64,000 bases of DNA from assembly GCA_043228905.1 (NCBI GenBank), contig JBHGNT010000018.1, positions 17,546,001 through 17,610,000 of the forward strand, written 5' to 3'. Within the stretch, counting starts at the first letter, position 1. Each line of letters begins with the position of its first letter. The notes beneath the pieces are model-generated. The model had not been told where the DNA came from. It ran no database searches and was given only the letters and a program-made list of their open reading frames with translations. Positions 1 to 64,000 of this stretch are shown here, one piece after another. This DNA is from Azolla caroliniana. Lineage: Eukaryota; Plantae; Polypodiophyta. The position numbers and the translations under genes are program-made.

Positions 1-424
1 GCTACTTCTTCTTCGTATTCTGTTGCTACTTCTTTCGCAGACTTTTCGTACGTTCAAGCCATTAAATGAATAAATACATGAAATACATAAATGAAGTGGA
101 ATCATTTGAATTATTTTTTGTTTGTATAAATATTAATGAGATGATGGGATTGCATGCCATGCATGAGATACATATCATGGACATGCATTAGATATCATGG
201 ACATGTCGCGAGTTTCACATTCGTGGACATAAAGGAAAGTCGACGGATGGCAATATGGCCATGGCCTAACATATTAGTAAATTCACACATTGTTACCTTC
301 TCCAAGTTTGTTTTGAGAGATGGTTAGATCCATATAAAGTAATAAACGTGTTCATGCAAGCATACAAACGTTTGAAATGGGAAATTTAGGTGTTTCTTGT
401 TTTTTCTTATTTATCCTTTTGTGT

Positions 425-741
425 TATTGATGATGAGCTCACCCTAGTGGTAAGTTGTTGTGCTACTATCACTTATGTATGTCTTGGGTTCGAATTCCAA
501 TTTTCTCCCTATCTCTCTCTCTTTAGTGTGATGTCATAATAAATTTTTATGTTAGCCTCATGTTTTCTTATACGTTTTATGAGTTTTTGAACGTTTGATT
601 ATAATGTATAATGACATCTTTTTATTCAATCCCTATAGTTCATACTCCTTTTTTTGTAAAGTTCTAAAGTGAAGAAATTGATACCTTCACTAGTTGCAAG
701 ATGAGAACATCGATAATTGCAAGATGAGCTCATCATCAATA
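425..741. mobile_element. Small MITE-like inverted-repeat element containing a tRNA-like A/B box
   Basis: 17-bp perfect inverted repeat TATTGATGATGAGCTCA (425-441 / 725-741). Internal TAGTGG plus GGTTCGAATTCC (487-498). No clear TSD. Confidence 0.35.
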
Positions 742-2365
742 CAATTATGTCTTTGAATTATTTGATTTTTATGTTTGTGCTTTCTAATGTTTAGTAGTTA
801 AGTAATTCCTAAGTTTTGAACTTTCAATTTTTTATTCAATCAATATATAAGATAGACCATAGTTATTTTTTTGAAATTCCAATCTTTATTTTTTTCCCAA
901 CTTTGAAATAATTTACCATACATGTTTCATTGAATCATTCTCGAATGTGAATGCACGTATGGTAGATCACATTGGGCTATCAATAAGAAGGAATGGGATC
1001 ATGTTAGCATATTAATTTATTCAATTTAGTTGCATTGATCCAATCTTCCATTAAAATCTTCATCCTAGATACAATATGTCACTTAGACTATGCATTCTAT
1101 ACACGTGGATAAGTGTGAGGGTTAAACGAGAATGTAAAGAAGGGGAGAATTACTTTTAATCCTCGGGATTGAGACAACCCATTAGGCCAAGTGTGAACTT
1201 GCTTGGGGGCCTTGGGTATCGCTATAAATAAGAGGCCTAGCTACCCTCATTTCATCATCTTGTTCACTACGTCGAGACTCTGTCTTGTGGTGGGTCAACT
1301 CTTGTAGCGAGCGCGCCAACACCAGGTACGACTCAACGCCACTGGAAGCTATTGTGCATGTTGTGCTTGAAATGTATTTTTACCACAGGAAAATTGTGGT
1401 CATGTCTCCAATGCAAATTTATTGTGGCTTCCACCATTGCCTACCAATGTGTGAGTTAAATACCACATTTTTCCTGCATGGTTACGAATTAGTACCCATT
1501 CATGGTTGGTCATTCTGTGTTCTAATCTAACACCTTTGTATTGTTGCATGCAATGGCAAACTCCAACTCACAAATTGCTCATAATTCATAATAATAAAAA
1601 CAGGAACAAAGCATCGAGGATAATTGTGATGGCCCTGCATTGTATGTTCAAAAGCCTAGGTTAGCAAATTGACATTCTATTTCCTTCGTCAGTTCTGTTC
1701 AGAAAAATAGGAAATACAACAATATTTCTCTCTCCCCCTTTCTGTAACTAACTTTACTAAAGTATAAAACCCTTCTCGGGAGCTAAATATTATACAACAT
1801 TCTTAATGTATGTACAGTAGCGAAATATGACAAGGTCTATTGGGAAATCGTTAGTATGAAATGCATAATTCGTCAAAGGTTGCCATTCGTAACGAATCCT
1901 TGACAAACTTGATGGACCACCACGAGGCAAAAGGAATGATAAAGGTGTGTGTATTCTTACCTCCTCTTGTCCATTCCCTTGTAGAAACTTGGAAGGGATA
2001 TTGAATAAAAAGCCACAATGGGTGACATAGTGAAAGAGCCCTTGGCTTGTATAAGTAGACACTGAGCAGGACAAAAGATCAACAATGGAAGGGGCCTTGT
2101 TTACTCCACCCGGCAACTTCTACTGCAACCACATGTGTTGCTTTTCCTTTTACCATTACACGGACACATCAACCCTTTCCTTCATCTAGGGGAACAGTTG
2201 AGCACCTTCCACATTTTGTTGACACTCCTTGTCCTTGGCCCATCGCAATTGGCCTCCAATGGCACCCTACAAACTCAATCCCACCCTACACACCAATTCA
2301 AATGGAACAAAGGAAACACATACTATGTTCCAATTCCATCAAACAAAAGAAACACATTCCTCAAG

Positions 2366-2517
2366 TCATGATGATGATGTGAGTGTTGTCATTTTGTAGT
2401 AACTTTAGGAATAATACAGTGACATTGTCTACTTCTTTGAGTCTCTCTCTCTCTCTCGGTGTATTGTTCAGTTCTTGATCTTGATCTCTACTAAGTTGTC
2501 TTTCCCTTGTTTAATTT
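2366..2517 (+). repeat. LTR fragment (same family as the LTR at 17286-17667)
   Basis: Aligns by eye to the reverse complement of ~17370-17530 (gtgagtgt..cattttgt.gtaacttta.gaataatacagt.acattgt). It ends where the next copia LTR begins. Confidence 0.55.
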
Positions 2518-5420
2518 TGTGAGAAGAACAACATGCGGAAGCAACAGAAGCAAAACGTAGGAAAACACAGGTTTAATGGAGAGCTTGGACACACACACAC
2601 AGTACGCAGGAGAAAGAGAGAGAGAGAATACACACAATTTGTTCAAAAAATAATACTCAGTCTGTACATAGAATGTGCTCAGTGAGCACTTTTATACAAG
2701 TCCATATGGACTAACAGAAGTATTGACACGTACTTCAATGCTCATAAATGAGCTTCACACTAACTCCCAAAATATATTCCTATGTGGAATATCTTTCCAA
2801 CGGCCTCGCGGTTTACGCATCGCTACGACTTCTTGTTGCGCACCAGTTTGTGCACCCGGTTTGGCCTAACCGATCGGTCCCAACCGATCCGGTTCTTGGC
2901 TTGCACAACCGATCCGGCCAATGTTGAGATTGTATCGCAACACTCCCCCTTAAGCTCAACTTGAGGCTCTTCTGGTTCTTCCAGATCACCGCTCCGGTTT
3001 CTTCTAGATTCATGCCTCGCTCGTGCTCCTCGACCTGTTCGATTCCGCGTGCCTCGACCTTTCCAATTGGCTTGTATGCTCGTGCAACCCTTCTCAGCTC
3101 CCTTGTTGTCGCGGTGTTGGCGCCTCTTCGGTTGCCCTTTCTTACGCTTGACCCTCGGTTGATTCGGCGTCTCCGAACCGAATCGGCTTCCTCTAATCGG
3201 TTTTCGCTCTCATTCGAGTTAGCTTCATCTCCCCCATGCTTGGCTGGCTTCGGCTCTTTCATTCGACTGCTGACCTCACGTCCACTTTCGAACTCTTTCG
3301 CGGATCCGCCCTCGGTTTCTTCAACCAACCCGAAATCGAATTCGTCATCCGACTCGGCGTCATGGTCTCTTCTGCTCCATTCCTGCTGCCTTCTGTGGTC
3401 TTCCAGGACTTCTCTTCCCCTCAAGTTCAGCACATCAAGGCGTCACAACCCAAGTGCACCTGAGAATTGCCACAACTTGTCAAGACCAAGAGGCTTGGTG
3501 AAAATGTCGGCGGTATGCCAAGCCGTTGGAACATACTGAAAGTTCGACTTCACCGGAGAGGCCACGCTTGTGGACAAAGTGGTAGTGCACCTCAATGTGC
3601 TTAGTCTGGGCGTGGAAGATAGGGTTCTTCGCTAATTGGATGCTGCTGAGGTTGTCGCAATAGATCGTCGTCGGATCGGACACCTCCATCCGCAAATCCT
3701 TAAGTAGTCGTTTCAGCCAGATGGCTTCGCATGTTGCGACATCGGCTCCTCTATACTCGGCTTCAGTGCTCAACAATGCAACCGTCGGCTGCTTCTTCCT
3801 ACTCCATGCGATCGCAACACTCCTAAGAGAGAACGCGAATCCGGATGTGGATTGGCAATCGTCGGGGTTTCCAGCCCAATCAACATCGGTGTAATTGACT
3901 AACTGCGCGGCAATATCGGTCCGATATAGTAGGCCCCCGTCGTTAGTGCCACTAACGTACCAGAGTACGCGTTGTGCGCATTGAAGGGGCTCCTCAGTTT
4001 TCCGCACCATGAACTGACTAATCACACCGACCGGCTAACTGAGGTCTCGTCGAGTGATAGTCAAGTAGATGAGGCTTCCGACAATCTGTCGGAACCTCGT
4101 TGGGTCGCAAACCTTTCCAAAGTCGGGGCGAAGCTTGACGGTTCTATCCAGAGGAGTCGAGACGGACTTACAATCTGGCATCCCGAACTTGAAGAGCATA
4201 CCTAGCACGTAATGCCATTGGCTAATCAGTATGCCTTTGGGGGTACTGATCACTTCGATCCCGAGGAAGTAATGAAGGTCCCCCAGGTCCTTCATGTCCA
4301 ACGATGCTGCGAGCTAGAGCTTTACACGGTCTATTTCACCTAGGTCGGCGCCGGTGATGACCAAGTCATCAACATAAAGTAAAATACTAACCGGCCCGAG
4401 TCGACCTTGCCGAATGAACAAGGAAGAGTTCGATTTGGACGTTGCAAATCCCATCCAACGCAATCGCTGAGTGATTTTTGTGTTCCAAGCACGCGGGGCT
4501 TGCTTTAGTTCATAAAGGGACTTCTTCAACCGGTAGACCGCCGAGGTGTTCATTCCGAAGTGAAATCCGGGGGGTTGTACCATGTACACCTGTTCCTCAA
4601 GCTCGCCTTACAGGAACGCATTCTTGACATCCATCTGATGTAAATGCCACCCCTTCGCCGTAGCTACCTCAAGCAAAACACGGACGGTCGTCATCTTTGT
4701 GACTGGCGCAAACATCTCATTGTAGTCGATGCCGTATTGCTGCGCGTAGCCTTTCGCTACTAACCGGGCCTTGTATCAGTTGACCGAGCCGTCAATGTTG
4801 TACTTGACCTTGTACACCCACCTACATCCGATTGGCTTCACATCCTTCGGTGCGTCAACTAGGTCCCAGGTTTCATTCTCCGCCAATGCATGCATCTCTT
4901 CCTCCATTGCGGCATGCCAATTTGTGTCCTTCGCCGCTTCTGCATAGCTCTCTGGCTCACCCACTTCCGCTACACGTGTCATGTATGCATAGTGATGCGC
5001 CGTGTACTCGTTGTATCCGAACCGCACAACAAGGTTCTTCTGGCAGGTAGATCGGCGTAATTGCTCATTAGCCGATGTTGAGGCTTTCTTGGTTGACGCG
5101 GACTTCACTCTCGAAAGTCCGTCATCTCTCTTCTCGGAGTCGGATTTGCGTCGATCCGACTTGCCCTTATCCGTGCCGTACTCCGGCATCTTCTTCTTCC
5201 CTTTTTCCTTTCGCGTAAACCATCTCCTTGGCTTCTTGCGCGGGGAATGCACGATCGAGTCTCCACTACTTGCCGACTCTTCTTTGGACTGGTCAAACCA
5301 ACCCAGTCGCTCGTTCGGTCCACTTAGCCTAAATGAAATCGGACTCTCATCGAGTCTTGATTTCATTGTCATCCGGAGGCATTTAAGCCTCACTGACCTC
5401 ATCGTCAGAACTCAGGTCCG
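2518..5420 (-). mobile_element. Ty1/copia LTR retrotransposon, 3' half (IN-RT linker, RT, RNase H, 3' extension, PPT, 3' LTR 2518-2942), decayed
   Basis: Minus-strand ORFs carry WDLV..PIGCRWVYKVK, LKKSLYELKQAPRAW, YVDD, MKDLGDLHYFLGIE, TEAEY and KHIEVHYHF, broken by stops and frameshifts. PPT GGGGGAG is followed by TG at 2942. The linker is homologous to 54033-54420. Confidence 0.93.
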
Positions 5421-5449
5421 AAGATCTGCCTTTTCCTCTTCCAAGAAGG

Positions 5450-6890
5450 AATCCTTGGTGCTTGGAGGATTGTGCGTATGCTACCTTTTCCTCTCCCAAG
5501 AAGAATTATGGGGTTGATCTTGTTACTCATGCTTGTGTTGCATTAAATACCATCACTTTAGTTTTATTTAGATATCTTTATCCATACAAAATACTTTTAA
5601 AGCATTTTGATACCTTTGTAGTCTTTTCGGGGGTGTCAACAACATAATATCCCCAACAGACTATCCATCGACACAATATCATCAACATATAGTAATATTT
5701 GTATGGATATATATGCTAGCCATGCTCTTGGATTGTTCAATCCCTCTATGTAATGTGACACCTCATCTATATAAAGACCAAATAGAGTAGGTAACAAATG
5801 GTATCCTTGTTTTACTTCAATTGTGCTACCCACATCATCTGACCACCATGAGACCGCTTTGTTTCTGATACCATAGTCATGCAATGATAGATTCCCCGTT
5901 GCATATTTATAAGGATGTTGAGGGCATCTAATTGTTGCATGAGTTGCGAGCATGTCTCATTGTCAAGGTTTTTTTAGAAATCCACAAATCAACAATAAAT
6001 CCCCTTACTATGGGCTTTGCCCTCCTAAATAAGGGCTAAAAGTGTCAATATGTCAACATCCATCAATGGTAGATGTTGGCTCCATATATGCACTAACCAC
6101 ACAATATACATTATGGTAAACCTTAAATGCTTCCCACATGATGTCGAATTTGTTTCCACTCAATTCAAGTCTCCGATATCTTTAATCCATTGCGTTGAAA
6201 TCACTCTTCAAAATCACACCCAAATGACCTTATTGATAAACATGATTATGAGATTGTAATTTATTCACTCAAATAATATTGGTGCAAGCAATTGTTTTTG
6301 TATTTTACACTCTTCAAGTTTCGGCTTGAAGGGCTTGCTACAAATTTGTGTCGAGTATAAAATGCAAACCATTCTCCTTGCTACAAATTTATTCTACATG
6401 TCATGTGATCATAATGGCAACATACTCACAAATGTTTCGTGGAGCTATATCGTTCGAGAACATGTTGCATCAACTCAATGCCAAATGTCGTACTCCATAA
6501 CTAGGAGTCATGTAGGTACTTGGGGGTATAAGTAGTTCCCAATCATGATAGTCTTGTATTATAGTGATCTCTTGCTCTTGTAATCATCACACGAGCACCT
6601 TGGGTATATGGACTACACACAAGAGCAACAATCGAGGAATCTTTCCAAACAACCTAACACTAATCAACATCTCATTCTAGATATGGCATCATGATGACAT
6701 TTCATTGAATCAATTCTCCTTTTCAAGAGTGTTTTGTGCTACGACCTTTGGCATAGCTGCATATTCCTTTCACATACTTGGGCTTCACCAAACAAAGAAC
6801 ATCTTAGGAAAATGCTAAACTTATATTTCCAAAACCATATCCATTATTTTCACTAAACTTGGATGCCAAGCTGAAGGAGCAACTCTTCTA
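5450..6890 (-). pseudogene. Decayed LINE ORF2 relic (linker plus RT)
   Basis: STIEVKQGYHLLPTLFGLYIDE...LLYVDDIV in ORF 5636-5953 matches the RT of the intact LINE at 32143. Inverted copy of ~14260-15690. Confidence 0.8.
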
Positions 6891-6919
6891 CGAGCACCTC
6901 CAATGAGAATGATTATACG

Positions 6920-7168
<249 letters not shown>

Positions 7169-9900
7169 AAAATTCGAGACATTTGGGCATCCACCCATGC
7201 ATAAATGACCACCATGTCCCGTGCATCGCATGTAATCCCATTAACTCATTAATAATTTACACAAACAAAACATAATTCAAATGATTCAAATAATTTACAT
7301 GCCTGCGCAGGAAGAAGAAGAAGAAGCTCATCATCTCCATCTCACAGACACAAACTCACACTCACACACACACACACACACACACACAGAGTTAGGGCTA
7401 TTGCCTCATTCATGATTTACCAACCTTGCCTTCCCGACTTCACTTATGCAGAGAACGTCTTCAATCTAAATGCTAGTATTATTCCCCCAAAACAAAGCAT
7501 TGCCAAGGCAGAGATGATGGCCTCTATTGAGAAAGGAAGCCACGATCACATCCCATCTACAAAGCCCAAGAATACACAGAAATCAAATCTATGTAATGCT
7601 TTTGCTCATATCAAACCCAATGCTGTAGGTTAATCGTAGTGATTTATGGTTCATTGCAGCATGTAGGGGGATGGTTTACACTTTGATGGTACAATGAAGG
7701 GCCAAGAGCTCAGTTTTTGCGTTTATAAAGCTTTATATCACGAGGCATGTGTATGATCATTGATACGGTATGCACTATTTCAGGTGGCACGAGTATGATG
7801 TGTCACCGATTGATGAATTCAATGTAATAATATGCTTTTTTGTTAGCTAATTAGGGGTCTAAACACACAATGCAAGAGAAACCCCAACAAAACCCTAAAG
7901 TCTTGATCTTTCTTTTCTTTCTCATTGAACCATTGTTGTTTTTGTTCCTCTCTCTTTTCAGGTTCCTTGGATGTACTCAGCTTCTTACAGCATCGCTTTC
8001 CTTGGTTTGGATCAAAATCTGTAAGTTAAGAGTAAAAAGTTGGAGAAAGTGTAGAGAGATTTGAAGAAAAGAAATAAACGGGGAAAGTTAGAGAATGAGG
8101 CGGCCACTTGTCCTAATTTTCATTACTGTTTAATCATGTTTTGCTAGAAGTAAACAATCTAAAACTTTTAGTTTGGGAAATATCTTCGATTTAGAGCTTC
8201 ACATTCAGGTGAGTTTCCCAGAAAACGTCATCTTCATTTATCCTTCATCCAATCAGATACATTTGAAAGAGTTTGTTTTTTGCTTTCATTGGAAATCGGG
8301 TAAATGCTTTGGTATAAAGTCTATTTGGATTTTTTGTTCTGAATCGTCATCCCATCCTCTTTTGTTGAGATTTGGATCGTGCATTTAATGGAGGTCTTGT
8401 TTTCATTGGAGATTGAGAAAAGATGTTCGAGAAATATCTCTTTGATCTTTTGTCAATGTTGGTGCCATGTTCTCCATTGACATTTGGGATCATTCATCCC
8501 TTTTGATTCCTATTGTGGAACTTCAATTTTTTTCCCATATGAAAAACTAGGAAAATTTTGTTTGGGAAGTATCTCTTTTGCTTGTTTCTTAGTGTCATGC
8601 ATTCTGTTTATGGTGATTCATTCTTCAGATGCATCCACATGGAGACATATAAATGATTCTCGTTTTGCTGTTCATTGCAAATCAGGGAAAATTAGTGTGT
8701 GAAGGATCCATTTGATTTGTTCCTCTTTATCTATCTAGACTAGACATAACTTTGATCCAAACAAATGGGCCTAGGTTAAGGAATATCTTTTTTTCCTTAT
8801 TTTTGGAAGTCTGTGAGAATTCATATGGGAGAAATCTTCCCTCATTTTGTTCCATGATGTTCATGCCACAAGCATCCCTTTGATTCATCCAAATAGAGGC
8901 ATATTACTGCGTTTGTTGTGAGGAAGCAAATGCCGAAGGATAAGCATATTTTTGAACCTATATTAATGTTGCCACGGAAGATGATTTCCTTGAGGTACCA
9001 TCTTATGCATCACCTCCAGTATTTAGTGTCCCTTAAATTAAGTTGTTAGCAGGATCTCTATTAATCACGAACTTAATGTAATTAACCAATAATTAAAAAA
9101 ACCACAACGATTATATTCAATACCATAGAATGCTCAAACCATTGCCCTCCCACAGTATATGGTAAAGTGGCATGTGTCTGAGTCTTAACATGGAGAGGCT
9201 CGAGGCTAAAGGAATAGGCAAGGTTCCTGAGGTTAAACAGTCCAACATACACAAGGCAAAGCTATTGTATGTGCTACTTTTCTGATTACATTAAGTCACC
9301 TTAACAGTGCACATATGCATTCTTCACATCATGAGAGGTTGGAATTTGCTCCTGCAATTTGCTTCATCTTTTCATTGCGATTGCGATCATCGCGAGTCAA
9401 AACATAGAAAAATTGCGAGAGAGAATACCAGTATTACCAGAAAGAGGATAATACTCTTTAACCAGAAGAAAAAAACTAGAAAGAAAGAGTATTCTACGGA
9501 AAGAAAGAGAAAAATGAAGAGAAAGAAACCGAGGGCATCCCAGCCGTTGAAAAATAAAAGGACGGCATGAGCCGTGGGCCGTCGGATGGACGTCAGGATC
9601 CAACGACCCACGATTGCGTACACAAAACGCAAAACTGTCTTCTGCCCTTTTTCCGACAGAAGAACAGTAGAGACAAAGCATTTCGAACACACACAGAAAG
9701 AGAAAGAAGAGAGCCTTTGAACACCATCGCCACCCATTCATCGAGACGGCCTGAACAGCAGTTGCCTTGCAGAGTAAGGAGGAACCCACATTCTTAATAT
9801 ATGGAAATGACAAAATTACCTGCAGAATCGTATACTAGTTAGTATGGTAGGACATTACCTGCAGAATCGTATCTGATCAATTGTCGATCGTTCTAATAGG

Positions 9901-12666
9901 ATGGCTCCTGCTGGCGTAGACAGAGATACCCAAATCATTCCTAATGATGAATTCGCAGGATTACTATTACATGAGACGGAAGTGGAAGACTTCCAACAGT
10001 TGGTGCTTCAATTGCTCCACCAAACAGAAGATGATGAATCAATCAGGGTTGACTACTTGGAACTTCCCGTCACATCAACGTCCCACGACAATGTGGACAT
10101 ATATGCAGATGAGCTGGAGCAATTCCTGCTCCTGCACCAGGAAAATCAAGAGATACCTGAAGCTCTGACATCCGCAGGTCCATTAGGAGCTTCCAATATC
10201 AATAAATGTGTGCGAATAAAAATAGTAAACATGTTTCTGAAATGTTTATGCATGATACAGCTGCAGCGGGTTCCACAGAATCTCCCGTCACATCTGTCTG
10301 CATAATTGAAGACAGTCGTGAAGATCCACCAGCTCTGAGATCAGCAGGTGAATTAGGAAACTCCTGCTTTCCCATTCTGTTAATATATGCAGAGACCCAA
10401 TACCTAAATCATTTTCTAACTTATATCATGACGCTGCAGCTGGTTCTACTGCGCCTCCCATGAGACCCTTTTCCGACAATTATGGACAGGAGCGGGATCT
10501 TGATGAAGATCATAAAAGAATCAAATGGAGTTTTGAATATCCTCCAGTTCGAACATCAGCAGGTGGATTAGCAGCTTCTGCGCATAAGTACAATGCCAAT
10601 CAATATGGGCAAATGACTAAATCATTTTCTAACTTGTATATAGATTATGAAGCTGGAGCTGGTTCTACAGGGCCTCCTATCACATCGATTTCAGATATGT
10701 ATGCAGAGGATCTGGAGGAGCAATTATTACGCCTTCTTGAGGAAGACCAAGAAATAATCGAAGGGATTCCTGAATATCCTTCCCCAGCGACATCAGCAGG
10801 TGAATTAATAGCTTCTGCTCATAACTGCAATGTCAATATAATGCATCGATAAATTGAGTACATAACTTTCTAACTTATATTAGATCGTAAAGCTGCAGCT
10901 GGTTCTATAGAGGCTCCCATCAGACCATTTGCTGACAATTATGTAGAGGAGGTAGGGCTTAATGAAGATTATGAAAGAATTGAATGGAGTTTTGAATATC
11001 CTCCAGCTCAGACATCAGAAGGTGAATTTGTAGTTTCTGGGCATAAGTACAATCTCAGTCAATATGGGCAAATGACTTAATCATTTTCTAACTATTATAT
11101 AAATCATGAAGTTGCAGCTGGTTCTACAGTGCCTCCTATCAAATCAATTTCAGATATGTATGCAGAGGATCTGGAGGAGCAATTATTACTCCTTCTTGAG
11201 GAAGACCAAGAAATAATGGAAGGGATTCCTGAATATCCTTCCCCAGCGACATCAGCAGGTGAATTAATAGTTTCTGCTCATAACTGCAATGCCAATATAA
11301 TGCGTCGATAAATTGAGTACATAAATTTCTAACTTATATTAGATCGTAAAACTGCAGCTGCTTCTACAGAGGCTCCCATGAGACCATTTGCTGACAATTA
11401 TCTAGAGAAGGTAGGGCTTGATGATGAAGATAATCAAAGAATTGGTTGGAGTTATGAATATCCTCTATCTCGGACATCAGCAGGTTAATTAGTAGCTTCT
11501 GCGCATAAGTACAGCGTCAATCAATATGTGCAAATGACTAAATAACCTTCTAACTGTTATATAGATCATGATGCTGCAGTTGGTTCTACAGAGCCTCCAA
11601 TCACAACATTTTCAGATATATATGCAGAGGATCTGGAGCAGCAATTGCTGCTCCTACTTGATGAAGACCATGAAATAATGGAAAGGGGTCCTCAATATCC
11701 TCAGGCAGCAGCGACATCAGCAGGTGAATTAGTAGCTTCTGCTCATAACTATAATGTGAATAGAGAGTGCATTGGTAAATTGACTCCGTAACCTTCTAAC
11801 TTATATTAGATCGTAAAGCTGCAGCTGGTTCTACAGATTTTCTACTTGAAGAGCTGCAGCAGCAGACAAATGGCACAACCATGATTGAGGCGATGAAGGC
11901 AGAGTTGGCTGCGATCCTGCTAAATGCCGAAGGCGGGTTGAAGAAGAGGCTGAGCGCACCAATGACGACTACCCAATTCAAGGTTTTGGACGCCTTTTTC
12001 AAGATTGGTCTTCCTACATTACCATTATGCCCTCATTGCAAGACGAATGTCCACGTAGAATTTCGATATTTTAACAACCGAACGAAAACTCGATTGGTTC
12101 AGCCTCGCTTCGGCTGCAAGGTTTGCTTTGCGCCACCCCATTCTCCAGAGAAAGAATGGAACCAGCAAAAGCAGGAGGAGAATGTGAATAATAGGAAGAA
12201 GCTGGAGTTTACTCTTCACCAAGAGGAATTGGAAGTGCTGTCTTGTGCCTGGGGAGGGCTTCAAATGCTGCTGCAACGTTTCTGGTCGATGCCACATGTC
12301 ATCGAAGTTCTGGAGACCAACAAATATATTCCGTGTAGCAGCCGCCGCAAGTCTGAGAGTCCAACCAAGTCATCGCCAAAGAGGAAGAGGAGATCGTGGG
12401 AGTCGAAGCAGGTCAATAATGGTGGTAGTACTGCTGAGAACATGATTGATCATCAGATGCCTCTTATTAGAGATCATCATGATGAGGATATGTTGTGGAT
12501 GGAATCTTTTAATTCCATCATCGCAGCAGAAAGGCTAGGTAGTAGTTCTGCTGCCTATAGCCCTAGCAATACTAATCCTAACAATAATGATAGTGATTGG
12601 TATCATGATTACTATATGAGTTGCAGCAACCTGAACAATAACAACATTGCTGCTTTCACTTGGTAA
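9901..12666 (+). CDS. Predicted 9-exon, ~692-aa protein: acidic LxxLL-like repeat array plus divergent Dof-type C4 zinc finger. Exons 9901-10177, 10261-10347, 10440-10562, 10644-10799, 10884-11021, 11118-11258, 11343-11483, 11565-11723, 11810-12666
   Basis: Eight GT..AG phase-1 introns of 81-96 nt; introns 2-8 have a CTAAC branch motif. The spliced frame is stop-free (2079 nt) and joins in frame to ORF 11881-12666, which has CPHC-x25-CKVC with FRYFNN and QPRF (Dof consensus FCY(Y/F)NN..QPR(H/Y)FCK.C) and a basic PKRKRR. Some acceptors have in-frame alternatives. Confidence 0.75.
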
Positions 12667-14259
12667 CTATCTTCTCAACTACATTAATATAATTACCAAG
12701 TTTGCTCACTAAAGGGGTTGATCTGCTAATGATGTTTGATATCGTTAAATGTTTGATGTTATACAGAGTTAAAGGTTTGACCTGCTTAGTTTCACAATTA
12801 TCCGTCATTAATTCTTTTCTTATATAAAGTATTATTTATTTTACGGTCTTCTGCTGCGATGCTTGCTTGCCTAGTTGTTTGCAGTCAATATATACAAGAT
12901 ATGATGTGGTCCTCATGTTTCTTGTAATTGTTTCTTTCTTAATCTCATCCATTACTTCTGTTAATCTTTTTTTTCATAATTGATTATCAACTGGTTGGGG
13001 TTTTGTTAATTTATTAAAGAAGGTATTTCAGCTAAATATATATTCATAACACATTCTATTTGGTCCTGCTCCTGACAACCTTGTTCAGTATAAACTTCGC
13101 ACAGGTGAAACAACAGACTGAAATGTACATACATTTTAAGCTTTGAATTTTCCAATGTTTGCAGGAAGCAAGGAGGGGCAATGTCTTTACTGTTGATATA
13201 CAATATGGTAGCCCTCTTTACTGTGCCATGGAATTGTAGAATTGCCCTGTATTGTTAAAGATGTCTCTTACATCGCGGTCATAGCATCTGGCCATAACAT
13301 CTAGCCGTGATTGTTTCCCATCAAGCAGCTCTTGGGAACAGAACGAGAGCTGCTCGTGTTGTACCTTGAACTTCACAACCACCATCATATAATTGAGGGA
13401 AACTGGCTGAGCAAATCCATGTATCCCACTCAGACACATGGGGATCATGGATGGATGGGCTTGCTAACTGTGTCAACCATGCCATCTGTACGCATGAAAT
13501 GTTGATGGTAATTCTTGTTATTTCAACATCTGGACCAAGACAGGTGGTGCCTAGATTTGGCTGAAAAGTCTGCCTGATATCATTATCTTTGCAATGCACC
13601 AATACCTCACAAGAAGAAGCCTGTCAGAGAAAGAAGAGAAGTGGTGCCACATGAGGAGAAGAAGATGCAGGATGAAGATTTGGACTGGCTGGAAGTGCGT
13701 ACAGAGGAGGATGTTATTGGAAGCCAACAAATCTATCCCACTGGAGCAGCACCAACGAGAACCATAGAATCGGTCCTGTGCAGCAGCTCCAACTGAGAAT
13801 AATTAATTATAACTGTAAATAAAATGGTTATATGGGCAGCAAGAAGAGGTGGTGATTGTAGTAAGATGCAAAATGTATATGGTTTTGGAAATGGTAATTT
13901 AGGTTTTCCATAAGATGGTCTTGTTTTGATGATGCCCAAATATCATGGAAGGATATCCGAGCAATTGATATCTACTAAGAGTTCTTCCATGAGTGTGGAA
14001 GATGAAATGGTGAAGAGAATGCCGGAGTATCGTATGTGAGAGCTAGATGTGTCATTAGCACCAGCATGACTCCTGGTCTAAAGTAGGGCATATTTTGTAC
14101 ATGAACATATACTCCATCTCAATGGGCTGAGCATGCCAATGGACATGAATGGATGGGCTCCTGGAAAGAATCCTGCCTCTTTATTGTTTGGACATGATCC
14201 TCCCTATTGTTTCCTACAGCACCTCCAATGAGAATGATTATACGAGCAACAAGAAGTAA

Positions 14260-17150
14260 ACAACCAAGAAGAGTTGCTCATTGGGCTTGGCATCCAAGTT
14301 TAGTGAAAATAATGGATATGGTTTTGGAAATATAAGTTTAGTATTTTCCTAAGATGTTCTTTGCTTGGTGAAGCCCAAGTATCTGAAAGGAATATGCAGC
14401 TATGCCAAAGGTCGTGGCAGAAAGCATTCTTGAAAAGGAGAATTTATTCAATAAATTACATCATGATGCAATATCTAGAATGAGTGGTTGATTAGTGGTC
14501 GGTTGTTTGGAAAGATTCCCCGATTGCTGCTCTTGTGTGTAGTCCATATAACCAAGGTACTCAAGTGATGAATACAAGAGCAAGAGATCACTATAATACA
14601 AGACTATCATGCTTGGGAACTACTTATACCCCAAGTATCTACTTATACCCCAAGTATCTGCATGACTCCTAGTTATGGAGTAGGACATTTGGCATTGAGT
14701 TGATGCAACATGTTCTTGAACGATGTAGCTCCAAAGAAACATTTGTTACTATGTGTCCATTATGATCACGTGACATGTAGAATAAATTTGTACCAAGGAG
14801 AATGGTTTGCATTTTATACTCAACACAATGCAACCTATATTCCAAGCCCTTCAAACCAAAACTTGAAGAGCATAAAATACAAAAACAATTGCTTGCACCA
14901 ATATTATTTGAGTGAATAAATTACAATCTCATAATCATGTTTATCAATAAGGTCATTTGGGTGTGAGTTTTGAAGAGTGATTTCAACAAAATGGATTAAA
15001 GATTTCGGAGACTTGAATTGAGTGGAAACAAATTCGACATCACGTGGGCATTTAAGGTTGACCATAATGTAGTATTGTATGGTTAGTGGATATATGGGGC
15101 TAACATCTACCATTGATGGATGTTGACATATTGACCCTTTGAGCACTTATTGAGGAGGGCAAAGCACATTGTAAGGGGATTTATTGTTGATTTCTAAAAA
15201 ACGTCAACAATGTGACATGCTCTCAGCTCATGCAACAATTAGATGCCCTCAAAGTCCTTATAAATATGCAATGGGGAATCTATCATTGCATGATTGTGTA
15301 TTAGAAACGGAGCGGTCTCATGGTGGTCAGAGGATGTGGGTAGCACAATTGGAGTAAAACAATGATACCCTTTGTTACCTACTCCCTTTGGTCTTTATAT
15401 AGATGAGGTGTCACATTACATAGAGAGATTGAGCAATCCAAGAGCCTGGCTAGCATATATATCCATACAAATATCTGTTGGGGATATTATGTTCTTGACA
15501 CCCCCGAAAAGACTACAAAGGTATCTAAATGCCTTAAAAGTATTTTGTATGGATAAAGATATCTAAATAAAACAAAAGTGATGGTATTTAATGCAACACA
15601 AGCATGAGTAACAAGATCAACCCCATTCTTCTTCTTTGGAAAGGAAAAGGTGGCATACGCACAATCCTACAAGTACCAAGGAATACCATTCAAAGGTTCG
15701 GAACTCTCCTTGTGAAAGGTTGCTTGTGCTCAACCCTCTCATGGATATGGAGTCGTTGGTGCTCATTTACAATTCCAAGAACCACAAACTCAATTGTGGC
15801 TATTCAATACACTTGATGGAGTGGAAACTTTGGAAAGAGTCTTAACACGGAAAACGACTAGAAAGATTTAGAGAGACCTTTAGTCTCAATAATTGCCTAC
15901 ATGAATAGCAACAAAGCATCAATGCCCATGATATAATTTGATCACACATGGAGATATTCATTGTTGATATGTTGAAACCCAATAATAGTTTGAGTCACAT
16001 GGCATAAACATAAAGGCATTGCCTCCACCTCAATATACCTTGGATTGTCCCCATCTAAACATGAACAATGTGGAAAGACTAGAGTGATTCGAAGTGACAT
16101 TGCCAAGTTGGAAAAAAAATAATTAGCCCACAATATCGCTTCGTAAGAAGATGGTCCACCACAAGAGAAGCTTTTTACACGCATTGAAGGATTAGTGTGA
16201 TAACATAGCTGCAAACCTTTCACAATAATCAAAGATTGAGGTAGGTAGATATATTGTACAAATATCTCTAAAAGAAAGAGTTTGCCACTTGTGTCATCAA
16301 GGAGTGGAATCTGAAGAACATTGTGTGTATCATTGTGCCTATTTTTATGAAATAAGGGGGCGATACCATTGCCTCTTTTAAGCAAGCCTTTGCCCTACTA
16401 CACAAGGTAATAGAATATGAGGACCAACGATGCTTGAGGCTTTTCTTGCTAGAACTCAAGAGACACAGGGAGAAGTTGATAGGAAACAACACAACCACAC
16501 AAGCTAATGAACAAAGAACAATCATAACTTTCTTTACCCATCGCTCTTCCTCATGCTATAAGTCAACCAAAGCCTACACAAATGGGATCCCAACCAAGAG
16601 ATTTTGAAGGGTTTAGGGTGAAATAAGGAGGAGATACCATTGGCTCTTTTAAGCAAAGCTTTGGCCTACTACGCAAGCTAATGGAATATGAGGACCAATG
16701 ATGTTGAAGAATTTTCTTGCTAGAACTCAAGAGACACAGGGAGAAGTTGATAGAAAACAACACGACCAGACAAGGTAATGGACAAAGAACAATCATCACT
16801 CTCTAAATTACCCAACACTCTTACTCGTGCTACAAGTCAATCAAATGGAGGATGTGCAATGGCATTCCCCAAAAGATGGGTGACGTGCCAATTCCATACA
16901 AGTGGAGGTTTTGGCGACATCAAGGTTGTTACGGTGGGAAGGTAAACAACTTCTTAAACTTCAATTTAAGCGGATGGTTAGATTGGGTTCTACTTCAATT
17001 TAAACCCTAAACCCTAGTGGTACACCCCTAAGCCAAAATGGGTGACCCCATAATAAGCCCTATTCCTCCCCTCTTATAGAGGACAGAGGCACCTATATTA
17101 ACTTTACATGCATTTTTTTTATTTCCTTTTGTCACAACAAAGGAAGAGGA
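14260..17150 (+). pseudogene. Decayed LINE ORF2 relic through the C-terminal CCHC region
   Basis: VDHI/LT-like motif at ~15125, LLPTPFGLYIDE, an R.CHLC....E.EEH.V..C-like stretch at ~16275-16340, and a C-terminal PIPPPL resembling the intact LINE end. Internal ~270-bp tandem duplication (~16350-16575 / ~16620-16845). Confidence 0.75.
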
Positions 17151-17285
17151 ACAAAATACTCCTTGGTTTTTACCAAGAGAGACTTGAACTCTACACCTCT
17201 CTATATAGACTTATTAGGCCTAAACACTAGGCTACTAGAAATTATGTATTATTTTAATTTTCATTTATGCATGACTTTACGAGAT

Positions 17286-18570
17286 GTGTGTGGAACCTCG
17301 CTCTTTCTCACACTAAACACGCCACACCACGACACCGTATGAAGATCAATAAGTTGATTACAGAGACAAAACCAAGATAAATAGATTAAGCAAGAAAGAA
17401 ACAACTTAACAACGAAGGTCAAGATCACGAACTGAAGAACAGAGTGAGAGAGAAAGAGACTCAAAAAAGCACACAATGTAACTGTATTATTCTTAAAGTT
17501 ACAACAAAATGAAGACACTCACATGATCATGAACTAGGTTACAAAGTTCAGTTATATAGTAATTGAGCTAGGGAAACTACTCTTTAGTCTTATTACAAAT
17601 GTGTCCTAAACCTAGTCTGTCCAAGTGAGATGGTGTGAATACGGCCATTATGCACCTGTATTCAACACTCCCCCATAATGGGCGCATACAACAAAAATCT
17701 GTAATAAAAAGAATAGGCAAAATACAAGTTGATACAAAGAGATGTTTGAACAAATCGGCAAAGGCCGAACAAAAGCTGAATCGGCTAGTTTTGGGGCCGA
17801 AGGCAGAAGGAAAAATACATAATGAACAGAATACTACTATTACTATGATGGCCAGTTGACGTCCAATTCTTAAATAGGCTTTATTTTCTATACTTAACTA
17901 GCAATCCGTGGGGGTTTAGTTTTTTAGTCGGTCTTTGTTTAGTCATTTAGATCATTATCAACGTCGTTTCAACTATGTATTATACACCTCATATCAATCT
18001 GGCTCTCAACAGCGTAAAACACATTATGAGAGATGGGACGCCTTAGGGAGGATGGTTTCTTTGTTACATGCAATGGGGCCATTATGTTCCTGAAGTTTCG
18101 ACTTCTATGATATTGCTCCAATGTCGAATCAGAAGAAGTAACTGTTAGTTGACTTTTGGTTGTTTGTTCGGCCTCGGTCGTCAAGGTGGTTGTGCACTCC
18201 TAAACTTTCAACTTCCACGATATTGATCTAGTGCCAAATTGGAAGAAGTAATTGGTTGTTGACTTTCGGTTGTCCAGATAGCTGGCAAAGTCTGAGTCCG
18301 CGTAGCCGATTATGCCTACCGAGTCTCTGAATACATGCTTGACTGCGTTCCAATGCGGTCGGCCAGGGTTATCGTAAATATGTTGACGACTCCTACAACG
18401 TGAGCTATGTCCAGCCGTGTTGTGACCATCGTGAACATCAAGGAGCCAATTGTCAACGCATACAATATCGATTTCATAATTCCCCCCCGAATCAGATGTC
18501 GGATAGTCTCACTGAAACAACCGAAGGCTAATGGGGAGCGGGGTCGAAGCAAATTTGTTAGATTGCATGT
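17286..18570 (-). mobile_element. Old Ty1/copia 3' fragment (RT end/RNase H, PPT, LTR ~17286-17667)
   Basis: YALTIGSLMFTMVTTRLDIAHVVGVV and TTEAE motifs on the minus strand. CA-CTCCCCC junction at 17667. Confidence 0.75.
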
Positions 18571-18577
18571 TGAAGCA

Positions 18578-18626
18578 TGTAAAGAATCAGATAGATTCTA
18601 TGCATCGGAAGAACTATGTGTGTGTA

Positions 18627-18661
<35 letters not shown>

Positions 18662-19785
18662 AACTCGAGATTACAGAAAAATAGAAAATTGTATTACAAG
18701 GAAACAAGAATGACCAACATTACAAAAGAGCAGGAGAAGGTGCTTATGTAGTCACCTTCTCTCTAGGTTCTCTCACTAGAGGCACCTCTTGGGAAAGAGG
18801 TCGAGTCTTAACTACTACAAAGAATATGTGTCATAGGATATTAACTTCTATGACAAACTAGTTACTATACAAGGAGGTGGGGTGCTCACACACTTGAATA
18901 TCCTAGAGTGTGTCCCCACACACGGAAAGTTGAGTTTGATTCTCAACATGCCCCTTCAAACACAACTTCTGGTCATTGTATTGTCGGATGGTTGGTTTGG
19001 ATTGGTCTTCGGGTCAGCTTTGAGTTGACTCCGTCTTCGGCTTCGAATGGATGGTTCTCTCCTGTTACTCCTTACTCCCCATCAAGCTCAATTGGTATCG
19101 AAAGACCTAGGTTCGTCGTGAACTATCATAGCTTGTCAACTCCCAAGGCCTTGGTGAAGATGTCGGTCGTCTGCAGATTTGTGTTGATGTGTTGCAGGTC
19201 GACATCTCTAGTCAAGACACGTTCTCGGATGAAATGGCAGTGCACCTCAATGTGCTTAGTCTGAGCATGGAGGACTGGGTTCTGAACGAGGTGAATACTA
19301 CTCATGTTGTCGCAATAGAGGAGAATTGGATCCTTGATGGGAACACCCAGATCCTTCAAGATTATCTTGAGCCAAACGGCTTCACATGCAGCGATGACGG
19401 CGCCCCTCTATTCGGCTTCGGTGCTCAACAATGCGATTGTCAGTTGCTTTTTGCTGCTCTAGGAGATGGCTCCAATCTCGAGGGAGAAGACGAACCCTGA
19501 GGTTGATCGTCTGTCGGCTTTGTAGCTGGCCCATTCGGCATCTGTGTACCCTTCGAGTCGTATTGGTGTGTCTGATTTGTAGCGGATGCCGAACTCCATG
19601 GTTCCATTCACATACCTTACCACTCGCTTAACACAGTCAAGATGAATGTCTCACGGAGTTTGCATGAACCGACTAAGGAGGCCAACAAGGTAACTCAGGT
19701 CGGGTCGGGTAATTGTGAGGTAGATGACGCTTCTGGCTAACTGACAATAGAGCGTCGACTCACACTCTCTTGTGCCTGAGTCGGT
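18578..19785 (-). mobile_element. Ty1/copia 3' fragment with 3' LTR 18578-18948, same family as the element at 59675
   Basis: LYCDNMSSI..KHIEVHCHFIRERV..DIFTKAL. LTR termini TGTTGAGAATCAA...TTCTTTACA match 59675-60081. Confidence 0.85.
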
Positions 19786-19789
19786 CTTT

Positions 19790-21060
19790 GCTTTTCCATA
19801 AGATGGTCTTTGCTTGGTGAGGCCCAAATATATGAAAGGAATATGCGGCTATGCCAAAGGTCGTCACGCAAAGCAGTCTTGGAAAGGAGAACTGATTCCT
19901 TGAAATATGTATATGATGTGGATTGTCATCATGATGTAGTATCTAGAATGAGTGGTTGACTAGTGTTAGGTTGCCACGAAAGATTCCTTGATTGTGGCTC
20001 TTGTGTGTAGTCCATATAGCCAAGTTGTGAGAGTGTGAATACAGGAGGAAGGGATCACTATAATACAGGATTATTCATGCTTGGGAGCTACTTATTCCCC
20101 AAGTACCAGCATGACTCCTAGTTATGGAGTAGGACATTTGGCATTGAGTTGATGCAACATGTTCTTGAATGATATAGCCCCAAGAAACATTTGTCAGTAT
20201 GTGTTCATTATGATCACACCACATGTAGAATAAATTTGTAGCAAGGAGAATGGTTTGCATTTTTTATTGTACACAATGCACCCTATGTTCCAAGCCCTAA
20301 CTCCGAAATTTGAACAACGTGAAAATACAAAAACATTTGCTTGTACAAGTTGTTACCCATTCCTTTGGGTGAACACCTTTGATAGATCTGTGTCTATCGG
20401 TCTTCAAGGGCGTGGTACGTGAAGGCTCGTAACAGAGGCATCGAGAGAGATACAGGGCTCAGAGAGAAAACACTAGCGAGGTCTTGATGGACGTGGCGGC
20501 GTGAAACTCATAGGTATGGATCAAAGCACAGACTCATGCAGCAAAAATAGGCACAAATCAGATATATTACTATGACAAAAAAGATTACAGAACACAGCCT
20601 ATGGCCGGTGACCTTACGAGTTTATCTAATTACGAAGGACTAAGCTAGTGCTTCCGCCTATAGTTTTCTTCTCTCCCTCTCTGAGGTACTGGTCCTCGTT
20701 TAAATAACTTTTCCCCTAATACACAGCCGAGCCGTCGGTGGCCCGTGATACTCGAACTCGGCGTTTGCTAATTTCCTAATTTTACATTTCTGTCCTCTGG
20801 ACAACACAAGTAGTATTTGTGTGGATAAAGTACAACCTCATAATCTTTTGAACTATCAATTAAGGTTGTTTCAGTGTGAGTTTGAAGAACTATTTTAATA
20901 CAATGGATTAAAAATGTCAAAGACTCAAATTGAGTGGAAGCATGTAAGAAAAAAAATCAACGTCATGTGAGAAGCATTTAAGATTGACCATAACGCAATA
21001 TTGAATGGTTAATGCATATGGGGGCCCAATATCTAGCATTGATGGATGTAACATTTCATG
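19790..21060 (+). pseudogene. Third decayed LINE relic, paralogous to ~14345-15125, interrupted by a solo LTR
   Basis: Colinear with the other relics (e.g. shared antisense ORF MQTILLATNLFYM). Colinearity resumes after 20811. Confidence 0.7.
20351..20806. mobile_element. Solo LTR (456 bp) with 5-bp TSD CAAGT
   Basis: TGTT...AACA termini. CAAGT at 20346-20350 and 20807-20811. The paralogous site at ~14895 is empty. Confidence 0.85.
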
Positions 21061-21539
21061 TGTTGTAGAGAAGTGATGGCAAGTTTAAAATATCACCCTT
21101 GGAATGGATCTACCTAGTAATAGGAATGAGGCAAATGCACACTTATGATTCTTAGTTACTTCTGTAAGTATGGCTTGTTGTTGGTGGCAATGTTTAGCAA
21201 TGCAAATAAATGGAAAGATACTAGGAACTAATTTATTGAGGTTATTGTTTAATTACCTTGAGGTCGTTATTTTCATTCTATTGATTTGGATGTCTTATTG
21301 GTGTTGCCTTTTCATAAACAAAGTTTGATATTCAAAACTTGATGTTCATTGATAAACCATCCTTAATATGGCCTTATGCATTTGTCATTTGGGCTTTTAT
21401 AGCTTTTATTAGCATAGCTACTTTAAAGATATGATTTAGTTGAGGTTGAAGACAAGATGTGACTACGGAGTAACATACTTTTAATCCATCGATTAGTTTA
21501 GGGTTTAGGGTTTAATTAATCCCAAACCTATCAAATGTT

Positions 21540-22816
21540 TGATTTCATACAATCTCTTAGTTTCGTCTATTGAATTCGTTGTTCATTTATGGCTCTGTGA
21601 AGCACAAAGTTCTACTCCAGGCCAGGGCCACTTGTGAGAGATAAATCTCCCTTCTATTTACTCCTTTTACACAGAATTTTGCTCCCACGATCTTTTTCTT
21701 TTCTTGACGATAACCTGAGCCTCACATAAACAACAATTTAATCTGGTCAATCTTCATATTTTCATGTATTCTCATGCATAGATTCTAAAGCAATCTTTCT
21801 CAAAGCTGGACGTGCAGGTACATCCATATTAACGATAAAATTGGTCTGTTGGTTTTTTTTCTGCTTGATTTGGTTTTATAATTTCAAACAAGAAATAATC
21901 TGGGGACTAAGGCTAGGAAGTTTTCATCCAAGAATATTAGGATTCTTCATAAATTTTTCGTCTATGTCCTCCTCCATCTGTACAGCGCGCATTCTATTTG
22001 GTGTAAGAAGTCAGTGTTTGTCCGTCTCCTTGCTTTAAGGATAGGGGTGTACGAGAGAAGATCGATGCTGCCATTGCTGCGACCTTTATTCATGGAACTA
22101 AGTTCTCTCATTTGAATGTTTTCTGATGGTGTAAAAATTTGAACATTCAGCCTCGCTCGCTTATTGAACTGAGGTTGGGAAGGTGAGGAGGAGGAAAGAA
22201 TCCCAGGGTCTCTACTCATCTATTGAAACATCATTTCGTTCCCATGAGCTGTGTTATGATTTCTACTCATACGGAAGTTACAAATAAACTTAGACACAAT
22301 CAAAAGTAAAACAAGTAACACACGATTTACGTGGAAAACCTTGATTTCAGGGAAAAACCACGGGAATAAGAAATTTCCACTATGAGATAAACGAAATAAA
22401 AACACAGAATGATAGAACCTGATTTGGTAAGGTTGCACTCTAAAACCACAAATTCAACCAAGTGCACCCAACCCTAACTCGCAGGTGTCTATCTCTTTCG
22501 AAGCCTTCAAGCCTTCTTGACTTGTCTTTTCCTTTTCTTTCTGTTACACTCTTCTTCCTTTGTTTCCTCTCACGCTCAACTTTTGAGCTATGGCACCCGC
22601 ACAACCACTACTGTGTTTTTACTCTCAGTCGTTCTCTGTCACGCTCTTCCCTTGCAATATATATTCAAATATGTCTCACGCGCTCGCTTTTTCACTTAAA
22701 TATACTTTCACACTTTTTCGCACACTTTTTACTCTCAGCGAGTTATCCCACATACAAACGTAAACGCAGCTAGTTCCACTCTTACTATATGTATATACTA
22801 GCCCATCTCATATACA

Positions 22817-22851
<35 letters not shown>

Positions 22852-24320
22852 GTATATGTTTGTTTGAAGTTCTATTAGGCCGACTCCCATTTGACCGAAA
22901 TACCATTTCGGAGTCGGCTTCCCAACCGATTTCGGCCAGATCTGTTGGCTCCTCAACTGATTTCGGCCAGCCGACTCCCCCAAAAAGGAAGGACTATCTA
23001 CATAACAAGCTGCACATAAACTTATAGAGGGAAAGGAAGGGCATAACGTTGCATGAAAGGTAGGAATGAAGAACACATGAAATTATAGAGAGAAAGTAGG
23101 GGCATAATGTTGGACGAAAGCTTATGAATGAAGAACACATGAAATTATAGAGGGAAGCAAGGGGCATAGTGTTGCACGCTCAAAGACAACAGAGAAACAC
23201 AACATGAGGAGGGGATGATGAAACGTTTAACCTAGAGAAGCGTATGAATTTGTATATGATCATGAAACGTTTGACAGAAAGTTAATGAGGAATCAGAGTT
23301 TTATTGAGGAGGCTGAGGCGTACACCAAATCCATCGCGCCATGCTTTCATTCATCATTCGCCTGTAGAATTAAAAAGAACTAGGTTAATAGATACACATG
23401 ATCTCTTCGACACTAGGCTCTCTCAGGTGCATATCAGACACATACTGAAGAGTGTTTTTATGAGGAAACATATAGTGAAAGAGACAAGTCGACCGGATCA
23501 AGTCTTGTTATGTTCACCTGCAGAAAGAAGAAAAGCCAGGTTAGTACAGATTAGCATTCCTCGATTTTACGTAAACCAATGGAACCTGGACCTGTACTGA
23601 ACAAAGAGAGCATCAAGTTGAAGAGGAAACTTCTTCAAAAGAACATTTGTAGTCATGAGGAATGTTCACGTTAAATCTGCAAACACTTCATAGGAAGGCT
23701 ATATATATATATATATATATATATGATGACGATGAAAATCAGGAGTAACAAGCTGCACCGGCTGTGTACAACAAGCACAACATTCAGGACGATCAAGATG
23801 AAACCTAGAGAAATGCAGACAGGTACATCGGAGGGTCTGGATCGTTCATGAACCATGGATCTTCACTGCATAATATAACCAGTTCTGCATTAATAAGCTA
23901 GATGAAGCAATGGAGCGATACGGAAATCCTAATCAGAAGTCGATGTGGATCCCCCCTGCCATTGAAGCAGAATGAATGAAGAACTATCAGCTGTAGAGTA
24001 GGTTTGTTGAAATCTGGAGGAAACGGAACGAGGATCACCTCTATTGCGATCAGATTAAACAAAATATGAAGTTTAGGAGTGGCGGGGATACCAGAAAACT
24101 TAAAAAGACAACCTAATCGTTATAATCGATAAGCAGAAAATGACCTAATCGTTGTAACCAGAAGCAAACGAAGAAGAAGAAGAAGACGAAGAAATGTATA
24201 AATGAAGACATTGAATCTATAGCAGTAATTCGTTAATTTCCTCGAAGAAGAAGAAGAAGAAGAAGAAATGTATAAATGAAGACATTGAATCTATAGCAGT
24301 AATTCGTTAATTTCCTCCCT
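21540..24320 (-). pseudogene. Possible decayed or non-coding multi-exon transcription unit
   Basis: CTT-rich 5'UTR-like tract at ~24170-24270, several minus-strand YAG acceptors (e.g. tttcaatag|ATG at 22220, ttctgcag near 23520), and coding-like but stop-ridden sequence at 21560-22219. No recognisable domain. Confidence 0.25.
22252..23007 (-). mobile_element. Solo copia-type LTR (756 bp) with 5-bp TSD AGCTG
   Basis: Terminal inverted TGTTATG...CATAACA. AGCTG at 22247-22251 and 23008-23012. CCGTGGTTTTTCC..GGTTTTCCACGTAAA motif as in the 48436 LTR. Confidence 0.88.
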
Positions 24321-24627
24321 CGTTTTAGTTTTCTTCCCTTTTTAAGCGTTCGTTCTTGTTTTAGGATTCTTCCCTTTTTAAGAAAGGCAAAAGCACCAGT
24401 TTAAGATGCAAACTTATGCTTGTGTGCCTTTTCATTTAGTGAAGAGTATTAGTTTTATAAAAACAAAAACAAGAGGCTTTCCTTGAGTGCAAGAGAGAAA
24501 AGAGAAAACACTTCTTCCTTGGAATGATTGAAGGAGCTTTGAATAGACATGGAAGGAACTACTCTGTGAAGCGCTTTGAACAGAAGGGTTAGAGAAGGAG
24601 ACAAGAAGCATTTGCGTATTTGCATGC

Positions 24628-24727
24628 NNNNNNNNNNNNNNNNNNNNNNNNNNNNNNNNNNNNNNNNNNNNNNNNNNNNNNNNNNNNNNNNNNNNNNNNN
24701 NNNNNNNNNNNNNNNNNNNNNNNNNNN
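24628..24727. other. Assembly gap (100 N)
   Basis: Run of 100 Ns. Adjacency across it is not guaranteed. Confidence 0.99.
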
Positions 24728-24859
24728 ATCACATATCATCGTATTCGCCATTTGAATTGGTGTGGGGTGGCATTGAGGTTGGAGTCGTAATAAAGAAGGG
24801 TTCTACACTTTGTAGTTAGTCATGGTGGTATTTTTTTTTTCGTAATGAAAGCCATTATT

Positions 24860-24913
<54 letters not shown>

Positions 24914-25480
24914 TCTAAAGTTAAAAGGACTTCTTTTGTGGCAATTGACATTGCTAGAGAAGTCATGAAATCTCAGCTAGGAAGAGAGTCTAGAACTCTG
25001 CAAGGTCACATATCATCATATTCGCCATTTGAATTGGTGTGTAGGGTGACATTGAGTTTGGTGTCGTAGTTTTCTTTAGATCCCTAGATAGAAGGGGTTC
25101 TATAGTTTGTTGTAAGTTAGTCATGGTGGTGTTTTTTCTTTCGTAATGAAAGCCATTATTTACGAAAGAGAGAGAGAGAGAATTTGACACGTAGACAATG
25201 GGTGTTTACACAATTTACACATGTTGACCCAAAATCAGAGAGGAATATTGTTTTCTTACTTTTGAGGTATTGAGGATTGTATCATAATTGGGATATACAA
25301 AATGCATTTGTAATTGATAGTAGACATAGAGTCAAAGCATATCTACGAAAGTTGAAGGGAGTACTAATGTGACAATTTTCTTTATTGGAGCAAGTGGAAA
25401 TTCTTTCCTTAATGGAGCGTTCGTCTTGTGTGTTCACAATTTAACATGTTCTACTACTACCCATGTAGTGTGGTTAGTGG

Positions 25481-26108
25481 TAGGAATCGACAACGGTTCA
25501 GTTTAGGCTTAGCCGGTTTGGCATTATCCAAGCCAAACCGGTTAGGCCTAAACTGTTTTGGGATTCTCAAACTTGAACCAAACCGATCCCTAAACCGGTT
25601 TGGCTTAAACGGGTTTAGGAACCGGTTTGTGAACCGGTTTGGGACAAAAATGCTTCAGAAGTGTGAAGAAACCAAAAAAGAACCACTAACACTTCCTTTC
25701 CAGACCTCAATATGTCCACTCTCGATTGTTATTGCCCATCCCTCAACCACTTTTAGGTCGAGCTTGCCGCATCCTAGGTCTTAGGTCCAACTCAAGAGAG
25801 AATTTGGAACTAAAATTTCACCTATGTATACAGAAAGAAGGAGGTCCTCATGATCGCCCACTATACAGGCTCCCTCTCCCTCTCTGTCCCGCCCTCTCTC
25901 GTCACTGAACAATATGTTGACTATGGCTTCCTGTCAGTCTCTCTCTCATATGTCAAATTCTAACATCTAACTTTCTAAACCCTAATTATTAAATAAGATA
26001 AACGGCTTAACCGGTTTGGCAAGGCTCAAGCCAAGCCGAGCTGCTAAGCCATTTTAACTTAGTTTAGCTAAACGGTTTAAGCTTGTGTTGAGCCATTGCC
26101 GATTCCTA
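25481..26108. mobile_element. Non-autonomous hAT element (MITE), 628 bp, 8-bp TSD GTTAGTGG
   Basis: TIRs TAGGAATCG(A/G)CAA(C/T)GG. Perfect TSD at 25473-25480 and 26109-26116. AAACCG/CGGTTT subterminal repeats. Confidence 0.9.
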
Positions 26109-27879
26109 GTTAGTGGGGTGACCATATTCTATTGTTACACCCATTGTAAGTAGTGTTTTTCACACATTTATTAACCAAAGAGAGAGAGAGAGAGAAGAAA
26201 AGATACCCCAAAAATAGAGGGGGCGACTTGGGGCAAACCCATATATCTAAGTGTATATATATTTTCACAAATTGACACATACACATAAATATATACACAT
26301 TCACACACACATCGCATACACATATACATGCATGCATACATCTATGATCTATCTATTTATCATCTTAGTTAGGTGTGACAACACTTTTGGTTTAGTAGAG
26401 TTTTTGCTATCTATTTTTAACTTTACAAGCACTTTCTAAATAGCCTTGGGAAACATGTTACATTTCTCCATTCCTTTAAATTATGCAATTGAGAGAGAGA
26501 GAGACCATATAACATAAGAGGGATGTAGAGGTTATAAATTGGGTGTGTAAGGGTTATACAATTGGGTATGTGATGATTTTTTTATTAATTTGAAGTTCCG
26601 GTTGACATTAAAACTAATAGAAGATTATTAGTTGCTTAAAATTCTAAAATTCAGGTTAGGATAATGAGGAGGAGAAAAATTTCTCGTAGGGGTTAAAACC
26701 TTTGCCCAACATTGGTGCACACACATAAGTGCATTTAAACAAGCAATTCAATGTAATTTAAAACATATTGTAAATGTTTAATCAAGCACATACATGATAC
26801 AAATATATTCACATCCAAATACATATATATTCATAAGAGTACATTTACAAATATATTCTTGCATTCAAACACATCTATATTCTTGCAAATGCATATACAT
26901 TCACATGCATGTGCATCTAATATGCATATCATCATGTGTGTCTAATGTGTTTTTGTTGATCTCTTCACACTCCCCTAACCCATGTCCAAATAAACCACCA
27001 TATAACTTCTTCATCCATGGAGTGTTTTGTGATTGATCTAGACTACTCCCATGTCAAGGGTATCAAACACGGAGACTAAAAAATCAATTATAACTCACAT
27101 TTTGTACCATGTCACCATTGATTTCTATTCCTTGGGGCACTCTTAAACATAAAGCTAAGATGTTGCTTTGATTTTTCTTGACTTGGGCCGGTTGAAAATC
27201 TTTATAAATGGCTCATAAGCATATGTAAATAATCATTTACACTTCACATAGCATGATGCCTTTCCCATAATTTTCATATGCATGGATAAAAAGCGTTCCA
27301 AACAATGCCCCCACAATTTTGAACTTCCATTTGTGGTCATCAATCAAAGCTTCTCACCCTTTCTCTAATTATATGTTTCTTCAAGGCATCTTTTTTATCC
27401 ATGACATTTAATGAAAATATGGAGATACAAATATAAAAAAGTGGAATGCCACTTATTCAAGGGATTTATTGATGTAATCAACTAGTTCACATATTGTTTA
27501 GAGAGTAATTTATAAAGCATTAGATAAGAAAGCGGAAGAGGATTTCACAAAGCGAACCCACATGAATTTTTCTATAACAACACACTACAAGAAAAGAGCA
27601 AGAGAAAGGGTACATGTGCAAATCAAATAAATAAATAACATGTGATAGTGCAATATCTTAAATTTGTACATCCATACAAAGTTTAAATTACTATTCTTTT
27701 GTGTGCTCTAACCAAGCATTAATCTCACATTGATTCTTACTCTCATGTTGAATGAATGAACAAAATGGATGCATTGAATCTCACTCATTTTAACACATCT
27801 CATTTTACGATAAACAATTTAGCGAAAGAATGGCACTCCATTGTCACTACAACAATTCAATATTGACTATTTAGCTTTT

Positions 27880-28085
27880 AAACCGTTTTTATTAAACGGT
27901 TTGGGGATTTGTTAGTTCAGTTCGGTTTGGTTCAGGATTGAGCCTCGTAAACTCGGTTGAGCTTGTTTTGGCAAGACTCAAGCCAAACCAAACTAGGTTG
28001 GGCCAAACCAATTAAGCCTAAACGGTTTCGTTCAAGTTTGAAAACTTCCAAACCGGTTAAGCCGAAACCGAACCGCTAACCAACT
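27880..28085. mobile_element. Truncated copy of the same hAT MITE family
   Basis: AAACCG/AAGCC subterminal motifs. Lies at the position equivalent to 39723-40137 in the duplicated segment. Confidence 0.6.
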
Positions 28086-28859
28086 TTTGCTATTCAGTTT
28101 GAAAAACCGAAAATAATTTTGATATGGAACTTTTCAAATAAAGTGTTTTTCCTAACATTGTTGAAGAAATATATGCACGAATGCACAAATGAGGGTAAGT
28201 ACATTTTTATATCCTAGCGGTTACTGAAAGGTTCTTTACGGATCATAAAAAAAAAACGACGAGGTATTTTCTTTACATTGGTTTCCCTATCCTCGATTTA
28301 GGGAACTACATAAGCACACGTTCACATCATCTATGATTGAAAACCACAAACATTTAAAAAACCATCCATTCATTCCAAAAGATGTTGCAAGTACTACCAA
28401 ACCCAAAATCAAGTCAAAAATATTTGTCTCCAATCATCTTTACAATTTCTCATGCACTACAAAAGGGATATTTGACTGACTCCAATCATATCTTGACTCT
28501 CCACATCCCCTTTTGTAGACAAATTGTCATCATGTGTCCATATCCACATCTTAAGCTATTAATTAGGCAAGAACAAAAACCTTTATGTTCACCAGACATA
28601 TGGTATTATTGAAGTCACAAGTAGCATTTGTTTTGGTTTGTTCTCATGACAATAACCATTTGTCCCTATTCAATACCCTAATTAAGGGTTGTTCCTAAAA
28701 AGTTATATGCTTTCTCAATTCGTGTTAAATTCAGAATTAGATTTGGACTCTAACCTAATCTAATATTGATGACCCTTGTAGGCATGGGTGTCAATTAGTC
28801 CTCTAAATTGGTTGGCTCTTCCCACTAACTTGTAACCACCTCAAAGGTTATTAACTTTA

Positions 28860-29142
28860 AGGAAAAGTACCAAGATACCCCTTGAAGTTCGTCTCTTTAC
28901 TAGAATGCCCCTGAAAGTTCCAAATTCACCAAACTACCCCTATGTCCAAAAAATTACACTTTATAAAGTAATTATACACTCAAATCTACAAGTCCTATTT
29001 ACCAAAGATAGAAGAAATGGAGGCAAACTAGCCCTATTTACCAAATATTTGAGTGTATAATTACTTTATAAAGTGTAATTTTTTGGACATAGGGGTATTT
29101 TGGTAAATTTGGAACTTCCAGGGGTATCCTGGTACTTTTCCC
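28860..29142. mobile_element. Mutator-type MITE with long TIRs
   Basis: Arms (G/A)GGAAAAGTACC...GGTACTTTTCCC. Near-TSD tattaacttta/ttttaacttta. Same family as 45723-46035. Absent from the paralogous site at ~41200. Confidence 0.85.
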
Positions 29143-29757
29143 TTTTAACTTTATTTAATCACTTTTGCACTCACACGTAAAATCAAGACTCATAAACATC
29201 ACTTAAAAAGACTTGATTAATCCATGCTTAATTGCATTGAACACTTAACCAAACAAGGAAATTTTGAGCGATCATGATACGTTGCAGCTTTTTAAGTATA
29301 ATTAATTGATCGACATGATACAACAGATCCAATCTTGGACACCACCACCACCTATCCGACCCCACTTGCGAGGCGAGCGCATACAATTGTTCGAGTACGG
29401 GTTGGAGAGTGATGAAAAGAGGAAAGGACACTCGTTTGAGGAAGTTTTTTGGAAGTTTCTAGAATCCATAGGTACACACCACCGTACACACATGCATGCA
29501 TGTATGTCATGTTATGTTACCTCCATTCATTGTATGTGTATATGTGTGTGACTAGTATCTTTCGACATTTTGAACACGTTTATTTTGATTTTTCCACTCC
29601 AATATGTCCATGAAAAGAAGTTCACGTAGTTTAAATAATTGAATTTGTAACGATTTATTGGCATATATGCCTATCTCATGTCTTCTCTCTGTGTGTCCGT
29701 ATAGTATGTATGTATGTATGTGCACATGAATCATGTCTACATTTAATCTCTCTCTTT

Positions 29758-29819
29758 CTACATATACATACACATACACATACACATATACTGTTATACA
29801 CATACATATACTGTTATAG

Positions 29820-29910
<91 letters not shown>

Positions 29911-30152
29911 TACACTGTTATACATATACTGTTATACATATACATATACTGTTATAGATACACATACACATACACATACACTGTTATACATATACTGTTA
30001 TACATATACATACACTGTTATACATATACTGTTATACATATACATATACTGTTATAGATACACATACACATACACTGTTATACATATACATATACTGTTA
30101 TAGCTACACATACACATACACATACACTGTTATACATATACATATACATATA
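29758..30152. repeat. Compound microsatellite (ACATAC)n with TACTGTTA interruptions
   Basis: Directly visible. Confidence 0.92.
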
Positions 30153-30680
30153 CCCTAAATTTCCACTAAGATAAGTTAGAAGGAAACCCTAATGTGTAAA
30201 AATCACAAAAGGTAACGGGGAAAAACCCTAAAACGATCTCAAGAACCAAGACAGACGAGCGAATCAGAAAGCACATAGACTTAAGGAAACCCTAATGAAG
30301 AGAAAACACGTAAACCCTAATTATTTCACTAAGAAAAGTTAGAAGGAAACCCTAATGTGTAAAAATCACAAAAGGTAACGGGGAAAAACCCTAAAACGAT
30401 CTCAAGAACCAAGACAGACGACCGAATCAGAAAGCACATAGACTTAAGGAAACCCTAATGAAGAGAAACCACGTAAACCCTAATTTTTCCACTAAGAAAA
30501 GTTAGAAGGAAACCCTAATGTGTAAAAATCACAAAAGGTAACGGGGAAAAACCCTAAAACGATCTCAAGAACCAAGACAGACGAGCGAATCAGAAAGCAC
30601 ATAGACTTAAGGAAACCCTAATGAAGAGAAAACACGTAAACCCTAATTATTTCACTAAGAAAAGTTAGAAGGAAACCCTA
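30152..30680. repeat. 163-bp tandem repeat (~3.2 copies), four AAACCCTA teloboxes per unit
   Basis: AGGAAACCCTA following GTTAGA recurs at 30181, 30344, 30507 and 30670. Units are near-identical. Confidence 0.93.
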
Positions 30681-31000
30681 GTTTCATACCCTAAAGAAAA
30701 TCAAGAACGTATCATGTAATCTTGAGGAAGACAAGAATCAATGTCATCCAAATGAACCAAATGGATAGAAGGGAGGGCGTCTGTAGACTGTGAAATTATC
30801 AATTGACTCAGAGAATCACTTAAACTCAAATCTCAATAAAAAATGTTCAGAATGCATTAAACGCTTCATATACAAACACCAAATAATAAAAAATAAAGAA
30901 TACAACAATTTAGGGCGGCCATTACACTGCTGCATTTTATTAATTACAACTTCACAGATTCAGAAATTCCATCATCTGATGATGGCAACCTTACCGACAA

Positions 31001-31276
31001 CTAAATCGGACGATCCGCAACAATGATGTTACCATTGATGTTGACGAGAAACATATCAGGAAGGATATGATCAACACGAAGGTGGGAACCATTGCTGCAG
31101 ATGATGTGGAGCTCTTCGCCAGGTCTTGGGAGCTCGACAATCTTATTGGATGCGGGATCGATGTTCATGTCGCGATTAGCATAAACCTGTTCGTTGCCAC
31201 GGTTCCTCATCTGCACCTTGCAACGGCTTTGGGTTGTATTGTGGATGGTCATGGTCATGGTTTTGCGGAGCTTCAT
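31001..31276 (-). CDS. Unknown ~85-91-aa beta-rich microprotein, paralogue 1
   Basis: Intact ORF MKLRKTMTMTIHNTTQSRCKV..PRPGEELHIICSNGSHLRV..NGNIIVADRPI. Frame preserved relative to paralogue 2 across indels. CT-rich 5' leader. Confidence 0.62.
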   Translation of the reverse strand: MKLRKTMTMTIHNTTQSRCKVQMRNRGNEQVYANRDMNIDPASNKIVELPRPGEELHIICSNGSHLRVDHILPDMFLVNINGNIIVADRPI

Positions 31277-32091
31277 GGAATGGAGACAGAGAGAGACAGA
31301 GAGAGCTTAATCAGAGAGATTAAGAAGACACAGGAGAGAGATTAAGAAGACACAGAGAAGAAAAGAGACAGGAAGGAGAGTGACAGAGGATTGGGAAGAG
31401 AAGGGGGAAGAAGAAGAAAGAGATATTGATTTTTGTTGCTACGCTCGTGGAAAGCCTTGTTCATTCCTTGACAATTGAACAAAATATATTGCCCAACCTA
31501 CTTCTCTTGCAGCTTGTGAATCGTGATTTTGGGGCCAAATCACTCTTTTAAGAAGTTTTAACATATGCTTTTAACATCATAGTATGAACCACATGTACCA
31601 TAAGAGTACTTTTTCAATCATTCCAGTATAGTAAACACCCTCGAAATATGGTAAATGTCATACTTTTGTATTCATTATTTACTATAAGGTAGAACTGAAT
31701 TGATACTTTTTCGTTTTTGGCTTTGTCAAATGGTTAGGTTTTTGCTTTTTTGAAGCCGAATGTGTAGGATTTGATGATAGTAGTAGTAGAAGAATAAGAA
31801 GTTACCATGGAAAACAAAATATAAACATAAGAAAACACACCACCAACAAAATAACACAAGAAGAGAACCCTAAGGAGACCTTATTCGAAACCCTAAGGAG
31901 ACCTTATTCTTCGAAACCCTAAGGAGACCTTATGCTACATGGGTGAAGCTCTTGACAATTAGACCATACATTGTAATATATAGAATATTATTTTCATTTT
32001 TACTATATCGAGCGTTCCTTGTATATTCTTGTCACACAGTATATCGCTGTCATCATCATTCCCTCTCAGTCCCTCTCTCTCAGTCCCTCTC

Positions 32092-35000
32092 TACCGGGAC
32101 GGACGTGTCATAATAAATGATCGTGCCGCCAATTGACGGCGTGTGGCCCATGTGACAGATAATAAACTTAGGATCACTTTATGGAACTGTAACGGCGCAC
32201 TTTGGACACATCCTGGCCGTCTAGAGGAGATTTTGAAAGTATCTGATATACTTTTTGTAGTAGAAACACATCAAAGCCCAAATCGAGGACTGCCACGAGT
32301 TGACGGTTTTCGTTGGGAATCTGTCTTTAGACAAACCTCACGTCGACACACTACTAGAGGGTCTGGGGGGGTTGCGATATTATTTCGGAAAGAGATAAAT
32401 AATAGGATAGAAATACTAAAGTCAGACCCAGAAGCCCGTTTTATGTGGGTGAAAGTCCTCACTAGTAAGGATCATGTGATATTTATCGCAGTTTGTTACT
32501 TCCCCCCGAAAGGGTCCCGCTACAATATGGCTGGAGAGGCGAGTATAGTTGATGAAGGAACGCCACATGGGCCTTCTCCATACGAACCTTTGTCGGATGA
32601 CATAATCCGATATTCTTCTCAAGGGGAAGTCTTCCTGGTAGGAGATTTCAATGCGAGAACCCAGTCCCGACAATGCACAATATTTCAGATGGATAGAAAC
32701 CTAGAAATGGTGAATGTCGACCCTTTAGCCTTAGGCATAACACGTACATCGAAGGATCAAGGTGCGGATGCCACAAGCTTTGGCCATCATCTGCTTGAAC
32801 TTGGAAGCCGACACCAGATGATCATATATAATGGCTTAGCCAAGTGGCCGGGCTCGGAAGAGCTCACATGTTTCCCACATGGAGGAGGGGAAAGCACCGT
32901 TGATTATCTAATAGGACGCCCTGAAGCTACCCACATGGTTAGCTCCTTCCGGGTGGCCCCATGCCCCATTGGGGCAGACCATACCTTCCTATACTTTGAG
33001 CTAAAATGTGACACCTCCCACACCACCAACTCTAGTAAACCAACCCATCACACTATAATACATTTCACGCATGAGCTCGCGGACATCTACTCTCGACATG
33101 TTCAAGCCCATCTTTCCTCGTTTGATTCTTCCTTGCCTTTAGAGAACCTCACTACAGAACTCACACACATCCTTCACTCAGCCGCCACTAGTAGCTTCCC
33201 ATACACGAAAGACTCCAATCATAGTAGAATAGGGTCTATGCCACAAAACAAGTGGTATGACGAGGATTGTAGAGAGTTGTATAGACAACTTAAAGTATCG
33301 CGACTCAGTGGTACTATCTCCTTAGTACAGGCTCGCAAAGAGATGCGCAAGATGACACGTCGTAAAAGACGAGCTTGGGAAGCATCCCAATATTGGGAAC
33401 TCTACCATATGCTCATGAGTAGGGATTGTGCCCTTGCATGGAAGAGACTACGGGAACCGAGACCACAAACACCCATCGAGGATCCCAATATTTGGCACAC
33501 ATATACCGAGAGACTCTACCATGTCCCGAACCAACCACCCATTCCAATGCCCTCCACACCTCGACCTACCATGGGGACACTTTTCACGACCTCTAGGGTC
33601 ACGAAGGTCATAAAAAAATTACAACATAGGAAATCCATGGACCACACAGGATTGCGAGCCGAGCACATCATATATGCTCGAGAGTGCCTAGCTCCCCTTC
33701 TCACTCTAATCTTCAACCGCGCCCTCGCCGAGGGTTTTCCACCACAATGGGCCATGAACACTGTGGCCCCTATACATAAAGGAGGGGACCCAATGGACCC
33801 AAATACATATAGGACCATTATGATAGGTCATACGCTTGCTAAACTATATGGTGCAGTAATGGAAGCGGAGCTCAGTGATTATATGGAAACATTAAGTCTT
33901 CGAGCACCTGAGCAGGCTGGCTTTAGACGAGCCTTCTCCACTATTGACCACATCTTTACACTTAGGTGCTTAATTGACCAAACAAAGGCTCGTAAGAAGA
34001 AACTATATTGTTGCTTTGTGGACTTTCGCAAAGCCTTTGATACAGTTCCTAGGGAGAGGTTGTTTGATAGACTTAAGAGCTTGGAGATACCAAATGACAT
34101 GATTTGGGCCATTTATGCCCTATATGAGCAAGTCTATGGGCGCGTAAGATGCCCAGGTGGCCTATCCGATTGTTTCACTAGCACCATTGGTGTAAAACAG
34201 GGTTGCCCCCTATCACCGACTCTTTTTGGGATCTACATTGATGAGATCACTGATTTTATTGCTCGTAAGGGAGGCAAAGGAGTGGCTATTGGGGATACGC
34301 AAGTTAGTCTCTTACTCTACGCAGACGACATTGTCTTGCTCTCGGAGTCGGAACACGACCTACAAAAGCATCTTAATGCCCTAGATGACTTTTGTACACA
34401 ACGAGGACTGGTAGTGAATCTAGCGAAAACTAAAGTCCTTATCTTTCATACATCGTCCAGAGTTAGGAGTAAATGTCACCTCATCCTCTCTCATAAACTA
34501 GTTGAGGTGGTGGGATCTTATGTATACTTGGGAGTCACTTTTAGTGCTCGCTCAGGTAAATTCTCGATGACCCAGGCAGCCAAAGATAGGCTAACGAGAG
34601 GATATGCATCCCTCTCACTCTTAGAGAGACAATGCCACCAAGCATACTTTCAAGAGCCACGGACTAAGGGATGGCTTTTCGACTCATTAGTGACCCCGTC
34701 CCTCATGTATGCATCAGTAGTATGGGCTCCAGGTCTACCATCTTTCATGTGGACGCAATTGGAGAGACCTTTAGTGGTGATGTTATCACGTCAACTCCGA
34801 AGCAAATCGACAGTACCACATGACATTATTAGAGCGGAGTTTAGCCTACCCCCGATGTTAGTAGAAGCACTCTTTCAAGTGGTAGCTTTTATTCATCGGA
34901 TACATAGTCAACCACAAGATAGGATATCCCGTCGAGCCTTTGAGGCATCCCGATCCTTACATGTGTCTGGAGACACCAACTCTTGGTATAGCATTGTGGT

Positions 35001-36116
35001 GAGTTGGTTATTTGCAAATGGCATAGACATTAATAACCTACCTCCCCTTAAGTACAACCATGGGACTGATCAAACTTTAATCTCTCGTGAAGATCGTAAT
35101 AAAGTGATACGCCAAGACATATGGCAAATCTACACTCGATACAAATGGATCACCCCACGAGAGCCACTCCCATCTAAAATGGTGTACTATAAGGAACACT
35201 TCTTGCACTTCTCTAAGTTAGGGTTTATTACACGACCAAGATACCTAGATACTTTCTTATCAAATGCACTAAGGGTGGCCATTGGACAACTTAGGATATC
35301 ATCTCACCAACTTGAGATTGAGAATGGTCGAGCTAATAGAGTCCCTAGAGAGGAAAGGCTATGTAGGTTATGCCACATAGAGATAGAGGATGAGTATCAC
35401 TTCACATGCAAGTGCCCAACTTATGCCGAGATACGGGCGGAATACCAAGACATACTAGGACCCTCTCCCACCCTCTCCAAACTATTAGATACCCCGAGTG
35501 TAAAGAGACTAGGTAGGTATATCTTAGAGCTAAAACAACATAGGGAGGATAAATTACAAAGTGTTAATCATAACCCTTTTACTACTCATCAACATGTACC
35601 TAGTGTAATTTTTCAGGAACATGGGGAGACGATGAATGTGGATACACTTATGCCGCTCGGCCTCTCCCTTGAGGAAGCAGAAATACAAAGAGCAACCAAA
35701 CGTCCTCGGATGTTGGGCTTCAACACAAGTCAACGTGGAGTAGAAAAGATTAAGAAGATAAGGGAACGTGAGCTACGCCGACTCGAAGCTATGGTTGGGG
35801 TACCTCTTACATGGGGACCACGGGCCACATCCACATCATGGCAACCCTTTGACCCCCCGCTTCTCTTCGAGAGACTTGGATGGAAATGAAATTAGGCCTA
35901 GTATAGAATCATTCTCATTGTAGAACATGTTTTTTATATAGAACATGTTTGTTGTTTTCTTAGAACTATTTAGCTTAAACTCTATTTTATCTTATTTTTA
36001 TTTTTACTTTCGATGAATGGGTAAATATCCCATTTTTGTTGTACACCATTTGTCTCATGGGCCAATTTTGGCCTTAGAAGACGTTAATATATCTTTCTTT
36101 CTTCTTTCTTTCTTTC
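32092..36116 (+). mobile_element. 5'-truncated LINE (possibly RTEX-like) with intact ORF2, 3' UTR hairpins and (CTTT)n tail
   Basis: Short ORF1-like remnant (YRDGRVIIND..*), then a 1248-aa ORF2, palindromes at ~36017-36032 and GGCCAATTTTGGCC at ~36060, and a tail at 36093-36116. Inserted in a CT-rich tract. Clade assignment is inference. Confidence 0.9.
32143..35889 (+). CDS. LINE ORF2: AP-type endonuclease, reverse transcriptase and C-terminal CCHC
   Basis: LWNCNG, ETH, SGGVAIL, GDFNAR, STVDY, ADH (EN); QAGFR, FVDFRKAFD, GVKQGCPLSP, YADD (RT); CRLC..EDEYHFTCKC. No stops. No ATG before codon 101. Confidence 0.93.
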   Translation: MAHVTDNKLRITLWNCNGALWTHPGRLEEILKVSDILFVVETHQSPNRGLPRVDGFRWESVFRQTSRRHTTRGSGGVAILFRKEINNRIEILKSDPEARFMWVKVLTSKDHVIFIAVCYFPPKGSRYNMAGEASIVDEGTPHGPSPYEPLSDDIIRYSSQGEVFLVGDFNARTQSRQCTIFQMDRNLEMVNVDPLALGITRTSKDQGADATSFGHHLLELGSRHQMIIYNGLAKWPGSEELTCFPHGGGESTVDYLIGRPEATHMVSSFRVAPCPIGADHTFLYFELKCDTSHTTNSSKPTHHTIIHFTHELADIYSRHVQAHLSSFDSSLPLENLTTELTHILHSAATSSFPYTKDSNHSRIGSMPQNKWYDEDCRELYRQLKVSRLSGTISLVQARKEMRKMTRRKRRAWEASQYWELYHMLMSRDCALAWKRLREPRPQTPIEDPNIWHTYTERLYHVPNQPPIPMPSTPRPTMGTLFTTSRVTKVIKKLQHRKSMDHTGLRAEHIIYARECLAPLLTLIFNRALAEGFPPQWAMNTVAPIHKGGDPMDPNTYRTIMIGHTLAKLYGAVMEAELSDYMETLSLRAPEQAGFRRAFSTIDHIFTLRCLIDQTKARKKKLYCCFVDFRKAFDTVPRERLFDRLKSLEIPNDMIWAIYALYEQVYGRVRCPGGLSDCFTSTIGVKQGCPLSPTLFGIYIDEITDFIARKGGKGVAIGDTQVSLLLYADDIVLLSESEHDLQKHLNALDDFCTQRGLVVNLAKTKVLIFHTSSRVRSKCHLILSHKLVEVVGSYVYLGVTFSARSGKFSMTQAAKDRLTRGYASLSLLERQCHQAYFQEPRTKGWLFDSLVTPSLMYASVVWAPGLPSFMWTQLERPLVVMLSRQLRSKSTVPHDIIRAEFSLPPMLVEALFQVVAFIHRIHSQPQDRISRRAFEASRSLHVSGDTNSWYSIVVSWLFANGIDINNLPPLKYNHGTDQTLISREDRNKVIRQDIWQIYTRYKWITPREPLPSKMVYYKEHFLHFSKLGFITRPRYLDTFLSNALRVAIGQLRISSHQLEIENGRANRVPREERLCRLCHIEIEDEYHFTCKCPTYAEIRAEYQDILGPSPTLSKLLDTPSVKRLGRYILELKQHREDKLQSVNHNPFTTHQHVPSVIFQEHGETMNVDTLMPLGLSLEEAEIQRATKRPRMLGFNTSQRGVEKIKKIRERELRRLEAMVGVPLTWGPRATSTSWQPFDPPLLFERLGWK

Positions 36117-36239
36117 TCACTCTCTCTATCTCTTCTTTTCTCAAGTGTTCTACACCTTAAATTCTTCTTAGTACTAATATTTCTCTCTTAGTACTAATTT
36201 CGTCTCTATCTTAGAATTTTTTTTTTGAGCTTTAATAAG

Positions 36240-36635
36240 TGATGAAAAAACTAGAGTTTTTATCACAAGTCAATACAATGTATCGAGTTCATGTTTAAAA
36301 TTATTAATTTTTCCATAAAAAATATAAATAAATAAAAAAAATTGAAAAAAACAAAAAATATTTGAAAAAAAATAAAAAATATTGAAACAAATTGAAAATG
36401 TTTTTTTAAAAATTAGAAAAAATTACTTTAAACATGAACTCAATACATTGTATTGAATTGTGATGAAAAATCTGGTTTTTCTATGAACTCAAGCTTAATT
36501 TATTATTATTATTATTATTATTTAAATCTGGTAAAAAAACTTTGAACACGAATTCAATATATTGTATAGAGTTATGATGAAAACTCTATTTTTTACGTCA
36601 ATTCAATACAACATATCGTGTTCATGTTTAAAACT
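36240..36635. repeat. AT-rich foldback (nested inverted repeats)
   Basis: 36241-36300 is inverted at ~36427-36482. 36541-36633 is an imperfect palindrome of the same unit. Confidence 0.7.
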
Positions 36636-37411
36636 CTTGTTGTTTTTCAAATAAAAGAGGTTTTTTAAAGATGTATGTTGCACAACAAGATACCTTATGG
36701 TAAATATGTGCTTCATTTATTAGAAGAAAACCATTAATAATTGTGTTGATGGTAATTGAACTTTGCAAATGCCCTTTACTTCACAAATTTTGAAGGGGAA
36801 TTCTTATAAGGAAGGAGATTATAACATTGTAGATACCCTGATAACTATGTGTTATGTTCAAATTGATATATTAATGTTCACATCTAAAGTTTGACAGTTT
36901 ATGAATATCGTCTACATTTTAGAAGTTGTGGATTTATCAATATTGTTTATCAATATTGTCTACATTTCTTGAGTTGTGAATTTATGGATGTTAATGAGCA
37001 CTAATTTATAGATGATGACATTAAGGGTTGCAATATTACCTTTTATACTTAAAACATTTTCAAGTTTAACAATAGATGTAACCTTAATCTTCTCAAGATG
37101 GTGAAACCATTAATCTTAACTTGTGCCTTGAGTTGACCATAATTGTGATTTTCTTTAAGTTAACTACATTTCATATTTGCAAACCATCAACATTTAAACA
37201 TTTATCCCTAAACTATTCAATTTTAGAAATTATCATTTTGAAATTTGTTAAATCTCAAAAAATTAGCAAAATTTACATGTTATTTAAAACATGTGATATT
37301 GGTGTATCAAGTTTTTGGAAATTGTCTAAAATCGCAAGATTATAAAAGGAATCTATAAGTGGAATGCGCAATCCTTCCACTTGTGAATGCAAAGGTGTTC
37401 ACACCATCTAT

Positions 37412-37771
37412 TGTAATTCATAGGATATTATCTTCATTTATGCTTTATTATAAGAAAGTAATGTATATTCCAGATTTCTCTGGAACATTCTAGAAGTTTC
37501 AGGATTACTCCTGAGAACACTATAAAAGAAGGCACTAGGCATTATGTTGAACCAAATTGGTTCAACACCAGTGTTAAGCCTCTTAGCCATTTTGTACCTA
37601 TCCTTCACACAATATATTGGTTGTTATCATCATCATCTCTCTCTCTCTCTCTCTCTCATCCTCGCTATCTCTCTTTTCTCTTCTCTCTTTCTCTCTCTCT
37701 CTCAGGAGTCTTACGCAGTCCCATCCTCTTAGTACTAATAGTACTGCTCTTCTTTAGTACTATTCCTGACA
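37412..37771 (+). mobile_element. LTR-like segment (TG...CA); a related copy at ~31972-32090 and ~36117-36210 is split by the LINE
   Basis: TGTAA...TGACA, TATAAAAG at 37521, CT tract and TTAGTACTA repeats. No TSD found. Confidence 0.5.
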
Positions 37772-39320
37772 AAAATTTCGTGAATGAAAGGTGACAGGGT
37801 GTAGTTGTCCATCATCTCCAGTCTACGAGAGGACACTTCCTAGTGCAAAATCGGATGCATCGGCTTCGAGGATGAAGCGTTTTGTTGGGTCGACATGTGC
37901 TCGTTTTAAGCTTTCGAATGCCTCGGTTGCATCTGAACTCCATATAAATGGTTGATCTTTATGTGTGAGTTGAGTAAGCGGAAGCACAACCTTGGAATAA
38001 TCTTTAATAAATTTTCGATAAAAATTTGCAAACCTGAGAAAACATTGCACATCACGCACTGAAAGGGGTGTTTGCCACTCTAAAATTTCTTGTACCTTCA
38101 TGGGGTCCATAGCAATACCATCCAATGATACAACATACCCCAAAAATTCCACTTGATTCTGGCCGAAACTACACTTTTCTAATTTTGTGTAGAGACCATA
38201 TTCTTGGAGTCGACACAGTACCTGACGAACATGTTCTTCATGCTCCTCTTGGGTCTTCGAGTAGATTAAAATATCATCTAGGTAAACTATAGTGAAGATA
38301 TAAGGAAAATCTCAAAAAATATCATTCACCATATGTTGGAAAACAACAGGTGCATTCGTGAGATCGAATGGCATCACAGTATACTCAAAATATCCAGAGC
38401 GAGTGCGAAAAGCTGTCTTCCATTCATCCCCCGCATATGCTCTGCGAAGGTCTAACTTCGTGAAATATTTTGCACCAATGAGACATTCCAAAAGATTCGG
38501 GATTAATGGTAGAGCATACCTATTCCGGATAGTCACTTTGTTTAGCCCTCGATAATCCACGACCAACCGAAGAGTCCCATTCTTCTTCTTAACGAAGAAG
38601 ATAGGTGCACCAGCAAGGGATCTAGAATGCCGAATGAATCCGTTTGCCAGACTCTCATCAATATATTCCCACAAAGTCTCTAGCTCTATAGGGGAGAGAT
38701 TATAAATTGGGCCCCATGGAGGTTCTTTCCCTGGTTGTAAGTTAATAGGGCAGTCATATGGCCAATGCTCCGGCAATGTATTGGCCTTCACCTTATCAAA
38801 GACATCTAAAAACTCCTTGTATTTCTCTGGTAGTTTAATGTCCACTTCACGTGAAGTGGATGATGGAGTTGCTACTATTGCGAAGACGAACATGGCCTCG
38901 TTCCCCCCTTCCTCCCGCAATTGTCGTAAAGAGATGGTCGATAACTCCGGGGATCTATTATCACATGTAGGCAAGAGGGATGTGGGGTTTGTGCTTTTTT
39001 CCCGGGTCTCCTCAATTGTTCTTTTCATCCAATCAATCTTCGGGTTATGGAGTTCAAACCAAGGGAGACCTAGAACTATTGGGTTTTCCAGACTATGAAT
39101 AATGTTGAAAGAGATTATGCTTGCCAAATCGCCAAGAACTATCCTAATTGGCTCGGACTCCTCGACTATATCTCTTGATGCTATGGGACGTCCATCAATG
39201 ACTCCTACGGCTACTGGGCTGGGAAGCTTATTCAAGAGGATGTTTTATGATGAGGCAAATTCACGATCCATGAAACAAGAGTTGGCTCCAGAATCTAGGA
39301 GGGTAGATGCTAGGACTCGA
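37772..39320 (-). mobile_element. Ty3/gypsy (chromovirus/Tcn1-like) pol fragment: protease, RT, RNase H
   Basis: [42 protein letters not shown] (~38275) and LEADASDFALG, with stops and deletions. Confidence 0.9.
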
Positions 39321-39722
39321 TGACATGTAGATGTGGTAAGCTCGACTTGTGCTGAAAAAACTACCAATACCAACACACTACAATCACAAAGCAAGAGAAA
39401 GGGTGAGTACATGGGCAAATCAAATATGATCCTTGAAAATTTGATAGTGCAATATCTTAAGTTTGTACATGTAAACAAAATTTAAATTACTATTCTTTTG
39501 TTTGCTTTAACCAAGTATTAATCTCACATCAATTCTTGCTCTCACATAGAATGAACGAACAAATTGGGTGTATTGAGTCTCACTCATTTTAACACATCTC
39601 ATTTTATGACAAAACATTTTAATGAAAGAATGGCCATCCATTGTCACTACAACAACAATTTAATATTGACTATTTAGTTTTTAATCATATTTGTATCTTG
39701 CACAACGAATATCCTTCACAGA

Positions 39723-40137
39723 TAGGAGTCGGCAATGACTTGGTTCAAGCCTAAACTGAGCTGTTAAAACCATTTTCGAAGGTTTTGCGGGTTTGATGGC
39801 TTGGTTTGGATTGGTTCAAGCCTAAGCCGAGCCGTTAAAATCGTTTTTGAAGGGTTTGGGGGTTTGATGGTTTGGTTCGGCATGGTTAGGCTTGGTTCAG
39901 TCTAAACAAAGCTGTTAAAACTGTTTTTGAAGGGTTGGGGGGTTTTGTTCAGTTTGGTTTAGGCTTACGTTTTGTAAACCAATTTGAGCTTGGTTTGGCA
40001 AGGTTCAAGCCAAACCAAATTGGATTGGACCAAGTCAGTTATGGCTAAACAGTTTGTCCACACGATTTCCTAAATCAGTGTGCTTCAAGTTTGATGCCAA
40101 ACTAGTTAAGCCTAAACTGAATTGATGTTGATTCTTA
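39723..40137. mobile_element. hAT MITE, older copy, near-TSD TTCACAGA/TTCATAGA
   Basis: TAGGAGTCGGCAATG...GTTGATTCTTA termini match the 25481 family. 8-bp TSD with one mismatch. Confidence 0.75.
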
Positions 40138-43100
40138 TTCATAGATCAGAAATGCCCCTAAACAACCATTGCTATTCATTTTGAAATACATAACAATATT
40201 TGCATAGGTTCAATTGAAGATAATTTTGGTATTGACCTTTTCAAGTAAAGCGTTTTTCCTAACATTGCCAAAAAATATATGCACAAATGTGAAGTTCTAG
40301 TGCCCAAGAAATTCAACAAATGAGAGTAAGTACATTTTTATGTCCTAGCTTCATGAAGGTTCGTTACGGATCATAAAAAAATGACTAGGTATTTTCTTTA
40401 CATTGTTTTCCTTGTCCTCAATTTGTGGAACTACATACTCACACGCTCAAATCTATGATTGAAAAGGGCAAACATTTAAAAAACGGTCCATTCATTCCAA
40501 AAGGTACATATTGCAACCACTAATTGACCAAACAATCAAGTCAAAAGTATGTCTCCAATCATCTTGGCAATTTGTCATGTACTAGAAAACAGATATCGGT
40601 AAAGAATAGGGATCATTTGAAACACAAAAAGGGAGATGTAAAAGGAATATAAGGTTTTTCATCAAAATCAATATGATTTTTTCTTTCATGGCAAGATCTA
40701 ATGGCAAAAAACAAACGACCACCTCTCCTTCCACATAAGATCCAAATGGTAAATTGATTTAACTTCTCACGCTTTTCCCCAATTCATTCAACCAATTCAA
40801 TGTATAATCTTTCATACGATCTACCTATCGAGACAATATCATCATGTTTCCAAGGTTGGTTACATAATCCTCCCACATATTACTAAATTTGTTTCTATAG
40901 TTTCCCCAATTTATTCAACATATTCAAAGCATAATGTTCCATACCATGTACTTAACTATGACAAATATCATCATGGTATTAGTGAAGTCACAAGCAAATT
41001 CATTTTGGTATGTTTTCATGACACTAACCATATATCCCTATGTGATGCTCTAATTAAGACTTGTTCAAAAACATTATACTTTTTCAATTTGTGTCAAGTT
41101 CATAATTAGATGTGGACTCTACCCTGATATTGATGACCCTTATAAGCATGGGTGCCAATTTGTCTCTAAATTTGTTGGCTCTTCCCACTAATTAAGATTG
41201 TTACCTTCGTTTAACCATGCTCCCACTCGCACTTAAATCAAGACTCATCAACTTCATTGAAAAGACTCAATCCATGTTTAATTGGATTAATTGCAAGTGT
41301 GCAACATTTCACATAGTGTTCAAAATACATTATCTATTCTCATGATTTGTTGTATGTATGTATGTAGATATGTTAGGGTTTATATAGAATGTGTTATCTC
41401 CCTCTATTGTGTGTGAGACTAATAATATCTTTGGCATTTTCAACATGCTCATCTTGCCTACTCCAATACATGAAAGAGAGGGAGTACAAGATTGTTTTAA
41501 TTCACAATAGCACTTTACCACTTATATAAGGCAAAATTATATTGTGAAAATTGTTCAAGAAAATCAACAAAATACACTACAAAATTTTTATTGTGTGTTG
41601 CTATTGTATCTATTTACTCAAGAGCTTTACTCAAAGACTTGTGTATTACATTTCCATTATTACACTTCTATGGCTTTTGTCAATAAACCCAAAACCCTTA
41701 GTTCTTGGTCGTGTTGTAAGTTGTAACCGTCTTAAGTAGGCCATGTTTGGCTTTACTAAACCATTGTAACCGTTTTATGTAAACCATTACTAAACCATGA
41801 CTAATGTTATCTTACCAAGAACTAACCATGGGTTAACTTGTTTTCATTTATTGGAGAGAGAGAGAAAGAGACAACATAAGAAGGTTTTTTTTATTCATTT
41901 CTCTTCTCCTTCGTAAGTTCTCTCTCTATCTCTCTCTCTAGTGTGAACAAATCCATGAACCTAATCCTAGCCCTAACTCTATGGGTAGCCAAAACTCTTA
42001 ACCGTAAACCTAACCCTAGCTCTAGCACTAACCCAAAAAACTAAGCCATGGTGGACATGTCAAACGCATACTCTCAAGTTTCAACAAGTGGGCAATCATC
42101 ACCATATATATTATGGACCTATCACTTTTCAAGAAAAAAGACAAGGCTCAAAGTCCCACATCTATACTATTGACTAAGAAGGTCAAATACTTTAAAAAGA
42201 ATACGGTTAAAAAAACCATTTATTTATCTAAAAAGCATTACAACCACAAAGTACCTAAAAGTATTCTTTCAATGAGGGGTCAAACCCGAAGGTGAGAGTA
42301 GTGACATTAGCGGTCAAGTAGTTAAGAGTAGATGGTTATTTGAGAGTAGCTTGTGTGTCTAAATTTAATACACGAATACAAAGTTTATAATTATGTACTC
42401 CAACCCCATACATATATATATATATCTTACATCAATTCTCACTATCATCTTCAATAAATGAACAAATCGAGTAGCATTGAACCTCACTTATTTTTGAACA
42501 CATATTTCCTCTTTTTCTCAATGATTTTGTGGACAAACAGTTTAATCAAAGAATGTCAATCCAGTCAGTGGCACTACAAATTGGCAACACTTACAGTATG
42601 TACTGATTGTTGAGTTTTAAATCTAATCGCTTATCTTATGCAACAAATATTATCCTTCACAAGGAAAGCTCCTTTGAAAGGCTTATTCACCTCTCTTTAT
42701 GGACAAAAAAAATAAAAACAGACTTGTTCACCTCACACACCTTCCACATTTGTATTTAAAAGGGGGACAAAAAAAACACATGATCCAAATCAAGGCAATA
42801 ATACATATATATGATCAAAACATGATCCAAATTTCCTGGTATTCCAATTAAGATCCCAGATATGGAAAATATATGAATAACTAAATAAAATCAAATATTA
42901 TACAACTAAAAACGAAAAAAATTTGAAACAAATTTCATCAGGAAACGAGCCAGTAACCATATAAACCCTAAAAGGAAACGCTAAATCTGGCCTAACCTGT
43001 CTTGAGTGACTCGAGCGGTGAAACTGAAACGAAAACCTTAATCTCTACTGCCCTAGGAAACCCTAAATCTGGCCTTAACCTGTCCTGACAGACCCGAACC

Positions 43101-43608
43101 ATGAAAATAAAACGAAAACCCTAATTTCATACTGGCTTAGGACGCCCTGAATCTGGCCCTGAACTGTCCTGACCGACCCAGGCGGGCGATGAAAAACAAA
43201 ACGAAAACCCTAAAGAAAACCAATAACATAGCTATGTGATCCTGAGAAAGCAGATAATCGATGGGAAATGTTACTCACAAATCAAGACATTCCAAGGAGT
43301 GTACCAATTAAATGAACATAGAAGAAATGGTGCCAATATAGTATGACACAATCTCAATTTAATCAAGCCTCAACATCAGTTGCTTCACTTAACTCAATTT
43401 AATAACATGTTCGAATACATTAAACGCCAATTAATAACTAATGGAAGGTGTTATTTGGGGGGAAGGGGGGGGGGAATTAAAATTTTAAAAATCGCTTATA
43501 CAAACACCAAAAAAATTTAAGAAATTAGAGCGATCATACCGCTCCTATTAACTGATCAAACTTCACTCAAGAAATCCCATCTTCTGATGGAAAAACCTTT
43601 TCCACCTC

Positions 43609-43899
43609 CTAAATAATCGGGCGATCCACGACAATGATGTTACCATTGGCGTGGAGGTGGACGACAAACATATTGGCGCGGATGTGAGTGACATGTAGGC
43701 GGGAGCCATTGCATAAGATGTAGAGCTCTTCGCCAGGCCTTGGGGGCTTGAAATTCTTACTGGATTTGGGATGGATGTCCATGTCCATGTCCATGTCCAT
43801 GTCCATGTTGGCATTAATCTGCAGGTTACTGCGGTTCATCATCTCTACCTTGCAAAGGCTTTGGGTTGTATTGTGAATAGTGATGGTGGCCATGGTCAT
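43609..43899 (-). CDS. Unknown beta-rich microprotein, paralogue 2 (~96 aa from MTMATITIHN)
   Basis: Intact ORF homologous to 31001-31276, with an in-frame (MD)n expansion. TATAAAT on the minus strand at ~43972-43978. Confidence 0.62.
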   Translation of the reverse strand: MTMATITIHNTTQSLCKVEMMNRSNLQINANMDMDMDMDMDIHPKSSKNFKPPRPGEELYILCNGSRLHVTHIRANMFVVHLHANGNIIVVDRPII

Positions 43900-44639
43900 G
43901 GTTTTGCAAGGGAAATTGAATGGAAGGCAGTGGAGGGGTTTGTATAATGCCATGGTCATTTACGTACATAATTTATATGCATTAGACAGTGAAGAAGAAG
44001 AAGGAATCGTTTCTTTAATGTCATAGTCATTTTTTTGCTTGCGAAACAAATTCATTTTCTTCGGAAGCAAAAAAACAAAAACCAAATGTTTTTTTGTCCC
44101 TTAACCGGAATCATTTATAGAGATAATGCAAAGAAAGACACATATATATATATATATGCAGTTTGCAAATATGTTTTGAATAAGCAATAAATATGATATA
44201 TTGTGTGGTCGTGGTTGTCATATTATTGTAACGGTTGTTGTACAGAGAGAGCCACAAGAGGTGCTCTAATTGTCTTATTATTGTACTTCAGAAATAAATA
44301 AATAAAAACAATCTCTATTATTTTGGTATCTCTAATTTATTTGGCTCCACTCGTGGTGGATTGTTTAATTTAATTGTTTTAATTTTTAAAATGAAAGGCT
44401 ACTTTCCCATCACGAAGGTTTGACTTGTGTAAATAAAGGAAGCACCCACGAAACTTATCAAATAACACCCTGATAATAATCCTAGTCAAATTTGAGAAAT
44501 ATGTGTGTGTGTGTGTATCATGTGTTTCTTCTTATGTTACTCATGTCAAACGAAGATACAGTAAAAAGGACCGACTCAAAACATAGAAGAATTGGAGCCG
44601 CCGCGGCGATCGACAAATAAATTTTCCTTCAAAAAATTT

Positions 44640-46290
44640 GCCCTTCAAAAAGTAAATACATCAACCATGTCTTTGCTTTACTATCCCTAATCACATCATC
44701 CTCTGCGTAATGGCATGGGCTGAGTAATTTTGCTGCATTGAAGAGGCTTTAGCTTAAATCAGGGAACCTTGCATTTAGTCCATCAATAATCTTTTGCACA
44801 TAATTTTGAGATAGTTTAATACAACTTTCAAGTGATCCGTCTATAAATGGTGTCATTCCCTTAGATTTTTCAATATTGAGATTCTTATCATTGTGACTTG
44901 CTTTATCCATAGGAATTTGTTTGAAGTATAGGTCATGTCTATATGTAATGCCATCTTTATCCTTTATTTCCAAAAACCCAACTTTAGAACATCTTAAGAA
45001 TTTGGATAAATACATTCCTCCATGTCATTTCTCAAGAAAAAACCTCCACAAATTAGAAATAGTAATATCAATTTCTACACCAATTGAAGTTACATCCAAA
45101 TTCTCTTTTTGAAGTTTCAAGCTCAAAATATTCATCAAATGCAACACATCAACCATCATACAAAAGCAAAATTGTACACTATAGATACAAGCTTTATTAT
45201 ACCATTCTTTTAAGCTCTCTTTCTTCCAAGTAGTAAGTATTCAAGCATTATAGTCACTAGTCTTTCCATGACTTGACCACATGACAACCAACGAATATTA
45301 TGAATTTGTAAGGATCTATGAGCATCCAATTGCATTTGCTCCAAGAGCTCTAAAATTTCATGTGTTTGGTACTATTGTTAGCCCATGCATATACCTTATT
45401 TGCAATTTTTTCTACAAGAATGAGCTCACGGATATCTCTATGTACATCTAAAATAACCAATGCTTCTCTATGAGCAATACAATGTACACCAACCAAATTT
45501 GGGTTATCATTTTTCATTAATGTTACTGTTCCAATTTCACTACCAACGCACCATAAGTGGCTAATCTAATCAACTTGTTCATGTTGATGCATCGATCGCC
45601 TAATATGTTTAATACACGTTCATATATAGTTCTACCTTTACCATTAGGAATTTTCAACAAACCCATATATTCAATTTTCTTAGGCCCACAACCACCACAT
45701 TGCAAGTATGTAATATATACAAGGGAAAAGTACCAGGATACCCCTGGAAGTTCGTCTATTTACCATAATGCCCTTGGAAGTTCCAAATTTACCAAACTAC
45801 CCCTCTGTCCAAAAAGTTACACTTTATAAAGTAATTATACACTCAAATCTTTGATACATAGGACTAGTTCGGATCCATTTCTTCCATCTTTAGTAAATAG
45901 GGCTTGTAGATTTGAGTGTATAATTACTTTATAAAGTGTACTTTTTTGGACATAGGGGTAGTTTGGTAAATTTGGAACTTCCAGGGGCATTTTGGTAAAT
46001 AGACAAACTTCCAGGGGTATCCTGGTACTTTTCCCTATATACAATGAGGTGCAACTCTAATCCATTGTCAGTACTTTCATCTAGCATCAAAGAGTAGTAT
46101 GGGGAATTTATTAGGCTTGAGCTTTGAATTTCTAGAAGATATTTCCCAAAGGCAACCAAAAATTCAAATTCTCTATATCTACTAGTATAAGATATATAAT
46201 CATGTTGCTTAGGCATATTAGGCACCTCTAGTAGCATAGCCAAATCACATAATTCTTGAGAACCTCTGTTGCAGACATTTACTCTTGAGA
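44640..46290 (-). pseudogene. ZNF862-like hAT transposase relic (central and C-terminal part)
   Basis: YYSLMLDESTD, HCIAHREAL (~45465-45490) and IRWLS motifs, with stops. Split by a MITE and by a copia. Confidence 0.82.
45723..46035. mobile_element. Mutator-type MITE (313 bp), 9-bp TSD TATATACAA
   Basis: ~127-bp TIRs starting GGGAAAAGTACC. Perfect TSD at 45714-45722 and 46036-46044. Removing it rejoins the hAT frame (..LIVY|ITYL..). Confidence 0.92.
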
Positions 46291-48435
46291 AGAAAACCCT
46301 AACAGGTCGAAAACAGACACAGTAGAAGACATGGATAGAGGCATGGCTACGTCGCTCCCGGTGGAGAAGCTTGACAGGAGCAACTACGCATCCCGGTCTT
46401 ACAAGATGCACCAGTACCTGCTTGGACACGGGTACTGGAGTTATGTCGAAGGAGCGAATGATGCGGCGCCCGACTCGCTCGCCTCTATCAATGTTACCGT
46501 AGAGGAAGACGAGATGGTGCAGGTATGTCTCGGAGGCCTGGCGTCCAAGTTCGGAGCGTTCCGGACTGTGGTGTGTACAAGGGAGAATACCCCCTCATTC
46601 TTCGACTTACAGTTGATGCTCCTTGTAGAGGAGAACCACACCGGTGCATCTACCAATGCATCCCTGGATAGCCGAATGCTGTACACGGGAACGGATCGGC
46701 TCCATGGGCGTGGTGGAAGAGGTGGGTCGGCACACAATGGAGGCGGCCGGCAAGAGCAGGAACGGAGGCACTATGAGCGTGCCGACAGCAGTTCCGGGAC
46801 TTCCACAAGCAGGGGGAGTCAAGGTGGTGCCGGAGGCCGGCAAGACAAATCCGCTACGGAATGCTGGTACTGTGGCAAAAAAGGCCACAGGGAAAACGAG
46901 TGTTGGAGAAAGCGTGCCGATTAGGACAAATCCGGATCCGGCAAGACCGGTAAGGATGGCCGGCAAAACTCGCACTACACAAACGGATTAGGAGGATCCG
47001 GAACCGGAAAGGCCGGTAAGGGGCCAGCCTTGGTGATGAATCACAAGGCAAACTCAATGAAGAAGACCACTTCCAAAACGGAGGAAGTGTGGTATGTTGA
47101 TTCCGGCGCGTCGAACCACATGACGAGCCACAAAGAGTGGTTCTCCTTTCTGGAGAAACCGGATCAACCAGGAGTAGTCGAAACCGGAGACGACACTCCT
47201 CACCCAATCGTGCATGTCAGAGAAGTCCCTCTAAGCCACGTCGGACAGAAAGGGAAGCTGATGAACGTATTACACGTTCCGACAATCACGAAGAACTTGG
47301 TGTCCGTCGGTCAGATTGTCGACCAGGGGATGCAGGTGCGGTTTACACACCTCGGGTGCTTCATTGAGGATGAGGGTGAAGTCATTGCGCAAGGGCGCAG
47401 AGACGGGAGGATGTTTATCCTCAACACCAATGACTTTGGCACCGCTCTGTTCGCGAAACGACAGAAGGTCGAGTCGGACATCGACCTGTGGCACAAGCAG
47501 ATAGGCCACGTCAACTACCGGAGGCTTCAAGACCTGCAAACGAAACAAGTCGTTTTCGGTTTGCCGAAGTTCAGCGGCCAGAGAGCCAAAATTTGTGAAG
47601 TCTGCCAACTTGGGAAGCAACACCGGCTTCCATTCCCCACCGAACGGAACCGGAGCCGTAACAAGCTCGATCTCATCCATTCGAATGTGTGGGGACCGGC
47701 ACAAAGTGTAAGCCTTGACGGGAGCCGATACTTCGTCTCCTTCATCGACGACTATACTCGACATACTTGGATCTACCTCATTGAGCGGAAGAGCGAAGTC
47801 TTCGACTGTTTCCGGAGCCTCCAGAAGATGGTGGAACGGGAATCGGAGAGGAAGATCAAATGCCTTCGGTCGGATGGCGGAAAGGAATATTTTTCTGGCC
47901 AATTCACTAGTTATCTGCAGCAGAAGGGAATTTGGCGAGAGTTCAGCTGAAGATACACACTGGAGCAAAACGGTGTGGCCGAAAGGAAGAACTGGACACT
48001 CGTCGAAGCGGCAAGGGCAATGCTGGAGGAGAAGAGCATGCCCCGGTTCTACTGGGAGGAGGCGTTCTGGACGGCCGTCTACATTCAAAACCGCATTGGT
48101 GACAAGGTGTCAGCTCATGAGCTGTATTTCGGGCGCAAGCCGAACTTAAGACACCTTCGGATATTCGGCAACATAGCGTATGTGCATGTGCCAGATCAGA
48201 AGCGGAGAAAGCTAGATGCAAAATAGGAAAAATGCATCCTAGTCGGCTATGCTCAAGAGCAAAAGGGGTATAAGTGCTATAACCCCCGGACGAAGGAAGT
48301 CCGAGTTAGCCGGGATGTCGAGTTCGATGAATCGGCATCCTGGTACTCCGTACCGACTCCGACTTCCGATCCCGACCCAATGTCGGAAGATCAGGCCAGT
48401 GAGCCTGAATCAGCCCTGGCAGAGGATGATGAAGC

Positions 48436-51400
48436 TGTTGGGAGACAGGTCCCTCCGGATGGGAAGGGAGAAGAACAGTGCCGATGAACAAACTCGGCCG
48501 AGGCCGAAACCGGATGAGGAGTACCCGGCTACGGAGAGCCGGATGGTGCAGACCCGTTGTGAACCGGATGAGGAGTACCCTGCTACGGAGAGCCGGATGG
48601 TGCAGCCCCGGTGTGAACCGGATGAGGAGTACCCGGCTACGAAGAGCCGGATGGTGTAGGCTCGATGAGAACCGGATGAGGAGTACCCGGCTACGGAGAG
48701 CCAGATGGTGCAGGCCCGGTGAGAACCGGATAAGGAGTACCCGGCTACGGAGAGCCGGATGGTGCAGACCCGGTGAGAACCGAAGGAAGAGACATATTCG
48801 TAAATATGTTTCTGAGAGCCCATCGAGGCTATATTTGTAAATAGCCGAAAAGTCATATTAGTATAAATATGACTTAGGGAAAACTTTTTTGTGTTGTTGT
48901 TGTCATTTTCCTTTTTGCACGAGATTAGTGTGTGTAATTGTACAGAGAGAGAGAGAGAGAGAGAGAGAAAGAGGTCGTTGCCTCTGTTGTAACCGCCGCC
49001 TGTGGCGAAGATTTGTGAGCACGAGGTCGGTGCCTCAGTGAACTCATTGTTGTATATTCCTACATAGTGACAGTTTGCAACCTGTGGGCTGCCGTGGTTT
49101 TTCCTCTAGTTTGGGGTTTTCCACGTAAACCTCCTGTGTATTCTCTTCTTCTTCTTGTCGAGTTTTATTTCCCGTTTTCTGTGTATCATTCTAAGCTCGG
49201 TTGTGGCCGAGCATCGCGCATAAAGAACGTTGCGTTCTCGTCAAGTGGTATCAGAGCGAAATGACACAGAAAATGGACGAATCGTTTGGCGGCATGTTCA
49301 AGCTCACCGGCTCCAACTATTCAGTGTGGAAGTCGAAGATGAGGTACATGCTCGTGGTTAAAGACTTCTGGCTACCGGTTCAGTTCGGGGACAAGAGACC
49401 GGACAAGATCGACGCCACAATATGGGAGGTGATGCACATGAAGACAACGGCGTACATACGGTGCTTCATCGACATGAGCCTATACAACAACTTCAATGAA
49501 GAGAGCAAGGCTCATGAGCTCTGGGAGAAGATCGGCATAATGTTTCAAAACAAAAATGCTATCAATCAGGTGTCGGTATTCCGGAAGCTAGTAAGACTCC
49601 GGTACCAAGATGGCTCCAGCATGGCGGAGCACATGAATGCCTTCCAGGGGCTGATCCACCAGGCAACTTCATTGGAAGTACCTCTCGCTGATGAGGTACT
49701 AGCGCTACTCTTGCTCGGTTCCCTCCCGGATAGTTGGGAGACGTTGGTTGTCACTTTGGGCAACGCCGGGCCGGAAGGAAAACGGTTATCCCTAGCAAGA
49801 GTAAAGTCGAGCTGGCTAGATGAGGAGGCGCGTCGGAAAGATAAAGATACGAGCTCCGACTCCAAAGCACTACTTACCGAATCGGAACGCGGAAGACATA
49901 GAAACCGTAGTCCCCAGAACCGGGACAAGTCAGGGACACGGTCAAAGTCAAGGGGGAGGCCTACTTGTTTCTATTGCGGCAAGCCGGGACACTTCCAGAA
50001 GAACTGTCGGCACTTCCGTAAAGACAAGGAAACCAACGGTGCCGATTCGAAGTGGACCCCGGACCGGAACGGTAAAGACTGGAGGGGGCCGGACCGGAAG
50101 GGAACGACGGCAATCGCGGCAAGTGAAGAAGAGTTGATGCTCATCACTGAGGAGAGTGAGATAAACCTTGCCGGCGATGAGATGACCTGGGTGGTAGACT
50201 CCGGAGCGTCGTTCCACCTTACCCCGGACCGGAAATGCTTCTCATCCTACTCAGCCGGTGACCACTGCTGTGTTCGGATGGGGAATGAAGGTACATGCAG
50301 AATTGTCTGCATAGGAGACGTGTGGCTGTCAACACCAACCGGATGCAAGTTGCTGCTAAAGGATGTCGGACACGTTCCGGAGGTTCGTCTGAACCAGATA
50401 TCAGTCGGTCGGCTAGATGATGAAGGCTACACGGGTAGCATCCGGAACGGGGTCATGAAGTTCAGCAAAGGGAGCTTGATTGTGGCTCGGGCCCGGAAGG
50501 TCAACACGTTGTACCTGATGAATGCCAGGTTATGTCCGGAAGAAGTGAACGTGGCATTCGACACTGCCGATGAGCTGTGGCACAAGAGGTTGTGTCATAT
50601 GAGCGAGAAGGGGATGAAGAGGCTTGCAGACGACAACCTCATTCCAGTGAAGAACGTGCACTTACAGAAGTGCACTGATTGTCTGGCCGGTAAGCAGAAC
50701 CGAACCTCCTTCCGACCAAGGCCACCGATGAGACGTAATGCACAACTGGAGTTGGTGCATACGGATGTGTGTCAGGTAGACACGAAGTCACATGCCGGAG
50801 CGCAGTACTTCGTGACGTTCATAGATGACCACAACCGGAAGCTGTGGGCCACACCGTTGAAGACGAAGGATCAGGTGTTATCCGTCTTCAAAGAGCTCCA
50901 CGCGAGAGTGGAAAGAGAAACCAGCCGGAAGCTGAAGTCGGTTCGAGCAGATAACGGAGGAGAATACCGGGGGCAGTTCGAGGAGTACTACCGCTCGAAG
51001 GGAATCCGGCTCGAATTTACCATGCCGAAGACGCCGGAACTAAACGGGCTGGCCGAGAGGATGAGCCAGACCATAATGGGGAGGGTCTGGAGTATGCTAG
51101 CGCATGCAAAACTACCCAAGGAGTTTTGGGTTGAGGCACTGTCGACGGCGACATATGTGATAAACAGATCACCCTCAGTACCCTTGGACGGAGACACACC
51201 ACAGAGAGTATGGACCGGTCAGGAAGTATCCTACCGGCATCTGAAGGTGTTCGGGTGTCTCGCGTACGTGCATGTGGCTAAGGACCAGAGAGGAAAGCTA
51301 GATCCAAAGACCCGGCCATGCATATTCCTCGGTTACGGTGACGATGAGTTCGGCTACCGAGTGTGGGACCCGGTCGACAAGAAGGTATTCCGGAGTCGAG

Positions 51401-54027
51401 ATATTATCTTCATGGAGGACAAGACGCTCGCCAATTGGGAGTCGGAGAAGAAGATAATGAACTCCGAGTCGACTGGTAAGGATCGACTCTACGATGAGCA
51501 AACCTAACCGGCAAGAGACCGGTTAGCACTTGAGGGACCAGCCAGTTACGGTGAGGATACCGAACAGGCTGAAGAAGAAGTAGTGGAAGCTGAAACCGGA
51601 ACCGGCCTAGACCCCGAATCGGATTCGGATGAAGAGCAGATGGACGAGCCGGTTACTGAAGCCCGAAGACGGAGATATCCTCTTCTCAGAGAGAGAAGGG
51701 CGCCCCAGAGATTTCCGGATGCAGAGCATGTTCTGCTGACCGATGAGGGGGAGCCGGAAAGCTTCGAAGAAGCGAAGGAAGACACCCACAGCCGGAAATG
51801 GTTGAGTGCCATGCTGGATGAGATGGATTCCCTGCATGAGAACCATATGTACGAATTGGTGGAGTTGCCGAAAGGAAAGCGGGCACTCCGAAACAAGTGG
51901 GTGTACAAGTTGAAACCGGGAGATGCCGGCAACCCCCCGAGATACAAAGCCAGGATCGTGGTGAAGGGGTTCCAGCGGAAGAAGGGCGTGGACTTCGACG
52001 AGATATTTGCCCCGGTAGTAAAGATGACCTCCATCCGGACGGTGCTGAGTATAGCAGCAAGCATGGACCTCGAGGTAGAGCAGCTGGACGTGAAGACGAC
52101 ATTCCTTCACGGCGACCTCGAAGAGGAGATCTACATGCAGCAACCGGAAGGATTCGTGGAGAAAGGGAAGGAGCACCTGGTATGCCGGTTGAAGAAGAGC
52201 CTGTACGGACTGAAGCAGGCTCCCCGACAATGGTACCGGAAGTTCGACTCCTTCATGACTGATCAAGGGTACCACAAGACGCAGGCTGATCACTGCGTGT
52301 TTGTGAAGAAGTTTGAAGGAGGCGACTTCCTGATACTCCTTCTGTACGTGGATGACATGTTGATCGTCGGACGGGACCAAGTCAAAATACGGATGCTGAA
52401 GAAGGCTCTCAACCGGACCTTCTCAATGAAAGACTTGGGTCCGGCAAGACAGATGTTGGGGATGCACATCATCCGGAACTGGTAAGCGAAGCAATTATGG
52501 TTGTCACAGGAGAAGTATGTGACAAAGGTGCTTCACCGGTTCAACATGTCAGAAGCGAAACCAGTCGGATTGACACTTCCGGCAAACTGCAGGCTATTCG
52601 GCAAGCAAAGCCCTAAGACAAAAGTAGAGAAGGCGGATATGATGAAGATTCCATATGCCTCTGCCGTTGGGAGCTTGATGTACGCAATGGTTTGTACTCG
52701 ACCGGATATAGGATACGCAGTCGGAGTGGTGAGCCGGTTCATGAGTAATCCCGGCAAGGAGCACTGGAACGCGGTCAAATGGATACTCCGGTATTTGAAG
52801 GGCACTTCAAATATGTGTCTCCGATTCGGCTCCGGAAAACCTCAACTGGACGGTTTCACCGATTCAGACATGTCGGCTGATGTGGATACCAGCCGGTCTA
52901 CATCTGGGTATGTAATGACATACGCAAGGGGAGTTGTTTCTTGGCAGTCGAGCCTGCAAAAGACGGTTGCATTGTCAACCACGGAGGCGAGTACATGGCA
53001 GCTGTGGAAGCCGGCAAGGAAATTTTATGGATGAAGGACTTCATCGGAGAGCTCGGTAAATGGCAAGAGGAATACCGACTCCATTGCGATAGTCAAAGTG
53101 CCATCCACCTTGCTAAGAATGCGGCCTACCATTCCCGGACGAAGCATATCCAGCGGAGGTATCACTGGATCCGGGAAAGAGTAGATGACCAGGAGTTCGC
53201 ACTGACGAAGATCCACACGGCCGAGAACGTGTCAGATATGCTGACCAAAGTGCTGACACCCGACAAGCTGGACGCATGCCGGAAGAGGATCGGATTGGTA
53301 AGACACCCCATGCCGGAGTGAAGGGGGAGTTTGTTGGGAGACAGGTCCCTCCGGATGGGAAGGGAGAAGAACAGTGCCGATGAACAAACTCGGCCGAGGC
53401 CGAAACCAGATGAGGAGTACCCGGCTACGGAGAGTCGGATGGTGCAGGCTCGGTGAGAACCGGATAAGGAGTACTCGGCTACGGAGAGCCGGATGGTGCA
53501 GACCCGGTGTGAACTGGATGAGGAGTACCCGGCTACGGAGAGTCGGATGGTGCAGACCCGGTGAGAACCGAAAGAAGAGACATATTCGTAAATATGTTTC
53601 TGAGAGCCCATCGAGGCTATATTTGTAAATAGCCGAAAAGTCATATTAGTATAAATATGACTTAGGGCAAACTTTTTTGTGTTGTTGTTGTCAGTTTCCT
53701 TTTTGCACGAGATTAGTGTGCGTAACTGTACAGAGAGAGAGAGAGAGAGAGAAAGAGGTCATTGCCTCTATTGTAACCGCCGCCTGTGGCGAAGATTTGT
53801 GAGCACGAGGTCGGTGCCTCAGTGAACTCACTGTTGTATATTCCTACATAGTGACAGTTTGCAACCTGTGGGCTGCCGTGGTTTTTCCTCTAGTTTGGGG
53901 TTTTCCACGTAAACCTCCTGTGTATTCTCTTCTTCTTCTTGTCGAGTTTTATTTCCCGTTTTCTGTGTATCATTCTAAGCTCGGTTGTGGCCGAGCGTCG
54001 CGCATAAAGAATGTTGCGTTCTCGTCA
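48436..54027 (+). mobile_element. Full-length Ty1/copia element B (Tnt1/Tork-like): LTRs 48436-49243 and 53332-54027, PBS 49246-49257, PPT 53320-53329, TSD GAAGC
   Basis: TG..CA LTR pair. TGGTATCAGAGC (tRNA-iMet PBS). GAAGC at 48431-48435 and 54028-54032. Confidence 0.97.
49261..53321 (+). pseudogene. gag-pol of element B with two in-frame stops and one frameshift
   Basis: CFYCGKPGHFQKNC, VDSGAS, HKRLCH..C..C, RADNGGEY, YVDD, DSQSAIHL. TAA at 51505 and 52483. Frameshift near 52990. Confidence 0.93.
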
Positions 54028-57000
54028 GAAGCCGGGACTCAAGATGAGAGTCCGGAATCGTTACGGTTGAGTGGACCGAACGAGCGACTGAGTCGGTTGG
54101 ACTAGTCGGATGAAGAGACGGCAAGTGGTGGAGACTCTGTCGTGCTCTCCCCGCGCAAGGAACCGAGGAAACGGTTCACGCGCAAAGAGAAGGGGAAGAG
54201 GAAGATGCCGGAATTCGAAACCGGCAACGATTAGTCGGATCGGTGTGTATCCGACTCCGAAAAGGAGAAAGGCGGATCTTCGGCAACAAAGACTGAACTG
54301 GCCAAGAAGGGCCTCAAATCAGGTGACGGTGCGTTGCGCCGATCAACCCGCCAAAAGGATCCCGTCATGCGGTACGGGTACAATGAATACATGGCGCATT
54401 ATTATGCGTACATGACTAAGGTAACAGAAGTGCGTGAGCCGGAGAGCTACGCAGAAGCGGCAAAGGACGCAAATTGGCGTGCCGCTATGGACTAAGAAAT
54501 GCGGGCACTCGATGCCAACGAAACTTGGGACCTAGTTGATCCTCCCCGTCACTGTAAACCGATCGGATGCAAGTGGGTGTATAAGGTCAAGTACAACACC
54601 AACGGTTCTGTTAACCGGTACAAAGCCCGGTTAGTGGCGAAGGGATACGCGCAGACCCACGGAATCGACTACGACGAGACCTTCGCTCCTGTGGCGAAGA
54701 TGACGATGGTTCGTGTGGTACTGGCGGTTGTTGCGGCAAGGGGGTGGCATCTTCACCAGATGGATGTGAAGAACTCCTTCCTTCAAGGAGAGCTTGAAGA
54801 AGAAGTCTTTATGACTCAGCCCCCCGGATTTCAATCGGAGATGAACAAGTCGGCGGTATGCCGACTGAAGAAGTCGCTTTACGGCTTGAAGCAAGCCCCC
54901 CGAGCCTGGAATGCGAAGATCACGCACCGGTTGCGTAAGCTGGGGTTTGGTATATCTGAGTCGGACTCTTCGTTGTTCATCCGGCAAGGCTCTGACGGTC
55001 CGGTATGTATACTCTTGTATGTGGATGATTTAGTCATCACCGGACCGGGTCTTCCTGAAATCAACTGCGTCAAGTCCCAGTTGTCGGACGCATTCGAAAT
55101 GAAGGACCTGGGGGACCTTCATTATTTTCTTGGGATCGAAATGATCCGGATCCCCGACGGCATATTGCTCTCACAACGACATTACGTGTTGAATATGCTG
55201 TATAAGTTCGGCATGACGGATTGCCAACCTGTCTCCACACCCCTGGACCGGAACCAAAAGCTCCGTCCCAACTCCGGACCGGCCTGCAATGAGAAACGGT
55301 TCCGACAGGTTGTCGGAAGCCTGATCTACTTAACCATCACCCGACCCGACATCAGCTATCCGGTCGGCATGGTAAGTCAGTTCATGCAGAAGCCGACCGT
55401 GGAGCACCTTCAGTGCGTGCAACGAATATTACGGTATGTCAGCGGCACTAAGGACCGGGGACTGCTATACAGGCGAGGTATACCCGAAGAGCTTGTCGGT
55501 TACACAGATGTTGACTGGGCCGGCGATGCGTCTAATCGCCGCTCCACTTCCGGATACATGTTCTCCATAGGTAGCGCGGTCGTTGTGTGGAGTAGCAAGA
55601 AGCAGCCCACAGTGGCTTTGTCAAGCACTGAGGCTGAGTACCGGGCCGCTACCGTTGCCACTTGTGAAGCCATCTGGCTTCGGCGACTGCTGCGAGACTT
55701 GCGGATCGAGGTACCGACCCTGATCCTGATTTACTACGATAACATGAGCAGCCTGTAGCTCGCCAGGAACCCTGTGTTCCATGCTCACACAAAGCACATC
55801 GAGGTGCACTACCACTTCGTGCGTGAGCGGGTCCTGAGCGGTGAAGTTGACCTACGGTATGTTCATACGGATCAGCAAGTTGCCGACATCTTCACCAAGC
55901 CGCTCGGATCGGACAAGTTGCAGCACTTTACCGACATGCTTGGTATTCAGCATCTCGATGTGCCGCACTTGAGGGGGAGAAGCAAGGGCAAAGTCTCTAC
56001 CGAAACGGGCAAAGGCCAAAAAACTGTTGAACCCGTTGGTAAGAGGAGAGCCGGAAGAAGAGGAGACAAGAAGATGAAGGAAGCCGAGTCGACGAAGGAA
56101 GTCGACACATCCGAACAGGTCGGAGCAAGCAGCTGTGAAGAAGAGTTGTGCACTCAGGAAGAGAAGTGCATGCTGTGCGGAGGTCATCACGACGGTACTG
56201 ACCATGATGCGGAGTTGAATGAAGAATTCGATTTCGATTCACCGGCTGAAGAAGCCGACGGAAGCATGGAGAAGGCCAAGACTCGGAAGTGGTTCGATGT
56301 GGTGAGAGGCCTGAAGCCGAAGTCGAATCGGAGTGTACTGATTTAGACAAGAGCTGGAACGAGTCGGAGACAGCTGACTCGGATCAACAGATGGATCCGG
56401 ATGAGTCGGATCGACTGAAGGACAAGGGGACACGGACACAACGGAAGTCGATGCCATCGTGGGAGAACCGACGGATCGGCAAGTGCCGGAGTCACAACAA
56501 TGTGAGTGCTGAGATGGGCCTATTGAGCAGACATGCCGACCGAGAGGGTCGAGGCGCGCAGAACCAAAGGGGTCGCGGCAAACGAGACCGAACCGGACGA
56601 GGAGCGCGAGCAAGGCGGAGTGACGCCATGAGAAGTCGGTTGGAAGAACCGACTGCCACAGAGGTCGACACTACGACCCCACCTCAGGTTGAGCTTGAGG
56701 GGGAGTGTTGAGCGGCAAGCTCAACCGGAGCCGGATCGGCTGAATAAGCCGGAGCCGGTAAGCGAGACGGATCGGGCGAAACGGATCGGTATGACGGTGA
56801 GCAACCGAACCGGCAAGCAGTGGAGGTCGGGTGCAATCCGTAACCGGAAGTCCAATCGGAAGCCTAGTATAGGATAAACTACTAGGTAGCAATAGTCTAG
56901 TAGTAAGTGTCAGATGCTCGTGTGAGCATTGAAGTACATGGTACTTCTGTCAGTCCCAAGAGGACTTGTATAAATAGTGCTACTTAGCACAGTATGTATA

Positions 57001-57030
57001 TAGAGTCTGAAAATAATTTTGAAATTACGT

Positions 57031-57068
<38 letters not shown>

Positions 57069-57108
57069 TGTTCTCTGTTTTACGCTTCCGCAAACACTCA
57101 CGTTTTCA

Positions 57109-57505
57109 ATTTGTAACTACTAATACATGTACTATTGTTTTGGCCTTAGCAAAATTTGACAGTATTAACAAAATTTAAACCTTCATTTTTATGTTTTTGT
57201 AAAATATATGCCCGTCAAGATTGATGGTTTCATTTTTAAATTAACCTTCATATATGGTTAAATTTGCCAAAAACGGTCAAAACAGTCGTCAAAAGGCAAC
57301 ATTGGTGGTGATGCTTTGTATAGACCTCATGCTTACTAAACACCTGCTCCAACCAAGTGAGGCGTATGGAGATGAATGCAATGACACTGTCAACATAATG
57401 AAATGAAATGCCTAGCTCAATTAATTCATTAAATGTTAGTATAGCGCATACTTGCCCAACTTTTATGCCAAATTCACGTAGGATGCTACTTGAATTTGTA
57501 ACCAT
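57109..57505 (-). pseudogene. Probable N-terminal remnant of the same hAT transposase
   Basis: Degenerate W(L)E..C/H-rich segment (TWLEQVFSKHEVYTKHHHQCC) directly beyond element A, on the same strand as 44640-46290. Confidence 0.4.
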
Positions 57506-57655
57506 TTTTCATATGGAATACACAAGGTGTACTTAATCGAACTAGTTTCTAAATGAGATAGACATATATTAAATTCACATCAATATGTTTTAATTCAATT
57601 ACCACCCATTCCCTATCCAAGATATGTATGGATGTGGTCTAGATGATTAGTAACG

Positions 57656-57699
<44 letters not shown>

Positions 57700-58142
57700 A
57701 AATATGTACAATACAGTAGATGTAACATACTCATTTAAGAGTTTTCATGGCTGTTGAAAAAGAGAGAATGGAGATCGAAAGATGTTGGTGCAACATAGGC
57801 TGACAAATAGTTGAGGTTACACATGTTAAATATGAGCTTTTCTATTGTGTCATGTGCTTGGAAGCCATGAAGCGAACTTTGTGATCTTGATAGACATTAT
57901 CGTATTGAGCATAACCAAGACACTAGAGTAATCACATCTTCTTGTCCCCTAGACCTTGCAAGCTACAACAACAACAATCATTGTTGGGGATGACATCAAT
58001 CACAAGCCATATGAGCCATGTGTGTATGTGTGTTGTTGGTATTCATACGTTTGACAAAGCGTCCATATGTGAGAGCAATCGTGAGCAACATAGCATGTAA
58101 TAAAATATGTTTGATTATGAACTTGAAAGCGTGCACACACAC

Positions 58143-58222
<80 letters not shown>

Positions 58223-58630
58223 CAAAAATATGTTGAAAGAAATTGATTACAATGATTTATACAAGTTAAAACTCAATAAAATGCTTCATATTAAAATGAC
58301 AATTTACTTTTTATGTATGACATAGGATTGACAATTTTGTTGATATATATATAATATATATGACATTGAAATAAACCAGAAGGGAACTTATAAGTTGACA
58401 AATGGTAAGGAGCCAAATGGAACCAAATTTCCTTGATGCCACTATAGAATGTAAGGGTTGAATCCATAACCTTCTAGGGTCCATTGGACAACCCTACCGG
58501 TTGAGCTTTCTCTCTCTCTCTCTCTCTCTCTCATGAAGCCCATGTTCCCATATTCACTCCTTTTCGTTGGAGGTGCGTTGTCTCACTCATAACACTTCTT
58601 TTGGTGACCACAACAACGACCACAACAACA

Positions 58631-58836
58631 AGGATGTGAGTGACATGTAGGCGGGAGCCATTGCTGCTGCAGATGATGTAGAGCTCTTCGTTAGGCCTTG
58701 GGGGCTTGAAATTCTTACTGGATTTGGGAAGGATGTCCATGTCCATGTCGGCATTAATCTGCAGGTTACTGCAGTTCATCATCTCTACCTTGCAAAGGCT
58801 TTGGGTTGTATTGTGAATAGTGATGTCCATGGTCAT
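58631..58836 (-). pseudogene. Microprotein paralogue 3, 3'-truncated
   Basis: Close to paralogue 2 up to ..RLHVTHI, then replaced by a (CAA)-rich tract. Promoter region is colinear with ~43920-44180. Confidence 0.6.
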
Positions 58837-59312
58837 GGGCTTGCAGGGGAAATGGATTGGAAGGTAGTGAAGAAGGAAGAAGGAAGGCAGTGGAGTGTTT
58901 GTATAATGCCATGGTCATTTACGTACGTAATTTATATTAGACAGTGAAGAAGAAGGAAGGCAGGGCCGGGTGGGTTGGGGGCGGGGAATTGTTTCTATAA
59001 TGCCATGCTCCTTTCTTGTTGCAAAAAAGCAAATGTTTTTGTCCTTTAACCGGAAGCATTTATAGAAATAATGCCAGATCATCATTTACGAAGAAGACAT
59101 ATCTGTAAATATGTTTTGAATAAGCCTATTGAGGCTATATTTGTAAATAGCCCTAAGTTCATATAAGTCTAAATATGACTTAGGGCAATCACTTTATAGT
59201 GTGGTCGTTGTTGTCATATTGTTGTAATGGTTGTACAGAGAGCGACAGAGGGAGAGAGTGTGAGATACAGAGTGATACTTTGTTGTAATTGCTTTGTGTA
59301 AACATGTCCCAT

Positions 59313-59500
59313 TAGGGATTGGCAATGGCTCGGCTCAAGCCTAAACCGTTGGCTTAGCCAGCTTAAAGCGGCTTAGCGGCTTAGCTGCTCGGCTCGGCTC
59401 GGTTTAGGCTTGAACTTTCCTTAACGGTTTGAGCTCGGCTTGGCTTGGCTTGAGCCTTGCCAAACCGGTTCAAGCCGGCTAAACCGTTTAAGCCGTTTAT
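59313..59500. mobile_element. Truncated hAT MITE end
   Basis: TAGGGATTGGCAATGGCTC terminus plus AAGCC/AAACCG repeats. Confidence 0.6.
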
Positions 59501-59674
59501 AATGCCATGGTCATTTTTACAAACGACCTTTTCACTCCTTTCTTGTTGCAAAAAAGCAAATGTTTTTGTCCTTTAATGGAAAGCATTTATAGAACCAACG
59601 CCAGATCATCATTTACGAAGAAGACATATCTGTAAATATGTTTTGAATAAGCCTATTGAGGCTATATTTGTAAA

Positions 59675-59988
59675 TGTTGAGAATCAAGCTCAACTTGATC
59701 TAGTGTGTGAACTCACCTTGAGAGTGAATAGACACTCCAGCGATCAAGAGTCACCATTATGTCACCACTTTGTATTCTAGCATTTAGTATGAGTCATAGA
59801 ATCATATTCTATGACACATAACTTATGAGCTTTCACATTCCCCATGCTCCATGAGTCTTGTAGTTAATGAAGAGAGAGGGTGACTATATAAAGCATCCTC
59901 CTCCCACCTTGTATAATGTTGAGTCTTTCTCCTTTGTTAATATACTTAACTTTGCGTATTCTCTGTGTCTTACTCTTTGTCTCTTGCA

Positions 59989-60021
<33 letters not shown>

Positions 60022-63000
60022 CCACATAACGCACATCTCTCACCTATTCCGCTACACAAGAATCATACCCAATTCTTTACATGGTATTAGAGCGATTTGG
60101 TAGCTCGATCTAGCCCACTCGCCTGATCGTGATCATGTGTTGAGCTCTACACCGACGTTCAAGAAGAACCGGCTCATCGCTATAGTAGTGCGACTACATA
60201 GTTCGTATTCAAAGAGAGAAGAAGAAGAAGAAGAAGAAGAAGAAGAATCAACATAGTGAATACTCAAATGGGGAGCGCTCTCCCTACCGAGAAGTTGGAT
60301 CGAAACAACTTCGCATCTTGGGAGTACAAGATGCACCAATACCTTGTCAGACAAGGCTATTGGAGCTACATCAAAGGATCACACGAAGACCGACCCATCG
60401 AAATGGCTCCCGGATACGCGACATGGGAGCAAGTTGCAAGCCGTGTGATGTATTGCTTGGCGACATGTGTTCACGATCACATGCTCGGCTACATTCGTGC
60501 AGCCATGACGCCGAAGGAGGCATGGGAAAATCTACGAAAGATTTTTGCGGCGAACACAACTGCAAGAAGGCTTCAACTCCGGCAAGAGTTGAACAACATT
60601 CAACAAAGGGACATGTCCATGATGACATACACCTTGAAGATCAAGGAGCTTTGCGACTCGCTCGGCTTGATAGGCGTATATATCGATGATGATGAGATGG
60701 TGCAAATATACCTCGGCGGCCTCGCACCACGATTCAGCGCGATGCGAACCGCCGTTCTAGTACGGGAGAAATCTCCCTCCTTTTTCGAGCTCCAATCAAT
60801 GCTATTGGTCGAAGAAAACCATGTGTGTACAAGGAGCAATGAGTCGGAAGGCCACATGATCTACACGCTCTCAAATGGAGGAAAAGGATGCGGACGAGCG
60901 AGAGGCCGATTCGGCCAAGGACAAGGCGGATGAGGTCCGACCTACGACAACAACTCCCAATTTCGGCTGCAAAACAGAAGCCAACGAGGAACCTTCGCAA
61001 GAAGGGGGAGCTTCCACTTCGGCCCGAGCTGTCAAAACGCAACCGAATGTGGATATTGTGGAAAGCTCGGCTACCACGAAGAAGAGTGCTGAAAGAAAAT
61101 GCGCGAATCGGCTTCCACAAGCCGACAACTCACGAATTACGCGCACAATTCCGACTACGAAGAGTATAGCGGAATGTACGGGCACAAATCCGACTACGAA
61201 GATCGTGGCGGAATGTTCATGATGAAACATAGAGCAAACTCTATGTCGGCCTCTACCTCAACTAGTGCCCTCAATCCGGCGGACGTATGGTTTGTTGACT
61301 CCGGAGCCTCAAACCATATGACATCTCATAAAGAATGGTTTCTCGAACTTCGAGAGCCGGACCGACCCGGTTATGTCGAAACTGGACATGACACTACGCA
61401 CCCGATTCGGCACATCGGCGATGTTCCGTTCGGCGAAAGAGGTAAGCAAACATACATTAAAAATGTCTTGCATGTTCCCACCATCATGAAGAATTTGGTC
61501 TCAGTCGGACAAATGGTTGAGCAAGGGATGCAAGTACGATTCGACCAAGAAGGGTGCTTCATCGAAAAAGAGGGCCGAATCATCGCGCACGGAAGAAGAG
61601 AGGGCCGGATGTTCTTTCTCGATTCACACGAGATTAAATCCGCCATGTTCGTAAAAAGCACGAAAGCCGACTCCGACATAGAGCTATGGCACAAGCGAAT
61701 CGGCCACATCAATCTCAACAAACTCAAAGTAATGAAATCGAAAGGAGTCGTCATCGAACTCCCGACATTCAAAGAGAAGGAGATTGAAAGTGTATGCAAA
61801 GCGTGCCAAATCGGCAAGCAACACCGACACCCATTCCCAAAAGAGCGGAACGTGAGCAAAGGTCTACTCGACGTAGTCCATTCCGACGTATGGGGACTGG
61901 CGCAGACGGCTACATTTGGAGGAAGCCGATATTACGTGCTCTTCATCGACGACTTCTATAGGCACACGTTTCTCTATCCAATGTGGCAAAAGAGAGAAGT
62001 GTTCAGACACTTCCAAAGGTTTAAAAACGAAGTAAAAAAAGCCACTAGTCAACATGTACGATGCAGTCGATCAGATGGAGGCAAGGAATACTTCTCGGAT
62101 AATTTCACGGCGTATCTCCGAAAGGAAGGAATTTGGCGAGAATTCACTTGCCGATACACTCCGCAACAAAACGGCATAGACGAGTGCAAAAATCAGCACA
62201 TCCTCGAAGTAGCGCGGGCCATGATGAATGAGAAGCATATGCCCAAGTCATATTGGGCCGAAGCTGCAAATACGGCTATCTACCTAATGAACCGGTGCAC
62301 AACATCCGGAGTGCACGAGGTCACTCCGCACAAAAAATACTTCGGAAAGAAGCCGGACTTATCTCACACCCGGATATTCGGCGCGATAGCGTACATGCAC
62401 ATCCCCGACGAGAAGCGTCAAAACCTTGACCCGAAGTCAAAGAAATGTATCCTCGTAGGATACTCACTGGAGAAAAAGGGGTACAAGTGCTACAACCCCT
62501 CAACTCGAAAATCTCGAGTAAGTTGAGACGTCATTTTTGACGAGTCTGCATCCTGGTACGCACTAGAGACAACTTCGACTCCGACTCCGCTCGACCCGGA
62601 ATCCGCCGAACAAGAGATAGAGGATGAAGATCGCATTACGCGCATGTTCGAAGAAAGTTCGATCGCGACCCGACTGAGTGGAGCACAAGAGCCTTTGAGC
62701 GATCAAAGCACATCATGGCCTAGCCCGAAGATGGACAAAGGCAAGGCGAAAATGTCGCAATACAAAGACGATCGCTTCGACGACGATGAGTCGACTCACT
62801 CACTTGACAGTGAGTTCGGTGGCTTCGATGTACCAATCGGAGCTAAGAAAGCCCTCATCTCGGCAAATGAAAAGCTTCGTCGCTCCACCCGTGAAAAGAA
62901 TCCGGTCAGCTGATTTGGCTACAATGACTACATGGCATATCACTATGCCTTTATGATAAAGGTGGCGACAATACGCGAGCCGGAAACATTTTCCGAAGCA

Positions 63001-64000
63001 GCCAAGGATCCGCGATGGATCGAAGTCATGAACGAGGAGATGCAGGCACTACGCAAGAACGAGACGTGGGATCTCGTTCCCACCTCACCACACAAAAAGG
63101 TGATCGGATACAGATGGATTTACAAAGTGAAGTACAACGTCGATGGTTCCGTCAACTGCTACAAAGCGCGATTCATAGCGAAAGGCTACGCACAAATGCA
63201 TGGAGTTGACTACGAGGAGACCTTTGCCCTGGTGACAAAGATGATGAAGGTGCAGACCGTAATTGCGCTTGCCATGGCGAAAGGGTGGCACCTCCATCAA
63301 ATGAACGTTAAGAACGCCTTTCTACAAGGCGAATTAGAAGAGGAGGTGTACATGATACAACCGCCCGGCTTCAACTCAAGCACCCATCCGAAAGCTATAT
63401 GCTGACTCAAGAAGCCACTCTACGCCCTCAAGCAAGCACCGCATGCTTGGCATTTGAAGATAACGCAATATCTTCATGAAATCGACTTCCGTATGTCAAA
63501 ATCGGACAACTCCCTCTACATACGAAACGATTTCGCAAGTCCGATCGTCATCATCTTATGTGGATGACCTAGTCATTGGAGGTGAGCATCTCGTCGAACT
63601 CAATAAGGTCAAATCCCTCCTTTCCGACAAGTTCGAGATGACGGACATGAAGGAGCTCCACTACTTCCTCGGCATCGAGGTAATTCGGACTCTGGCCGGA
63701 ATCATGATCTCTCAACGACACTACATCCTCAACTTGTTATACAAGTTCGGGATGGCTGAGTGCAAATCCGCGGCAACCCCGCTCAATCGCAATCTCAAAC
63801 TGGATGCGAACTCCGGCACCAAAGCGTGTGAGCCGACTCAGTATCGAAAACTCATCGGGAGTCTCATCTACCTCACGATCACTCGACCCGATTTCAGTTA
63901 TTCAGTTAGTCTCCTTAGTCAATTCATGCAAACACGGCGTGATACTCACTTGGATTGTGCTAAGCGAGTTCTACGATACGTGAGCGGCACAATGGATTGC
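59675..64000 (+). mobile_element. Ty1/copia element C: 5' LTR 59675-60081, PBS 60082-60093, decayed gag-pol running off the window
   Basis: TG..CA LTR, TGGTATTAGAGC, gag from ~60268, WFVDSGASNH, WHKRIGH..C..C, SDGGKEY and RT motifs with stops and frameshifts. Confidence 0.93.

Follow-up and report, generated by a model that had tools for sequence, protein, structure and literature searches.

Can a tandem array of repeated exons and introns, placed in front of a Dof-like zinc finger, be part of a single translated gene, and if so, what might the array do? This question is raised by a locus of the fern Azolla caroliniana (assembly GCA_043228905.1, contig JBHGNT010000018.1). It occupies positions 9901 to 12666 on the forward strand of a 64,000-nucleotide stretch of DNA, here called the window, to which unprefixed coordinates refer. 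A sequence-only reading of the locus had proposed a lineage-specific transcription factor whose activation or interaction domain is expanding by symmetric exon duplication.

Eight GT donors with a shared sequence context divide the locus into nine coding exons, the last exon bases lying at 10177, 10347, 10562, 10799, 11021, 11258, 11483 and 11723. Each donor cuts after the first base of a codon, making all eight introns phase 1, and alignment within the gene shows all eight to be homologous to one another. In seven of the eight introns, a CTAAC branch-like motif is found 67-73 nt from the 5′ end, and most introns offer two in-frame AG acceptor candidates 15 nt apart, a choice that DNA alone cannot fix. 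The open frame starts with the ATG at 9901, ends with the stop at 12666 and encodes 694 aa when the first AG after CTAAC is used, and 665 aa with the homologous TGCAG acceptors 15 nt further on. The seven internal exons are multiples of three nucleotides (3n) under every acceptor version. Stops or frame shifts occur in seven of the eight introns, the exception being intron 3, which is open and 3n. Most internal exons alternate between two module types, A and B, and TRF gives the AB pair a period of 459 bp (10433-11837, 3.0 copies, 86% matches). The earlier observations of homologous phase-1 introns, 3n internal exons, stops or shifts in most introns and an AB period of about 460 bp are all borne out, as is the 692-codon frame into the Dof-like exon, since that reading's acceptors give 692 aa without an internal stop. 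Its count of about eight A and B modules needs revision: the repeat is real, but there are seven internal exons between the eight introns, and exon 2 is a shortened third type, C (81-87 nt depending on the acceptor). Further, exons 1 and 9 are partly module-derived. The unit is thus present in all nine exons: alignment to the modules takes in the 3′ half of exon 1 (z up to 10.6) and, in exon 9, the initial ~135 nt (z up to 7.6). The internal order in the window is cABABAB, and exon 6 is 96% identical to exon 4, both being of type B. With the TGCAG acceptors, the features are as follows.

9775..9863, + strand: candidate 5′ UTR intron, with a donor GTAAGG near 9775 and putative TGCAG acceptors near 9824 and 9863
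9901..10177, + strand: coding exon 1, 92 codons plus 1 nt, acidic, carrying an LxLxL motif and homologous to the modules in its 3′ half
10178..10266, + strand: intron 1, phase 1, acceptor 10260 or 10266
10267..10347, + strand: exon 2, type C shortened in frame, 81 nt against 129-141 nt in relatives
10348..10439, + strand: intron 2, phase 1
10440..10562, + strand: exon 3, type A
10563..10658, + strand: intron 3, phase 1, acceptor 10643 or 10658, open and 3n
10659..10799, + strand: exon 4, type B, with an acidic Leu-rich segment and LxxLL
10800..10898, + strand: intron 4, phase 1, acceptor 10883 or 10898
10899..11021, + strand: exon 5, type A
11022..11117, + strand: intron 5, phase 1, upstream AG lost, acceptor 11111 or 11117
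11118..11258, + strand: exon 6, type B, with a predicted activation tile
11259..11357, + strand: intron 6, phase 1, acceptor 11342 or 11357
11358..11483, + strand: exon 7, type A
11484..11579, + strand: intron 7, phase 1, acceptor 11564 or 11579
11580..11723, + strand: exon 8, type B
11724..11824, + strand: intron 8, phase 1, acceptor 11809 or 11824
11825..12666, + strand: exon 9, with a degenerate module start, two helices, the finger, a helical segment, an NLS-like motif, a low-constraint tail and the stop
12028..12126, + strand: Dof-derived zinc ribbon, CX2C-X25-CX2C, with family-invariant FRYFNN and QPR
12376..12393, + strand: basic NLS-like motif PKRKRR, a putative localisation signal whose basic cluster is retained in relatives

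The donor and both CTGCAG copies of the candidate 5′ UTR intron are retained in most relatives. Splicing of the coding introns is something we infer from this arrangement. Four sequence runs showed no splice joints, and contigs of this kind cannot show absence. A search of runs for the gene listed no RNA run among its matches, and X14, a possible RNA run, contained only intron-containing pieces of other gene copies. At the start of exon 9 (11825-11840), 27 nt are missing in frame relative to the alleles L019, L020, L022 and L023; L021 has the same gap.

Introns are known to arise by tandem genomic duplication, in plants among other organisms (PMC3443670; PMC4974935). The locus has the hallmarks of symmetric exon duplication, with homologous same-phase introns flanking homologous 3n exons, which agrees with the proposal that the array grew by duplication of exon plus intron. 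We suggest that tandem copying of a single block, with a phase-1 intron inside it, gave rise to the array. Because the block would span such an intron, each new intron would copy the same intron and each new exon would be 3n. Divergence would then have produced types E, C, A and B, with the AB pair becoming the repeating unit. Unequal crossing-over would add or remove AB units while leaving the frame intact, and selection would keep the array translatable and weakly acidic, not its exact residues. Classic cases of tandem exon duplication are animal structural or extracellular repeat proteins. Here, in contrast, duplication has given a putative plant transcription factor an acidic array that is polymorphic, its block number still varying between alleles. 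The mechanism is known in kind; the novelty lies in combining an acidic array of intron-bounded units, polymorphic in copy number, with a Dof-derived fern domain that seems not to have been described before.

Close homologs of exon 9 (73-99%) came only from ENA metagenome assemblies containing assembled host DNA, with host contigs at 2-17x. They mark about 25 loci with two to seven internal modules, which fall into at least five clades, two clades being found within single samples. One clade has 2 kb of upstream flank in common with the window and, by that flank, is probably orthologous to the window gene; another adjoins a dNK gene. Seven internal modules are found in the window, L020 and L022 (all cABABAB) and also in L008, five in L004, L009, L010 and L012, four in L006, and two in L011. 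Three loci at the window's own position (L023, L019 and L021) have one AB unit fewer, two against three, and L023 is 98.3% identical to the window locus over 4.75 kb. The join in L019 is a hybrid exon, with exon 5 in front and exon 7 behind, and that in L023 is a switch from intron 5 to intron 7. At these breakpoints, exact matches reach at most 11-16 nt (introns 5/7) and 21-34 nt (exons 5/7), so that the shorter alleles are unlikely to stem from assembly collapse, although L011 and L008 may be chimeras of assembly. Near-identical alleles that stand one AB unit apart, with different breakpoints, point to repeated unequal crossing-over as the simplest cause of the differences in AB number. The array both grows and shrinks. 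Consequently, the description of it as expanding does not stand, as module number goes up as well as down among alleles and relatives (2-7).

Some copies of the family are altered or decaying. A paralog adjoining a deoxynucleoside-kinase gene (L001:4503-6137 and L001:7053-7718) has an insertion of ~1 kb after exon 1, extra partial module-2 copies that have no acceptors, and an exon 9 shortened by a 631-nt deletion, with the finger intact. Skipping of the damaged modules would probably stay in frame. L013 and L015 have two stops and a 10-residue gap in the finger. In L026-L029, which adjoin a PPR gene, the finger is deleted and an A/B chimeric exon is frameshifted. In L004 and L006, a donor has changed from GT to TT.

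The loci were collected via exon 9 and not via the modules, so there is no selection bias toward intact modules. Across all loci, 66 of 67 distinct module exons have 3n length, compared with 35 of 67 introns, the rows being related to one another; counted as length classes, this becomes 7 of 8 for exons and 8 of 19 for introns. The modules contain a single stop codon, where 14.4 would be expected from tree length, which gene conversion among modules may inflate, or 7.3 on a conservative count. That stop lies in a clade whose exon 9 is broken too, and the sole frame-breaking exon recurs in the finger-deleted broken copies. The GT donor is retained in 65 of 67 introns. Both acceptor AGs are lost in 2 of 67 introns, against ~4 expected, which does not demonstrate that one AG compensates for the other.

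At the level of amino acids, the picture is different. Module dN/dS is 0.96 (A), 0.83 (B) and 0.71 (C/E), and that of exon 1, which is open in nine distinct relatives, is 0.88, none of them significantly below 1. Module cores are nominally lower (0.70-0.76), and the difference between cores and flanks is not significant. Jukes-Cantor-type distances (JC) of exons and introns are 0.18 and 0.18 for type A and 0.17 and 0.20 for type B. The sequence-only reading had held that equal divergence of exons and introns would mark a neutral tandem repeat, and equal divergence is what we find. Despite this, the strong depletion of stops and frameshifts argues that the array is not a neutral repeat. Acidic columns remain acidic slightly above expectation (p 0.04), and within D/E columns swaps between the two acids are about twice as frequent as expected (14 against 7.6); changes from acidic to basic residues in the modules show no depletion. 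Positive selection found no support in site models (2dL 1.5-3.1, with an optimiser that converged poorly). The domain formed by the helices and finger, in contrast to the tail of exon 9 (0.73), is strongly constrained, with a dN/dS of 0.21 (2dL 81). Selection on the modules is supported for their frame, in which stops and frameshifts are depleted, but not for their residues, with dN/dS at 0.7-1.0 and exons as divergent as introns. So, on these substitution patterns, the array appears to be translated and its composition weakly constrained, which sets it apart both from a neutral repeat and from a folded repeat under conservation. The gene itself is very probably real and translated.

What does the array precede? 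The zf-Dof profile PF02701, which the sequence-only reading had proposed running against exon 9, does match it (E 3.2e-5), but its 24.4 bits lie under the gathering cut-off of 26.6 and the match covers only model positions 6-34 of 59. The same profile matches seven of eight close relatives, with a best E of 1e-6. Further, a profile of the fern family described below matches CDF1 (8XUF) at E 6.3e-4, which argues that the core is homologous to Dof. With Dof proteins (CDF1, PDB 8XUF; CDF2) the finger has in common a C2C2 zinc ribbon, an aligned CP.C...F.Y.NN...QPR..CK core and a basic NLS-like motif. The differences are substantial. The Dof motif is defined as CX2CX21CX2C (PMC9477738), whereas the spacing here is CX2C-X25-CX2C. 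CDF2 contacts DNA through K166, R170, Y171 and W172 (PMC9477738), and of these only the K is retained, with CKVCFAPP in place of CKACQRYWT. The Cys of KFCY is Arg here, the RYWT-GG-R-VP tail is absent, and the gene has predicted flanking helices and eight introns. Dof proteins are 200-400 aa long with an N-terminal finger (PMC9897228), unlike this protein, in which the finger lies at residue ~454 of ~665. An AlphaFold model folds the finger as a beta-hairpin ribbon (pLDDT 63), for which Foldseek places 8XUF in its top row, though weakly (E 1.4; VIA Z 2.3, tied with other zinc ribbons). A model of the 150-aa domain adds two helices before the ribbon and three after it (pLDDT 74), and a structure search with it against PDB and Atlas gave no significant match. 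By sequence, the finger is derived from Dof and yet lies outside the family as its defining motif draws it; the earlier label of an atypical Dof finger is apt for ancestry but not for membership.

The distant homologs that have names are Ceratopteris richardii and Adiantum proteins (HMM E 6e-7 to 6e-4), namely KP509_38G041000, KP509_39G002600 and KP509_04G056200 from Ceratopteris, and L7F22_069139, L7F22_007257 and GOP47_0006642 from Adiantum. All family-invariant columns are present in the window protein: P-x-C-P-x-C, V-x-FRYFNN, K, QPR, C and a downstream F. The fern proteins resemble it in their CX2C-X25-C core, upstream helices, downstream F-strand and internal finger, at 24-35% domain identity. 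They differ in their fourth ligand, which varies (Cys or His, further away) whereas the window subfamily has CxxC, and they are without the acidic module array or a predicted activation tile. At least one of them (P0024) is intronless. The window subfamily sits on a very long branch of the domain tree, and branches of such length kept the tree from placing it. An HMM search over all lengths found no full-length annotated relative, and a literature search found no description of a fern Dof-like finger family. The claim of a lineage-specific gene is supported; the finger family is found in ferns, and its other members lack the modules. The same metagenome assemblies also hold an intronless 586-aa family member (L018:377-2137), close to Ceratopteris KP509_39G002600 and its relatives.

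The repeat region itself is 404 aa long and markedly acidic, with 87 D/E against 19 K/R, and 69 L/W/F/Y. We applied a published activation rule (PMC10550315) to 39-aa tiles, requiring a charge of -9 or lower and at least seven WFYL residues within the published boundary; the predictor was built on human proteins and has a positive predictive value of 0.2-0.7. Thirty tiles satisfy the rule, in exon 1 and exon 6 and, with longer acceptors, in exon 8 too, compared with 0 of 10 module-free fern relatives. That exons 1 and 6 are so predicted makes the claimed acidic activation region plausible. It is like the acidic activation domains of VP16 H1, CITED2 and Gcn4 in having acidic tiles rich in W/F/Y/L that satisfy the rule and in its fast sequence turnover; such domains can retain function without retaining sequence (PMC13004512). 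This putative region differs from them in being encoded as intron-bounded repeats.

Two inverted LINE reverse-transcriptase fragments of ~1.4 kb, with matching ends, flank the gene at 5452-6889 and 14267-15682 (88% identity overall, 89-96% in ungapped blocks), and a third, older copy lies at 19792-21049. We rejected the idea of a transposon-borne cargo gene, which should be bounded by terminal inverted repeats or a target-site duplication and be dispersed in high copy number, as the flanking pair consists of two LINE fragments, the left of which was not seen in allele L025; the upstream flanks common to the window and the clade of L006 and L009 also disfavour it. About 7 kb upstream of the allele in L025, a relic copy has its finger-coding part duplicated in inverted orientation (L025:8327-8916; also L017:2430-3187), and this duplication folds as a long hairpin (z -29). 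This duplication is absent from the window, but its loop sequence turns up in two runs of the same organism, X1 and X14, as loose ends. It is a possible source of small RNAs against the family. Elsewhere, the window holds an intact-looking 1248-aa LINE ORF2 and several Ty1/copia-type LTR retrotransposon ORFs (32143-35889; 46331-53321; 54499-56346; 60256-63405), among which a 54-bp tandem repeat occurs twice (48508-48782 and 53404-53570). Long ATACAC-type microsatellite arrays and a 163-bp tandem repeat of 3.3 copies lie at 6915-7169, 29760-30153 and 30152-30680.

Several explanations compete for these observations. The locus might be a non-coding or unspliced tandem repeat before a single-exon Dof-like ORF (ATG 11881), or a silent pseudogene. 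The want of a listed RNA run, the intron-containing X14 pieces from other copies, the equal exon and intron divergence, the broken relatives (stops in L013/L015, the finger lost in L026-L029, GT>TT in L004/L006) and fern relatives such as P0024 that are encoded without introns all fit this account. Yet it is very improbable, as 3n lengths in 66 of 67 exons against 35 of 67 introns, together with the depletion of stops, are incompatible with neutral DNA, the finger domain is constrained, and the ATG, donors and branch-like motifs are retained. Alternatively, the gene may be real and translated, with modules that drift as an acidic spacer: selection would tolerate them and act only to hold the frame open, and their number would have no effect on function. 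Any exon upstream of exon 9 would be purged of stops, and a dN/dS near 1, divergence equal to that of introns, module numbers of two to seven among relatives and the deletion of the acidic core of module 2 in the window clade are all consistent with such a spacer. We consider it unlikely, though a serious contender: the array satisfies the activation rule where module-free relatives do not, D and E replace each other within D/E columns more often than expected, and exon 1 and the array are present in every clade with an intact finger.

The protein could also act as a repressor or decoy, with LxLxL and LxxLL motifs recruiting a co-repressor such as TOPLESS, or with the finger titrating partners of true Dof factors. 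Exon 1 and two of the B modules contain LxLxL, the R, Y and W contact residues are lost, and the Dof domain is known for protein-protein contacts too. Strong net acidity and aromatic residues fit activators better, however, and the invariance of FRYFNN...K...QPR across ferns is what a conserved surface for nucleic acid or a partner would show. We regard this role as improbable. We give about even credence to a nine-coding-exon gene for a nuclear regulator that, judged from its predicted parts, would join a multivalent acidic activation region to a DNA-binding domain of altered specificity. Its N-terminal ~400 aa would form an acidic, Leu/aromatic, proline-linked array that binds coactivators. 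The constrained helix and zinc-ribbon domain of its C-terminal half would bring that array to DNA, with a specificity other than the AAAG of Dof.

We speculate that this regulator may be adjustable. Tentatively, and with rather low confidence, a fern-specific Dof-derived DNA-binding domain of new specificity, coupled to an activation region built from cassettes, could provide a heritable and splice-level dial on activation strength. Module number varies by allele, with two or three AB units at the same locus. Since any module can be skipped in frame, the number could vary between splice forms as well. As a possible addition, the neighbouring inverted duplicate of the finger exon may make small RNAs against the family.

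For evolutionary analysis, the modules illustrate clearly how selection can keep a coding frame open and let the encoded residues drift. A plain comparison of exon and intron divergence would misclassify such modules as a neutral repeat. For ferns, the locus points to a fern-wide family of Dof-derived fingers that the Pfam cut-off mostly misses and about which our literature search found nothing; a DNA target of this family, if there is one, would be expected to differ from AAAG. Alleles with differing module numbers already exist in this family, and they would provide a natural experiment on activation-domain valency and on the birth of introns.
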